64,000 nt of DNA. Source: Ascidiella aspersa. Lineage: Eukaryota. The translations under genes and the position numbers were made by a program. Below the pieces are notes generated by a model. The model was not told the DNA's origin. It saw only the letters and a list, made by a program, of their open reading frames with translations, and ran no database searches. This document shows positions 1 through 64,000 of the stretch, piece after piece. The stretch lies in contig OZ004610.1 of the NCBI GenBank assembly GCA_963924565.1, forward strand, positions 32,426,001-32,490,000, read 5' to 3'. The stretch's first letter is position 1, and every line of letters starts with the position of its first letter.

Positions 1-372
1 GTTTTATTTTAAGTTAAAATGTTTTTTAAGAAAGTGTATAAATCTTGAGTTAGGTTTTTGTGCAACACACCTCGTATATCTTATCATCTGACGTTTTACA
101 TTCTTGGTTAGTTTGAGATCGAAATGTTAAACAAACCATACATAGTACCCCAGGTGACTTATAAAGTATTATGTTTTAATGTATTTATTTATTTATTTAT
201 TTAAGGAGTCATGGACATTTGGCCAATTTAAAGCCCCAAAAAATCCTAATTTAAAACAATCATACATTTCAATCATAAAATAATACTGAAATAAACAATT
301 CGTTAAGTATATACTCTGCAACATTTTTGAGTTAACTCTAAATTGAAGAAATACCGGCACACAGTTTCCTAC

Positions 373-484
373 CTTTGCATTGTCGTTGACGTTTCTTCGC
401 TCTCCGCCGAAATGATTGACAGGTTTTCACGCTCGACTGCGGTCCTGTCCACTGATGTTTTATCCTCATCGCCGAAGCTTCCAG
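373..484 (-). CDS. KCNT1/2: KCNT-like exon 15 (acidic inter-RCK linker)
   Basis: ttttcag|..[36 protein letters not shown]|gtagga; phase fits exon 14. Confidence 0.7.
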
Positions 485-3400
485 CTGAAAAGTAAACCGC
501 GATTTAGCAATTGCTTTTGCACGAAAGCGTTAAACCAGAAATCATTTAAAAATCCAATTAAATGCTTCAAATGAGTTGAAACAAGGCGATTATTCGTCGA
601 AACAAAACAAAAAATTCTCCTAAACGCTTTTAGCACGTAAATAGAAATAAATTTAAAAAAATAGAAAGAAATAGAAAGAAATTTTAAATCGTTTAAAAAT
701 AATAAAGATCCTTTTAGGTTAGCTTATTTTTAGGTTAGTTTTGACAGAAGAAAATATTTAATAATCACCAAACTTATGTTGAAAAATTAACAGTACAAAA
801 AACCTGATTTCCAACGGTTAGAGTTAAGGCGAAATATTTTTTGTCGCAGAAATCGTCGGAGTAAATTTACAACAGTTAGAGAAGCTGTTAGTTTGAATAA
901 TGTTCTCATTTTATTTCTGTTAAAACTTCCGTTGTTTTTGGTGGAAATGGTACTTTTCACCAGAAAGCTGTGATCTGTGCAACTGTTTTATTTTTCCATT
1001 GCTATATCTATTCAAACATAGAAATCACTAATTACAAATAATCGATTATCTGTTAAACTCTTCTTCCTACATGATAGTTGTGAGCTGTGATGCGTGTCCC
1101 TCCTGCTTCCAGCTGCTCCCTCCGCTCCTCTCTCCTCATCATCCACGATGATGGCGTCCTCCTCACCGGTTAGGCAGATGTAGAAGAGCAAGTCCTCCGG
1201 TGCAATGAAGAACTCGTTCCCTGGGTTGACAAGGACCTCGCCTGCTCGTTGGACCGCGAATAAAGTGGCTCCACATCTACGAGTGGGATAAAAAAGGGTA
1301 AAAGAGTGATTTAATATTTAGAGTTAGCGTTTTCAAATGAGTTGTGTTGATATATACTAATTAAGTACTTAAGTGTCAAGTACACCTAATTTAGAGTTGA
1401 CTTATGTACACTTAAGTCATTGTTTTTAACTTGAGTTGACTTATGTACACTTAAGTCATTGTTTTTAACTTGAGTTGACTTATGCACACTTAAGTCATTG
1501 TTTTTAACTTGAGTTGACTTATGTAGACTTAAGTCATTGTTTTTAAAAAGTTTAAGTATATCTGCGAGTGGAAAAAAGGTGAAAAGAGTGCTTTAATGAC
1601 TTGAGTCAATGTTTTTAAATAAGTTGACTTTTGTGCACTTAAGTCTCTGTTTCAAATTATTTGACTTAACTTAAGTTTACTTAAATAACTGAGTAACTCA
1701 GTTGGTACTTAAGTAACTCAATTGACTTGACTTCGATGACTTGTCTTAATGCACTTAAGGCACAGTTTTTAAATCAGTGCATTAGACTAAGTTACTAACT
1801 GAAATGAGTTAACTTGACATAAGTATTGACTTAAGTCAGTGTTTTAAATGAACTGACTTGCCTTAAGTGCACTTAAGCATTTACAAATGATGAAATTACG
1901 AGTTGGCGATCATCTGCTTACTTTGATTGGGCGAGCAACGAAGCGTGACTGAACTTAAATCCAAGATAAGCGCCAAAAAACTTGCTCTCTCGCGCCACCA
2001 CGCTGTAGATCTCGTTTCCCGCGCTTCGACCAAACTCACGCTTCCATTCTTGCTTCAGGTTGTTCCCCTCTCTGGAGAAATAAAACGGAATTTAGTTGGA
2101 CTAAGAGAAATACAAAGCCCATTTGGAAGACCGAAAGAAAAACTTAATTGGGAGATGTAAATGTGAGTATAAATGTTAGTCAAGCTTTACTATTACGTAG
2201 CCTGGTATCTTCATACCAGATAACATAGAAAAATATGCTACAAAAGCATAGAAATTATGGTAAATTTGAAGATACTTACATGTGTACGGGGTCTAAGATT
2301 AATTTAACATTGTTGCTGAAAGCGTTTAGTTATAATGAGGACAATATAATGTCATGTCTTTTATTGAAACGTTTAAGCAATGACACCAACCCCTGCACGG
2401 GCACTAGTGTTAATTTTATGTCAGTAGAGTTTTAAGCCAACGTTTTGTTGTTCGCAAAAACAATGTATGGTTACCACTGAAAAAAAACTAATCAATAAAT
2501 TTTCCTATTAAAAAAAGTTCATAAAAATCAGTACCTGCAATAGACACCACAAGATTTAGAAAAATGAAAAATAAAAAAATATACGATTATAGCATATTTT
2601 GTGTTATTCATTCACTAAACCTAATGCACTTTTGCTCATATTACTACCGACATAACACTGTAAAATAGTTTTCCCAAAAATGTCAAAAACACAGGCATAA
2701 AGTAATTCGTAGTTTAAAAAACGATTATAATATTTTTGTATTATTAATAGATTAAACCTGCCGCTTATCACTGTAAAAATTACTCCCTTAAATATTTGAA
2801 ACAGCTAAACAAGGTCAGAAACAGGCATAAAGTACACCGTAGTTTACTTACTGTCCTTTTGATGTGTGGGCAAGTAACGTTAGTAGTGTTGAAATTGCTG
2901 GGATGAAGCTGTTCATTGCAAGTAGAATGTATTTTAACTCGTCGTCGCAAATTACCTGGAGAAAAATTTACATTTTTTAAATTCAGCCAACTTTGTTTTT
3001 ATTTTCGAAAGGACAATAAGGTCATTAGCTATAAACATACCCTAAAGAACTCTGAATATTAGTTAAAAAAATTGGGAAAACGGAGTTTCTATTGATGAAA
3101 TTATAAGAAAATCTTTTTAAAATCAATAATCTACTATTTCGCGAAATTAACCCAAAATGAACACATTTTATGTTACAAATTAACGATTTTGTTTTTCAAA
3201 ACGTTTACTTAATGTACACCTAATGGGCCAGCAAACATCTTTTTCCTCAATTCAAAGGAATTAGTCACCGTTTAAAAACCCAATAGAAAAAATAAAAAAA
3301 GAAATGTTAAACTGAATTTCACTTGTATTGTATACCATATTTTACATTTCTTGAAAACAGAATGATAAAATAGTGGTTTAAAATATTATTAGGCAGAGCT

Positions 3401-6400
3401 TTACGTTCATCCACATCCACATGCTTTTTTTACACATTTTAAACGTTTGACGTTAAATACAGATTTAGGAAACTCATTAGCCTCATTATTTTATTATTAG
3501 TTTGCACAAAAATTCGTTTCTAAAAATAAATACACTTACTCTGTCGGCGAACTGAACGTGAATTCTGCTTTCCGATCTTAAAATCTGAACGTAGAGTGGA
3601 CATCTGGGCGCGAAGTCCTTTACCGCCATCGTGCGGAGGATCGTTTTCTCGTCGGCCGCCACACGGTCGCGCTCTTGTCGCGAGGTGAGAATAAAGCAAG
3701 CCTCCGCTGCGTCAGCTCTAATCAAATCAAGTTGTAATCAATAGGTTTTTACCCGAGAGCAACCTTTCAGATTAAAGTCGAACTTGATAAATAATTGCGA
3801 AGCGAAAAAGGTCGAGTAGATCGACATCATCTTGATTAAGACGTTTCAAAAAGAGCTTGTATCATCTTCAGTAAATGTCACTTTCTACTTGAAAACTGGC
3901 AATGCCTTACAGGCAAAATAAATATTTCTGGAAATTTTAAGAATTTATTTTCTGTTTTATCTTTTTTTTATAAACAGTTTAATATCATCTAACACGAAAA
4001 CATGAATCTCTCTTTTACATTTGATTATTTGCGGGAGAATTCAGTTTTTCAGCTTTCATTTCTAGTTTGGCCTAATGAAGCACGGTTGAGAGAAAGCTTA
4101 ATGAAGACAAATAAATTTCTACTTTGACCTGAGAGCACAGGTTGTTCAAAAGCCTGTCGAGATTTAGTAAAACTTGTCTTTAAACAGTGACCTGATTACC
4201 TTTATAAAAATAACCATATTCAAAAAAGGTCACTTACTTGACTCTGGTGAGGTCTTTCTCGCGTAGCACCGACCCCTGAATATAGATGACCCTCTCCGCC
4301 CAAATTGGGACCTGTAGGAAGCTTTTAAGGGGCCCGTCCAGCTCACAGGGGGAAAGGAGAACCACGTAGTACTTTTGTAGGCTCGGGTGTGCGTAGAACT
4401 CGTTCAGGAACTCTAGGATCACGTCCATTCGTAGAACTGGAGAGAACCGTTAAAAATTGATATTAGTGGTTGGAGGTTGTATTAAGACGTAGGGTGAACA
4501 TTGAAGCCCATACTGAAGTAGAAAGCATTTTGAACATTTCGAATTATTCTTTATTTGTTGGAGACTTTTATTTCATATAAAATGCTACCAACTTTCTTAT
4601 GGGCTTTGATATTCTTCCTACGTCTTATATACTTAAGTAAGCGACGTCAGAAAGGCTAGATCAGAGTTGTTGTAGACGCATGTGTGCATCTTTCATTAAA
4701 TGATGATATGGGTAAATCCCCTTCAATATGTTGCTTGTACTAACATAATGTGGCAAGCATTGGCAGTATGGTTGTTTCTCGACTCATCCTTTTTTTTTTT
4801 TTTTTTTTTTTTTTTATTGATTTAACGACAATCAGGTGGCAGTCTTACGACTGAAGAAAACCTTTTGTCGCGACACCAATTACAGCGAGTAACAAACAAT
4901 TTTAAGGAACAACACGTAATAAATTAATACTGGACACTGGAAAGAAATTGCATCAAAATCTACGAGAAGCTAACAAAAAGTCATGTACAGCGTTAAATAA
5001 AATGAGAGATTCAGAGCAAATTAAATCAGGATGTCCAAACAGAATGTAATTCAACAAAGTAGCATTAGACAAGGAAAACAACGCAGTCGGTGACATTACA
5101 GAATTATCGACAAGCAGTGAACACTCTATCCTTTCTGGGCCTGTGTAGCTCAGTTGGTAGTTTTGTCGAGGTCACGAGTTCAAACCTCACTACAGGCCAG
5201 TTGTTTCTCTAACCTTCCTTGCTTGCATCATTAATCGACAGACTTGGTAAGTTTGTCAAAGGTTACCGGTGTAGTGGAGCACGGTTGAAACACAATGCAA
5301 ACCACAGAAAAACAGCACGGAAAAAACGAGTTTTTCGCGGTTTTGTTGCTAAATGCTTCAATTTAGCTTTTTTTAACATAAGTTTGTGGAAAAGATGATA
5401 CGACTTGACGTGGCGGAATTTATCGACCAACTTAAAAAAAGCATAATTAGATAAAAACAAAAATTATAAAAATCCTCGATATAATCCGATCGTAAAACTA
5501 AATTGAAGTGAGAACATTTGCATAGAACTGCAAACCAAAAAAATTAAATGCAAAGTTTGTACAGTTGTTCATCACTCACCGGTTGCGCACACCACAACAT
5601 GCTTCTCAGTCTTAGCTCGTTGTCTGCTATATTCGCCTCCTTGTTTCTGTCGTTCTGACCAAAGAAACGAGATCTCCTCAAGCTATCAAAACAACAACGT
5701 GAAGTTTAAACCCGACAGCGGTTGAAAAATTGTGTTCCTACACAAGGTTGGCACGTATTGGCTGAAAGCAGTGATGTACCAAACGAAAAACGGATAATTA
5801 GTTTGCATAGTTAAAGGGCAAATTTTCGTGTTAAACTTGACTGCCTTTCGAAAAAAAGGGAATTTCCAGGCGGAATTTGTTACCAACACGCTTAGATTGG
5901 GAAATTAATTTCAGAATCAAATCTTTGTGGTTCCAAAGTGCTTTTTTAACTCTCCCTCAGCTTTCGAGGCTTTTAGACAACATTAGATCAACTTTCACGG
6001 ATTTTCACTTTTCAAAATGATTCGGCTATTGTTTCGAGGTGTTCTTATAAGTTTCTCACACAATTCTACGAAAAAATTTTTAACACATTCAGACTTTTTA
6101 TTATTAAAGACCTAAAATTACTTTATTTAATGTTTACTTAATTTTTTTTTCACTTAGTTCAGAAAAAAATCCCTAAATGACATCAAAAAATACCAATAGT
6201 TGAAAGAAAGATTGTTTCGCAACGGCGCCTTCTAAACCTATAGCTTTAGCTGCAAATAAGATAAATTTACAGAGTATTCAAAGATGTTGTAGCATAATGC
6301 CTGGAGGTTGTAGTTAGACGTAGAATGAATATCAAAGTCCGTTTAGAAGTGTGTAGCACTCAAAACTTTTCGGAAAACATAAGGTTTTAATGACCTTATA

Positions 6401-9400
6401 GTTGTTATTGAAGGAGTTTTTAATACGCAAATCACGACATTCAAACACACTTTAAATTCAAAGGCTTTATGGTAACCCTATAATACGTTCTCTCCTTAAA
6501 ACAAGCGTTTACTCATAAAAACTCAATCCAATTCCAACCTGTCCTGGAATAATGCCGAGAGCGACGAATATAATGATGATGACGAGTAGTTTTGACGGCC
6601 AGATGGTCGGTGTGATGTCACCGTATCCCACAGTACTGAACGTTACCACAACAAACCAGAATGCGTCGAACAAATCCATGTGAAGCCTGCCTGCTCGCTC
6701 CAAATGCTGGACACCGCATATGCTTGGAAGGAACAAATATGTTATGTCAGCGTTTTTTGCGTTTTTTATGAAAAAAAAAAATAATTACCCCAAACACCAT
6801 TTGGGAATTTAAACGAATTATTGGCTTTTTATTACAGAAGTCTAAATTCAAATTGGGCCAATTTATCGATTTCCATACATTACACAAATCTTCTAGTATC
6901 CAATTGGGGCCATAAAACAACGTTTGAATATTATTTCGACAAATATCAGTTTAAATCCTTGTTCCCCAACATAAATATCTTTTCAATTGATTCTGCTTCA
7001 ATATTTTATTTACTTTTAATGTACGCATAATCGCATATGCTTGGAAAAACAAAAAAAAATAAGGCCAGAGTTTGTTTTTTGCGTTATTTACAAATCTGTT
7101 TTAGTTTTTTATGGAAACAACTTTCAGAGGAGCTCTTTCAAGTTAATATGCCGTTTTAGTTAAACCCTTTTGCCTTGTGGCTTTCTTTTCATTGAAGGAA
7201 CGTATTCTAGAAACACCGCATATGCCTAAAAAAAAACAAGTTACGGAAAGGTCTACAAGTCCAAACAATAACGCTTTATTACATCCCCACAATATTTATG
7301 CAAAAACATACACGTTTTAAAAAAATTAGGATTTACTCACCAGGTTATAAAAAGACACAGCAATGTGGCCACTAAAACGCAAACTTGATTGAACATTGCG
7401 CTCTGTTGCTTATGCGCAGCTCGATGAAGATCGTTCTGCAAGCAACATTTAAATGTATAGCTATAGCGTATAGCTTTGGAGCACAATGGTCGGAGGTTGT
7501 AGTTAGACGTAGTAAGAATAGCGGAGCCCGTACAGAACAAGGTAGCATTTTGTGAAAGTTTCGGATATTTGTTTATTCATTGAAAAAAAAAATGATACCT
7601 ATACTTTTGCATGGGCTTTGATATTCTGATTAAAATGATATTAACGATTAAATATTATTTTATCTATATAGAATTCATATTAAAAAAATATAATATAGCA
7701 ATTTGCAATGTTATAACAACATGCATTGGTGAGAAGGCACTATACATACTGTTAAGGCAGACTGCAGAAAAGAAAGAAACAAGGAGAACACCAGCATCTA
7801 AACCTGGTTAGTTGCATTATCTAGATCAGGGTGGTCCCAAATACTGAAATTGTTTGGTTATGATCACACTTTTCCGGTTATACCATGAACTAAACCAGTT
7901 TCCTACTTCTTACCCAATTCGGATATATTTTTTTAATGTGTTTGACCGGTTTGTGAGAAGCCACATTGCGTCGTATATGGAACTCTCCTTCTAAATTTTT
8001 TTTCGCGCTTCGCGCACACAATTTTACCTAGTCTCATACCATTCGAATTTATCTACGCACAAGTCCGACGATAGCAGCAAGTTTCTGGAGCTTATATGTC
8101 TTTCGATGTTACTTTGTGACGCCATCTTAAACATTTCATGTCCCGACCAAACGATGCAGTCAGCCTTGGACCACCCTGTTCTAGATTCTTCAAAACACCT
8201 CAATATCCCCACTTACCATCATACGTTCCAATCCCGCTTTGGCAAGCCAGATGTTGAGAAACACAGGAACGAACAAGCATTGTAGTGGAGGCCAGAACAC
8301 CTGTGTACAAAATATCGGCGTAAACATTTTCTTCAAATCTCCAAGCCAGCGACCACAACATCAGCTTCATTGCAAATGTATCAGGCATGGACGAAATTTG
8401 TGAGTTCGAACCTCAGTACAGGTTATTTGTTTTTCTAGCCTTCCATCATTGATCGACAGATTCTAATGGCATGCGATTGCTTACGGTGCACCCGCCTGAA
8501 TAAGTCTTAAATCCTAATTAACATGATAAGACTCAAACCAAATTAAGACCCTAACCCAGTGGTTCTTAAACCGGGGTACATGGACCCCTTGGGGCTCCGT
8601 GAACTAGTTTTAAGGGGTCCGTGAAGGCCAAAGTGAAATATTAATGTGTATTTTATTTTAGGAAGTAATAATTTTTTCTAAATAAAGAAATTAGTAAAAC
8701 GCTTTTACACTGAATGTATTTAAACTATTTTTTTCACATTTTGTGGACCGAAAACTTATTTCTAAAGTCTATTTGTACTGTGACATCAATTTATGACGTC
8801 ATTTTTGAAAAATTCTTGCTTACCGTGGTCCACGCGAAGAAAAACAAAATTTTAGGGGTCCGCGGTGAAAAAAGTTTAAGAACCTCTGCCCTAACCTGAC
8901 GTAATTAGACCAAAACCTTGCGGAATAAGCCCTAAACTCACCAAAACAACTCCTAAACCCGTCTGCATAGATTTTAAATCCTAATTAACATCTAAACGCG
9001 TCGTAATAGTACAAGGACTTTGGTCTAATTGCTGGCCCCGTTAACTAATCAGCCACTTACTGTTGCAATGAAGGGCAAACTGCAGCAGATCTCCAGGAAC
9101 CAGTCGACGCTTATAAGTTGCTGAGCCAGGTTTCCCTTGTAATTCGCAATCGTGTTGATGATCTTGTGGACGCAACTAACACAAGCAAGGATTACCTGCA
9201 TAGAATAAGGTAAAGGTTTGTTGAAAGTGGTTTTAAAGTCATTTTGTTAAAGTAGAAAAAACGACAACAAAACATGTTGTCTACTTGGGAATTAAATGTG
9301 GAACTTCTGATTAAAAGTAAGTCATAGAAATGCCTCAAAAGACGTTTGGTATGACTTAGAGATAAACCAGGTGAAAAAATACCTAATCAGTTTGAATTTT

Positions 9401-12400
9401 AAAATTAATTATTTACTCACAATTTTTTCGATTTAAGTCGTTTTCCCAAATGAAGCGTGATCAAGATAAGTAAAACATATTCGAATATTGTTTCAATTTT
9501 AGAAAAATCTAGGTAACCTTAGGGAAATGGGTCTGCTGAAAATTGTAAAACTTAGGTGCTTAAACGTTTAGTAACTAGCGGTCCAAAACAAGTTTTGGCT
9601 AAAAATCTTGTTTCAGGCATTTTGCTTTATAAAATACTTGCGATTAATCGCAAAGTTTAGAATATCTGTCCTATGGATAAATATGTTGTTGCTACCAGGC
9701 ATAGTATATTTAAAATAGGTTCGTCTGGCGTATATTTCTTCAACCAACGTTTCGGCTTACTATACGGCAAGCCTTCGTCAGAGACTGACACACATAACCA
9801 ACAGGACGCAAAATAAAATATCTGTCCTATAGGATTTAAATTCACGATGTAATTTGTTAAGGGTTATAAAAATGAACACATTTTAGCAGAGCGGCGACGG
9901 TCAATTTTACGGATATATATCTGCATTGAATAGGGTTTTTTATACTTGTACTGCAGACATTTTTCTAGACATTGATGTTACGTTGGTTAAAAAAATATAT
10001 GCCAGAGGAACCTATTTTAAATAGACATTGATGTTGTTATTTTTGTTAGGCTATAGCCAAACACAATCGGTTGACAAAAGGTTAAAGTCAAATGATTGTT
10101 TTCCTGGTTACCTAACCAACCAGCAAGTATGTTTACGATGAAATTTGTTCAGATCCCGTTGCTGTTTTTAAACGTAAACAAAAAATGTCTCGTACGTTTT
10201 AAGGTGCACTTGTACATCGGCGCGAAATGGCCATTAATAATTAACAACCTATCACCTGATGCGGAAACCATATTGAAACGCGTAACGAGAATTATCTTAC
10301 CGGTGTCAAATTGTCACGTCATTTGGCCGGTTAAAAAGATCAGTTTGCAAAACGCATTTCTAGATTGACTACGTTCAATCTCTAATTATAAACTAATGTT
10401 TAAAACTTGGCTGAAAGCATTGATTCATCAAAAAGTGTGGCCAATCCTGAGGTATATGTTTGCTCCAAATCGGGGCTTCCAAAATTTTTCACACTGCGAC
10501 CCCTCTTAAGTCATTAAACCTTTCCGCGATTCTTTAGTTTTAACAGGTTAAAACATTAAATTTCTTGCTGTCTGCTTTGTCACGCACTTGTTGAAGTAAT
10601 GTGAATTTTGAGGGTTTTCTTTTGCATTAAGTTTGCCGTTAGCATATCAAATAGAAAAAAACTAACATTTAGATCAAAAAAGTATATACGGACTCACTCG
10701 CGGCTCCCAGTTTGTGAAACCCTATAGTCTAAATATAATTATTTAATTTTTATTCAAAGTAGTGTTATTATTTATATTTAAAGTAATCATCAATGACTGA
10801 CGAGGTAAAAGTTGCCAAGATACGAAAAGCAAACAATAACAGGCCCAAAAAGCAAGAAGTCATTTTGAAAGAATGTTTCGATCGCAAGTTTTAAAACTAT
10901 TTTGGCAGGGCGTGTCAAAAGTAATCATGGACTCTTAGCCTAATTACACTTGTCACTACCATTTTTTATCATCTTTTTAATATTTGGCCTCATAACTTGG
11001 CCAAATCCAGAGGTAGTCTGCTTTTTTCCTATTTAACCGTATAGAAAACAGAGTGCCGGCTAATTTGGGAAAAAGGCTGGCCATTTTATATCATGCCTGC
11101 CTACAAGATGTGTTTACATTACAAAGGTGCCATTGTGGTGAAATAAGACTCAGGCCCGTTGCCATTAATATTTCATAACAAAAGGGCCGAGGTCTTGCCA
11201 TTTTTAAGTTGCTTTCGTAATCGTTATTTCGCACTGACATCTGCCTGAACGAAAATGTAATATCGAGGCTATAGTTGGGAAATTTAAGTATATGCCAATT
11301 CTCCGAAATTAGATGGCTTAGCCTGGCCTTGAACGTCTTACCTTTGGCATTGAGCATACAAAGGATATTACTGCTGTAATTACTTAGGTCAATAGCTTGC
11401 CTTAAGTAAATTTAAGTCACTGTTTTCAAATGATTTGACTTGAATTAAATAGTTCGTGCACCTCAAAAATATCGGCTGATAAAAATCGATACAACAGTCT
11501 ATCTCCAATGTTTAAATTGTTACATAAGTATAGTGGCAGTTGTGAAAATTGTTGTTAAAATACAAAAGAAATCGAAAATAAGAATCGAAATAAGCATATA
11601 GCCACGATGCCTTTGCATCACAGAATTTCACGTACGTCTACGGACATGTCACATACGGATCAACGCAGCTTGTCTGCGTATTTTTGTCAGTTTTTCTATT
11701 GTTGCCTAAATATAACAATTTAAGTAAACATCAAGCCATGTAGCTTTCACTTTTACCTAAACGCATATAATTTTACGCACGTATACGGACATGTCACGTA
11801 CGTATACGGATTAAAAGCAACTTGTATTCCTGTCTTTGTCGGTTTTTAAGTAAACATCTGGCCATGATACCACTTTTATATTGAAACGCATATAAATTTA
11901 CGTACGATTTACGTATACGGACATGTTACGTACGTATACGTATACGGAGCTCACCTGCACGAGCCAGATGGGCGTCATCCGATCGACCCAGAAGATGGTT
12001 TGCCACGAGAAGTTGTACTGCGTCAGCCACGATGGATTCACACCGGTTGAACGGAAGCTCGTAACGTTGCGCGTGCACATGCCGCAACTAGCGATGTGAA
12101 AATAATACCAGAAGCGTTAATATTACAACGTAAATATGTTACCTGAAGACAGAGGTTCTTAACCTTTATCTCTTGCAACACATTTGAAACATGTTGAAAA
12201 TGAATAAAGAGTTATTCGAAACGTTCAAAATGATACCTACTTCTGTATGGGAAAGTAGATATTCTTATTACATTTGAAAAGGTTTGATGGACTGGTCACC
12301 AGGGCTGTGTAGTCGGACTCGGGGACTCGGGTAAAACTTCGTATGACTCTGATAAACTACCCAATTCCCGAGTCCGACGTGCACATGCGCAATGCCAAAT

Positions 12401-15400
12401 TTAAAACAGATAAGGACGTAGACTTTTAAAATGTGGAATATTTTTCAATCATGTATTGTGGCTGGGTAAGTTAAATGACACCCCATGAGTAGATTGCTGA
12501 ATATCCACATTAAACCGGTGATATATTCGCTGTAAAATCGGAATCGGAATCGGGACCTATGGACCGGATTCGGTTGTTTTTCGGACGCACCCAGTAATAG
12601 GAATAATGACTAATTTTCACCAAAAATTCGTTCACAAAAGTCAATTTATTTTTTTGCTTGGTGAAGAACCTCGGACTTGAAAGATAATAAACAACTAATA
12701 GTCAATAGAAAACCTGATTAGGGGAAAGACAACTTTTACAATCTTTTGTAAAGCGCTCTAAATGTTATTTTTTAAAGGAGGAAATTTAAAGGAGGAATAT
12801 GTCTTTAATTTTGCTGTTATTTTTTTTTAATTATCATACTATTATATGGCGGGGAGTGTTTTGTTACGCAAATTTACTAGCAACACGATAGTACGAGTTT
12901 AAAGGATAATTTGCAACTTAAGATAAAGGCCTTAAGGAAAGCGATACTGCTGTTATAGAAGTCATACTTCGGCCAGAGGTCATATGTCAGTTGTTTGGTT
13001 ATGTCCCAAGTGGCATTAAATGTCTTCGCGTACAAAAATAGCAAGAAAAGTACACACACAGTGAATTTCCGACATTTCGGCCTAGTAGTAGAATTGGGCT
13101 GATAGTAAAAAAACGGCTAAGGAAAAAGCAGCTATGAAAACCACAAGTTTAACAAAAAAACGTCATCACTAAATAATACACGCCAAAAAAAACAAAAAAA
13201 CAAATACACGCCAGAAAAAAACAAAAAAACATTACGGGATCGGTTTAAAAAAGATTAAGAACCACTGCTCTAGGGAATAGACACAGTATAACGCACAGTA
13301 CTTGTAAAAGCCATATATATATGGCCAAAGGAACCGGCTTTAAAAACAAGTATTTATCTCACCATGATGTTTCTTTGTAGGGGTCATCGATAGCTGCTCG
13401 CACAATGTACAACACAACAGTGAGAAGCTTCAGAATAAAGATGAAAAGTCGAATGCGGAGACCTGAGTGAAAATACAAGATCGTGGAACAAATGTAAGTT
13501 CAATGTTTTGAGTAAAGCTGGTTCACATATTTAAAATTTAATCTCCTGATTTAAATGTATAGTGCGAGTAATGATACGGAAACTGATAATGGTATTTAAT
13601 GTTTCTATGTAAATATTATATTTAGCAACTGATTGAAGTATCTTACTATATCTGAGACCAAACTTTAAGGTACATATCAAATTGCAATCTACCCAAACTG
13701 AAAAACGTGTAAGACCATAACCCTATTCCTATATCCTTACCTTCATTTCATTTAGGAAAAACACCAATGTGGATATTAGCTTACTATCTAAATCGCCTTC
13801 CAGAAAACATTATAATCTACCTAATACTTTTACGCTCGTACAAAAACATTTTATACGCTAAAATTTGACGAAAAACTAAATTCTATTTACATTTAACAAC
13901 ACATTAGGAGGATTTAATTAAAAAAAGTTGACATGTTACGATGGGAGCCCAATAGCAAGTCAAATAATACAAAGTAAAATATTTTGCATTATTGTCTATA
14001 CTGATAAAATATCCCGATCCATATTTTACTGGTGACTGCCGCCACTTTTCGAAAACCGCCGACGAAAAGTGATTTTTCAGACCAAAGCCGGATTCCATTA
14101 AAAGCCACAACCTTAAACGAATCCATTACCTGGACCAAAGCAAAGCCGTCAAATCTGTTCGATCGTTCACTTGAAGCGTTATGTCTGCCTTTTTCATTAA
14201 CGCGACCGCCGCCTAACATTAATTAAACATTGGCGCGCAAAAATCGAACACATTAAACGAACGGCGTTTTGCGTAAGTCTGAGGATTGGTGGTTCGAATC
14301 CCTGTCTTGACTTTGTGTTTTTTTTCTTTTATCAGTTTTTTTTACCAGTTTCTTTTTCTTTTTATGTATTGGTCTATTTACTAAAAAAACATTATAGAAG
14401 TCAGGGGTTCGAACCCCATGCAAATATTGAAATTGATGCACCAAATGAAATCTATGTAGTAGCGTCATAATGAAATCTACATTTTACTCAGTGTTTGCAA
14501 AACGATCTTCATATGGTTTTACGTTCAAATCTCAGCCAAGACGTTTTTATTTATTTGGCCTATCGCAAATTAATAACAATTTTTCGTACAGTTGTTGGTT
14601 CAACTTTGCCTTTTTTTCCAATTCAGAACACACTGTTGTATAAAAATAAAACCTATAAGGTTATGAGTTCGAACCTTGGGGCGTCACATGTATTTTGGCC
14701 TGGTCTTATTTTGCAGTTTATTTCTGGTAAAAAATTTTCAACAAACCAATCCTGGGTTTGCAGGTTTACAAACTTATGACTGGCGAAAAATCCAAATAAG
14801 GTACTAAGCTATACTTAAAAAAATACACACACATATGTGTTCAACAACTGTGATTCTCACCGTTCCGCGATGCCTTTTGTTGCACTATATACGCAGGTGT
14901 ATTTCCAACTTAACGAAAATGCAAGGCACTTACTTATGGTTTGATTCTTGACGAAGTAGTAGCGAAGTCGTTCCATGAAGGTGCTCTCGTTCACAAATAG
15001 CTTCATCTGCATCCTGAAAAAAAAACATTTTACTTTTAAGACTTCGAAAATTGCGATATTGTAAACTAGTCATTCTGAAACGCCTTCCCAGTTAAGCCAT
15101 TTGCGCAAAGAGTTTATAACGATTTTATGCATATTTGTGCAAACGCCCCGTTTGGGGTGCATAGGGTGCCACCGATAAATGGTGATAAGTTTTTCTAAAC
15201 CACTCTATGTTTCGTTTGATGCACATGATGTTGAACTCTCACGGTCAGGCAAACAACTATTTAACATTAATTTCCATGACGAAATTCGGCAAAATACCTG
15301 CCTAAAAAAAAATAAAAAATCGGCGTCTGTGTAAATATTATACAGTTACACCTGCTAGAACAGAGTTAGTTCAGAATAAATTGGTGCATTTCTTGATTTT

Positions 15401-18400
15401 GGTTCTGTAGATTTTATAGTCATAATCCCAAAACAGTTGGAAGCACATTTGGGGCAAAAACCCGCCACAGCAAGGTCTTTACCTATTGTGGGCTGACAGT
15501 ATAGGTGGAGCCCTTGGGAGAAAAAAAAAATTTTATCGGGCTTTGGAGTGTCCATAATGATAAAATTATATGTGACAAAATTATTTGTAGCTACATAAAC
15601 AGAACAACAAGCCACAAGAGTGTTTACGAAATAAATATGAAAATTCCCCTTTGAAGAGTTTATACATTTTCGGTAAATATTGAAATATAGCTTAAAACCA
15701 ATAAATATTGTCCCAACACGGTAGACCCTCTATTATAAAAGTAAAGGTTCATAATCAAAATATAAGTGCAGTTCAATGCAAAAAGCACATACTTAAATAA
15801 AATAGCCCATAAGTACAAAAAACCTAACCTATGAGCGTATTTACCAATTATAAAGGGATTCTTCCGACATAAAGGGGTTCTTTTGACTAATATGTATTAT
15901 GACAGCAACCGTACATTCATTGAACGTATTTACCTTTTCGGGGCTGACAGTGTAGCGCTAGAGCCGTTTGGTGAAAGAGCAATTTTATCAGGTTTCAGAC
16001 TGTCCATTGTCTGTGGAATCGGGCCGTTTTGATTCTGATCGCTAAAACTCGATTTTATATGTTCCTCAGCCTCGGAAATTTTTCTGCTTTTCCGAACGGC
16101 CATTTGAAGGGCTTAAGACCAGGCTTAAAGGGGTTACATCCCGTGATTCACGTAGTTACTTGTGGTAGTTGTAACCTTAGCACTTATACCATAGCACATT
16201 TCGCAAACTTACGCTGCAGAAAGTTTAAAAATTGGTTGATAAGCATGGAAATGTTTGTCGTATACACTTAATATACCATCTTTAATAAGACAGTGGATTT
16301 ATCTTTTATTTTAGCTTTAGCTTCTGTACTTCATTGTTTAGCTAGATGGAATCTGGGTACATTAAGATATCCTATACTATTTGATCGGAGCCGATGCCCG
16401 ATGCTTTTATAAAGTCGGGTTGTTATCGAGAAAAGATGTGTTGGACATTCCTATACTAACAGATTACAGTATGGCACTATTTGTTCAAATTACCTATATC
16501 AATAAAAAGCACAATTCCTTCAAACAACCCAATTATAATTGGTTTACAATTGGCTTGCAGACAAATTTGCTGTAAATTCAACTCTCCATATGTAAAGATT
16601 ATTCGCTTGTACAGTGCGTGACCTGTCCACGTCAAACCAGCAGACTTGGGGCAAAGTCGAACTTGATTTCGTACCGTGACCAGAGACAGCCTGTTCTGTC
16701 TAAGCGCGTATAAACGTCGATGTTTTAATGCATTGCCGAGTTTGTATCCTATTTCAATAGGTTCACCATTAAAAACCAGTATATTCCACGCAAAAACATT
16801 ACAGTAAAACTAACGTTTGTTTTTAACTGCCTCTCACACAATACGCACTGATGTTTCTTCTGAAAAAGCTATATCTGGTCTTGCCATGTTTTTTTTACTA
16901 TAAGCTTATTTACGATTAGAAACAACCATTTGTAGAAGTGTTCTCAACCATTTTTCGCGACAACCCAAATACAATGCGTAAAGATAACAGCGGATCTCAA
17001 GCGACTTATTTCTCTTTACTGAATGTTTTATAAATGAATAAAACGTAAGATAACATGAATAAGTTCGAAATTAATTCATTTGAACCAAGTCTTCATATTC
17101 CACCATCAGTTTTCTATAATTTTGTGACAATATAGCTCTCAATAAATCTAACTATTTGACGTTTTGCAGTCAACGACCCAACCAACCAAAGGGCCCTATT
17201 TGGATCGCGACGTACAGATTGAGAAACACTGATCTATTTAACCTACCAGCGTACAAAACTACCATATCAAAGTACAAAAACAAGCGAAATTTACCATGCC
17301 AGCGTACAAAACTGCCATACCAGCGTACAAAAATGGGCTAAAATTTACATTAACGTTTATATCAGCGCACAAAACGAGCTAAAAGGGGGCAAAGTCAAGG
17401 CGACAACATATTTTGACAAAATCGTGAGCGTTTGAAACAACGACAAGCGGTTGTGACAATTCAACCTTGTAATTAACCAAACAAAGAGCAAAATCCGTGA
17501 CTGTGTTTTCCACGAAAAAGTCAGCAACTAAAGAGTGTGAAGTTAAAGCGAATGGTCCTTGAATTCAAGTTTGACATTCGAGCTGCAAAATCACCTGTAT
17601 TTTACCGCTACCCAAACTATATCAGCGTTAATCGAGCAGATTAAAAAAGTCAAAAATTCGTAATTTTGCAATTACCGTTTCACTACCACGTGGTGCGTTT
17701 TTTCACATAAACCTAATACAAAGCTTAACAAAAATCCAAATTGAAAAACTAAAAGTGGACGAATGGTACTTTGGGTTCAAGTTGGAAATTCGAGCTGTAA
17801 AAGCACCTGAATGTTGTACAGACAAGTTCTCACTTAACCAAGACGACTCTATTTTCCCATTTACACAACGCGCAGACTCGTAAAGTGCCAAATGTGACTG
17901 GATTGTCTGGTCGAGTATCGCGGATCCGTTTAAACTCTAGTAGGAATATAAAAGCCCATATAAAAGAAGTAACATTTTCAACGTTTCCCATAACTCTTCA
18001 GCTATTTCATCATGTTTGGGAAATTGTTTGGACCATGTTGGAAAAATGAATAAAGAGTTCTAAGAAATGTTTTAAAAGCGAACTACTTCTTTATAGGCTT
18101 TGACATTCATTCCACATCTAACTATACAATCTTAAACCATTATTTAAAGATTTTTTCGAAACGTTCACAATATGCTACCTACTTCTTAATGGTCTATTAT
18201 ATTCATTTTACGTCTAACTACAACCTGCAGCCATTGTCTTAGAAAGTATACAAAACGTTCGCAGAATGCTACCTACTTCCGTATGATTTTAATATACCCA
18301 CATCTAACTACAACGCCCAGCCATTGTGCTCAACCTTAAACTGTGCTTGGTTTTCGTCTCACATGACACACACCGCTACTTTCTCCGTCAAATATTAGGA

Positions 18401-21400
18401 GACATTTGCGGCCAGATTGCCTTAGATTGTCTAAAAATAGCCGTTCAAAGACCGCCAGCTCGAAAATGATCCTTGTACCTCGAAACGCGGCGAAGTTTCG
18501 TAAGGGAACGACGATACATATCACCGCAAAGTCACAAGACCCGTGTCTGGCCAGTTTGTCTGGCTATGGTGAAAGAAACTGCTTGTTATGTCTAATTGGT
18601 TTGGCTAAATTCAGTTTTGGAAAAAAAATCGAACTAAAAGCGAAATTGGGTATTTGAAACCACAAGACGCTGTTTAGTCCATCTTTTTGCTTTATTTTTG
18701 GATATTTTCGTTAGTTTTACTCTTTTGTGCAAAAACCTCCACTCTCAACCAGTCTACATGGTCACAAAAAAGTCTGGAAATTTGCCAGCATTTTTATCCT
18801 CTATTTTTTAGTCTGGAAATTTAAGCATTTTTATCCTCGTACAACACAAATGTAAAATTTGCAACGAAAAGTAGATAAAAAGGGCCACAAGATATGTGGT
18901 GGCCTTGAAAAACGGGCATGTTCCATCCAACTGTGTCGTATATGCTTTATATCATATAAAGGCATTACATCAACAACACCTGAAACTGTGCTAGCGTGTG
19001 CAGTCGCATTAGCTAAACGGTTTGCATGCTTGTTTGCAAGTATAAGGCCCAATTTAAATCAATTGCTTTCGCTACTATTAAAGAAATCTGTTGGTTTACC
19101 TTGTTTTTATAGGACTATAGATATGTTTAAAATGCTGAAAAATAGCCAGTACCTTTGCTGCATGTTTTTGCTCATACAACATAAAATGTTAAAATTTGAA
19201 CTAAAATAGGAAAAAATCTGGGAAAATGGGCCTAAAAAATTAGATTAAAGTAGCAATAGATCTAATTTGAACGAAAGATACAAAAGTAAAACGTTTAACA
19301 ATGAAACACTAGTAAAATTAGACATATAGGCTCGAAAAACGTCTGTGTTTCGCCCACCTATGATCATATCAGATAAAAGCATTACATCAACAAACTCGTA
19401 TCTCTATGACTTAACAGATGGGCGTTCGCACTGTCTCAACGGTATTGTGGCATATTGTAACACTGGTCGGGTAAGCTGACTTTACGCAGTCTCATGCAAC
19501 TTTTGATTCTCCTATAGTCGCCAAATACACGCGACTTATTTCTTTTAAATGTAATACGTATTCGTTTAAATTTCAAAGCGTTGTGCGTTTATTATACTGC
19601 AGCTTTTTAATGTTTCCCCTTGACAAAGTATTACACCATTTTTTTTATTTCCAAAATGACAGTTGCATTAAAGAAAGAGTTTTTTTAACGGTTTTATGGC
19701 TTATGGCAATGTTTTCTGCAAAATCGATATGAACGCCGTATTTTGCCAATTTTGATGCAAGAAAACGACGAAAATGAATCAATTCTTCAAAAAAGTAAAC
19801 TTCTGCATGTTTTAATGCTGCATATTGTCAATATATACTCAGGCTTTTTGCTTTCCAATCTGCACTGAAATATTTCTTCAGATTTTCGACACCGAAAGTA
19901 GTTATTAAAGCATGATTGGCAGTTAGGCAGCCCTCGGGCAAAATAACAGACTATGAATCATTTCCGCGGCGCCCACATCAAACCTTTTTTGCAAAAGCAC
20001 ACAAACAGAATAAGAGGTTTTCGCATTAGCTTAGCGTTCCTATACCTTCATTCGCGGAGACCGGAAAACTAAAAATTAGTTAAACAGCGAACCTTTGGCG
20101 ACAAAATTATATTCATCGAAGTTTTAATGAGTAACTCAAACACAAAACGAGTAGCTTAAATATATTTAAATTTAATTAATATGGGCCATTTCATCGCATT
20201 GCTTTAGCCCAGTGGTTCTCAACCTTTTTTCTTTCGTGGCCTATTTACGTTGCAAAAAAATTCTGTGGCCCAACAAATGAAAGAAAAAACTGTAAAATAG
20301 GTTTAGGACAAAACACAGCAGAACATATTTTAAAACAGATTATTCATTCAACCGTGCATTAGTGAGATACTTGCGGCTGAACAATAAATTTACATTCCCT
20401 TTTAATTCCTCCCCAAGCCATTATTCCTTGAAAATTAAATATAGTGACGCATATGAAACTAAATCTAGCTTTTTAAAATTGGTCTGTGGCCCACCTCAAA
20501 TGTTCCTATGGCCCACCAGTGAGCCATGGCCCACTGGTTAAGAACCGCTGCAATAGCAAATCATGCTCTGGGCCCATCGCAGTAAAACTAACCTGTTAAC
20601 TGCTATATATATAGTCGGCGACCCAACCAAATTAAACGGCGGTACAATTTTGGGTCGCGGCCCGTGGGTTGAGATACACTGCATTAGGTGAACCGAACTA
20701 GCAAACGCTTTCCGTGTCGAATCTTTCTTTTACAGCAACCCAAGTTTTTTAATGCTGCAATTTTTTTAAGGCTGGCGATCTAACACAACCGCTGTAATAT
20801 TTCGCTCTATTTTAAAATGCTTGATTACCATTGCTTTTTCAACACAGTAAACATGCTATCCATCAACAAGTAAAAACGTGGAAGTACTTAGCTGTACATT
20901 GTTACAGTCAGGTTCAGAATAAAGGAAAACCCAGGTTATTGAAAATGACTGAAATCACATATTGCAACAATCGATAACTCAAACCTGTTTCATAATACTA
21001 ACTTACAGTCAATCCTGAAGTCAAGTTAGCATCCACGCGATATAAAGCAATATTTGCGTTATGACTATAGAGGTCCCACAAATAGCCTACCTCATGGGTC
21101 AACTAAATCGTTGCTCAAATTAGCTGTTTTTAATTATTTTACGTTATCTCAGTTGTTTTCGTGAAAACAGATAAGCAGTTGTATCTATTCCGAAAGCAAA
21201 ATTCGAGCTGATTAAAGATAAAATCACTCTTTAATACTAAACAATAAGGAAGCAATGTAAGGCGACGTCAAAAACAGAATAGTCTGGCTTTTTCGCATTT
21301 GTATTATCGCTCTATCGTATCTGCAACAACCAAATAATGGCCATATGCTGGCCTTTTATCGCTGTAGACACAACGTATTTATGTTCCGCGATAAGGGTGC

Positions 21401-24400
21401 GATACACTGAGAATACATAGGAAGAAATATTTCCTTTATCGATCGAGACAGAATTACTCATATTTCCAAGAATACAGTTCGTCTGTACATCGATATTGTC
21501 TGTTATAAATGTTTACATTGCGTCTATGTCACTGTAATAAACAGGGGTTTTATTCTGTTATGTAACAACCTTATGTACCACGCAGTTTAATAGTCGTCTG
21601 CCACGTTCAAGTAATTGCCCTTGCCTTTTGTAATGTGCTAAGTTGCTATGCTACACAAATAGTAAACAACTAGTCGTTTATATAGTTGCCCTTGGATCAG
21701 AATTACACCTGTCCTACAAGTACTACATCTAAGAAAGATGGCTTGAATTCTGTTTCAGACAAAATATTCTATTATCGTGCCTCGAAACCTAATCCATGAT
21801 TGCCATTCGACGGCCTAAGGTAGCCAATAACATTGGAGCTGGGTGTAATTTACCATTGTCCGGGGTTGAATTACAGGCGTTCAATTCTAGTGGGGGCTTT
21901 GTTGGGTACAATAACAATAATAAAGCCATTGATGGGTGATTTAGCTTTCGAAAAAGCGTTGTGGGCTTAAAAGGCCACAGACCGAATTTGAACCAAAAAA
22001 GGTACAACAATGAATTATAGGAATGAAAATTAACGGCCTTTCAAGATGGCATTGTAGTTGTCTAGCTCAAAATGATCTTCTCCCTTTTTTAATTTTTTTA
22101 GATGAATTTACACTTGTGTTTGCTAGCCGTCAATCAAATCCTAGAGAGGTTTGAGACAGGGATAGTGCAACAAAATCTAAATTACAGCGCTGACCTTGAT
22201 TATTATATAACCACTGCCACAATAAACATTACTTGTAGCTTGTAGGAACTGACGATTTGAGTTTTATCGTTAAATGAAACGTATTACGTAGGAGCATATC
22301 TGCGTAGGATATATATTATGTTAACGCTGAGCTTACCAACTGAACTGAAACTTAATACACATGAACTTAGCTGCAATCTGACCCTTTTGAATTCATACCT
22401 ACCAACGAAAACGTCATTTCAATAGTACACCGGAAGTATTTGAGAGAGCTAACTGAAATACGATAATCATTCAGTCGTTTGCTGCAGAAAAACAATAATA
22501 TCTCCATTTAACAACCACAAAACGCAGTATGCTATACTGCGTATAGTTTACTCAACCTTTTTAGTGATGACCTAAATACTAAGCGCATGTTTAACTGCGA
22601 AGCCTTGGACACTAAATTCTCTCTACTGAGCTTTCTGTAAGCGAACAAAATATGAGACATTAACAAAAAGCTTTTATGAGCGGTGGACATTGTTTACCGG
22701 CCACCGGATTTTCGTAAAAGTAGCCTACGCATTTACTTAACATGGTGATTTCTCGCTGAAGGCTTTTAGCCTGGCCAGCTGTTAACCATGTAAAACACAC
22801 GTTTACCGCATCAATATATCAAGCTGCGGCAAAAGGAGTATGCTTTATAAGCTTTTAAAATCGCATTTCTACAAACTTATCCACGTTGAAGAAATCATAA
22901 CTAAAAGGACGTTACCTGGTAATGTAAACTTGCAACCGCTTGCAACTTTTATAAAAAAATATATCGTTAAGGGTAACTGCATCACTGGGAATAAAAGCCT
23001 ATTTACATTTAGACGTAGAATATTAAAGCCTATAGTTGGCTTTGTTGTACGTTTAGAACAACTATTTATTTATTTTCAACATGCATTTACATTTTTTGTT
23101 AAATATCAAATACTACCAAAAAGTAATGATAGAAATAATTTAAGCGGTGACCACATATAAAACTAAATTAGCAAAACTTTTAATTCTTTGAAGCTTTTGA
23201 TAAACCCTTGATTAAAGTCTGCTTATAACAAGAAACAGAGATATTTTCTATTTTGACCTAATATTAACATCAACACAAAATGATTACGCAAAACATTACA
23301 TCATTACATCCGATTATCAGACTATTGGTCGCATTTTTTCAGGGTTTGTTGTTATTAAGAACACAGCAAAAAGTCTGGGCAGTTTAATTTGCCTAATAAA
23401 GCGAAAAAATCCCTTTTTCAAACATAAGCGTTTTTCGCCCCACCGCTATTTTGGTATCCGAAAACTTTCTCCCCCTCGTTTAGGTGCTTTTGTACACAGC
23501 TTTGGTAAAACGGGGCTGCATTTAAAGCATGGCTGCGGAGTCGGTTAAAAACAACCCGAGTCCGACTCCGGCCAAATGTATGATTTTGTCGAGTCGCGAG
23601 TCCAGCTCTGACTCTACAGGCTGTATTTTACCCATTTACTCAACAAACTTAGAGTGACTCATATTGGTGCCATAATTGATCCATCCGCATTACATGGTTT
23701 AAAAATACTTCACCATTTGCTATTACACTTTTGCAACTTACATTTTGCCGCCTAAACAGTTTTAAAATCTTTTGTATATTTAAACCAAGGCTGCGGAGTC
23801 GGACTCGGGACTCGGGTAGTTTTACGTGGTCTTACTCGAGTCCCGAGACCCGAGTCCCGAGTCCGACTCCGACTCCGACTCCGCAGCTCTGATTTAAAGT
23901 AACGCAAACTGACCATATTACACAAATATATATCTTTAAATTGTTCAGCCCTAATTAACTCTAAGCAAAATATGCCTAATTTAAAAAGCATGTGAGTGAA
24001 TGAAAAAAAATAAAGCCAATACATAAACTTAACACCCTTGTAGGTAGGTGTACATATTTGTCTAATTCTAAATCTAAAAGCAGTTGGCACTCTTTAACGA
24101 CAACTTGTGTTAATTAAAATAATAATACTTCGACCTGATGAGGCACGGTTGTGCGAAAGCTTGTCAAGGTTTTAATATAATTTGTCCTAAAACAGTGCCT
24201 CCTGATTTCCATTAACTGATTAGCTGCTTCGACACAAAAAAACAAACAAAACTGCACGTTATGATATTCTTGGGTCTCTCAACACAAAGATATCCAAGTT
24301 CGAGCAACAAGATCACGTTCGCCTCATAATCTAAATCGCTCTTCTCGCGTTTCAGGCTAAATCAACATTTTTTTAGGTAGTTTCATCGAAACTGGTTCAA

Positions 24401-27400
24401 ATAAAGAAAACCAACAAAAGTCAGTAAATCGCCACCAATGAAGCATGGTCGTTTGGGCGTGCTTAACTCCCAACAACATTGAGCCTTGTATACCTCCTAA
24501 GCTTGTTTAAGGTGGCATAGATTTGCACGCCCATGCTTCAAGCTGTAAATCTTTCTACTGTCATCGACTGTTAAACGCAGCTTTGCAAGTCACGTACACC
24601 AATTTTAGCCGTACGGCGACAACAAACTCTATCAGTTGTTATTGGAATCGTGAATTTAAAAGCACGTGTATAAATGGCTCGGCGCATAAAGTCAACGCAA
24701 TGTGCGGTTTTTGAATACAATCTCCTTCAAAAATAAAACTGTAAAAGAGACGTGGTTTCGAGCATGGTGGTTGGAGTTTGTAGTAAAACGTAAGAATCAT
24801 TTTGAACAATTTCGAATATTTATTTATTTATTTTCAAGATTTTGAGAACGAACTGCTTTCGATGTATTTTCTTCAGCTTTATTGTCACTTTTTCCAGAAG
24901 AAATTACGTTACAATTTTTACACCAAAAATGTCAATTAATGTGCAAACCACTCCTTACATTTTTTCTCCTTAATAAAAAAACAAGTAATCAAGAAAGAGT
25001 ACTTTCTGCTTTAAAAAGACAACGTGTTATCTATGCTACAAAAACGCGACTTTGGAAAATAGCTAATGTCTAACGGTCCAAAAAATTGTGACATAGCTGC
25101 TACCAAAAAATGCCTTTTTCCCCTAGCGACTAACAGAAACAGACTTCTAAAATTGCCATAAAAACAAATCATTCTATTTGTCAGCATTAACAAAACCTCT
25201 TCACAAACTACAAAGTATTAAAGCAGCCTTCTAAAAGGACGCTCGCTTAAATAGCTTAAAATTCGAAAGGTCACTCAATTTTCTGCCTCCCAGTTTCTGA
25301 CTAGCGTACTGTGATAACTCCCAAGTATTCTCCCAAAAGACCATAGCAAACGCGTGGGCGGTATTTTCTTTTTTAGTGCCTTGATTTTGTACGAACTTGG
25401 GAAACCTTTCCAGATTTGGTGAAAATTTAAAGGTTTAAAATAGTATTTTATTTTTCTAGTTCCTTTTTTTGTAGGAACTCTTGCAAACCTTTGTGAGATT
25501 TGGTAAAAATTTAAAGTTTTTACAATAACGAGAATAAGGGATTATTTAAGGTAACAAACAAAATAATAATTGGCAAGCATGGCCAAAGTTCTCAAATCAC
25601 GTTTTACTAGAATACGACTTCACATTCTCAATTTACTAATTTTTTCCAACTTGCGTTTATTATGGGTTAGTCAAATTATTTAACTAGGGATATCAAATAC
25701 TTAATGTTAACATAAGTCACGCTATCCGGTCTATACGAAATGACGTCATTAGAAATAAACAAATAACAAAAAAATGGTATAATTCAGGCGTATAATGTTT
25801 TTTTAGTTTAGTTACCTCCAACAGCGGCTATCGGTTACGATTTGATAAAATCGTACATAGCTGGTAAAGAGGTAACTAAACTAAAAAAATAATATAAAAA
25901 TAATGCTTCATAATGTATATTTTGTCTAAAGTTATTTTCGCAAAGAAAAAAAATTCATTCTATAATTTGTTTCTATTCTTTTTAGTACAACCATTACAAT
26001 TTAATAAAAGAAAACGCGAGTTATTATCTGACCGCGGCAAACCAGTTGCAGGAAAACGAAATGCGCAATAAAAACTAATTCGGACGAATCGCATGAAACG
26101 CATTAAAATCTAAACCTTTGTGATTTATAATGCTAATAATACAGAACTCGCGCAGCTCGTTTGACTCTGACTGAAAGACAATAAACGTCCCTTGTGTTAA
26201 ACTGTGGCCCGGGAAAAATCAATAATTCATTGTTTGATCAACGACATGTCATTTGCTTGATCAAGATTTGAACTCGCGACCCTTAGATCTTGATCGCCTG
26301 TTCTTAAGAACTTGGCAGTTAATCGTTCATCGTTGAATATATACTCGGGAAATCTAAAGTATAAGAGATTTATAGAGATTCAAAAAAGCGATATTTTCAT
26401 AAGATAATTTTAATTTATAAAAATAACAGCTTTTAAGGTTTCAAACTTCTCGTGTATGTATAATTGTGTATTTGTGTAAACGTTTGACAAAGACGATAAC
26501 AAATATTCTGCCACAAAATTTTATTTGCTCTAACTATTGGTAATATTTTTGGTAAAAATTAATTAAAATTCTCTAATGAGATGGACTATCCGGTTTGTGA
26601 ACTACTAAATCTCGCATATAAACGTTTTAGAAATTCAAAAGGCAGGTCGGACGCTTTTTTATTTAAATAAAATATATTTTACTTCAAGGGTTGTCGAAAT
26701 AATAAAGGCTTTTTGGAGAAATTTAACATGGCTGATTTAATGCACTACAAAAGTCCGTACATTTTGAAGCACTCAGGATATTTCCATTAAAAAGGTAAAC
26801 TTCGAATTCGCTTCATTTCTCGCCAAAGCATTGATTCACGGCCAGTTGATCACGTTATGATCAAAGCCCCAATAGCTTGATTTGTTTAATTTGCGGCGCT
26901 TTTTAGTAAATGGCAAAATACAACTTGTTTGCGTGAATTTTCTGACAAATTAAACATTATACAAAACACCCTAACATTTCGAGAATTCCGGTGAACAATT
27001 TTTGTATATTAAGTACCTCATGGAACGCTATTTACCAGTATGATCGAAATAGTACGATTACTATGCTAGGTTTCGATCAATTCAAACTGCATGAACAAAA
27101 CACGTCTTCATTTCACTAGTTCCAAAACTAAAATACCAGAAATCAACCTGTTACTAGTCTAAACCTGACTAAAGTGGCTATCAGCGGGTTTCCCCAAACC
27201 AAGCCCAGCCACAGCCTTTTTGAGAGTCAAACCAAATGTTTTTAAACCGATATCGCCACACCCACACAGCAACTGACACCTATGACCTCATATGAAAGCA
27301 AGTATTCTTCACAATTTTCTGGGATAATATCAGACACTGTCATTTTATAGATATAAGGAAATATTTTCCACAAGTCCTATTTGTATAAGAGACTAATGGT

Positions 27401-30400
27401 GCCATTGTAGGCGAAATATAAGATCGTATAAAATTACTGGCTTTGATATGGCGACAGGATGCCCTTAAGAATATTTCCGCTGTGAAAAAGTTTACAACTA
27501 ACAAATCGTTTTTCGAATATCTCTGAATCCATTTTCAACATAAATTATTTTAGATATTTCATTCGCTTACTACCTCTTACTACAACCTCAAACCATTATG
27601 CTCCAAAATAACAAAATAAAAATCACTAATTTACGTGTTCGATTTTGTTTAAACCTGTGAATCTGTGATTCCCAATTATTATTTTCTTAGGACGCCTAAT
27701 TGGTAAAGTTTGTTGGACTTGCGCCGTACCTTGCAATAGGAACCTTTAACAAATTCGTTTACGAAAGTTAATTTATTTATTTGATCTTTGATGAAAATCG
27801 TATTCCATTTGTCGTAACAGCAGAATATTATAGCAAAGCTTGCAATTCAGGAATAAGATCTTCAAATATAGTGTCTGACCTGATTTTCTACTTTTGCAAG
27901 AGTATTCTGCGGTTACTGATTTGGAATTAAGGCCGACACTTATCTTGCAACGGTTCAAATTATCACATATTCATTGCTACATCTATCTATGGCATTACGA
28001 AACGGGTTTAATGTGCGTTGCCCTTGAAAACTCAAACGACACACAACTTAAGCCTCTGCAATAAACTGTCTCCACAAATAAAGAAATCCTTGCTCGAATA
28101 TACACAAGGTTCGCAATACACAACCCAATAGCCAGACTTTGACAACTATAGATACTTCTACTTTTCTTATTCAATGAATTAAAAATGCGGCTAATTCTAA
28201 TCTTATTTGTGAATTGCTTAAAGTATGCCCAAGTTCTGTTCTAGTTTTAATATAATTCGGATTTTAACAAAAACGCTACTTTAGCTAACGGCAGATTTGG
28301 TCTCTCAGTCTAAACAAAGCATTGAAATTAATGCTTTTTGATTGGATCGACTGATAGGTGATTTTTAGAATCTGAATAGCATAGGCTTTGATATAACATA
28401 TCACAAAATTAGCCAACAAACATTTAACATTACCATTCTTATAAGAGACACAGGGTTCGCAATACACCACCCTATAGCCACTGTCCCCGTCTGTATGCAA
28501 TCTCGAAAGATTCCGGCAATCAGATTCGTGTGGGGGAGGGGGGTTGAAGGTAGACGACAAACGGCCTCTTTCCGCGCCCTAAGAATTCATCTGTTCATAA
28601 ATCTTTAATGACTAAATGGAACTATAGGATTGCTAGGCAAATGCTAAAGCGGGGGTGGGCAACCTACCACCCCTTGCCTATTTAACGTGACAGGCGTTAA
28701 AATTGAATCTTCGATACCTAATGTCGACGAAGAACTGCTTTTCCTTTTACCTAACGAAAAGGAATGGTTAGATTTGCAATGAAATTAAGACTGAAGTGTT
28801 TGCCATAGAAGTTATAACTGATGTAGTTGATCACGAAATACACTTTCGCCTATCGTGCAACTTGCCCTGGCGTCGATTTGCACTGTCTTTGATGACTTAA
28901 TGCAGTGCTTCTCAACCTTTTTTCGCGGCGACCCAAATAGTAAGGGTAAGTATGACAACTAAGCTTTGGCGGCCCAATTGTTTTTTCTTGTAAGCAACAA
29001 ATAATAGGCATTAGCATGAAGAATTTCGAATTTTCAAAATTATTATAAGACATTATTTGTATTCCTTCCTTAATTTTCCAAATTTCTTTCTCAGCACCAA
29101 TCTTAATTAGTAGAAACATGTGAGCTACTGCGGTCGGCGACCAAACCAAATCAAACAGCGACCCAATTTTTGGTCGCGACCCATAGGTTGAAGCACTGAC
29201 TTAATGGAATTATACGATTGCAAGGCAAGCGCTAAAACAGGGGTGGGCAACTTACGACCCCCTTGCCTGTTTAATGTGGCCAGCATTAAAATTTTGTGCA
29301 AGTACACAACACAGCATCAGAAGTAATATAAATCCACGTAAAAATATTTCCTATTGAGATGACTTCAGATTTATCGGTTGTTTGTATGCAATATTACTGA
29401 TTTAATCAATGTAGAAATATTTATCGTATAGGGCCTAACATTATATATCCCACACCTGTAAAAGCATCATCCGTATTTAAAACATAACAAAATATAAGCA
29501 AGAAGCACGCGAACAGAAAATACAAACACAAAATATCTTAACATCTATTAACATCTAACACTGATTTTCCCTTGTAAGTTTTGTACTTGGATTTTTTAGG
29601 AGTTCGATTTTAATTACTTAAAGTGCAACCAGACTAGTTTGGTTTTCACTGTTCAAATTCAGACAGATTCTTTTATTAGAAACAAAATGTTATTACTTAT
29701 TATTTACCCTATTCTAATGACTTGAGGTAACGACTTAACTCAGACTAACTTGCTACGCCAGTAATTCGGTTTGGAAATTAACTTGCTATACTTTGTGTAA
29801 AAGACATACGCCAATTCAAAATGACTTCTATCGGAATTGCGTCATTTTCAAAATGACGTGTTTACAAGTAAAGCTGCGTTATTCATCATTACAATAACGT
29901 TGAGCTAATTATAGAATTGTCAGGCATCCAACAATTGCTACATATATGACCTGACAAGCGTCACATCGGTGCCACCCGAAACACTAAGCATATCCCACCC
30001 TGTTCTAGCGTGTTCTCAACTATTACGTGGCGTTTTCGCTGAAATGCGCGAATTGATTTCCCCCTGGTTGGCTTATACATTTACGTGAGAGACCCGTGAA
30101 AATTTTTTTGGGTAACTAACTTTTTTGGGTAACAAAAATTTTTTTGGGTAACTAAGACGTCATTTGGTTCGGATCAGGTCTAAAATATCTGCATCAGTAT
30201 CGAAACCAAGTGTCCCGTTTCGGACATTGCTATTTTTTTACCGTAATAATAACGTTAAACCTTCTTAAAAACTTGCCATACATTCAATATTGCTACATTG
30301 TGACCTGACACCTGGAAATTAATGTGACGCGAAGCACTTAGCATGTTCCCACCCCCATCCAAGTCGGGTCCCAGTACGCCTTTTTGACAATATCGTGGCG

Positions 30401-32365
30401 TTTCGCATAAAATGCGCGAATTGATTTTTCCTGACTGGTTTGCAACAATTTGTGAGAGACCCGTGAAAGATTTTCGCCAAATAGCCTAAATGATTTCATT
30501 GAACGATTTCAATTTGACCTGCTTTGCTTGTTTGAGCAAAGTAATGACGTCATTTGGTTCGGATCGGTTCACGATACATATAGTCCGATAAAATGGTATC
30601 GGTATAGGAATAAAATGTCCAGTATCGCACATCTCAAAACTTTTTACAGTTATATTAACGTCAAACAAACCCTTAAAAATCTGCCATTCATTCAACATTG
30701 CTACATGTGTGACTTAACACGCGAAAACCAATGCGACCTACAGCACTAAGTATATTCCCATCCCTGCTCTAGCGGGTCCGAGCGCCTTTTTTAACAATTT
30801 TGTGGCGTTTTCTTTAAAATGCGCGAATCGATTTTTCCGTGGCTGGCTTGCATTATGCTTGAGACCCGTGAAATGCGGTTGTCCGTGCGGCAAGCTTTGA
30901 CTAAACTGCGGCGTTTATTGATCACAGCGCCAAAATATATGTAAATCAGGTGTGAACTTTGCAGAAGTATTGATTGCAAAAATATCAATTTATTTTATTA
31001 AATATAATTATTTGATCACCGCCTAGCAAAATAATATTAAGTGTAAAATTTGCAAGAATCTATATTACAGTATAGACCAGGCACAAGACACGGATACTGT
31101 TTTTTGTTTGTTTTGGGGGCATAACATTTTTTCATGACGTCACCAAGTTCCGTCAAATCGACGTCACAAAGTAACGTCATGGAGAAGTAATCGTAAGGGC
31201 ACTCTATAGTTTGTTTATTTTGTTAAAGTTTTAGGCTGGAGCCGTAGTTAAAACAAGCAATATGTTATCTAATAGTTTAACTGACGGGCTAATAACTGAT
31301 AAACAGATTTTAATTTGCCTTGTAGCTGTAGGCTTAACCTATTAAGACTAAATATAATTAGGTTTATAAATTAAATGGTCCAACATTGTCGAATTAGTTA
31401 AAACGACATTAAAATACAGGTTTTCTTCCGGAAAAAATGCATGTTTAGTAGATGGAACTGATGAATATTTGGTCGTTTTCACTTTTTGTTACAAAACAAA
31501 CTATAATTTTGTTAACCCTTGGACCAACTCCATTCTTTCAATAATTGCATGACTTGCTTGAACGGGTCACAATAAATGAAGTGATATAGCTATGTGTGGC
31601 GTTATTATTTGCCTAAAATTGTGTATTAATTCATGCTAGGTTGCTAGCCATCCTGCTGTATTAAGGGATACATTGGATTCTCACTGAGTCTATAAAAAAA
31701 ACTATAAAAATACACTTTCTCTATATCGGTAACGGTAACGACTAGAGCGAATATTTTTTGTCAAAATTTACACGTTAGGTCAAAAGTTGTCAATATTTTT
31801 GTAAGTTAAAATCGAATAAAATTGCACATAAATCGCTTACAAAATTAAAAAAAAAACTAAAGTCAGCTTTTTGAAATTGTTCGTTCGGTTATTTTGAAAT
31901 TTATCTTTCATTTTATAAAAAAAAAATAGTTTTGATATGAGTTTAAGTCATTTTAACCGTATTGTATCTTTATTAGAGCAATTTACGGTATAAAAAACAC
32001 GTAATTAACGACGCCTAGGTTATTTAAATCAATGTATTTCTAACAGGTCAAAATTTCCTATTTTGTTGGTCAAAAAATATTCGCCCTAGTAATGACTCAG
32101 TTAGACCTTACAAGTCAAAACTTGTAAAGGAGTTTACAAGCCTACAAAGATTCTGTAATTATGCCATATAACATTGTTAAAGTTCTCACTCCGACACTCA
32201 AAAGTTCTCACTCCGACACTCCGTGTTTAAGTTTATTTTTTCATTAAAATATTATATGTGTATAACTAACCTGCTGCGGTCCATGAAGGTCTGGTCGTCA
32301 ATGTAGGCTTGTGTCTTTTGTATACCACGCAACAAAGTCTCCGAATCCATTTCGCTGGCGGACAT
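373..32365 (-). CDS. KCNT1/2: Slo2/Slack-type sodium-activated potassium channel (KCNT1/KCNT2-like), 15 exons visible, 3' part outside the window
   Basis: Phase-consistent GT-AG exons: 32271-32365, 14934-15013, 13363-13462, 11955-12087, 9061-9195, 8217-8300, 7341-7435, 6539-6722, 5580-5682, 4238-4436, 3540-3717, 2852-2955, 1922-2071, 1071-1276, 373-484 (1958 nt, ~652 codons). The translation carries Slo2 hallmarks: [39 protein letters not shown], the TVGYGD filter, [31 protein letters not shown] and GNEIY. Confidence 0.95.
1071..1276 (-). CDS. KCNT1/2: KCNT-like exon 14
   Basis: [50 protein letters not shown]...; the donor position (gtagga) is less certain. Confidence 0.85.
1330..1880. repeat. 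Minisatellite, 39-bp unit
   Basis: gagttgacttatgtacacttaagtcattgtttttaactt about four times near-identical at 1393-1548, with degenerate flanks; related sequence at ~11385-11450, ~53965-54000 and ~62165-62330. Confidence 0.85.
1922..2071 (-). CDS. KCNT1/2: KCNT-like exon 13
   Basis: [49 protein letters not shown]. Confidence 0.93.
2852..2955 (-). CDS. KCNT1/2: KCNT-like exon 12
   Basis: [34 protein letters not shown], cag/gtaagt. Confidence 0.94.
3540..3717 (-). CDS. KCNT1/2: KCNT-like exon 11 (RCK1)
   Basis: [59 protein letters not shown]. Confidence 0.95.
4238..4436 (-). CDS. KCNT1/2: KCNT-like exon 10 (RCK1)
   Basis: [29 protein letters not shown]...[16 protein letters not shown]. Confidence 0.95.
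4786..5134 (-). mobile_element. 5'-truncated LINE (CR1/L2-like ORF2 C-terminus, 3'UTR and poly(A))
   Basis: Minus frame [57 protein letters not shown] (stop 4953-4955). The 3'UTR has a CAGTC-GTAA-GACTG hairpin and an A26 tail (T run 4790-4815). TSD ATCCTTT at 4786-4792 and 5128-5134. Confidence 0.78.
5138..5245 (+). mobile_element. tRNA-derived SINE
   Basis: GGCCTGT/ACAGGCC acceptor stem, A box TAGCTCAGTTGG, B box GTTCAAAC, no anticodon arm. The B box and downstream body recur at ~8398-8462, and more weakly at ~55598-55645. Confidence 0.65.
5580..5682 (-). CDS. KCNT1/2: KCNT-like exon 9
   Basis: [34 protein letters not shown], tag/gtgagt. Confidence 0.94.
6539..6722 (-). CDS. KCNT1/2: KCNT-like exon 8 (pore and S6)
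   Basis: [11 protein letters not shown]...[41 protein letters not shown]. Confidence 0.95.
7341..7435 (-). CDS. KCNT1/2: KCNT-like exon 7 (S5)
   Basis: [31 protein letters not shown], cag/gtgagt. Confidence 0.94.
8217..8300 (-). CDS. KCNT1/2: KCNT-like exon 6 (S4)
   Basis: [28 protein letters not shown], cag/gtaagt; a different frame from the listed ORF. Confidence 0.93.
8557..8888. mobile_element. hAT-type MITE
   Basis: TIR CAGTGGTTCTTAAAC/GTTTAAGAACCTCTG and perfect 8-bp TSD CCCTAACC. Confidence 0.85.
9061..9195 (-). CDS. KCNT1/2: KCNT-like exon 5 (S2-S3)
   Basis: [45 protein letters not shown], cag/gtaagt. Confidence 0.92.
9675..9816 (-). mobile_element. Short hammerhead-containing insertion with a 14-bp TSD
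   Basis: AATATCTGTCCTAT at 9661-9674 and 9817-9830. Confidence 0.65.
9740..9788 (-). ncRNA. Minimal type I hammerhead ribozyme (Penelope-like), intact core
   Basis: TCAGTCt-CTGACGA-A-GGCTTGC-cgtata-GTAAGCC-GAAA-CG-TT-GGTTGA: 7-bp helix II, helix I TCAGTC/GGTTGA, and palindromic AACGTT in place of helix III. Confidence 0.72.
11625..11950. repeat. ~140-bp tandem triplication beside the exon 4 donor
   Basis: Repeated cacgta(t)acggacatgtcac(g)tacg motif. Confidence 0.75.
11955..12087 (-). CDS. KCNT1/2: KCNT-like exon 4
   Basis: [44 protein letters not shown], tag/gtgag. Confidence 0.9.
13363..13462 (-). CDS. KCNT1/2: KCNT-like exon 3 (S1)
   Basis: [33 protein letters not shown], cag/gtgag. 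Confidence 0.93.
14934..15013 (-). CDS. KCNT1/2: KCNT-like exon 2
   Basis: ttttcag|[28 protein letters not shown]|gtaagt. Confidence 0.92.
17935..18330. repeat. Cluster of the most abundant dispersed repeat in the window (~100-150 bp, often in foldback pairs)
   Basis: Consensus ggttgtagttagacgtagaatgaatatcaaagcccatacagaagtaggtagcatttt..aacgtttcgaa..ctctttattcatt; other copies at ~4466-4630, 6296-6380, 7486-7630, 12180-12275, 24765-24835, 27505-27600, 37490-37605, 45890-46075, 46185-46245 and 60085-60165. Confidence 0.8.
20210..20550. mobile_element. hAT-type MITE
   Basis: CAGTGGTTCTCAACC ... GGTTAAGAACCGCTG with subterminal GGCCCA repeats; the TSD has decayed. Confidence 0.7.
23786..23891. 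mobile_element. Short MITE with GAGTCG-repeat TIRs
   Basis: CAAGGCTGCGGAGTCGGA ... TCCGACTCCGCAGCTCTG, TSD ATTTAAAC/ATTTAAAG; relatives at 23528-23622 and ~12300-12590. Confidence 0.75.
24128..24168 (+). ncRNA. Minimal hammerhead ribozyme, family 2
   Basis: cttcGAC-CTGATGA-G-GCAC-ggtt-GTGC-GAAA-GC-TT-GTCaag with an AAGCTT palindrome; related copies at 4072-4200 (degenerate tandem) and 49871-49902 (minus). Confidence 0.65.
28903..29198. mobile_element. hAT-type MITE
   Basis: CAGTGCTTCTCAACC ... GGTTGAAGCACTG, perfect TSD ACTTAATG; family members at ~16935-17231, ~20610-20681, ~39517-39974 and ~54466-54778. Confidence 0.85.
29935..30875. repeat. Three-copy tandem repeat (period ~355-410 bp)
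   Basis: ttgctacat..tgacctgaca..cactaagcat..aaatgcgcgaattgattt..tgagagacccgtgaaa at ~29935, ~30290 and ~30698. Confidence 0.8.
31741..32090. mobile_element. MITE with terminal inverted repeats
   Basis: ACTAGAGCGAATATTTTTTG ... CAAAAAATATTCGCCCTAGT. Confidence 0.7.
32271..32365 (-). CDS. KCNT1/2: KCNT-like exon 1 (putative start)
   Basis: [36 protein letters not shown]|gttagt. Phase 2 fits exon 2 (AG+G=Arg) and the length resembles the short KCNT2-type N-terminus. Confidence 0.7.
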
Positions 32366-35300
32366 TGGCTCCGTTTTAATCCCTCAGCTATCACATTAAA
32401 ACGTGCAGTTTCTTGCAGAAAACGTGTGTTAACTCAAGCCCTTACAAAACAAAAACTATTCATGAGATTAAGGCTTTCGCAAAGTAAAAATGTGATATTC
32501 AAATGCACAAGCTGCTATAACGAACGAAGACAGCAAAGATTACCTTCTAGAAGTCCGGTTACATAGTTGAGCTATCTCTAATTCTACCAAACCTTTAAGT
32601 TGATTAAGCATGACGTCACAACTTATATTGTTAAATAGTTTATTTGACCCACCCCAACCCAAACGATAACTTGCACCCTAACCTAAATAATGTGCGTTGA
32701 TTTGCTAATAAAAACGCTGAAAATCAGGATAAAGTTTTGTCCAGCTACAGCTTTATTGTCAACATCACTATTCAAAGTGCATTACTACTTACTTGTATAG
32801 CTTTTTTGAACCAAATATAGTCCAAGATGCTTAAATTTGCGTTAGACCAGGTTATCTCGGTGTCAAGTGATCATTATCTTTTTATTACTAACCTTAAACA
32901 TTAACCTGTCTTTAGCTAACCTTCCATATCCTTTAAATGTAAAAATTTACTGACTTCTAACCTAACCTAAATAATTTTTTAAAATGTAAAAAGTTTTACT
33001 AAATAAAGGTAAATTCTCGTTAAAAATGCTTTGCTTTGGCTTCGCATTTGGAATGCAGCCATACTCCCAGCCTGGCATATGTTCTACCTAAACTAACTAG
33101 CAATTTCTGTACAATCTAAAATACACACAAACGCTAACTTGAAAAAACTAGAATTACTGGAATAAAACAACAACAGTATCTGTCGGCAAATCGACTGCCT
33201 AATATTAACAAAAGCGTTAAAATAACTAAATCTAAACTTTAGGTGACATATAGTACTTAGCCTACACTATATTCGCAGCAACTCACATGGCGGAACAAAA
33301 CAATGGCATTATTCTAGAATCGGCCTATTGTGTTTGTCAATCAATCGCAACAAAGGATTAAATTATGAGCACAATGTAATGTCGGTATAGGATGGTGAAG
33401 TTTTCTGCTACGACGCCTGTATTTTGAAACTTGATCTAACGCACGTGTTATCGTTTGAAATACTATGTTTGCAGACGTGGAACACGCAGTAATTGCTAAC
33501 TTGGGAGGTTTTGCTTTTAGCCGATTCTCTAAGCTACTGTACATTGTACAAACTCAGGGCCCGATCATGGCTTTTAGAAGCCCTAAGCACTTACTACTTT
33601 GGCTCCCATATGTGTCAAATGTGTTACATGTTTTATAAAATTGAATAATTAAGTTTTAGTATTCTTACTAATTAGGAGTCAAAGTATGATTAATTGACAT
33701 GCTTTTTGTTTTGTAAATAGTTGTCAAACCTACAAACATTTATAGAGAGGTTTAAAGTAACACCTGAGAAAAAAAAAAGAAAAAACTTATTTCAACCGGG
33801 CCACTATTGAGGTCTTACTCTGAGTAGTCTGACTTCCTCGAATTACTTCAATAAACACTCCGGCACCATTGGAAATTTCTGTCAAGTGTGCTAATGTCAA
33901 TTTTTTGCAAAATGAACGCCAGGCTTCAACGAGATTTCCCTGAATCTTAATCTCTTGTTTTGGTTCTCGTTACGCCTTAGCTGTCATGAGTAGCGTATAG
34001 GCGAGCCGCGTCGCTTTATTACGTAGGTGTACTGTGTATCCTCTTGTGGCAATTGAGCTTACTATGCCGCTTCCGCCGCCACATAAGCGCGGCTTTGCAG
34101 TAAGGCAACTAACGCACATTCTAGCTCTAGCTACTGTCTTCTGTTATTCATATACGCTGGGCTATCTTATCGATCAGTATACAGTGTGACTGGACAATGC
34201 CTTAGTGGCCAAATCTATGTATTTAGATGTGATTTGTTGACTTTTACTGTTATTTTAAGATCGATTCCCTCCAATGCTATTATATCCCCACAAGTCTATC
34301 TTAGCGTTTAATAACAATCGCGAATGCTGGTTGAAGTGTTCAGTTCTTGATATGAACATCACCTTGTATATATTTCAGTAAGCAAGCAACCTATCACCAA
34401 ATGCTGATTACTTATGTGACGTTAAATTATTTTGCCAACCCAGAATGGACTAGAGAATTCAAGGCTTTGTTTTAAGACCAATTGCTACAATACGAAACGT
34501 AAAATGAGGCTACAGTATAATTAGCTGTACTGAGCAATACATATATATCTGTAACATGCTGAATCCTTAGCCCTCAGCTTAAAATGCATACATTTAAATT
34601 AAACCTTTGATGAACTAACCAACAGTATTTTAAGCTGTTGACGCCAAAAACAACACTAAGCAATATATTTTACATAAGCTGGACTCTTTGCGCTAAGGTG
34701 AAAATGCATATTCCAATTAAACCTCTGTTGAACTAAACAGCAACCTAAGACTGCACAGAACAAAATAGCGTTTCACAACTGCTGTTATTTGGCTTAATGT
34801 TCTGTAGAAGCGATGGTCCATTAGATCTGGCTGCCTTCAGTTCCGTTTTTTATATCTGATGTCTGAGGTCAATTTTGTTGCAGCCGCGGTGCTAAAATAT
34901 TTATGCAATGGTGTCAGTTTTTCTACACAATGCATTATTCAGGCTCTTATTGTATCGCGAAATTAAGCTATAGAGCACTCCTTCGCATAAAAGTCTGTTT
35001 TACGACAGTTTGTATAGCCCTTTTAAAAGCAGCAGCCTAGTTGCTTTTTGCACCATATTGTAATACCATTTTTTCACTTTTCAGGTTGCACCAAAATAGG
35101 TTAAAAAAGTTTTAATTTTTTCTTTAAAAACTTAATTTGTCTTCACAAGTAGCTTTGCAAACTTTACATTATTAAACGACAAAATTATTTTATTTGGAAT
35201 TAGTTTTCTTATAATATCTCACAAGATTAACGACTTTGATTTCGTATCAAAACCGTCACCAGACTAACTCCGGTCTGAATGTTTTTTCTTCAAATGCTAT

Positions 35301-36588
35301 AAATAAAGCATATAAAACCCTCCGTAAGAGCCTACCTCAAATTACCCAATATGATTTTTGCCTCCAAAGCGTTCGTATAATGTTTAAACAGTATTAACTA
35401 TACTGCTGACTATAAGCTAATGCTAACGTATTTATCATTATATAATAACGTCTATAATGCACGTTCAACCGTTACTATGTTACCTACTTTTATATATGAT
35501 TAAATCACATTCTACATCAAATTGTAAAAACAAAACGGTGTGTAATTCTATAAAAGGGTGCATCGAACGATAACCTCGGGTTTACTTAGGTTACTTGTTG
35601 TAGACGTCCGGGTTAGATTTTGTGACGTCATCTGGAAATTTTTATGCGGCCGGAAAGGAAATTCTACTTTCTACCCTGATACGCAATGAATTACTTATTG
35701 AATATGCATTTCACTGTTACAGGAACTCATAATGCTGCTTAGGCGTAATATATGTTTCTTCAAAAAAACACACATCTGACCCTACACGTTACTTTTAAAA
35801 GTAATATTTGTACGACGCTCCAAAAAATATCTAGCACCTAACTAACTAAAGAAATTAAAGCACTGCTATCGCCTTACAAACCACTTCAACATTGAGATAT
35901 CAGTCCATTGGGAGTAGGCAAGTCTGCAGTAGAGCTCATCTTGTGCTTGGTAAACAGGCGCACATCTTGGCTGTAGTGCCAAGTTTATAGCCTAACCTAA
36001 CTACAATTGACTAGATATCTTCGGCATCGATTTTTGGATAATTAGACCCAGGCCTCTCGTATGTTTAATTCGTTAAGTGTCGTGGATGTTAGAAGAGTAA
36101 AACACCATTTTCTTTTAACGCACTTTTTTAACTAAACGCTTTTTTAGGGTACTTTTACAGGAGCCTTTATAACTTACATATGGGTGATTTTCACAAGTAG
36201 GGCCTACTGCTAGTTGTCAAAACGCATTGATAGCTAAAAATGACCTCATTTTTACCGCAGCCAAACAAGCTACAAAGGATGAAAATTGTCCTGTTTTATT
36301 ATTACTGCAGCAAAATAAATGCTAAACTGAAATCTAAGGTGTCATACCAAACATTTTAAGCGCACCGTTTTCAGAGGCTTGAAATAATGCTTAAAAGCTT
36401 ATTTACAATCTTCAAACAGCTTTAGGTTTACCGCAAGGACATACAGTAACATTAAACAAGCCATATGTCGACCAAAAGACGTGGAATCGATTTTAATTCG
36501 CTTTTGTCGTCCTAAAACCCCTTTCGTTTCGAAAAGGGGTTATATTGTCCCTAAAATACACAAATATGCTGAGTTTTAGCGACGCTGT

Positions 36589-36691
36589 CTATTTGCGTAT
36601 GTAGGGCCCGGTTTTTAGCAGTTTGGCGTATTTTTCCGGCTGCTCTGTCTTCATTTTTTCGAGACGTTGGTCTTTGATGGTGAACAGCGAC
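36589..36691 (-). CDS. Polycystin exon 34 (last)
   Basis: SLFTIKDQRLEKMKTEQPEKYAKLLKTGPYIRK*; minus-strand AATAAA at 36295-36300. Confidence 0.7.
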
Positions 36692-39600
36692 CTGAAAAAT
36701 ATAACCGAAAGTTTAAAAACTGTTTTAATATTAGTGAACCCCTAAATATGTTCTCTTTGTGGCTCCTTATCAGTTAAAAAAATTAAAAGCAACTTGAAAC
36801 ATCGTTATATAGCGGCGTATAAACTATTCGTTCTTTTTAATGATTTTGTGTCACCTTTTTATCGTTTTATACATTTATTTATTGATGAATTTCGGAGTCT
36901 TTGTTTTACTTTGAAAACATCAATTCAAGTTTTAAGTTGCCAAACCACTTGATGGTATCACATATATACTCTAAACTATAAAGCGGCTTTGTAACATCTT
37001 TAGGAACATTTAAGTTTTTTTTAATGTTCGGTTTGTGTTTCTCGCGCCCAACTCCCAGATAATAGTACACTGTTGGGTAAATGCGCAAGTGGCAATTATT
37101 TCATTTTTTACCGTTCCATTTGGGCTAAAGGTATCGATTTTATGGAAATCACTTATTTGTTGGCAAATTGGAATCGATGAATGACGTTTAAAAATCACCC
37201 GACTGTGAGATTGAAAACCTATTGCTAATTGACAGAAATGATACCGCTCTGACTTTTTGATATAAAGTTGCCTTAGCACTATGCTTAAATAGGTATATGC
37301 TAGAGTTCGGCTGTGTAGGTTTATTTAAAAAAAAAAGTAAACGTATTGCTTGTAGAGTTTGACAATATGCTTTTCATACGCATAAGTTTCAAATTACAAA
37401 TGCCAATGTTCCGCTTAATTTTCATGTGTCTCTGACAGTATAGGTTTCTACCAAACGTTTTTAGCCCTGGCTGTAGCCTACGACATAAATAGTTTGACGT
37501 AGAATGAATATCAAAGGCAGATGTTGACAAATAATGAAAAATTTCCAAACGTTCAAAATATGCTACCTGCTACTGTATGGATACTAATTCATTCTACATC
37601 TTAAGTATTTTTTATTCTTAAAAAAAATGGGATTAACAAATTTCTCACCTAATTTGTTTTCTACCGAACGAAATTACGTTTTCAGTCGTGATTCTGTCTT
37701 TCAGCATGAGCTTGCTTTCACGATAACAGTTTTCCAGTATCGTGGCGTAGAAATTCACAAAAACCTTCGTGAAAATCGTGAAAAAAGCGAGCAAATAGAA
37801 TCCACCCTGACTCGGATATTGATTCAGTAAATCAGAAGATGTAAATGCCTCCATTGAGAATCCTAAAACCTGGAAAAAAGTGTTGATGGGAATATTTTGA
37901 TGTAATAGATGCCGAAGACATTTTTTGGTTAAATTTAAATTAATATATCCTACCGTCAATAAAAGATGCACACACATAGGTGTACAACAGCTGTTATCCA
38001 GCCCTTCTGAAGTTGTTGTTTGACCAACAATTACGGCTTACATTATCATAGTCACCGTAAGTCTTCAACAGACTAACCGAATCAGTCGATTAATTAGGGA
38101 TATTCATGCAAGCAAGGCTAGTTGTTTTTCAAGCCTGGCTTTTGCATGAGAAATCCTTATTGATCGATTAAATCGGGGAGTTTGTCTAAGACTTACGTGT
38201 AGGCCTATATCTTACTGTACAATAAAAACAATGCTGTAAAATATGATGCTTTAGATTTTTAAAATTTAGATCAGTTGTCCGACCGGGATACCGCGGAACC
38301 CTTTTTGAATAGTCAGTGGTGCCTAGACTTATTTAAAAATCTTTGAAAATCTTACTGTTGCTCTATCGGTAAGCCACTTGAAACAACTTTGTGTACGATT
38401 AGAGTGCAATAAGTCATTTGATTAATTTCCTATGCTTGGAGTTCATTGCGCTTTTCTATTTACATTGATAGTGACATTAAACGGTAAACCACCTTGCAAA
38501 AATACCAGTAGGGTTGCCGCAATCTTATTATTATTTCTGAGGAGTGCCGTAAGCCATTAAAGGTTGAGAAACACTGATTTAGAAAGTAAACAAAACTTGA
38601 TTTAATATGCCTTTGATTAGAACAAAATTAAGATATACAATTTTGAACCACCATTTAAAATGTATTAACCTAAATTAGAGTTTGCTAAAATCGCACTCAG
38701 GGAATTTTTACACATTGACGGTACTATATAGTACTATTATTCTATTGATACTCTACCTTAGGTAGAATCACATGGGAACTGTAAAACTTGCGACTCAATT
38801 GAGTTAATTTGGTTAGTGTTTCTCATGAATTGCCAAATTCTCCCAAGGGTCAACTAAAAGGCCGTAGCCTATTCGGCCAAATGGAAACGATAGATCAAAA
38901 CTACACAGGTTGGACACTAGATCAATGTTGGTGCTTTAAAATGTAGCAACATGAAGATAAATCCATACGATGACAATACAATAGGATTTTTTTAATGGCT
39001 CAAATTAATGCAGCACCGCGTTAGGTCAATTAGCCCAACTTTGGTGATTTTAAAGTTGGGGAAAATAAAGACATACACAACATGCAGTCAATTCGATATT
39101 TTAGTATGCTGTTAATGGTTGCCTTAGGGCTCTTACTGTTGGGTGGAATGCGATTGGTTCGTAATTGTGTTACTTACAGACTGCATCGTCCGAACGTTCG
39201 TGCTGAAATCCACAGTGTCTGAGAACAGAATGACTCCTGAAATAGTGAACAACAATTAAATATTCCTGTTTGATAAAAATAGGTATTCCAGGCAACACGC
39301 AGATTAACATACTAGGTATTTAAGTGTTAGTTCACAATGCTATTTTGACTCCTCAAAACTGACAAATTATTTTTTTACTCCACTTAAAAACACTTAGATG
39401 TATAGAGTAATTATATATGCAGTACAATTTCTATCGATTTTGCTCATTGGCGATAATAATTGCGTTATTGGGCATCGGATAGGTAACCCTGCGTGTTCCC
39501 TTAAATATCGTTTATAGCAGCGTTTGTTAAACCACCGAACGCGACCAAAAACATGGTCGCCGTTTAGTTTGGTTGGATCACCAACTGCTGTAGTTTTATA

Positions 39601-42600
39601 CGGTTTAAATTAAATAAGAGTAGTTTTATGATGTTAGATTCAATAAGATTTAATAAGATCAGTAGATTTCTCTAAGACGTGAAGAAATTGCGGAAGCGAT
39701 ACGAAGACATTTCGCTGATTATTTTAAAAAAATGTGACGTCATAAAGTTCTATCTAAACGTGACGTCATATAGTTTTAGTTACAAAATTTATTTTCGAGG
39801 ATGCGATGAAACGAAAGACGCTTTTTATTATTTTTTTTTAACCTAATATTTGCTATTTTTCTTATGATTTCGCTGGTTAGAAAAGTTCAGTTAAAATAAT
39901 TGGGTCGCCAAAGATTCACTGTTATACTTACGCTTAATATTTGGGTCGCCGAGAAAAAAGGTTGAGAAACACTGACTTAAAGGTATTGGAGTTAAATACA
40001 AAGTATCAGACTATAAGCAGTAATGTTAAAGCTTACCGACGTGGCAAAAGGCGCAGTAGAGAAAGAGCATGTATGCCGAGTGGCCGAACACTTCCAGTGC
40101 AGTTCGTCGCAAGGTGTGGTGCATCAGCACGAACTGCGTGTGGCCTTCGAGGATCTAAAAAATAGAATTGAAGTTGAAAGTTGCGTGTGACCTAGAGTTT
40201 AGAATCTTATGTAAGAGCTAAGTTCATTTTGCCAATAATTGGCCCTGAAGAGTCGGTTAATTTTTGTTAGTAAGTGAGGTAAACCATTTTAAATTGTAAG
40301 CGAAATTTTAAATTGTGTAAAAACCGATATTACTTGGTGTGGAGCCTAGTGAAAACAACTATGTTTGTAAAAGCTACAAATTTAAATTCACCTTTACGTT
40401 GTAGAGCACGTTACGACAATTTTTGTTTGTTTATTTTGTTAACAATCCCTGTATAAGCAACTTGAAATAAATTGACCTTAACTGTGTAGAGCATTGTGAA
40501 GAACACGCAGCCGGAGAGGAGACATCTTGTGATGTAATCGAACTTCGCAGCCGCGTGGAAGAGTTCAAATGTTCGGTGTGGGTGAGATTGGAAGTAGGCT
40601 TGCAAGGCGTGGTCTGTGTATGATGCTCTGCGTTACAAAGTGAGTAGGTGAATTCAAGCTACCTTTTCTTACAGTTTTGATTGTATGTTTACAGTTACAC
40701 CAGGTTTTCCAACCTTTTATGGCTTGTGGCACCCCTCGGAAATAATAAATAGATTGTAGCGCCCTTACAATCGCGGATCTAGAAATTTTGTTTGAGATAT
40801 TACGTCACAAAGTTTCGTCAAATGTGACGTCACAAAGTTTCGTCAAAATGTGACGTCATAAAGTTCTATCTATACGTGACGTCATAAAAAGGAACCTTAT
40901 AAACAATACATCGTTTGTTTAGTTTGATCTTCAATACAAAATCTACAACGATGTTTTAGGTTCGAGCATATAGCAAAACGCCTTCATATCGTTTAAGTTG
41001 CAAACTTTATTTTCGAGGATACGATGAAACGAAAGGCGCCTTGGGGCTATGACACTTTTATTAAAATGGGCTAAGAAAATTTGCATTTATATTTTTTGGG
41101 GGGCATGGCCCACAAACACGGAGACGAAGACATGAATAATATGGAAAGCCAAATCAATATGCTATTGATGGTTCACTTTAGGGCTCTTATTAAGTTTAAA
41201 TCCAAGCATTTACCTATCCCGGTTGAAAATCTGCGTATCCATGAGCTACACTTTCACAAGAAGGGTTACAACGTGAACTTAAAACAGATGTGAAAATCTC
41301 GCCATGCTACAAGCACTTGCTGAAGAAGCTAAACGTTATCGCTAATATATATTGCACGAGCAGCGTTAAGTGCCATTCACCCTGACGAAGGCGGCTTACA
41401 TAGGTTGACAAAACGTTCGTAAAGAATTACAATTCTCAGAGGAGCTGTTTTTTTTTGATTAACATATACTACACTTGATTATGTGGAAATATATAACGCT
41501 ATGTTGTAAGCTACCTGGTAAGATACATCGCCACAGCCGCTACTGACGTCATCAACGTGGTGACGTGTATGATGTTCCACACGCTGTGAAAGAACTCGTG
41601 TCGTTCCTCAACGATTTTGTTCGATATCTCGGTCAGGTTGTAGAAAACCATCGCGAGGATTAGATAGAGCGATATGTTCACAATAACGTCGGCTGTGGAT
41701 CTAAATGCGAAAAAAATACTTTGCTCACGGTCGATAAGTCCGACAGGAGTGTTTCAAATCCTCATGACATCTGGCAAATATCTTAAAAAAGTCAAAAAGG
41801 TCGGGTAGATCGGCATCATCTTTTCTAAGATTTATTTTTTTAAGGTTAATGTATTTAACTGAAGATGGTACAAGCTCGTATCGAAACGTCTTAACCAAGG
41901 CTTTTTTACATCAAAATTCAAACTTAAGCTATCTTAAAAGAACTTTCGTACAATTTATGTAAATTATTTTCATTATTGCTCGCGGAGTTCCGTCTTATTC
42001 CTTCAATCAATGTTTAATTTCAATAGGGTAAACTAGAAAGAATGGCCTTTCTTTGCTATAGTGCTCCAAACAAAAATTTTAAACAAGAAAAAGGAAAATT
42101 TTGAGCCTTATTAAAAATCAAGCCCATGAGGTGATAAAAAAGTTTTTTGTGACTAGTTTATTTCTCACATTTAGGCATAAAATAGAGAGATGACCGTTTA
42201 TTGCTAAAGTACTCCTCACAAAAATATTCTATAATTTTATAAAGAACAAAGTTTTAACTTTTAAGCCAGTGGTCGGCAACCTTTTTCTAGTCGCGGGCCA
42301 CAACCAAACTTAGAAGGTCTTTGTGGGCCGCACAAAATGTTAACTAAGAATTGTGTTATTAAAATGTTAGAACAACTGTAAATCAGGCGGGGTTGGATAT
42401 TTTTTGCACTTAAAACGTGTTAATTACTTTTACAGAGGCAGTAAAGTGTTGACGCAAAGCGCGAAAAAAAGGTTTGTTTGGTTTAAAATTCGAGTTCACA
42501 TTTTCGTCATCCATACTACCAGTAAAAGTGTATTAGAAATAATTTTAGGAAACGCGATAACATTTAAAGTTAATCCTAGCTTAGTGTTTGTTAACCGTTT

Positions 42601-45600
42601 GAAGTCAAGGCGCACCAGGCGAGGAAAGCGAGCGCGATTTTTTGGGGGGGCTATACCAGTATTTATTTTAATTTTTCGCAAGTTTTATTACATTGCCGAA
42701 AATAAAAAAAAATGTAAAAAAATATATGTCCAATGTTTTTTAATTTGTTTTCCGTTTTTGCGCGACGCACTTGGCAGCCTTCTACGGCGCAAACCAAACG
42801 TAGAAGAAACATAATTTTTTGCAATTACGTAGTTAAAATAGTCAAAAAGTATGTGAAATAGACTCGTGTCTAATTTGTCAAAGAAGCGGCGGGATCCGGC
42901 CCGCGGGCCGTAGGTTGCCGACCCCTGTTTTAAGCCAATGAACGGAGATAACACAAGTTGTATAAGCCTGTTGGTAGTTTATTAGCCTTGCTACAGTTTT
43001 GTTTACTCCTTACGCTTACTGTATGTGATGACTTCTCATCAATGATAGGTTTATCCTCTTGTAAACCCTCCCAATGTTGTTTACCTCAATAGCGATGTTC
43101 ACCACTGCGTAGTTTCGATACACTGCGTTGTACACAACAGCCTCCATCATTACAAGCCTACACATACATTATAAAAATGTCATCAAAATACACTATGTAA
43201 GTAAAATAAAAAAACAAAATCCAATATTTTAAATGTGCTATGATAATTAATTTACGTCTCATATTAACTGATGATGATACAAGCTCGTTTTGTAACGTCT
43301 TAAGAATTTTGAAAATTTATGTTCAAAAGTTGTTTTTTTTTCATAAAAATACATTTCAAAGTGACGTCATCGTTTTTGTGATGGCGTCATCAAAAAAATT
43401 TTTTCACGTAACTTGCAGAAAAACTCAAGAGGAACAAGCCAGAGAAACTTATTGGCTATCTTCTAAGAATTTTGCAGGAAAAGTCATAAAGCAGCACCCG
43501 ATCAAAACTTGAGATTTAGCGAAAAAGAATTCAGCAGTTAAAGGGTTAAGCAAGTTGGTGTCGATCTACTCGACCTTTTTGTTTTTCAAATTTATTATCG
43601 AGCTACAATACAGGTTCGTGCATAGTGTACTAAAATTGACAAAATACATTATATAAATAAAATAAATGAATCAAAACCAAATAATTTAAATGGGACATAG
43701 CTTTGTCGTTTTCACAAACATTTTTCGGGAAATTCATTTCGATCCAATATTACCGGACAATTTTCGTACGCCGGTATTTTCTCTATTTAGGAACAAATTG
43801 CATTATTGATATCATGGAGTCTATTAAAACATTGACCTGATATAAATTATATAAGGGGTTCTTCTGACAAATATGTATTCAGTGCCGACGTTTCGATTAC
43901 CTATACGAGTATACGGGTAATCTTTTTCAGTGCAATAAACTTGTAACTTTACAGAAAGGTATAAATATATATACAGTCAGTCAAAAGACGAAAAACCAAG
44001 ATGGCAGAACGAGGCGAAAAAGGAAAACAAGGCGCGAATAACGGGACTTGATATAAGTTGTATAATTGACTAAAACGGTAGTGTTAATTAAATTAGAAGA
44101 ACTGTGCCTCAAGTTAACTTAGAAATTGCATTTAAAGATGACTTCAGTCCAAAAGATCATTTTACTCTTAATTTATAAATAGGCCACGACTGCGATCTTT
44201 CTGCAATCAGTTCTTCGAAAGAACTTTGGTTAGCCGGTGTTTAACGAATAACACGAGCAACATGACTTACCTGGTGTACTTGTCCACCCAGTTGTTGTGC
44301 TTCAGTGCTTCTGTTTGCTTGGTTATGTCCGCTTTTTGTTTGGGTAGCGTGAAGTAGTAACCACCTGCGTTGTAAGTCGCGTATTCACCGATAAATTCGT
44401 TGAACCAGGCAGTTGCAACACTTGTATAGTTCCAAGCACTTCGACATAAAACAAATAAGTACGATAGGTTTGGTGCAACTGGTCTTTCGTTAACAAAAAT
44501 TTGATGATTGCACAATGAGGATGTAAGCCATATTACACATAAAGGTTGTTATTATTTTGATTGAAAAGACATTGGTTTTTGGCCTTGTAATTATGGGAAT
44601 GGTTATTATCGAAATCAGTCGACCAACTAAGGATTGTAGTGTAGTCAAGGCCAGGCTTGGCGGTGAGGTTCGAGCTTGAAACTCATAATAATCTTATCAT
44701 TTTAGGAGCAATGCTTATGTGTAATCAAAGCGGTTAAGAGTTTTAATGCCGCAGTTTACAAATGTTTGTCCACCAATAAAAAATAGATCAAGGTTTTTGT
44801 GTGTTTCACATGTACGAAACGCCCGAGAAAACATTGAAAATACCTTGTAGCGACGTCGTCAAACGAGCTTTGCAGTCCCACGGTCGACCAGCCAGGTTGG
44901 TATTCGCCTATATCCTGTGCGTTGTTTGTGTACGCAATCGTGCATTCTCTCCAAAAGTCCATGTTCACTTGCTTGAGGGTGGACGCGTGTGGACAGGGGA
45001 GACCTAAATTCCAACCGCAAAACCGTTGTGGTAAAATGGCTAGACTGGAGACTCTTTAGAGGTTAGAGTCAATACAAATCCTACGCAGAAGTTGGTATAG
45101 CGTTTGGGGCCTTATTATTTATTTGTACGCTTTGCTGAACATTAATCATTTTAAGTTTATGTTGATAGGAATTTGGTCATGCTGAAAATGACAAGGGCTT
45201 TAATTGAAACGTTTGCTACTTCAATTTGTCTACCTATTCTTCATTTACATAGATAGAATAAATGTTAGGCAAGATAAACTATTTTTTGTTACGCTTTGCT
45301 GAACGAGTATTTTATTCTAAGTTTTGAGTTTGTTATTTTAGACTAAAGCACATTATTTAAATGGCTGGAGTAAATTTAGAAAAAAAAAATCCCTTTCTTT
45401 GTTTTGCTAACATATTACTTTTCAACATCAATAGGTCAAAAAAGTTATTGCATCGTAAATCCTTTCTGAAATTTCCCTTTAAGGTGAAATACAAATCTGT
45501 TTTTAAAAGTGTTAATACACAGTATGTAAGTCGAAAGATGTTTGCTGACAATTCAGCCCTGAAAGTAATAACAATACGCCAATTTGAGGTCTATTGTGGC

Positions 45601-48600
45601 TCTTTCTAATTTACCTCCAACCACTCTTTTCTGTCTCAGCCGAGGCCATCCAATAAACACGATTTGTTCGTCGGTGAAGAACTCCTTGTGTTCGCGCGTC
45701 ATTGTTTCAGCTAATGTCGTCATCGTCCAAGTGTACACGTCATCGCGTGACGAAATCTGACCGAACAAATACATGTTAGTGAGAGGTACACAAAAAAACA
45801 TAACGACAAAAGTCCACGCTCCTAAGTACAAATCTAACATTCTGGGTGATAAAGGTGGCGTGTTAAGAAAGATTAGTCAGTGGCTTATATTGTATGTTGA
45901 AAAATGAATAAAGAGTTGTTGAAACGTTTCCAATGATACCTACTTTTGTATGGGCTTTGATATTCATTCTACGTCTTACTACAACCTCCAGCCACTATCT
46001 TAAGATTTATTTGAAACTTCCTAAATGCTAGCTACTTTTGTATGGACTTTATTCTCTCACTACAGTCTCCAACCATTAAGGGGCGCTGTATTGCTACCTT
46101 GAATCACAACATAAAGACAAAAGTCCAGTCCATGCTATGAACGAATCTTACTATCTCTGTGAAAAGTTGTTCTGTATAGGTGGCTTATTGTTGTTGAAAA
46201 ATGAGTGAAGAGTTATTCGAAACGTTCAAATTGATTTCTACTTTTGTGTATTACTACTACTTTGCTCTCGTGCTTTCTATACGTTCGTATTTTATTCCTA
46301 CATTGACCTAATGAACCACCGATGTGCAAAAGTTTGTAAACACCGATGTGCGAAAGTTTTTTTGTATGTTCGTACGACAATAAGTTTATACAATTTTCAA
46401 ACTTTTATCTTTTTGTTAGTATTATGTGTTATGTTCAAGGACAAGATTCTGTTGTTAAAAAATATACCAAGTCTATGTTCATACATAATTATTATTTTAA
46501 CAGTGCAACCTTAATGGAAAAAGTTGCCAAAGATGCCAATGCCTGCCGCCGAAAGTCCTTATGCTTACCTGATTCAAGCCATCTCTAAACATAATGTCCA
46601 GAGTGTGACCAAAGTGATACAATCTTGTGCCCCGTTGACCAAAAGATGCCACAAGCAGTAGGATAAGGTAGATTATGTGAACTGACAGTTTCTGAAATCA
46701 CAAAAAAATGAATTTTGTTCTCGTGTTGTTCACGCACTTCCGTGTTGTCCTAACTAAATATTTCACCCAAAACAGCTTCTCATTCGGAATTATTGTCGTC
46801 CTTTTATTGCAAAGACAGGCCTAGCCTATATATTTCTGTAAACGCTTAACTTTTTATTTAGGGGTTGGCAACCTACGGCCAGTGGGCCGGTTCCAGAATT
46901 TTTGGACATTTTAACTCTGCCAATTTAAACCAAACAAACACACTTTTAAAAAACACAATGTAAAATAACAAACTTGCTAGTAAAAATTTACAACGGCCAA
47001 AAATTACTTAGATAAGTTTGTTTTAGAAATATAGCACTTTAAGCCGTTTTTTCACCTCCGCGCACCATACATAGTTCTCAATATCTGTTTATTTATATAA
47101 ACTTATTTCAGTCCTAAAACTACCTTAATTCTTCTTTTAACCTTTCTTTCCTTTTGTCTTACAAGTTCTCCCTTATGTATGAGCTCTTCAGTAGGTGGGA
47201 GATAAGACTGGTCTGTCTTACGCATTCTATTTTGCCTCATTTGTTCCTTAATGGGGTGATTATACACAGGAGTGGACTCTGCTATTGAATCTATACTCGA
47301 AGTATGTATATAGCTGATGTTAGTTTGTGGAAATAAATAGCTGATGTTAGTTTGTGAAAAATAGCTGATTTTAGTTTGTGAAAAAAGCTGATGTTATCTT
47401 GTGAAGAAACTAATGCGCTCGGGTATAAATGTTACAAACAAGTAAACAATTTCATCTCATTCTGCAAAGCTGTGAATGCACTTGGTCTTACTCTTATCTG
47501 TTTCTATTTACTTTAAAAACGGTGTCAATTTTAGTTTGTTTTTTTTTTGCTGAAAAACTAATCTACAATTAAGTCGACCTGACGAAAACACTGATTGATG
47601 TTCGTAACCTGAATAAAATCCACAGGGCGCCAACCAATCTGACAACTGTGACTTCCCGTCGTAAAGAGCCGCTGCAAATGCAAGGATGACAGCTTTCGCT
47701 GTTTCCAGAAAAAATAACTGCTCCAAGATGCCAGATATCACAGAGACAAACCTGAAATAATGAAAAAAGTTCTTTGGAAGCGTCGTTACCAAACATTTAT
47801 TTGTATATGCCCTTAAGAACCCCACAAACCCAACTGTTTTATGAAATATACAATAACACTGCTAAGTTGTTCATTATCACCTACGGTTCGTTCACGTTAT
47901 AACAATATTAAACATGTTTATCACATTTCATCTAAAATCCAAAGGTTATGGACGTTATAAAATTACTACTATACCTTAAACGACGTAAGCGTAAACTAAA
48001 ACCAAACTTTTCAAAAACAAAAGACTTATTCCGTTTTTAAAGTGAGACAGTACCATATTGAACATTCTAATATTTTTCACTTAAAAAATCCCAATATAAT
48101 GTAGCATAACCGACGTTATAAATTTATCACCTACGTTAAACAACATACAATAAACTAAAATTTATCAATAACTTAAAAAAAATGATTTTTTGCGTATTAT
48201 GAGTTGAGACAATTCTTTGCGTATAATGAGTTTGAGAAAAAAGCTTATTTGCCTATAATGAGTTGAGATGTACAATTGCACATCATTTCAGCAAACCAAC
48301 CATTCTGTTCCCATTTCTGGCCCTTCTCTTATTCCAAGCAATATACAAAAAACGATAGAAGTGACGATAAGTGCTGAGGTAAGACACCATCCAAGCAGAC
48401 TAAGAAGTATGTGGAAAAGTGTATTGCCTTTCTTCATAGCACCACCGCTATTCTTCTGCAGAATATACATTGACGAAGAGGATCTGTATGGAATAAAGAA
48501 GGTATGGAAGTTGTTGCGTTTCTTTTAAAAATTGTGAGTTATAAATATGCAAACTCAAACTACTTCAGTCACTGCTGCTGGGAGGTTTGTGTTTTATGTG

Positions 48601-51600
48601 CGCCCACAATACACATCGACTGCTTACATTAAAAACATCCATATAATATAAATAAATTACAATGTTTGTAAAAAAAGTTAAAGTATTGTGTTTGTAAACT
48701 CCAACCATGTCATAACCATTATATCAATGTTCAAATATCGATCATCCAAAAAATTGAAAACTTTAAAGGAATACCAAAAAATACTGTGTTTACACGTGAT
48801 ACTATCGAACTATTATCGCTTAGTTCTGGGGAGCCGGAGCTGGGGCCCGGAGATATTGATATGTGAAGGCCGGGCTAGAGTCATTTTTAATGTATTTGCG
48901 GGGCGTTGTGGTGAATTTCAAGAGATTAAGATGAAAACTACCAAACAGTACAGTTTGGCAATTGTAACTCTGTCACATTGGATGACGTTTCATCGCTGGA
49001 ATCGTACCAGAAGTCGCTTAGATAGTCGTCATACGATGACGTGTCAAAATCCCTGATGTCCACTTTGCCCCCGTGGGAATGTGACAAGCGGAATATTGCT
49101 TCCACGAAAATTACGATCGGGAGACAGATTGCGGCGCTTTGAAGTCAAGAGCTTAAGATGAAAACTACCAAACAGTTTAGTTTGGCAATTGTAACTTAAT
49201 TTAGCCTGATCTAAGGCCACTTAAAAAAATACCACTACGGAACCATTGGCTAAGTGTTAAATGGCTCCGAAACTGTTTAATGGCAGCCGGAGAAAATGCT
49301 GTCTTACTGTGGCTTTCCAGCCGTGGTATCACATGCATATTTATTTCTCGTAGAACGAGCACAACTACCTTGCCGATGGAAAAAAGGCAGCGTCTTTTTT
49401 CTCGTCATTCAACTGACTCGTCGATTCAGAGACTTTTACATCGTTCACAGTCTCAGCAGCCGTGAATTCCAACACGACACTGTTAGTGTCCGTTTCACAC
49501 TTCGTCTCCGACCCAGTTGCTTTAAACTCTTCAGATTCGCTAGCCGTGGTGTCAGTGTCAGAGCCTTGCGACGAATGGTCATCATCACTCGAGATTTGGC
49601 CGCCATTTTCTGTCACATTGGATGACGTTTCATCGCTGGATTCGTACCAAAAGTCGCTTACATCGTCTTCATACGATGATGTGTCAAAATCCCTGATGTC
49701 CACTTTGCCCCCATGGAAATGTGACAAGCGGAATATTGCTTCCACGAAAATTACGATCGGGAGACAGATTGCGGCACTTTGAAGTCCTAAAACATAACAT
49801 ACAGTGATATATTTGATCCTAAAACACAACCATGGAAGTATAACCATCACAAGCAGGTCGTATTGTAATGGTCATTTTTTTCGCACAACTGTGCTTCATC
49901 AGAAATAATAAAATGCAGAGTTTAAAGATTTATTCTACACATCAATTCAATTTCCTAACTTTAAATTAAACTGTTTGTTTTTTACTATGGTCAGATAACT
50001 GCAACATCTCGAATATTATTTATGGCTTAAAAAAAACAGCAGCATTTAAATGTTAGAAGTTTCATCGGAATGATTCATCCAACATTATTGCTTCGATGAT
50101 TTACCTTAAATGTAATGGCCAAGATTTTATTACCGTATAGATCTTTTAACCGATATTGAAGTCGCCATATCTATTTCTTCCTAAAGATAGTGTCGATTTT
50201 CGTGACCTATTTGGCTTTAAATTGTTGCTCACAAATCAATCTAAATAACAGATCCGCATCCAGTGTTTTTCAGTTTAGGAACCCCTGGCATTACCTATAG
50301 CCACGTCGCTCCATTTGAAGGGGTAATATGCGAGTTGTGCCTTTACCTCAAACTTAATGACCAAGATTTTGAAAAAGGCTTTACAAAGAGAAGCGTGATC
50401 TAACGGCGCTCTAAAGCCGAGAAAATTTGCAAAAACACAATTAAATCATTACATTATTAATCACATAGAGTGAAAACCGCAGTATCTCTTACCAACGGCC
50501 ACATCGCTCCATTTGAAGGAGTAGCATGCAAGTTGTGCCGTTACCTCAAACTTAATGACCAAGATTTTGAAAAAAGCTTTACAAAGAGAAGCGTGGTTTA
50601 ACGGCGCTCTAAGACCGAGAAAATTTGCAAAAACACAATTAAATCATTACAATTTTAATCACATACAGTGAAAACCGCAGTATCTCTTACCAACGGCCAC
50701 ATCGCTCCATTTGAAGGAGTAGTATGCAAGTTGTGCTGTGAGTCCCGTTCTGTTGGTGTTTTCCACGTGGAAGAGCAGACTTGCCAGCATGATTGCGAAC
50801 ACGTGAGCACAACAACACGATATCCTCTCAAGTCTTGTCAGGTATAAAACGTCCCAGGGTCGCATACCGAACAAAGAGTACAGCAGATGCCTGGAAAAGC
50901 AAAGGTGAGTAAATTTGTTGTTGATTATGTAACACTTTTGCTTCGTTAAGCAAATACAACGCCATGCATAAAATTAACGGTGGATAATTTTTGTTTGTAG
51001 ATTGTGTGTGTATATTCTAGAAACAACTTGCTCTATATTGTGTGCCTTCTAAAAATCCAAATATATGTTCTGGGAGCATTACGCGGATTCGGTTATTAGC
51101 GAGATTTATCTCGCATTTGTTATTTTACTCTATAGGAGTCCTGGAACTTAAATCATTAAACCAATCCAAATACCGCATTATGTTTTCTTTCAAATCTATG
51201 GCACTTGTGACGTAACAACGAACCTGTCTCTGAGGTAATTCTCGCACTTTACTCTGAACCTCGACCTGTAGGATTGAACAAGCTTTTCACTCGCAACTGC
51301 AAAGATTCGATCGCAAACTCGATCCAACCAGGAATAACAGAAAAAGAAGAAGCACTTTCCGGTACTTGCCTCTTGCACAACGATACGCTGCAAATACCTG
51401 CAAGGTTTTTAAGTTTTTTTTAACTTTCATTTGTGGCAGTGGTTCTTAACCGGGGTGCCGCGGCACTCTAGGGTTCCATTTTTAACGCTCAAGGGTGCCG
51501 AGAGATATATTTTTAATTCTTTAGGATTCCAACGTTTGCTCTGGTGAGCTTCTTGATACAATTTTTTGTGTACGATAAAAGTTCCAAAAATTAGGGAGGC

Positions 51601-54600
51601 TTTTCAACCTTGTTGCACAGTTAATGTGCTGTTGCAATGTCGTTTATCGTAACGTTACAGTTAACCAGTCAGCGAAAATGCGAGCAAGGATGCTGCGAAC
51701 TATTTATAATTTCTGTGGGGTGTTGCAAGCCAAGAAAGGTTGGGAACCACTAATTTATGGCAAATCAAAACCTTTAATTTTTAAACAAACTTTGCTCAGA
51801 AATATTTCTTTGCTCGCAACAAAACGCTTTTCTACTAATCTTTTTAGATATTAGTGTTTTCAACGCTTAAAAATCCGATTTTTAATTCAGAATTACCTCA
51901 AGTCCTCAAGCACGAAAAATATTTACCTTGCACTGACACTTCTGTACATTTCAATAAACATATCGCCATTTTAACCGATGTTTCTTTATATTAGCGATAA
52001 CTTAGTAGAAATGTAAAAATTATACAATGACGGTTGTAAAATTAACTTTAAATTACGTTTTAAATTGACGGATTCGGTATGTAGATTTGCTGCCAGAGAA
52101 TTTAGTAAAATTAACAGTATACCTAATAGTAAATACGTGCTACTTAAATGTGGTTGTTTAAAGTATTCCCAATTTTGCATGGCTTGTTTTGCCTGTTAAA
52201 GGAGTCAGTTTATTCTACTTTCTTTGTTTTTACCATTCTGGGCTCTCTCCATTGCAATCGTGCCACGCTCGAATGGCCACGAGATCACCCAGCGATCCTG
52301 GCGTTTTAATCAGCACAGTAATGACGCTTCCGCGAGCGAGATACTTCTCACCCGTGCCTTTCTGTAAAATAATAAGTTTGAGGCATAATTAGGTATTTTG
52401 AAAAATATTCCTTCCTTACAAGCCCAAACACTTGTTAGGTCCTCCTCAGAAAAAAACACAAATTATTCTACCTTTTTTCATTTATTACTTCGATGCTGAC
52501 ACAAAAAAATGAAAAGCAAACCTACAGGAAAGGAGCCGACCAAATTAAACAAAAATATGTAAAATTGCAACATACACATCTGCGCTAAAAGCTTAGACTT
52601 TATCCTCTGAAACTTGAGTTTTGTTAAACGTATGACGTAGGTATTTATTTCATAACCATGTAAAAATGTGTGCATTGGTGTATATTTCTTAAATGGCTGT
52701 ACCTGTGAAGAAACAATAGACTTAGATTATGGACTTAATAGACTCTTTATAATACCAGTCATTACAGTTAAATAAGCTTTTTATCATATTTAACTGATTA
52801 AATAACTTCTTTCTTATCTATTTTTCCTCCCCAATTCCTCCCCGGAAGAAATTACCTCCCCAAACTTAAAAATTCCCCCCTATTGGAGCCAAGTGGCTGA
52901 GTTAAACACTCCAATACTTGAGAAACACTTACTTACCTGTATCAGATGAATCCTACTTTTGCCCTTGGTTCCGATCAAGGTCATCGCCACCGACGCGGTC
53001 GTTCCCGCGTATCTTCGACTCCCGGTATAGATTGTGACGTAATAAGTGTGATCGTCGAAAGGTGAATTGTCACCAGGTTCGACAAAGAACATCTGGATAA
53101 TATTAAGCAAAAATACTTCACAAGGTCGATCGGTAATATAAATGTGTGTTTAAATAACTTAATTGCGTATTTTATGATTTGGGCGGTTATGTTTTGACTT
53201 GAAAAAAAAGGTCAACATTTTATCAAAATTTACACCTTTGGTCAAAATTGTTTAAAGTCAATATCGTTTACACAAAGCAAAAAAAATTGTTTACACGATT
53301 AACAAAAACTGTATTGAGCACTTTTTTGGTTAAGTTCAATATTTTACCAAATTTAGTTTTGAATAACATCCGACAAAATTTAATTAAATTATATTTCCAT
53401 TAGAGCAGTAGCGGTGAACATGGACCAGTAAAATTACCGACACAGGCCTGGCTTAAGGCATTAGTTTCAGCTCGACCTTGTCCTTTTATTAAGTACTAAC
53501 GTTCATGTCCGTTTGACTTCGACTTCTCAGCCAAACAAAGAGCATCAGATAAACCACCAATGCACTGGCCACCACGCAAACGTACATTGGGTTGCCGAGC
53601 ACTTCGTTCAACCAGCTTTCTAGAAACTGTACGAATACAATAGTTGTATAGCTTGAAATAAATTTTTTTTTTAAGCCAAAAAGGTCGAGCAGATCGGTTA
53701 ACTGAAGATGATTCAAGCTCGTATCGAAATGTCTTAATTATCAAGATGATGTCGAGCTACTCGACCTTTTTGGCTCTGAAATTTATTATCAAGCTACATT
53801 ACAGATCCGTGCATAGTGTATCCAATTAGTTGTCTACTTGTTTTTAAAAAATCTTAAGAAACACTTATTTTATCTTACCGATCAATAGAATATTCCTAAA
53901 TAGCCTCTGAATCTTTCGAAGCTTAAAGACTACAGTAGTGTTGTAATGACCGAGGACAATCACTCGCCTAAGTGCTTTTAAGTCATTGTTTTCAAATGAT
54001 TTGGACACCGATAACTTGCCCCTAGCAAGTTACATCTAAAATGAAATCACGACAACATTTTTTCGAGACATTCTCAAATAGAAAGAAACGTCTCCACTTA
54101 AATAAAACGTATCAATAGAAATAAATGCCTTCACGATTTCTGAATCAATCTTGAAAAATGGTTCCTTATTCCCATATTGGCCACTGGACAAATGCCCTTT
54201 TAATGTGACTGCGTTTTGTTTGTTTCTTCTACCTGATTTTCTTCGGCAACCATTTTGTAGTGATCTACTTTTGAAGCAACTATCCCGTTCACATTTCCAA
54301 CGTTGGACGAATGTTGTAAAGGCCGAAAGGTTCGGCATTGACAAGTATGATCTTCGCTCATCTGAAAGTAAAACATCAAAAGCAAAGTAAGTCAAGTTTA
54401 GTTACTTTAAACTAATTTTAACTTTTGGCCACCGATTTATTATTGATAACCACACTACCTAATCTATATTGTTTTTCAACCCATGGGTCGCGGCTTAACA
54501 TTTGGTCGCCCTTTAATTAGGTTTGGGTGGCCGACCGCAGTATATTTTTTTTGCAAAGATGTTTTGAGATTGTTTCTTGGAAAGATTGCTCCTAAGTTTA

Positions 54601-57600
54601 AGACAATTCAGAAATATTACGAAGACATAGCTCAAATTATACAAGTTTGAATTTTTTTATGCTATTGTTAAATTTGTGTGTTGTTCAGTTTAAGCCTACA
54701 AATAGTTCAGTGAAGATAAAAGCTTTGCTATTGTATATACGCTTAGTGTTTGGTCACGAAAATATTGAGAAATACTAATTTAATCTATAACCATAGAAGT
54801 ATAAACAAAATGCAGTCATTTATGATGAAGATTCTTTAAAATTACGTTTATAAACTAATTGCAATAGAGTAGTAAAAAATCTAAAAAAAAACATACCAAT
54901 TTATATTTCATTCTTTAAATATTTCGCGCTACAATATGACGTCACCTTGCAACCGGAAGTGTCCCAATCGTTTGTGACGTCATTCCATGCGTAACACCGC
55001 GGCTCGTAAACCCTGAGTTTGATTTCTATGGCGCTGCGACGTCGAAAGTAAACAGAGCCCAAGTCAACTCTAGCAGAAACACGGAAAGTTCTGGAAGCTC
55101 TGAGCAGATCAAGCGGGATCGTCAATGACTTCTTTGAACCTGAAATGTTGATATATATAAGCTAAAACACTTTAGAAAGTAAGGAACCTCCCGCAGACAA
55201 TGTAAAAGAGATTCTTGTTTTCGTATCCAAAGATCTTAAGACTGTTTATAAAAACAGATAAAAGATCAAATCATTTCTTAAAATTTACAGAAATGATTTT
55301 ATTTTGGCGCTGATCTATAATTCTGCCACTTATATTAGATACAGTAACGAAACCAGTCGTTAAAATTGAAATTGCAAACTACGAGATTAAGTATAATAAT
55401 ACTTGACCCACCCAAACCCAAACCTAACATGCACCAAAACCAAAATGATGTGCGTTGACCTAATATTTCTTGAACGCTGCGCTGGGAAATTAGCCCAAAC
55501 CCGGGTGAGCATAAACTGTTTTTTTGCTTCGGGGCGTTATAGCATCATTTTGGGTTAGGGTCAGTTATTGAAGACTTGCGAAATTAATTTAGTTTTTGGG
55601 AGTTCGATTCGAATCCCACCGCAGGCTATTACGCTTTTCTAACCTTACTTTGCTCGCATTAAATTGCTCAGAAACGTTACATGAAAATAAACCCTTGTAA
55701 GCTTTTGCAGAAAAACTCTGAGTAAGCCTCCAGTAATCATATTTTTTCTAGTTAAGTCGTGATTACCGAACGGGAAAAATCGCTTCCGTATAATTGCCCT
55801 ATTATCGTCGTCCAAGTCTGTCAAGTTGAACTCCAGGTTCCTCACAAAACTGTTCGGGTTCTGGAAGTCAAAAGCTAGCACCGAATCGTTTGCACTTTGT
55901 GCCCCAACACCACGCGTCACAATCAGACTCCCTGTTGCGTCACTGCGACACTTTGTGACGTCACAGTTGCTGGTGATGTGAAGGCGGAGCACTGAAACTT
56001 GCTGGTTGAATTTGTTTGTGATGGGAAAGCGAACTGGTAGAATGCTGGATGTTTCTGGTGGAATGCGCTGTTGGTTTCGGCAACCTGTGGTCAGTGAAAT
56101 CACCTGGACTTCGTCAACTTTGCTGGTTGAAGTGTTGAAGTTCATAAGGGTCCCGCCCATGGTAATGATCTAATTGATTTAAAATAAATTTCTGTGCTTA
56201 ATAGCTAACAGTTTTGTTCTTATTTAGACATGTTAAAACATACTTATTAATTGCTTTCAACTTAATTTGTTATTTTGTGTTGTGTATTAATGCTGGTGAA
56301 ACATCACTAAAATCAGGTCTTGGTAATTAGCAATTTCGGAAACCGATTTATTTTAATGAAGAGAGATCTTATATAAAACAAATATATGTATATAAGGTCA
56401 TATATATAAATTCCTATTAAAAAAAAAAAAAACTTTTTACAAAGCTAAGACTTCGATTCACTCCGATTTTTACCATCAAAGCCGCAAGTGTAGGACCAAA
56501 CATATTATGTAAAATATACCACTCTTTATGCTTTAAAAATACCAACATATTGTATTTAGAAAATATACCACTTTGTGTATATTACTAGTTAAAGAATAGC
56601 ACTACCAACCTCCATATTTAAGCAGTCCGCTGGAAATAGTTGGTTTATGTTGGAGACGACGACATCGTTTACCGAAAATTCTTTGCCTACAAACAAAAAA
56701 TCATAATGCGAAACCCTGTGTTAATAAATGCGCTTATTTGTATAGCATTTGACTAGAACAAATTTTACTGGTGCGAGCCTCACCTATTTGTGTTGTTCTG
56801 GCCGCAAATGATTGGATCGCTTTATTACGAAGTAAAATTCGTGCTTCTCCTGGCAGTACTTCGGTCGTTAGATGTCGCACGAGAGCAGCTATCAAGAGCG
56901 AGCCTCTGATCTGATTAAAGGGAATTGCATGTTCAGGGGTGATAAATAAATGACTTTATGAAGTGCACAAATATTCGCTTTTTCTTTGATATTGTGCGTT
57001 AAAAGTGAGAAAAAACTCATAAATATATTTGACCCAAAATAAATTGGATGTTCCACGATTAGGTTAATTTAATTTATCTTTTAGAAAATGTCTTGTAAAT
57101 AGTCGAAGTTGCTTATTTTACAAAAGCATGTCATACAATAGATCGATAGACTATACCTATCATGTTCCTATTAATAGTTAAAACGTTGTTATTTAGTCTT
57201 GGTTTGGTTGTCGTTTTTGCCCTATTTAAAAACTTTTGGTTGTCGTTTTTGCCCTATTTTAAAGTCCGGTGACTATGTTGACAAATTTCGAAGCTTGACA
57301 GCTTTAAATAGACTGTTTTAACGGTGCGACTTTAATTTCATTTTTGTTTTTATATTACAAGGATGTGGTAATATTTATATTTGCTTTACTGGCACAAAAA
57401 CAGACAACTTACTGATGTTTGAGCGTCGCTTGTTTTCAAAACTTGCGTCATTAGAAACGTAGATTCCAAAACAAGAGAAGAGATGTTTCGAAGCTTGACC
57501 ATCTTACCTGATACAATGTGACCCTCCATGTATTGTATCTTGTCGAGGACTTTATTCTGTTTCTCGATACTACTTCGTTAAACAGAGAAAATGCAAAAAT

Positions 57601-60600
57601 GTAGCAGTATTTTAAGCTAATATATGTGTTGCTAAATTTGTCGGTAAATAGTCTTCTACGACTTACAAACTTATAGAGGTTACAAGCATATAAATTAATA
57701 TGAATATTCACATTTTAATGGTTTATTTTAGACGTGGTTCCCTTTTCTGGTCGCCAGCCGTAAATTTTAGTGACAAAAACTCACGACATATAAAATTATA
57801 TTTACTTTATTTTTTGATAAACTCAACCAAACAGATACTGGCGTACCACTAGTGGTCTGTGTCACACTATGAAATCCAACTTTAAATAAAAACCAAAATA
57901 CAAAGCTATAAACGCAAAATGTTATATAGATATATAATAGATTTTTATTTAAGTAATAATAATTTTTACCATTAACCGCGAATCTACTTTTAGTGCTACG
58001 TCATACCAACATGACGTCAGTCCAATTTCCTCCATGTTTCGTCACGCTTTGGTAAATGTTAAGAAACTGAAGAGAAGTTTCCAAGGTGGTTGGCTGTAGT
58101 TGGTCAAGACTTGTTATGATTTCTTCCTGCAAATAGCGCATTTGCTATGAATCCTATATTTTCATAATTCGCGCTAAACTACATTGATGTAACATCTAAA
58201 CCCCTGTGGTTCTTTTTATTCTGGTACACTATCCTGCTAATGTTTAGCCAGGTGCGCCTAACTTGGGTGTGCAGAGCGCTTTTACGCCCTGAATTCCTCG
58301 TGGTGATTGGTTTATTGTATATGTTTCATGTGGGTTTAGTTTGCCCAATATAAACTCGGGCTTTGCGATACATCTTGCTATATTTCGTTTGGTAACTATA
58401 TTACCTTAGAATGTAAATATAACATTAATCTGCGGCGCCAATGCCATTTTACTATCGAACCAGTACCGATAACTTGGAATAAGTCATCTGCACATAAAAC
58501 TTCATTTCCTTTATTGACGCTGGTCCTACCAATCCTACCACAATTATTAAATCAGCGCACTTATTTGGGTTAGGGTGCGAGTTAGCGTTTGTGTGTGGGT
58601 TGGTCAAGCATTAGTGTATTCATTATTTAGTAGTATTACTTAACCTACCCTAACCCAAATAATGTGCGCTGTGGTAGGATTCTAGACCAGCGCCCCCTTA
58701 TTAAACACCAACTCGAAAGTTTTCAATTTTAATGTAAAACCAGACTAACTCAATGATTTCTACCTTATTTATTGAATGATCGTCTTTCCGCAATTTCAAA
58801 TGTTTACTTAGTTACCGAAAATATCCTTTACTTACCACTTCCCAATCCTGATTAGGCTTCTCCAAAACTAAAATCGCCATTTGCATTATTTTACTCAGGT
58901 CACCAGCTTCCCAAAACGTCCGGAACGCAGGGATCACAAACCATTTTTCTATATCGTCGTCACGCTTGACTTGAATCGAGAGCTTACGGATGACGCAAGA
59001 TGCCACGTCATCACAGATCTCCACACGTATTGTTACGTCACCAATAGGGAGCGTCAAGTTTGCAAGAGCTCTCTCAAAACCAAATTGCAGCAGATATTCA
59101 GGGTTGTGGTGATCGTTGGTGCCTGACACCGGTAAACAAAATTTGTTCATAAATATAGGTATATTTCAACTAAAATATAGTTTTTAAATTTTTTAAAAAG
59201 TAAGTTTTTTTAGCAAGTTGCACAAAATATGCCTTTTGCATTTAGCATTAAAGTCACCGTTATTGGCTATATTGGCCTGTTACAATACATTTTCATGTGA
59301 AAAATAAAAATGCCAAAAAAATGCTTAAATTAAAATTAAGAATTCCCAACGCGATTCATTTAAGGGACAAAACTATATTAGATTTTAGTATTCCCATTTG
59401 AAAATTTATTTAATTTTGTTACTTTTAAGCGGTGCTTTATACCTGTGGTATCTTTCATGTAGAACTTGTAAGTTAGCGACAGTCCCCTTGGCGAGATTCC
59501 AATACACGTGACGTCAAACTCTGTGACATAAGCACTTCCGGTGGAAGGCGAGATTGCGCAACTTCCGGTCGGCGGTTCGTGGAATGCAACGTCATAAAAA
59601 GCGACGATACTTTCGCCTTTACTAATCGCTAAAAATGCAGTGTTGTAAAACAAATTATTGATGTGGGCAAATAACATTATGAAAAGTTTACCACAGCCAC
59701 TGTAATGTATTTTATAATTTTTTTTCAGGAATTTTGATTTCAATAAAATTATCAACAAAAGTAACTTTTCAATATTTGGAATAATTTTACCGCCTAAGTT
59801 ACTGAGATGTAACCTGAAAATAAAAGGGAATTTCAAAAAAATTAGGTAAACAATCATTTTGAAATAAATCGATTCCATTGCCAGTCTTTGCAACAATAGT
59901 CCAAGGCACGATAAAATATAAATCGAGGGACGTATTCCATTTTTTTGCCACCTGTCAATTATCACTTTTAACTGAATAAGACCTTTAAAAAAGATATGTT
60001 TTCACAACTTAAAAAAAAAATCGGACTTTATGTTTTAAAGACCATTTTTCATCTCTAAACTGGCAGCAAAGATACAAAAATAGTTACGTAAAATGAAGGC
60101 ATAGTAAGAATATTAAAGCCCATACACAAGAACGTTTAGAATAAATCTTTATTCATTTTCAACACTTTTAACTGAAGGCACATATTCAAGTTTGTGTAAT
60201 TTTGGTTTCCAACCTTTTGCCTCAATGGTGACTTCTCTGAATTCGAACAAATACTCAAACTGAGTGCCTTCCAGCTTGCAATAAACCTTGTTCTGGCAGA
60301 AAATCAAAGGAACTTGTGTCTCCCCTCTGAAGCTCCAAAACCACTCGACATTCTCACAAGCTTCGCACTCAACTTGTAACACTAGGGGGCGCCCGTGGGG
60401 TTTTCTGGACCCACAGTTTTGCCAACATCTGACAACGACAAAACCGCGCGTTACTTCACCTGTTCTGTTCTTAATATACACCTTAACTGGTTAGGGATTA
60501 AGCGAAACAGCAATAAATCATTTTCTAGTATCGTCATATCTTTACATTTATAAAATGAAATAAAATTTACAAATACGAACAATATTTAAGATACCTTTAC

Positions 60601-63415
60601 ATCCCTGTACAGCAAGGTATTTTACTATCGTAAGGCATGCTTTCCGTCAAAATACAAACATTTTGTGTTTTTTACAATATTTTATAAACGCTTAGTTGAG
60701 ATTTTAATAGCAATTAAAAAAAATAAACCAGGTAAAAGTACACTTTTATTACCACCTCATTTTCAGAATAATGTGAATCACATATACGTAAGCCGTAATC
60801 GTTGGTCAAAAAGCAGCTTCAGAAGGGCAAGATCACTGTTGTTGAACACATATGTGTGCGCATGTTTTATTGTAAATCATTTACACTTCTAAAATCCCTA
60901 ACTTGTCCAATGGTCTTACCTTATGCTTATCTTAGATGCGTTGTTCGGCAAAACGTTAACCTGTTGATCCGCAAAGCCAGAATCCCATTCATCTGATGTA
61001 ACGAAAACACGGAAAAAATATGGACTCGAATCGACTGCTTTCGCCAAATCAAAAAACGCTCGAGATTTTCCTTCAATGAATTGCGTTTTACCGATGATGC
61101 AATCATCTGACAAAAACAAACAGCAATTAATTTCAACCTAAGCAGCAAACATGATAACGCTTTTGGATTTTTTTTACTTGGTTGTTATTTCGGACTTGGC
61201 TCCTTCAGGCGGATCCAGGGTTTTCGTTTTAGGGGGGGACAAGAAAAAGTTTTAAAATTACGTCACGAAGTAACCGTCAAATATAACGTCACAAGTTACG
61301 TCAAAACGTATTGTAATAAAGAACATACCTTCAAAAGACATACAGTGGATTTTGTCAAACCTTAAGTTGTAGAGATGTTATTTTCAATAAAAAAATTATA
61401 ATCCTAAAAAAATATATTTGGCAGAAGTTACATTTTGGAAAGAGTCTAGGCGTTTTGCTACATAAGTTAGAGACGTGAAATGTCATTTAAAAGGTTAACA
61501 CTAGGCTACAGATATTTTGAACGTTAGCTGTATGAAATCTGTCTTTAAAGTGATTCGATTGGAAATAACTGGATGGTAAAACTTATAACGATATACCTTG
61601 GCTTATGGTTTACGGTTTGCAAATTTAACGGAAGAATTTTAATGATGTTACACCGAATAGATGTTCATTGTCAATCGAGATTTTGCAGATTAAATTTTCG
61701 GAAAGAATCTTAAAGATATTTATTTACATTTAACCAGATTGACGTCAATGCGGTCGAAATGCTGAGAAAGACAGTGGTCTCTTTTTACCATTTTCCCGCA
61801 AATATCGTTCGTCACTGCTATTTGGAAGTTGTTCCCTTGATGTGGAGCAAAACCAATGGAAAGTGGGGATATTGTCGGTTAAATCAATGTTCGAAATCAC
61901 CTCCAAAGTAATCCTGTTCAAACTCTTTCCGCCTGAACATATTTAAACACGTTTTATGGAAAAAGGACTTGAGACAGTCATTCGTTTCCCCGCTTATTAT
62001 ATTTGATTTGAAATGTAGCATATGATTACACAGAATTATTACTTCCATACAAGTGGAAACTAATATGACGCAGTCCTTTGAGTAAATGGCTTAATTGACG
62101 CAGATTTTTTCATTATCCTGGTTTATAATTTTATTTATGGACCGCTTCTGCATTCCAGTGTTCTAAAATAAGTCATTTTAAAATGAATTAAGTCTCGGTC
62201 ATTTGTGAAATCATTTAATTCCAAGTCAAGTCATTTCAAACAAATAACAAGGCAAGTCCCAGTCCAAGTCATCAGTTGCCCAAGTCAAGTCAAGTCATTA
62301 TTAAAGCAAGTCTCCAAGTCAAATCACTGATATAAAAAAAAAAACATTAATTTGATAAATTGGTCCAATTAGGCAATATTTCAGCTAAAAAATAACAAAA
62401 ACAACTTGTAGCAATTTAATCTCGTTTTACGAGCAATTTTTTTAATAACAGTTATCTTTTTAATATAGAAATTTTTAAGCACTTCCAATTTCCATTGATT
62501 TTTGCCTAAGATTTTAGCGGAATTGGACTGTAATGCAGTGGGTTTATGGATTTTATACTATGTGCCCCTAAACATGTTTGTTTGAAAAATAGTTATAAAT
62601 AAAACTATAAAAATAATATAGTTATTTCAGAGTTAACATATATTTTCAGAGTTAACATATAGTATTTTCACAGTTAACATATAGGATTTACTTGCCTAGT
62701 TCAATTGAGCTACCGCCTTGAATTGATACTTCTAATTTCCTTCTTTCCACAGTTAAAGAAACTGAGCTTTCCCATTGGCCAACGGAATGACCTTGAACCG
62801 TGTCCTTTACCACGAGTTTTGCTACGTAAGATCCACCGACCAATTCGTGCCTTTTTAGTAACAGGACATTTTGACTCGTTGGTGATTCTAAATTCACTTT
62901 TCTGTCCAAAGATGTAGCATTTTGACTTTGAAATACATCCCATTGGTAGTTTAGTCTTTGGTTAGTAGCGCATGGGTACTGTACTTCAACGCATAAAATA
63001 AGAAATGTTGCAAAATTTAAGGGTACTTTGTTTTCTTCTGTAGACCCGTCGCGGATTTTCAAGCCTTCAACGCAGCTTTGGGTTGTTGCGTTTAATTTAT
63101 CTGTTATAATGATTCCTTTTGCTGTAAAACCAAGAACTATATTGGTATGAAACACTATTGTTAATATAATATAGGTAAAACATTCTAGTTCTTAAGTTTA
63201 TTGTCATGAAATCTGTCAGCTTTATTGCGTTGGCGTCACGTACAAATTTAAAGATTATTTACAGTTTTATTTTAGGAAAATTTTTTAACAGCACTAAATG
63301 AAATTAAATTGACCACCAGAACACACTTGTAAGTCTTTTTAGCTGGAAGTACTCCACAAGTATCCTTACCTGACAAAAATAATAAGAACAAGACTGTAAA
63401 AATCAGGCGAAGCAT
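36589..63415 (-). CDS. Polycystin-1 family (PKD1L/PKDREJ-like) receptor-channel, complete, 34 exons, ~1992 aa
   Basis: Phase-consistent exons: 63370-63415, 62696-63121, 61789-61932, 60920-61106, 60214-60428, 59443-59628, 58836-59122, 58007-58126, 57413-57556, 56784-56910, 56610-56686, 55767-56169, 54946-55139, 54233-54361, 53501-53626, 52937-53092, 52234-52361, 51224-51397, 50691-50890, 49369-49786, 48301-48483, 47579-47751, 47124-47290, 46569-46691, 45615-45756, 44844-45003, 44271-44438, 43020-43157, 41515-41700, 40477-40627, 40037-40154, 39178-39236, 37649-37869, 36589-36691 (5979 nt including the stop). Motifs: REJ (PPTGSCAISPSTG..TEFDVTC), GPS (CYAWN..WDTSGC..CQC), PLAT (YYVTIYTG..AGTTASV..LIGTKGKS; WHD.NG.SPEWYL), TRLERISCC, TOP (GWPRLRQKRV; YNAGGY; WVDKYTR) and an S6-like VFVNFYATILENCY. 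Confidence 0.92.
37649..37869 (-). CDS. Polycystin exon 33 (S6)
   Basis: VLGFSMEAF...GGFYLLAFFTIFTKVFVNFYATILENCYRESK...GRKQI AG|gtgaga. Confidence 0.87.
38056..38198. mobile_element. Palindromic (foldback) MITE-like element
   Basis: cgtaagtctt...ttcatgcaagcaaggct / agcctggcttttgcatgag...aagacttacg, an imperfect inverted repeat across its whole length. Confidence 0.6.
38272..38576. mobile_element. hAT-type MITE
   Basis: Ends in GGTTGAGAAACACTG, TSD ATTTAGAT/ATTTAGAA; related to 51437-51752. Confidence 0.7.
39178..39236 (-). CDS. Polycystin exon 32
   Basis: GVILFSDTVDFSTNVRTMQS, cag/gtaagt. Confidence 0.85.
40037..40154 (-). CDS. Polycystin exon 31 (S5)
   Basis: ILEGHTQFVLMHHTLRRTALEVFGHSAYMLFLYCAFCHV. 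Confidence 0.88.
40477..40627 (-). CDS. Polycystin exon 30 (S4)
   Basis: ASYTDHALQAYFQSHPHRTFELFHAAAKFDYITRCLLSGCVFFTMLYTVK. Confidence 0.9.
40701..41233. mobile_element. hAT-like MITE carrying clustered TGACGTCA motifs
   Basis: CAGGTTTTCCAACC ... GGTTGAAAATCTG; an internal segment is shared with 39730-39820. Confidence 0.55.
41515..41700 (-). CDS. Polycystin exon 29 (S2-S3)
   Basis: STADVIVNISLYLILAMVFYNLTE...FFHSVWNIIHVTTLMTSVAAVAMYLT. Confidence 0.9.
41855..41894 (+). ncRNA. Minimal hammerhead ribozyme, family 3
   Basis: TTAA-CTGAAGA-T-GGTAC-aagctc-GTATC-GAAA-CG-TC-TTAA; related copies at 53698-53737 (+), 43264-43303 (+, degenerate) and 3836-3875 (-, helix II broken). Confidence 0.7.
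42267..42927. mobile_element. hAT (Charlie-like) non-autonomous DNA transposon
   Basis: TIR CAGTGGTCGGCAACCT/AGGTTGCCGACCCCTG, perfect TSD TTTTAAGC; a terminal fragment also at ~46860-46895. Confidence 0.88.
43020..43157 (-). CDS. Polycystin exon 28 (TOP)
   Basis: LVMMEAVVYNAVYRNYAVVNIAIEVNNIGRVYKRINLSLMRSHHI. Confidence 0.9.
44271..44438 (-). CDS. Polycystin exon 27 (TOP)
   Basis: AWNYTS...GEYATYNAGGYYFTL...LKHNNWVDKYTR. Confidence 0.93.
44844..45003 (-). CDS. Polycystin exon 26 (TOP)
   Basis: LPCPHASTLKQVNMDFWRECTIAYTNNAQDIGEYQPGW... Confidence 0.9.
45615..45756 (-). CDS. Polycystin exon 25 (TOP)
   Basis: ISSRDDVYTWTMTTLAE...IVFIGWPRLRQKRVVG. Confidence 0.92.
46569..46691 (-). CDS. Polycystin exon 24 (channel S1)
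   Basis: KLSVHIIYLILLLVASFGQRGTRLYHFGHTLDIMFRDGLNQ. Confidence 0.88.
47124..47290 (-). CDS. Polycystin exon 23
   Basis: SIAESTPVYNHPIKEQMRQNRMRKTDQSYLPPTEELIHKGELVRQKERKVKRRIK. Confidence 0.85.
47579..47751 (-). CDS. Polycystin exon 22 (TM5)
   Basis: FVSVISGILEQLFFLETAKAVILAFAAAL...; an in-phase alternative donor would end the exon at 47609. Confidence 0.82.
48301..48483 (-). CDS. Polycystin exon 21 (TM4)
   Basis: ...LLSLLGWCLTSALIVTSIVFCILLGIREGPEMGTEW. Confidence 0.9.
48970..49146 (-). pseudogene. Intronic copy of the first 177 nt of polycystin exon 20
   Basis: Colinear with 49610-49786 (9 substitutions, no indels), lacks the AG acceptor, and is flanked by a 52-bp direct repeat (48918-48969 / 49145-49196). 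Confidence 0.85.
49369..49786 (-). CDS. Polycystin exon 20 (TM3 and acidic loop)
   Basis: GLQSAAICLPIVIFVEAIFRLS...SSDETSS...DAAFFPSA. Confidence 0.88.
50292..50738 (-). repeat. ~198-bp tandem duplication copying the 3' end and donor of polycystin exon 19
   Basis: The AQLA.YSFKWSDVAVG|gt-encoding segment occurs at 50691-50737, 50493-50538 and 50295-50340. Confidence 0.85.
50691..50890 (-). CDS. Polycystin exon 19 (TM2)
   Basis: HLLYSLFGMRPWDVLYLTRLERISCCCAHVFAIMLASLLFH...FKWSDVAV. Confidence 0.92.
51224..51397 (-). CDS. Polycystin exon 18 (PLAT end)
   Basis: WYLQRIVVQEASTGKCFF..CYSWLD...CENYLRD. Confidence 0.92.
51437..51752. mobile_element. hAT-type MITE
   Basis: CAGTGGTTCTTAACC ... GGTTGGGAACCACTA, TSD ATTTGTGG/ATTTATGG. 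Confidence 0.75.
52234..52361 (-). CDS. Polycystin exon 17 (PLAT)
   Basis: KGTGEKYLARGSVITVLIKTPGSLGDLVAIRAWHDCNGESPE. Confidence 0.93.
52937..53092 (-). CDS. Polycystin exon 16 (PLAT)
   Basis: MFFVEPGDNSPFDDHTYYVTIYTGSRRYAGTTASVAMTLIGTKGKSRIHLIQ. Confidence 0.94.
53501..53626 (-). CDS. Polycystin exon 15 (TM1)
   Basis: FLESWLNEVLGNPMYVCVVASALVVYLMLFVWLRSRSQTDMN. Confidence 0.9.
53630..53822 (+). mobile_element. Hammerhead-bearing repeat with an inverted partial copy (Penelope pLTR-like)
   Basis: The core CTGAAGATGATTCAAGCTCGTATCGAAATGTC is flanked by inverted aaaaaggtcgagcagatcg / cgagctactcgaccttttt and tagcttgaaataaattt / aaatttattatcaagcta. Confidence 0.6.
54233..54361 (-). CDS. Polycystin exon 14 (GPS, second half)
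   Basis: MSEDHTCQCRTFRPLQHSSNVGNVNGIVASKVDHYKMVAEENQ. Confidence 0.85.
54946..55139 (-). CDS. Polycystin exon 13 (GPS, first half)
   Basis: ...VYEPRCYAWNDVTNDWDTSGCK. Confidence 0.9.
55767..56169 (-). CDS. Polycystin exon 12 (GAIN region)
   Basis: IITMGGTLMNFNTSTSKVDEVQVISLTTGC...RKRFFPF G|gtaatc. Confidence 0.85.
56610..56686 (-). CDS. Polycystin exon 11
   Basis: GKEFSVNDVVVSNINQLFPADCLNME. Confidence 0.72.
56784..56910 (-). CDS. Polycystin exon 10
   Basis: IRGSLLIAALVRHLTTEVLPGEARILLRNKAIQSFAARTTQI. Confidence 0.8.
57413..57556 (-). CDS. Polycystin exon 9
   Basis: NKVLDKIQYMEGHIVSGKMVKLRNISSLVLESTFLMTQVLKTSDAQTS|gtaagt; phase 0/0. Confidence 0.7.
58007..58126 (-). CDS. Polycystin exon 8
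   Basis: EEIITSLDQLQPTTLETSLQFLNIYQSVTKHGGNWTDVML. Confidence 0.8.
58515..58696. mobile_element. Foldback MITE with CCCTAACC-rich arms
   Basis: cgctggtcctaccaatcctaccac..cagcgcacttatttgggttaggg / ccctaacccaaataatgtgcgctgtggtaggattctagaccagcg; fragments at ~32645-32700 and ~55403-55460. Confidence 0.65.
58836..59122 (-). CDS. Polycystin exon 7
   Basis: TNDHHNPEYLLQFG..LTLPIGDVTIRVEICDDVASC...QDWEV. Confidence 0.9.
59443..59628 (-). CDS. Polycystin exon 6 (REJ)
   Basis: ISKGESIVAFYDVAFHEPPTGSCAISPSTGSAYVTEFDVTC..LTYKFY. Confidence 0.9.
60214..60428 (-). CDS. Polycystin exon 5 (REJ)
   Basis: RCWQNCGSRKPHGRPLVLQVECEACENVEWFWSF...EVTIEAK. Confidence 0.87.
60920..61106 (-). CDS. Polycystin exon 4 (REJ)
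   Basis: DDCIIGKTQF...FFRVFVTSDEWDSGFADQQVNVLPNNASKISI. Confidence 0.85.
61789..61932 (-). CDS. Polycystin exon 3 (REJ)
   Basis: GKSLNRITLEVISNIDLTDNIPTFHWFCSTSREQLPNSSDERYLREN. Confidence 0.8.
62696..63121 (-). CDS. Polycystin exon 2 (REJ start), GC donor
   Basis: AKGIIITDKLNATTQSC...YQWDVF...LEVSIQGGSSIEL G|gcaagt. Confidence 0.85.
63370..63415 (-). CDS. Polycystin exon 1, signal peptide
   Basis: ATG MLRLIFTVLFLLFLS G|gtaagg; phase 1 matches cag|CA of exon 2. Confidence 0.8.
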
Positions 63416-63436
63416 CTTTCAAAAATAGATTTTATT
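63416..63436 (-). promoter_or_regulatory. Poly(A) signal directly followed by a splice-acceptor-like site before the polycystin ATG (candidate trans-splice site)
   Basis: The minus strand reads AATAAAatctatttttgaaAG|ATG. Confidence 0.55.
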
Positions 63437-63842
63437 ACAAGTTGCAAAGAAACAGTTTAACATAAGGTAGATAACTATAAGCAAGTTCGTATTGTGACGC
63501 CACAAAAAGGCTTTGTGACGAAATACAATAGTCGTCAGTTTTGCACAAAGCAATAATTTGCGGCAATAGTTTTTTTCACTGGGGAAAAAAAACATATATA
63601 TTGCCAATTTAATCAAATTGCAAATTACGAAACTAACATATTCAGGGTGCAGCCAAGTGGGCATAATATATAGAGTGATTTTATGGTAAAAACTAGTAAT
63701 CAGAAAGTTTGTACAAAACAAAACACTTTTTTGCCATTTCTGAAGCTGGTAAAAACATTAATAATAATTGTGTATATATGTTTGCAATCGTATACGTTCA
63801 TTTTACCTTTTTGAGTTTCTATGCGACTTTTTTAAAATGGAT

Positions 63843-64000
63843 TTACAAAATAGATTTCAAAATTGGCGGCAAACAAATAATGATATAATGCAGCAGAGAA
63901 AGACAAGGGATGCGCTGAACGCCGTTCGTAGTTGACTGTGTGGTTGTTGTTAAACTGGCTGTATTGGAATTTGATGTAGTAGAAATTGCTGTAGTTGTAC
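63843..64000 (-). CDS. 3' end of an upstream gene: Thr/Ser-rich stalk and hydrophobic C-terminal tail (probable GPI-anchored protein)
   Basis: The open frame enters from the window edge: TTTAISTTSNSNTASLTTTTQSTTNGVQRIPCLSLLHYIIICLPPILKSIL*. There is no donor site and it ends in TAA at 63843-63845. Confidence 0.65.
   Translation of the reverse strand, partial: TTTAISTTSNSNTASLTTTTQSTTNGVQRIPCLSLLHYIIICLPPILKSIL

Follow-up and report, generated by a model that had tools for sequence, protein, structure and literature searches.

A truncated Penelope-like element with a probably silent minimal hammerhead motif in a predicted KCNT-family intron of Ascidiella aspersa

A 64,000-nt stretch of the Ascidiella aspersa genome (contig OZ004610.1, positions 32,426,001 to 32,490,000; hereafter the window) contains an exact 14-nt repeat, AATATCTGTCCTAT, at nt 9661-9674 and 9817-9830, which encloses 142 bp carrying a hammerhead-like motif on the minus strand. 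In a preliminary description, this segment was taken to be a very small ribozyme-bearing retro-insertion that could cut the intron of a K+ channel gene if a partner copy were available. The locus raises the question of what the 142 bp represent and whether the hammerhead acts on the transcript of its host gene. The answer that we consider highly probable is that they are the last 140 bases of a Penelope-like element (PLE) family situated in a predicted KCNT intron, with a hammerhead likely silenced through masking by an inverted fragment; in this account, the mode of integration, the arrangement of the exons, the masking by a duplex and the absence of cleavage are predictions.

The insertion and the intron around it comprise the following features:

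9817-9830, no strand: target-site duplication, copy on the 5' side of the element (repeat and family comparison)
9661-9674, no strand: target-site duplication, copy on the 3' side of the element (repeat and family comparison)
9677-9816, minus strand: 5'-truncated PLE, its final 140 nt, made up of the tail and the 3' part of the pseudo-LTR
9677-9704, minus strand: tail of about 28 nt, in which the ATG at 9702-9700 opens the first nine codons of the PLE ORF
9196-11954, minus strand: predicted GT-AG host intron of 2.76 kb, between exons 12087-11955 and 9195-9061 (frame and splice signals)

The duplication around the 142 bp is exact, as first described. Since 34 runs of 14-nt direct repeats at 30-300 nt spacing occur in the window, such a repeat alone is not rare, and it was counted as a target-site duplication because it sits at the fixed 3' end of the family and at the point where homology stops. 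The last 3 nt of the copy at 9817-9830 (ATT, minus strand) are also the upstream sequence of the family, pointing to microhomology. In the window copy, the duplication is intact, private divergence is about 3%, and 4 positions carry a base found in none, or in just two, of the relatives that extend over them.

The host gene, on the minus strand, belongs to the KCNT family: the pore domain of KCNT1 matches its pore exon (E 1.5e-22). Seven exons of this strand, each bounded by AG/GT, can be joined into a stop-free frame of 270 aa. The element and its hammerhead run in sense to this gene inside the predicted intron, with the 3' splice site about 550 nt downstream of the hammerhead, so that the earlier placement in sense within a K+ channel intron is borne out. 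Its numbering as intron 4 is plausible but not fixed: the intron is the third among the seven mapped exons, the first mapped exon opens at an AG acceptor, at least one further exon probably lies upstream, and a search for an upstream exon with short motifs found nothing. From one RNA run (X7), about 6 in 100 were sampled and aligned to nt 6400-26300. The KCNT exons had almost no depth in this sample, and 97% of the aligned reads continued into unlike sequence, that is, came from repeats elsewhere; with KCNT so sparsely covered, no splice joint was seen among the matches listed, nor any pile-up of molecule starts or ends. Among the best rows listed for the DNA reads there was no joint across the insertion, and no empty-site allele was seen.

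The hammerhead of the window copy is composed as follows:

9740-9788, minus strand: minimal type I hammerhead (motif, family and covariation)
9788-9782 and 9745-9740, minus strand: 5' and 3' strands of helix I
9781-9775, minus strand: core CUGACGA, followed by an extra A at 9774
9773-9767 and 9760-9754, minus strand: helix II, 7 bp with one G-U
9753-9750, minus strand: GAAA
9750-9747, minus strand: palindrome ACGU, the helix III stub
9746, minus strand: U at H17, ending the triplet GUU (9748-9746), with the predicted cut after 9746
9782, minus strand: private C-to-U change at helix I position 2.1 (C-G to U-G), C being present in 29 of 29 relatives

A 9774 is the extra nucleotide that separates position 9 from 10.1, and G 9773 paired with C 9754 constitutes G10.1-C11.1. 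The type of motif and the cut position proposed in the preliminary description agree with this structure, H17 being the U at 9746. The word "intact" holds for the core and fails for helix I, which is weak (2 bp, a bulge and 4 bp) and carries the private U at 9782, computed to cost about 2 kcal/mol per helix I. A search with hammerhead models, which had also been proposed, did not support the call: an Rfam scan of the window gave 0 matches at gathering thresholds. The call rests on motif, family and covariation.

Related sequences were used to evaluate whether the motif could be a chance hammerhead-like string beside a chance 14-mer repeat. Such a coincidence would accord with the lack of an Rfam match, with the 142-nt fold being no more stable than shuffles (z -0.97, uninformative), and with the 16 loose core-like strings and the 34 repeat runs of the window. 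Set against these are conservation in a family, covariation, a match to the published PLE consensus and the position within a pseudo-LTR. A pattern in which only the core and the CC/GG pairs were fixed matched 1,048 places in the genome, against 0 for the reversed control, which together with the covariation described below rules out a chance motif, and we regard the probability of coincidence as practically nil.

For covariation, 27 rows were hand-picked to cover different families, with 20 from 19 of the 20 fetched stretches, five from the window family, and two from L093 and L095; L122 was left out as a repeat of L109. Pairing was retained in 91% of the cells. Two-sided changes occurred in 43 cells; shuffling gave 17.7 (0 of 500), and the slid controls never exceeded 15. 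The shuffle test is inflated, as the rows are related and were selected with a pattern in which core and CC/GG pairs are fixed. These changes affected 5 of the 7 helix II pairs and 1 of the 3 helix I pairs, while measures counting pairs or pair types gave no gain over shuffles (301 and 105 of 500). The G10.1-C11.1 pair was G-C in 27 of 27 rows, but it is fixed by the search pattern. Within the family (59 rows, segmental duplicates included), the core was intact in 43 rows, and one helix I pair appeared as C-G in 36, U-A in 12 and U-G in 4, being mismatched or gapped in 7. Helix covariation among genomic copies, whose absence, along with that of cleavage, was to have counted against the preliminary description, is thus present, and on comparative sequence grounds the hammerhead is a genuine family motif. 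In the same alignment (A1), loop 2 (columns 26-31), which the pattern left free, had G in 27 of 27 rows and A and U in at least 90%, despite differing helix II sequences; this conservation may reflect a tertiary or protein contact.

Copy number had likewise been proposed as a check, and the element proved to be part of a repeat family. A search of its own genome returned 655 candidates, 40 of which were scored (57 matches), giving at least 40 copies at 89-100% identity, and a 38-nt core had 29 exact matches in the genome. Over 30 loci, homology stops at family position 139-142 on the 3' side, yet runs to very different lengths on the 5' side. The 5' ends of the family copies are spread without a break between the hammerhead itself and a point about 2 kb upstream, in sequence that passes into the GIY-YIG/RT ORF. 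Two classes of 3' end were found over L001-L075, with 59 of 95 hits ending at family position 139-142 and 32 of 95 at 107-116, in counts where some places were fetched twice and the first 30 loci had been selected for a match to the whole query. Duplications of 13-15 nt flank 7 of the 30 loci and those of 9-11 nt four more. An inverted arm is present in 12 of the 30, eleven of these arms stopping at 108-113, without the last 28 nt or so; it spans the cut site in 10 of the 30 loci, including the window locus and one with an internal gap. This combination of 5' truncation, inverted 5' arms and an optional tail (here about 28 nt) is the layout of PLEs, for which 5' truncation, an inverted arm and an optional tail of 30-40 nt are described in part of PMC8557442. 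Apart from the usual inverted arm, family copies are often grouped at distances of up to about 300 bp, and the window is one example of this:

G000:C3:30960441-30960779, C4:2660031-2660352, L009 and L024: clustered family copies

The distribution of ends also bears on a second alternative, in which the 142 bp constitute a non-autonomous element of small size, resembling a SINE or a retrozyme, with fixed ends of its own and mobilised by Penelope machinery. Its small size and clean duplication would suit this, and many copies start within about 20-60 nt of the 5' end of the window copy; however, this apparent clustering results from ranking the matches by their fit to the 142-nt query. The ragged 5' ends, continuous with the ORF, and the lack of tandem monomers or of a head-to-tail array of the unit at the locus speak against a stand-alone 142-bp element or retrozyme; both were rejected, and a non-autonomous origin is judged highly improbable. 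Of the earlier "very small retro-insertion", the retro-insertion with duplication stands; the discrete or non-autonomous small element is replaced by a 5'-truncation product, variable in length, of a full element.

The linkage to a Penelope RT/GIY-YIG ORF that the preliminary description had suggested looking for was found at L013, L041 and L039/L040. L013, at 92% identity to the window copy, carries a 14-nt duplication of its own 405 nt upstream; when translated, this upstream stretch yields the C-terminal portion of a GIY-YIG domain, interrupted by one stop. Searching with this stretch retrieved L041, where a 555-aa open frame with RT and GIY-YIG motifs precedes a hammerhead region of 85% identity, and L039/L040, which have the frame in a frameshifted form. 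In Pfam, the L041 frame scores under the curated cut-offs (RVT_1, E 0.0013; GIY-YIG, E 0.045), and by inspection it fits a feature of the Penelope/Poseidon clade as described in part of PMC8557442. Sister families keep long open frames, up to 815 aa, the longest belonging to a complete element with the pLTR-ORF-pLTR arrangement and an RVT_1 match above the cut-off (E 3e-8):

L126:538-3225 (G000:C3), minus strand: complete sister PLE, hammerhead-ORF-hammerhead, with an 815-aa frame

Further family sequence follows the tail in L045 and several other loci, and its translation can be aligned with the N-terminal end of the L126 ORF (38% over 50 aa, E 4e-9); the tail thus corresponds to the first nine codons of the PLE ORF. 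The first in-frame ATG comes 44 nt after the cut site, and about 26 nt of the ORF are included before the element ends, whereas in the Poseidon element PAc of Anolis, as far as described in the portion of Frangieh et al. 2024 (PMC11167929) used here, the ORF starts at helix II and reverse transcription 111-118 nt into it. The longest copy of the window subfamily is about 2 kb; a search with the ORF start for a full-length copy of this subfamily gave 16 short matches, none continuous with an intact RT. At these 16 places (L045:2448-2832, L062-L075), pieces of 40-136 nt of the ORF start lie beyond the tail, several of them fused with the end of another pseudo-LTR, a pattern suggestive of template jumps or of less frequent RT starts further downstream. 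L033 and L034 have, about 0.9 kb from the GIY-YIG start, open frames of about 270 aa with a GSLAR...SDFE motif, in a duplicated segment beside the element; these frames are presumably nucleotidyltransferase-like.

In the mechanism that we favour, the GIY-YIG endonuclease of the element likely made a staggered cut in AT-rich intron DNA, and the reverse transcriptase likely started about nine codons into the ORF, which would account for the tail, and likely stopped after 140 nt, having passed through the hammerhead on uncut RNA. Copying from uncut RNA is supported by the starts of the copies: among 100 matches listed of 101 to the exact 22-mer following the cut, a sample, because the pattern excludes C at the first place, and one read by eye, 1 copy begins at the cleavage site. 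Insertions therefore derive mostly from uncut RNA, as in PAc, for which the portion of PMC11167929 consulted names uncut RNA as the dominant template and explains the tail by two RT start sites inside the ORF start. From the second start site of the family, a tail-less piece would have been inserted 150 bp away in the opposite orientation, as represented by these features:

9980-10021, plus strand: second fragment, tail-less (family positions 67-108), antisense to KCNT
9966-9979, no strand: 14-nt duplication TAGACATTGATGTT of the second fragment, 5' copy
10022-10035, no strand: 14-nt duplication of the second fragment, 3' copy

About 6 of the 100 listed copies begin at family positions 63-68, just 3' of helix II, as does this second insertion (9980), as might result if reverse transcription stalled at the hairpin.

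The second fragment, absent from the preliminary description, lies upstream of the hammerhead in the KCNT pre-mRNA and is transcribed first. It is predicted to pair with 9750-9704 in a duplex of -56 kcal/mol, the pairing of 9750-9740, that is, the palindrome, the cut site and the 3' strand of helix I, with 9980-9990 having a probability of 0.93-1.00 in nearest-neighbour folding, a method that takes no account of proteins, of tertiary contacts in the core or of the kinetics of folding during transcription. The hammerhead of the parent element would cut after GUU either in a dimer formed through ACGU or assisted by the protein of the element. A nested dimer through this palindrome can be drawn for the window copy, with a predicted energy of -22.7 kcal/mol versus -26.7 for a family-type copy and -32.0 for two separate monomers in an inactive rod (CUGACG paired with CGUUGG), energies that ignore core tertiary contacts. 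The window together with 10 kb beside it (74 kb) contains only two family pieces, the second being antisense, and no sense partner copy was found there. With no partner, a weakened helix I and a predicted mask, the window copy would likely leave KCNT splicing unaffected.

A third alternative holds that the hammerhead cuts the KCNT pre-mRNA in trans, with the help of family RNA or Penelope protein, and so lowers splicing upon expression of the family. For such cutting to occur, the core is intact and in sense orientation, potential partners are many, as the exact matches to the 38-nt core indicate, sister families have retained long open frames, and protein-assisted cleavage has been published for one PLE (in part of PMC11167929). 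Against it stand the predicted masking of the site and the predicted energies, in which the dimer is less favourable than two monomers and than that of a family-type copy. Moreover, only about 550 nt separate the hammerhead from the 3' splice site, slow intronic ribozymes left splicing unchanged (Fong et al. 2009, as cited in the relevant part of PMC10919898), and insertion of PAc required the first 172 nt of its ORF, the binding site proposed by its authors (in part of PMC11167929), of which length the window copy keeps about 26 nt. Published motifs of this kind are slow or dependent on protein: a single minimal PLE motif was inactive and its dimers were weakly active, according to the passages used from Cervera and De la Pena 2014 (PMC4209133), and the PAc hammerhead needed the protein of the element for cleavage, according to those from PMC11167929. 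Given also the absent partner, the private helix I change and the single start at the cut among 100, cutting of the intron, as the preliminary description had envisaged with a partner copy, appears unlikely, and cutting in trans is considered very unlikely. That a Penelope hammerhead serves as a transposon-triggered brake on KCNT splicing, inactive by itself but cut in trans upon expression of Penelope RNA or protein, with the inverted fragment retained for its masking of the cleavage site as an antisense off-switch, is extremely improbable. Counting against the favoured reading of a silent copy are the fully intact core and the GUU triplet, which is among the cleavable ones in the part of PMC3138052 consulted, where no rates are given; in addition, the antisense fragment could be taken up by other family RNAs.

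The window contains a second minimal hammerhead family, with TTAA/TTAA as helix I strands and a GUC triplet, at 41849-41899 (plus), 53692-53745 (plus), 43258-43312 (plus) and 3830-3881 (minus). The copy at 41859 keeps the core and the others are decayed, the one at 3871 lying on the KCNT strand with a broken helix II; an intact copy is located upstream of the element in L026. A heterodimer between the two families was ruled out, as the TTAA/TTAA strands do not match. A further motif, CUGAUGA...GAAAGCUU, with a palindromic AGCU stub, is found at 24125-24175 (plus) inside a high-copy repeat. Open frames at about 44200-63200 (minus) resemble exons of a putative polycystin/REJ-type gene, and tandem or local duplications occur at 1394-1546, 48918-49786 and 50291-50739, with units of 39, about 227/640 and 198 nt, respectively.

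The motif and its setting are similar to those of several known systems. With the minimal hammerheads of PLE pseudo-LTRs, as described in part of PMC4209133, the window family shares the CUGANGA core, the extra nucleotide between 9 and 10.1, G10.1-C11.1, a 7-bp helix II, a short helix I, the palindromic CG at 15.2/16.2 and occurrence in the pLTR, mostly as single truncated copies; its supplement includes a Ciona motif among many that likewise end in CGUU. It differs from them in helix sequences, indicating a separate family, and in the helix I bulge after 2 bp, while the window copy adds the private U-G first pair and the masking antisense neighbour. With PAc and the Penelope/Poseidon clade, as covered by the same portion of PMC11167929, it has in common an RT followed by a C-terminal GIY-YIG domain, two classes of 3' end about 30 nt apart (with and without tail), a tail at the ORF start, AT-rich targets and insertions copied from uncut RNA. 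The non-LTR retrozymes of animals (part of PMC7229834) are likewise small repeats with type I hammerheads and dimer-type cleavage, but the window unit shows no tandem array; it forms one continuous sequence with a PLE ORF, and its 5' ends are ragged. Like the CPEB3 ribozyme, the window motif is of a self-cleaving type and is located in sense orientation in an intron of a pre-mRNA. For CPEB3, conservation and unaided cleavage with a half-life of 2-3 min are described, whereas the window motif is part of a recent copy of a repeat, lacks a stable helix III and is predicted to be masked.

As found, the window copy, one of hundreds of truncated copies, matters little and is likely ordinary, inert mobile DNA. 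With about a thousand related minimal hammerheads in the genome, some will land in sense in introns by chance. Were it true that the motif cuts KCNT pre-mRNA in trans, this would exemplify a route by which transposon expression throttles host genes. At the level of the family, the ends observed in the genome agree with a model, derived in vitro, in which PLEs insert from uncut RNA and reverse transcription has two start sites. With many PLE families carrying covarying hammerheads and at least one full-length ORF, the A. aspersa genome provides a usable set for testing the need for protein, and L126 is a good candidate for testing protein-assisted cleavage.
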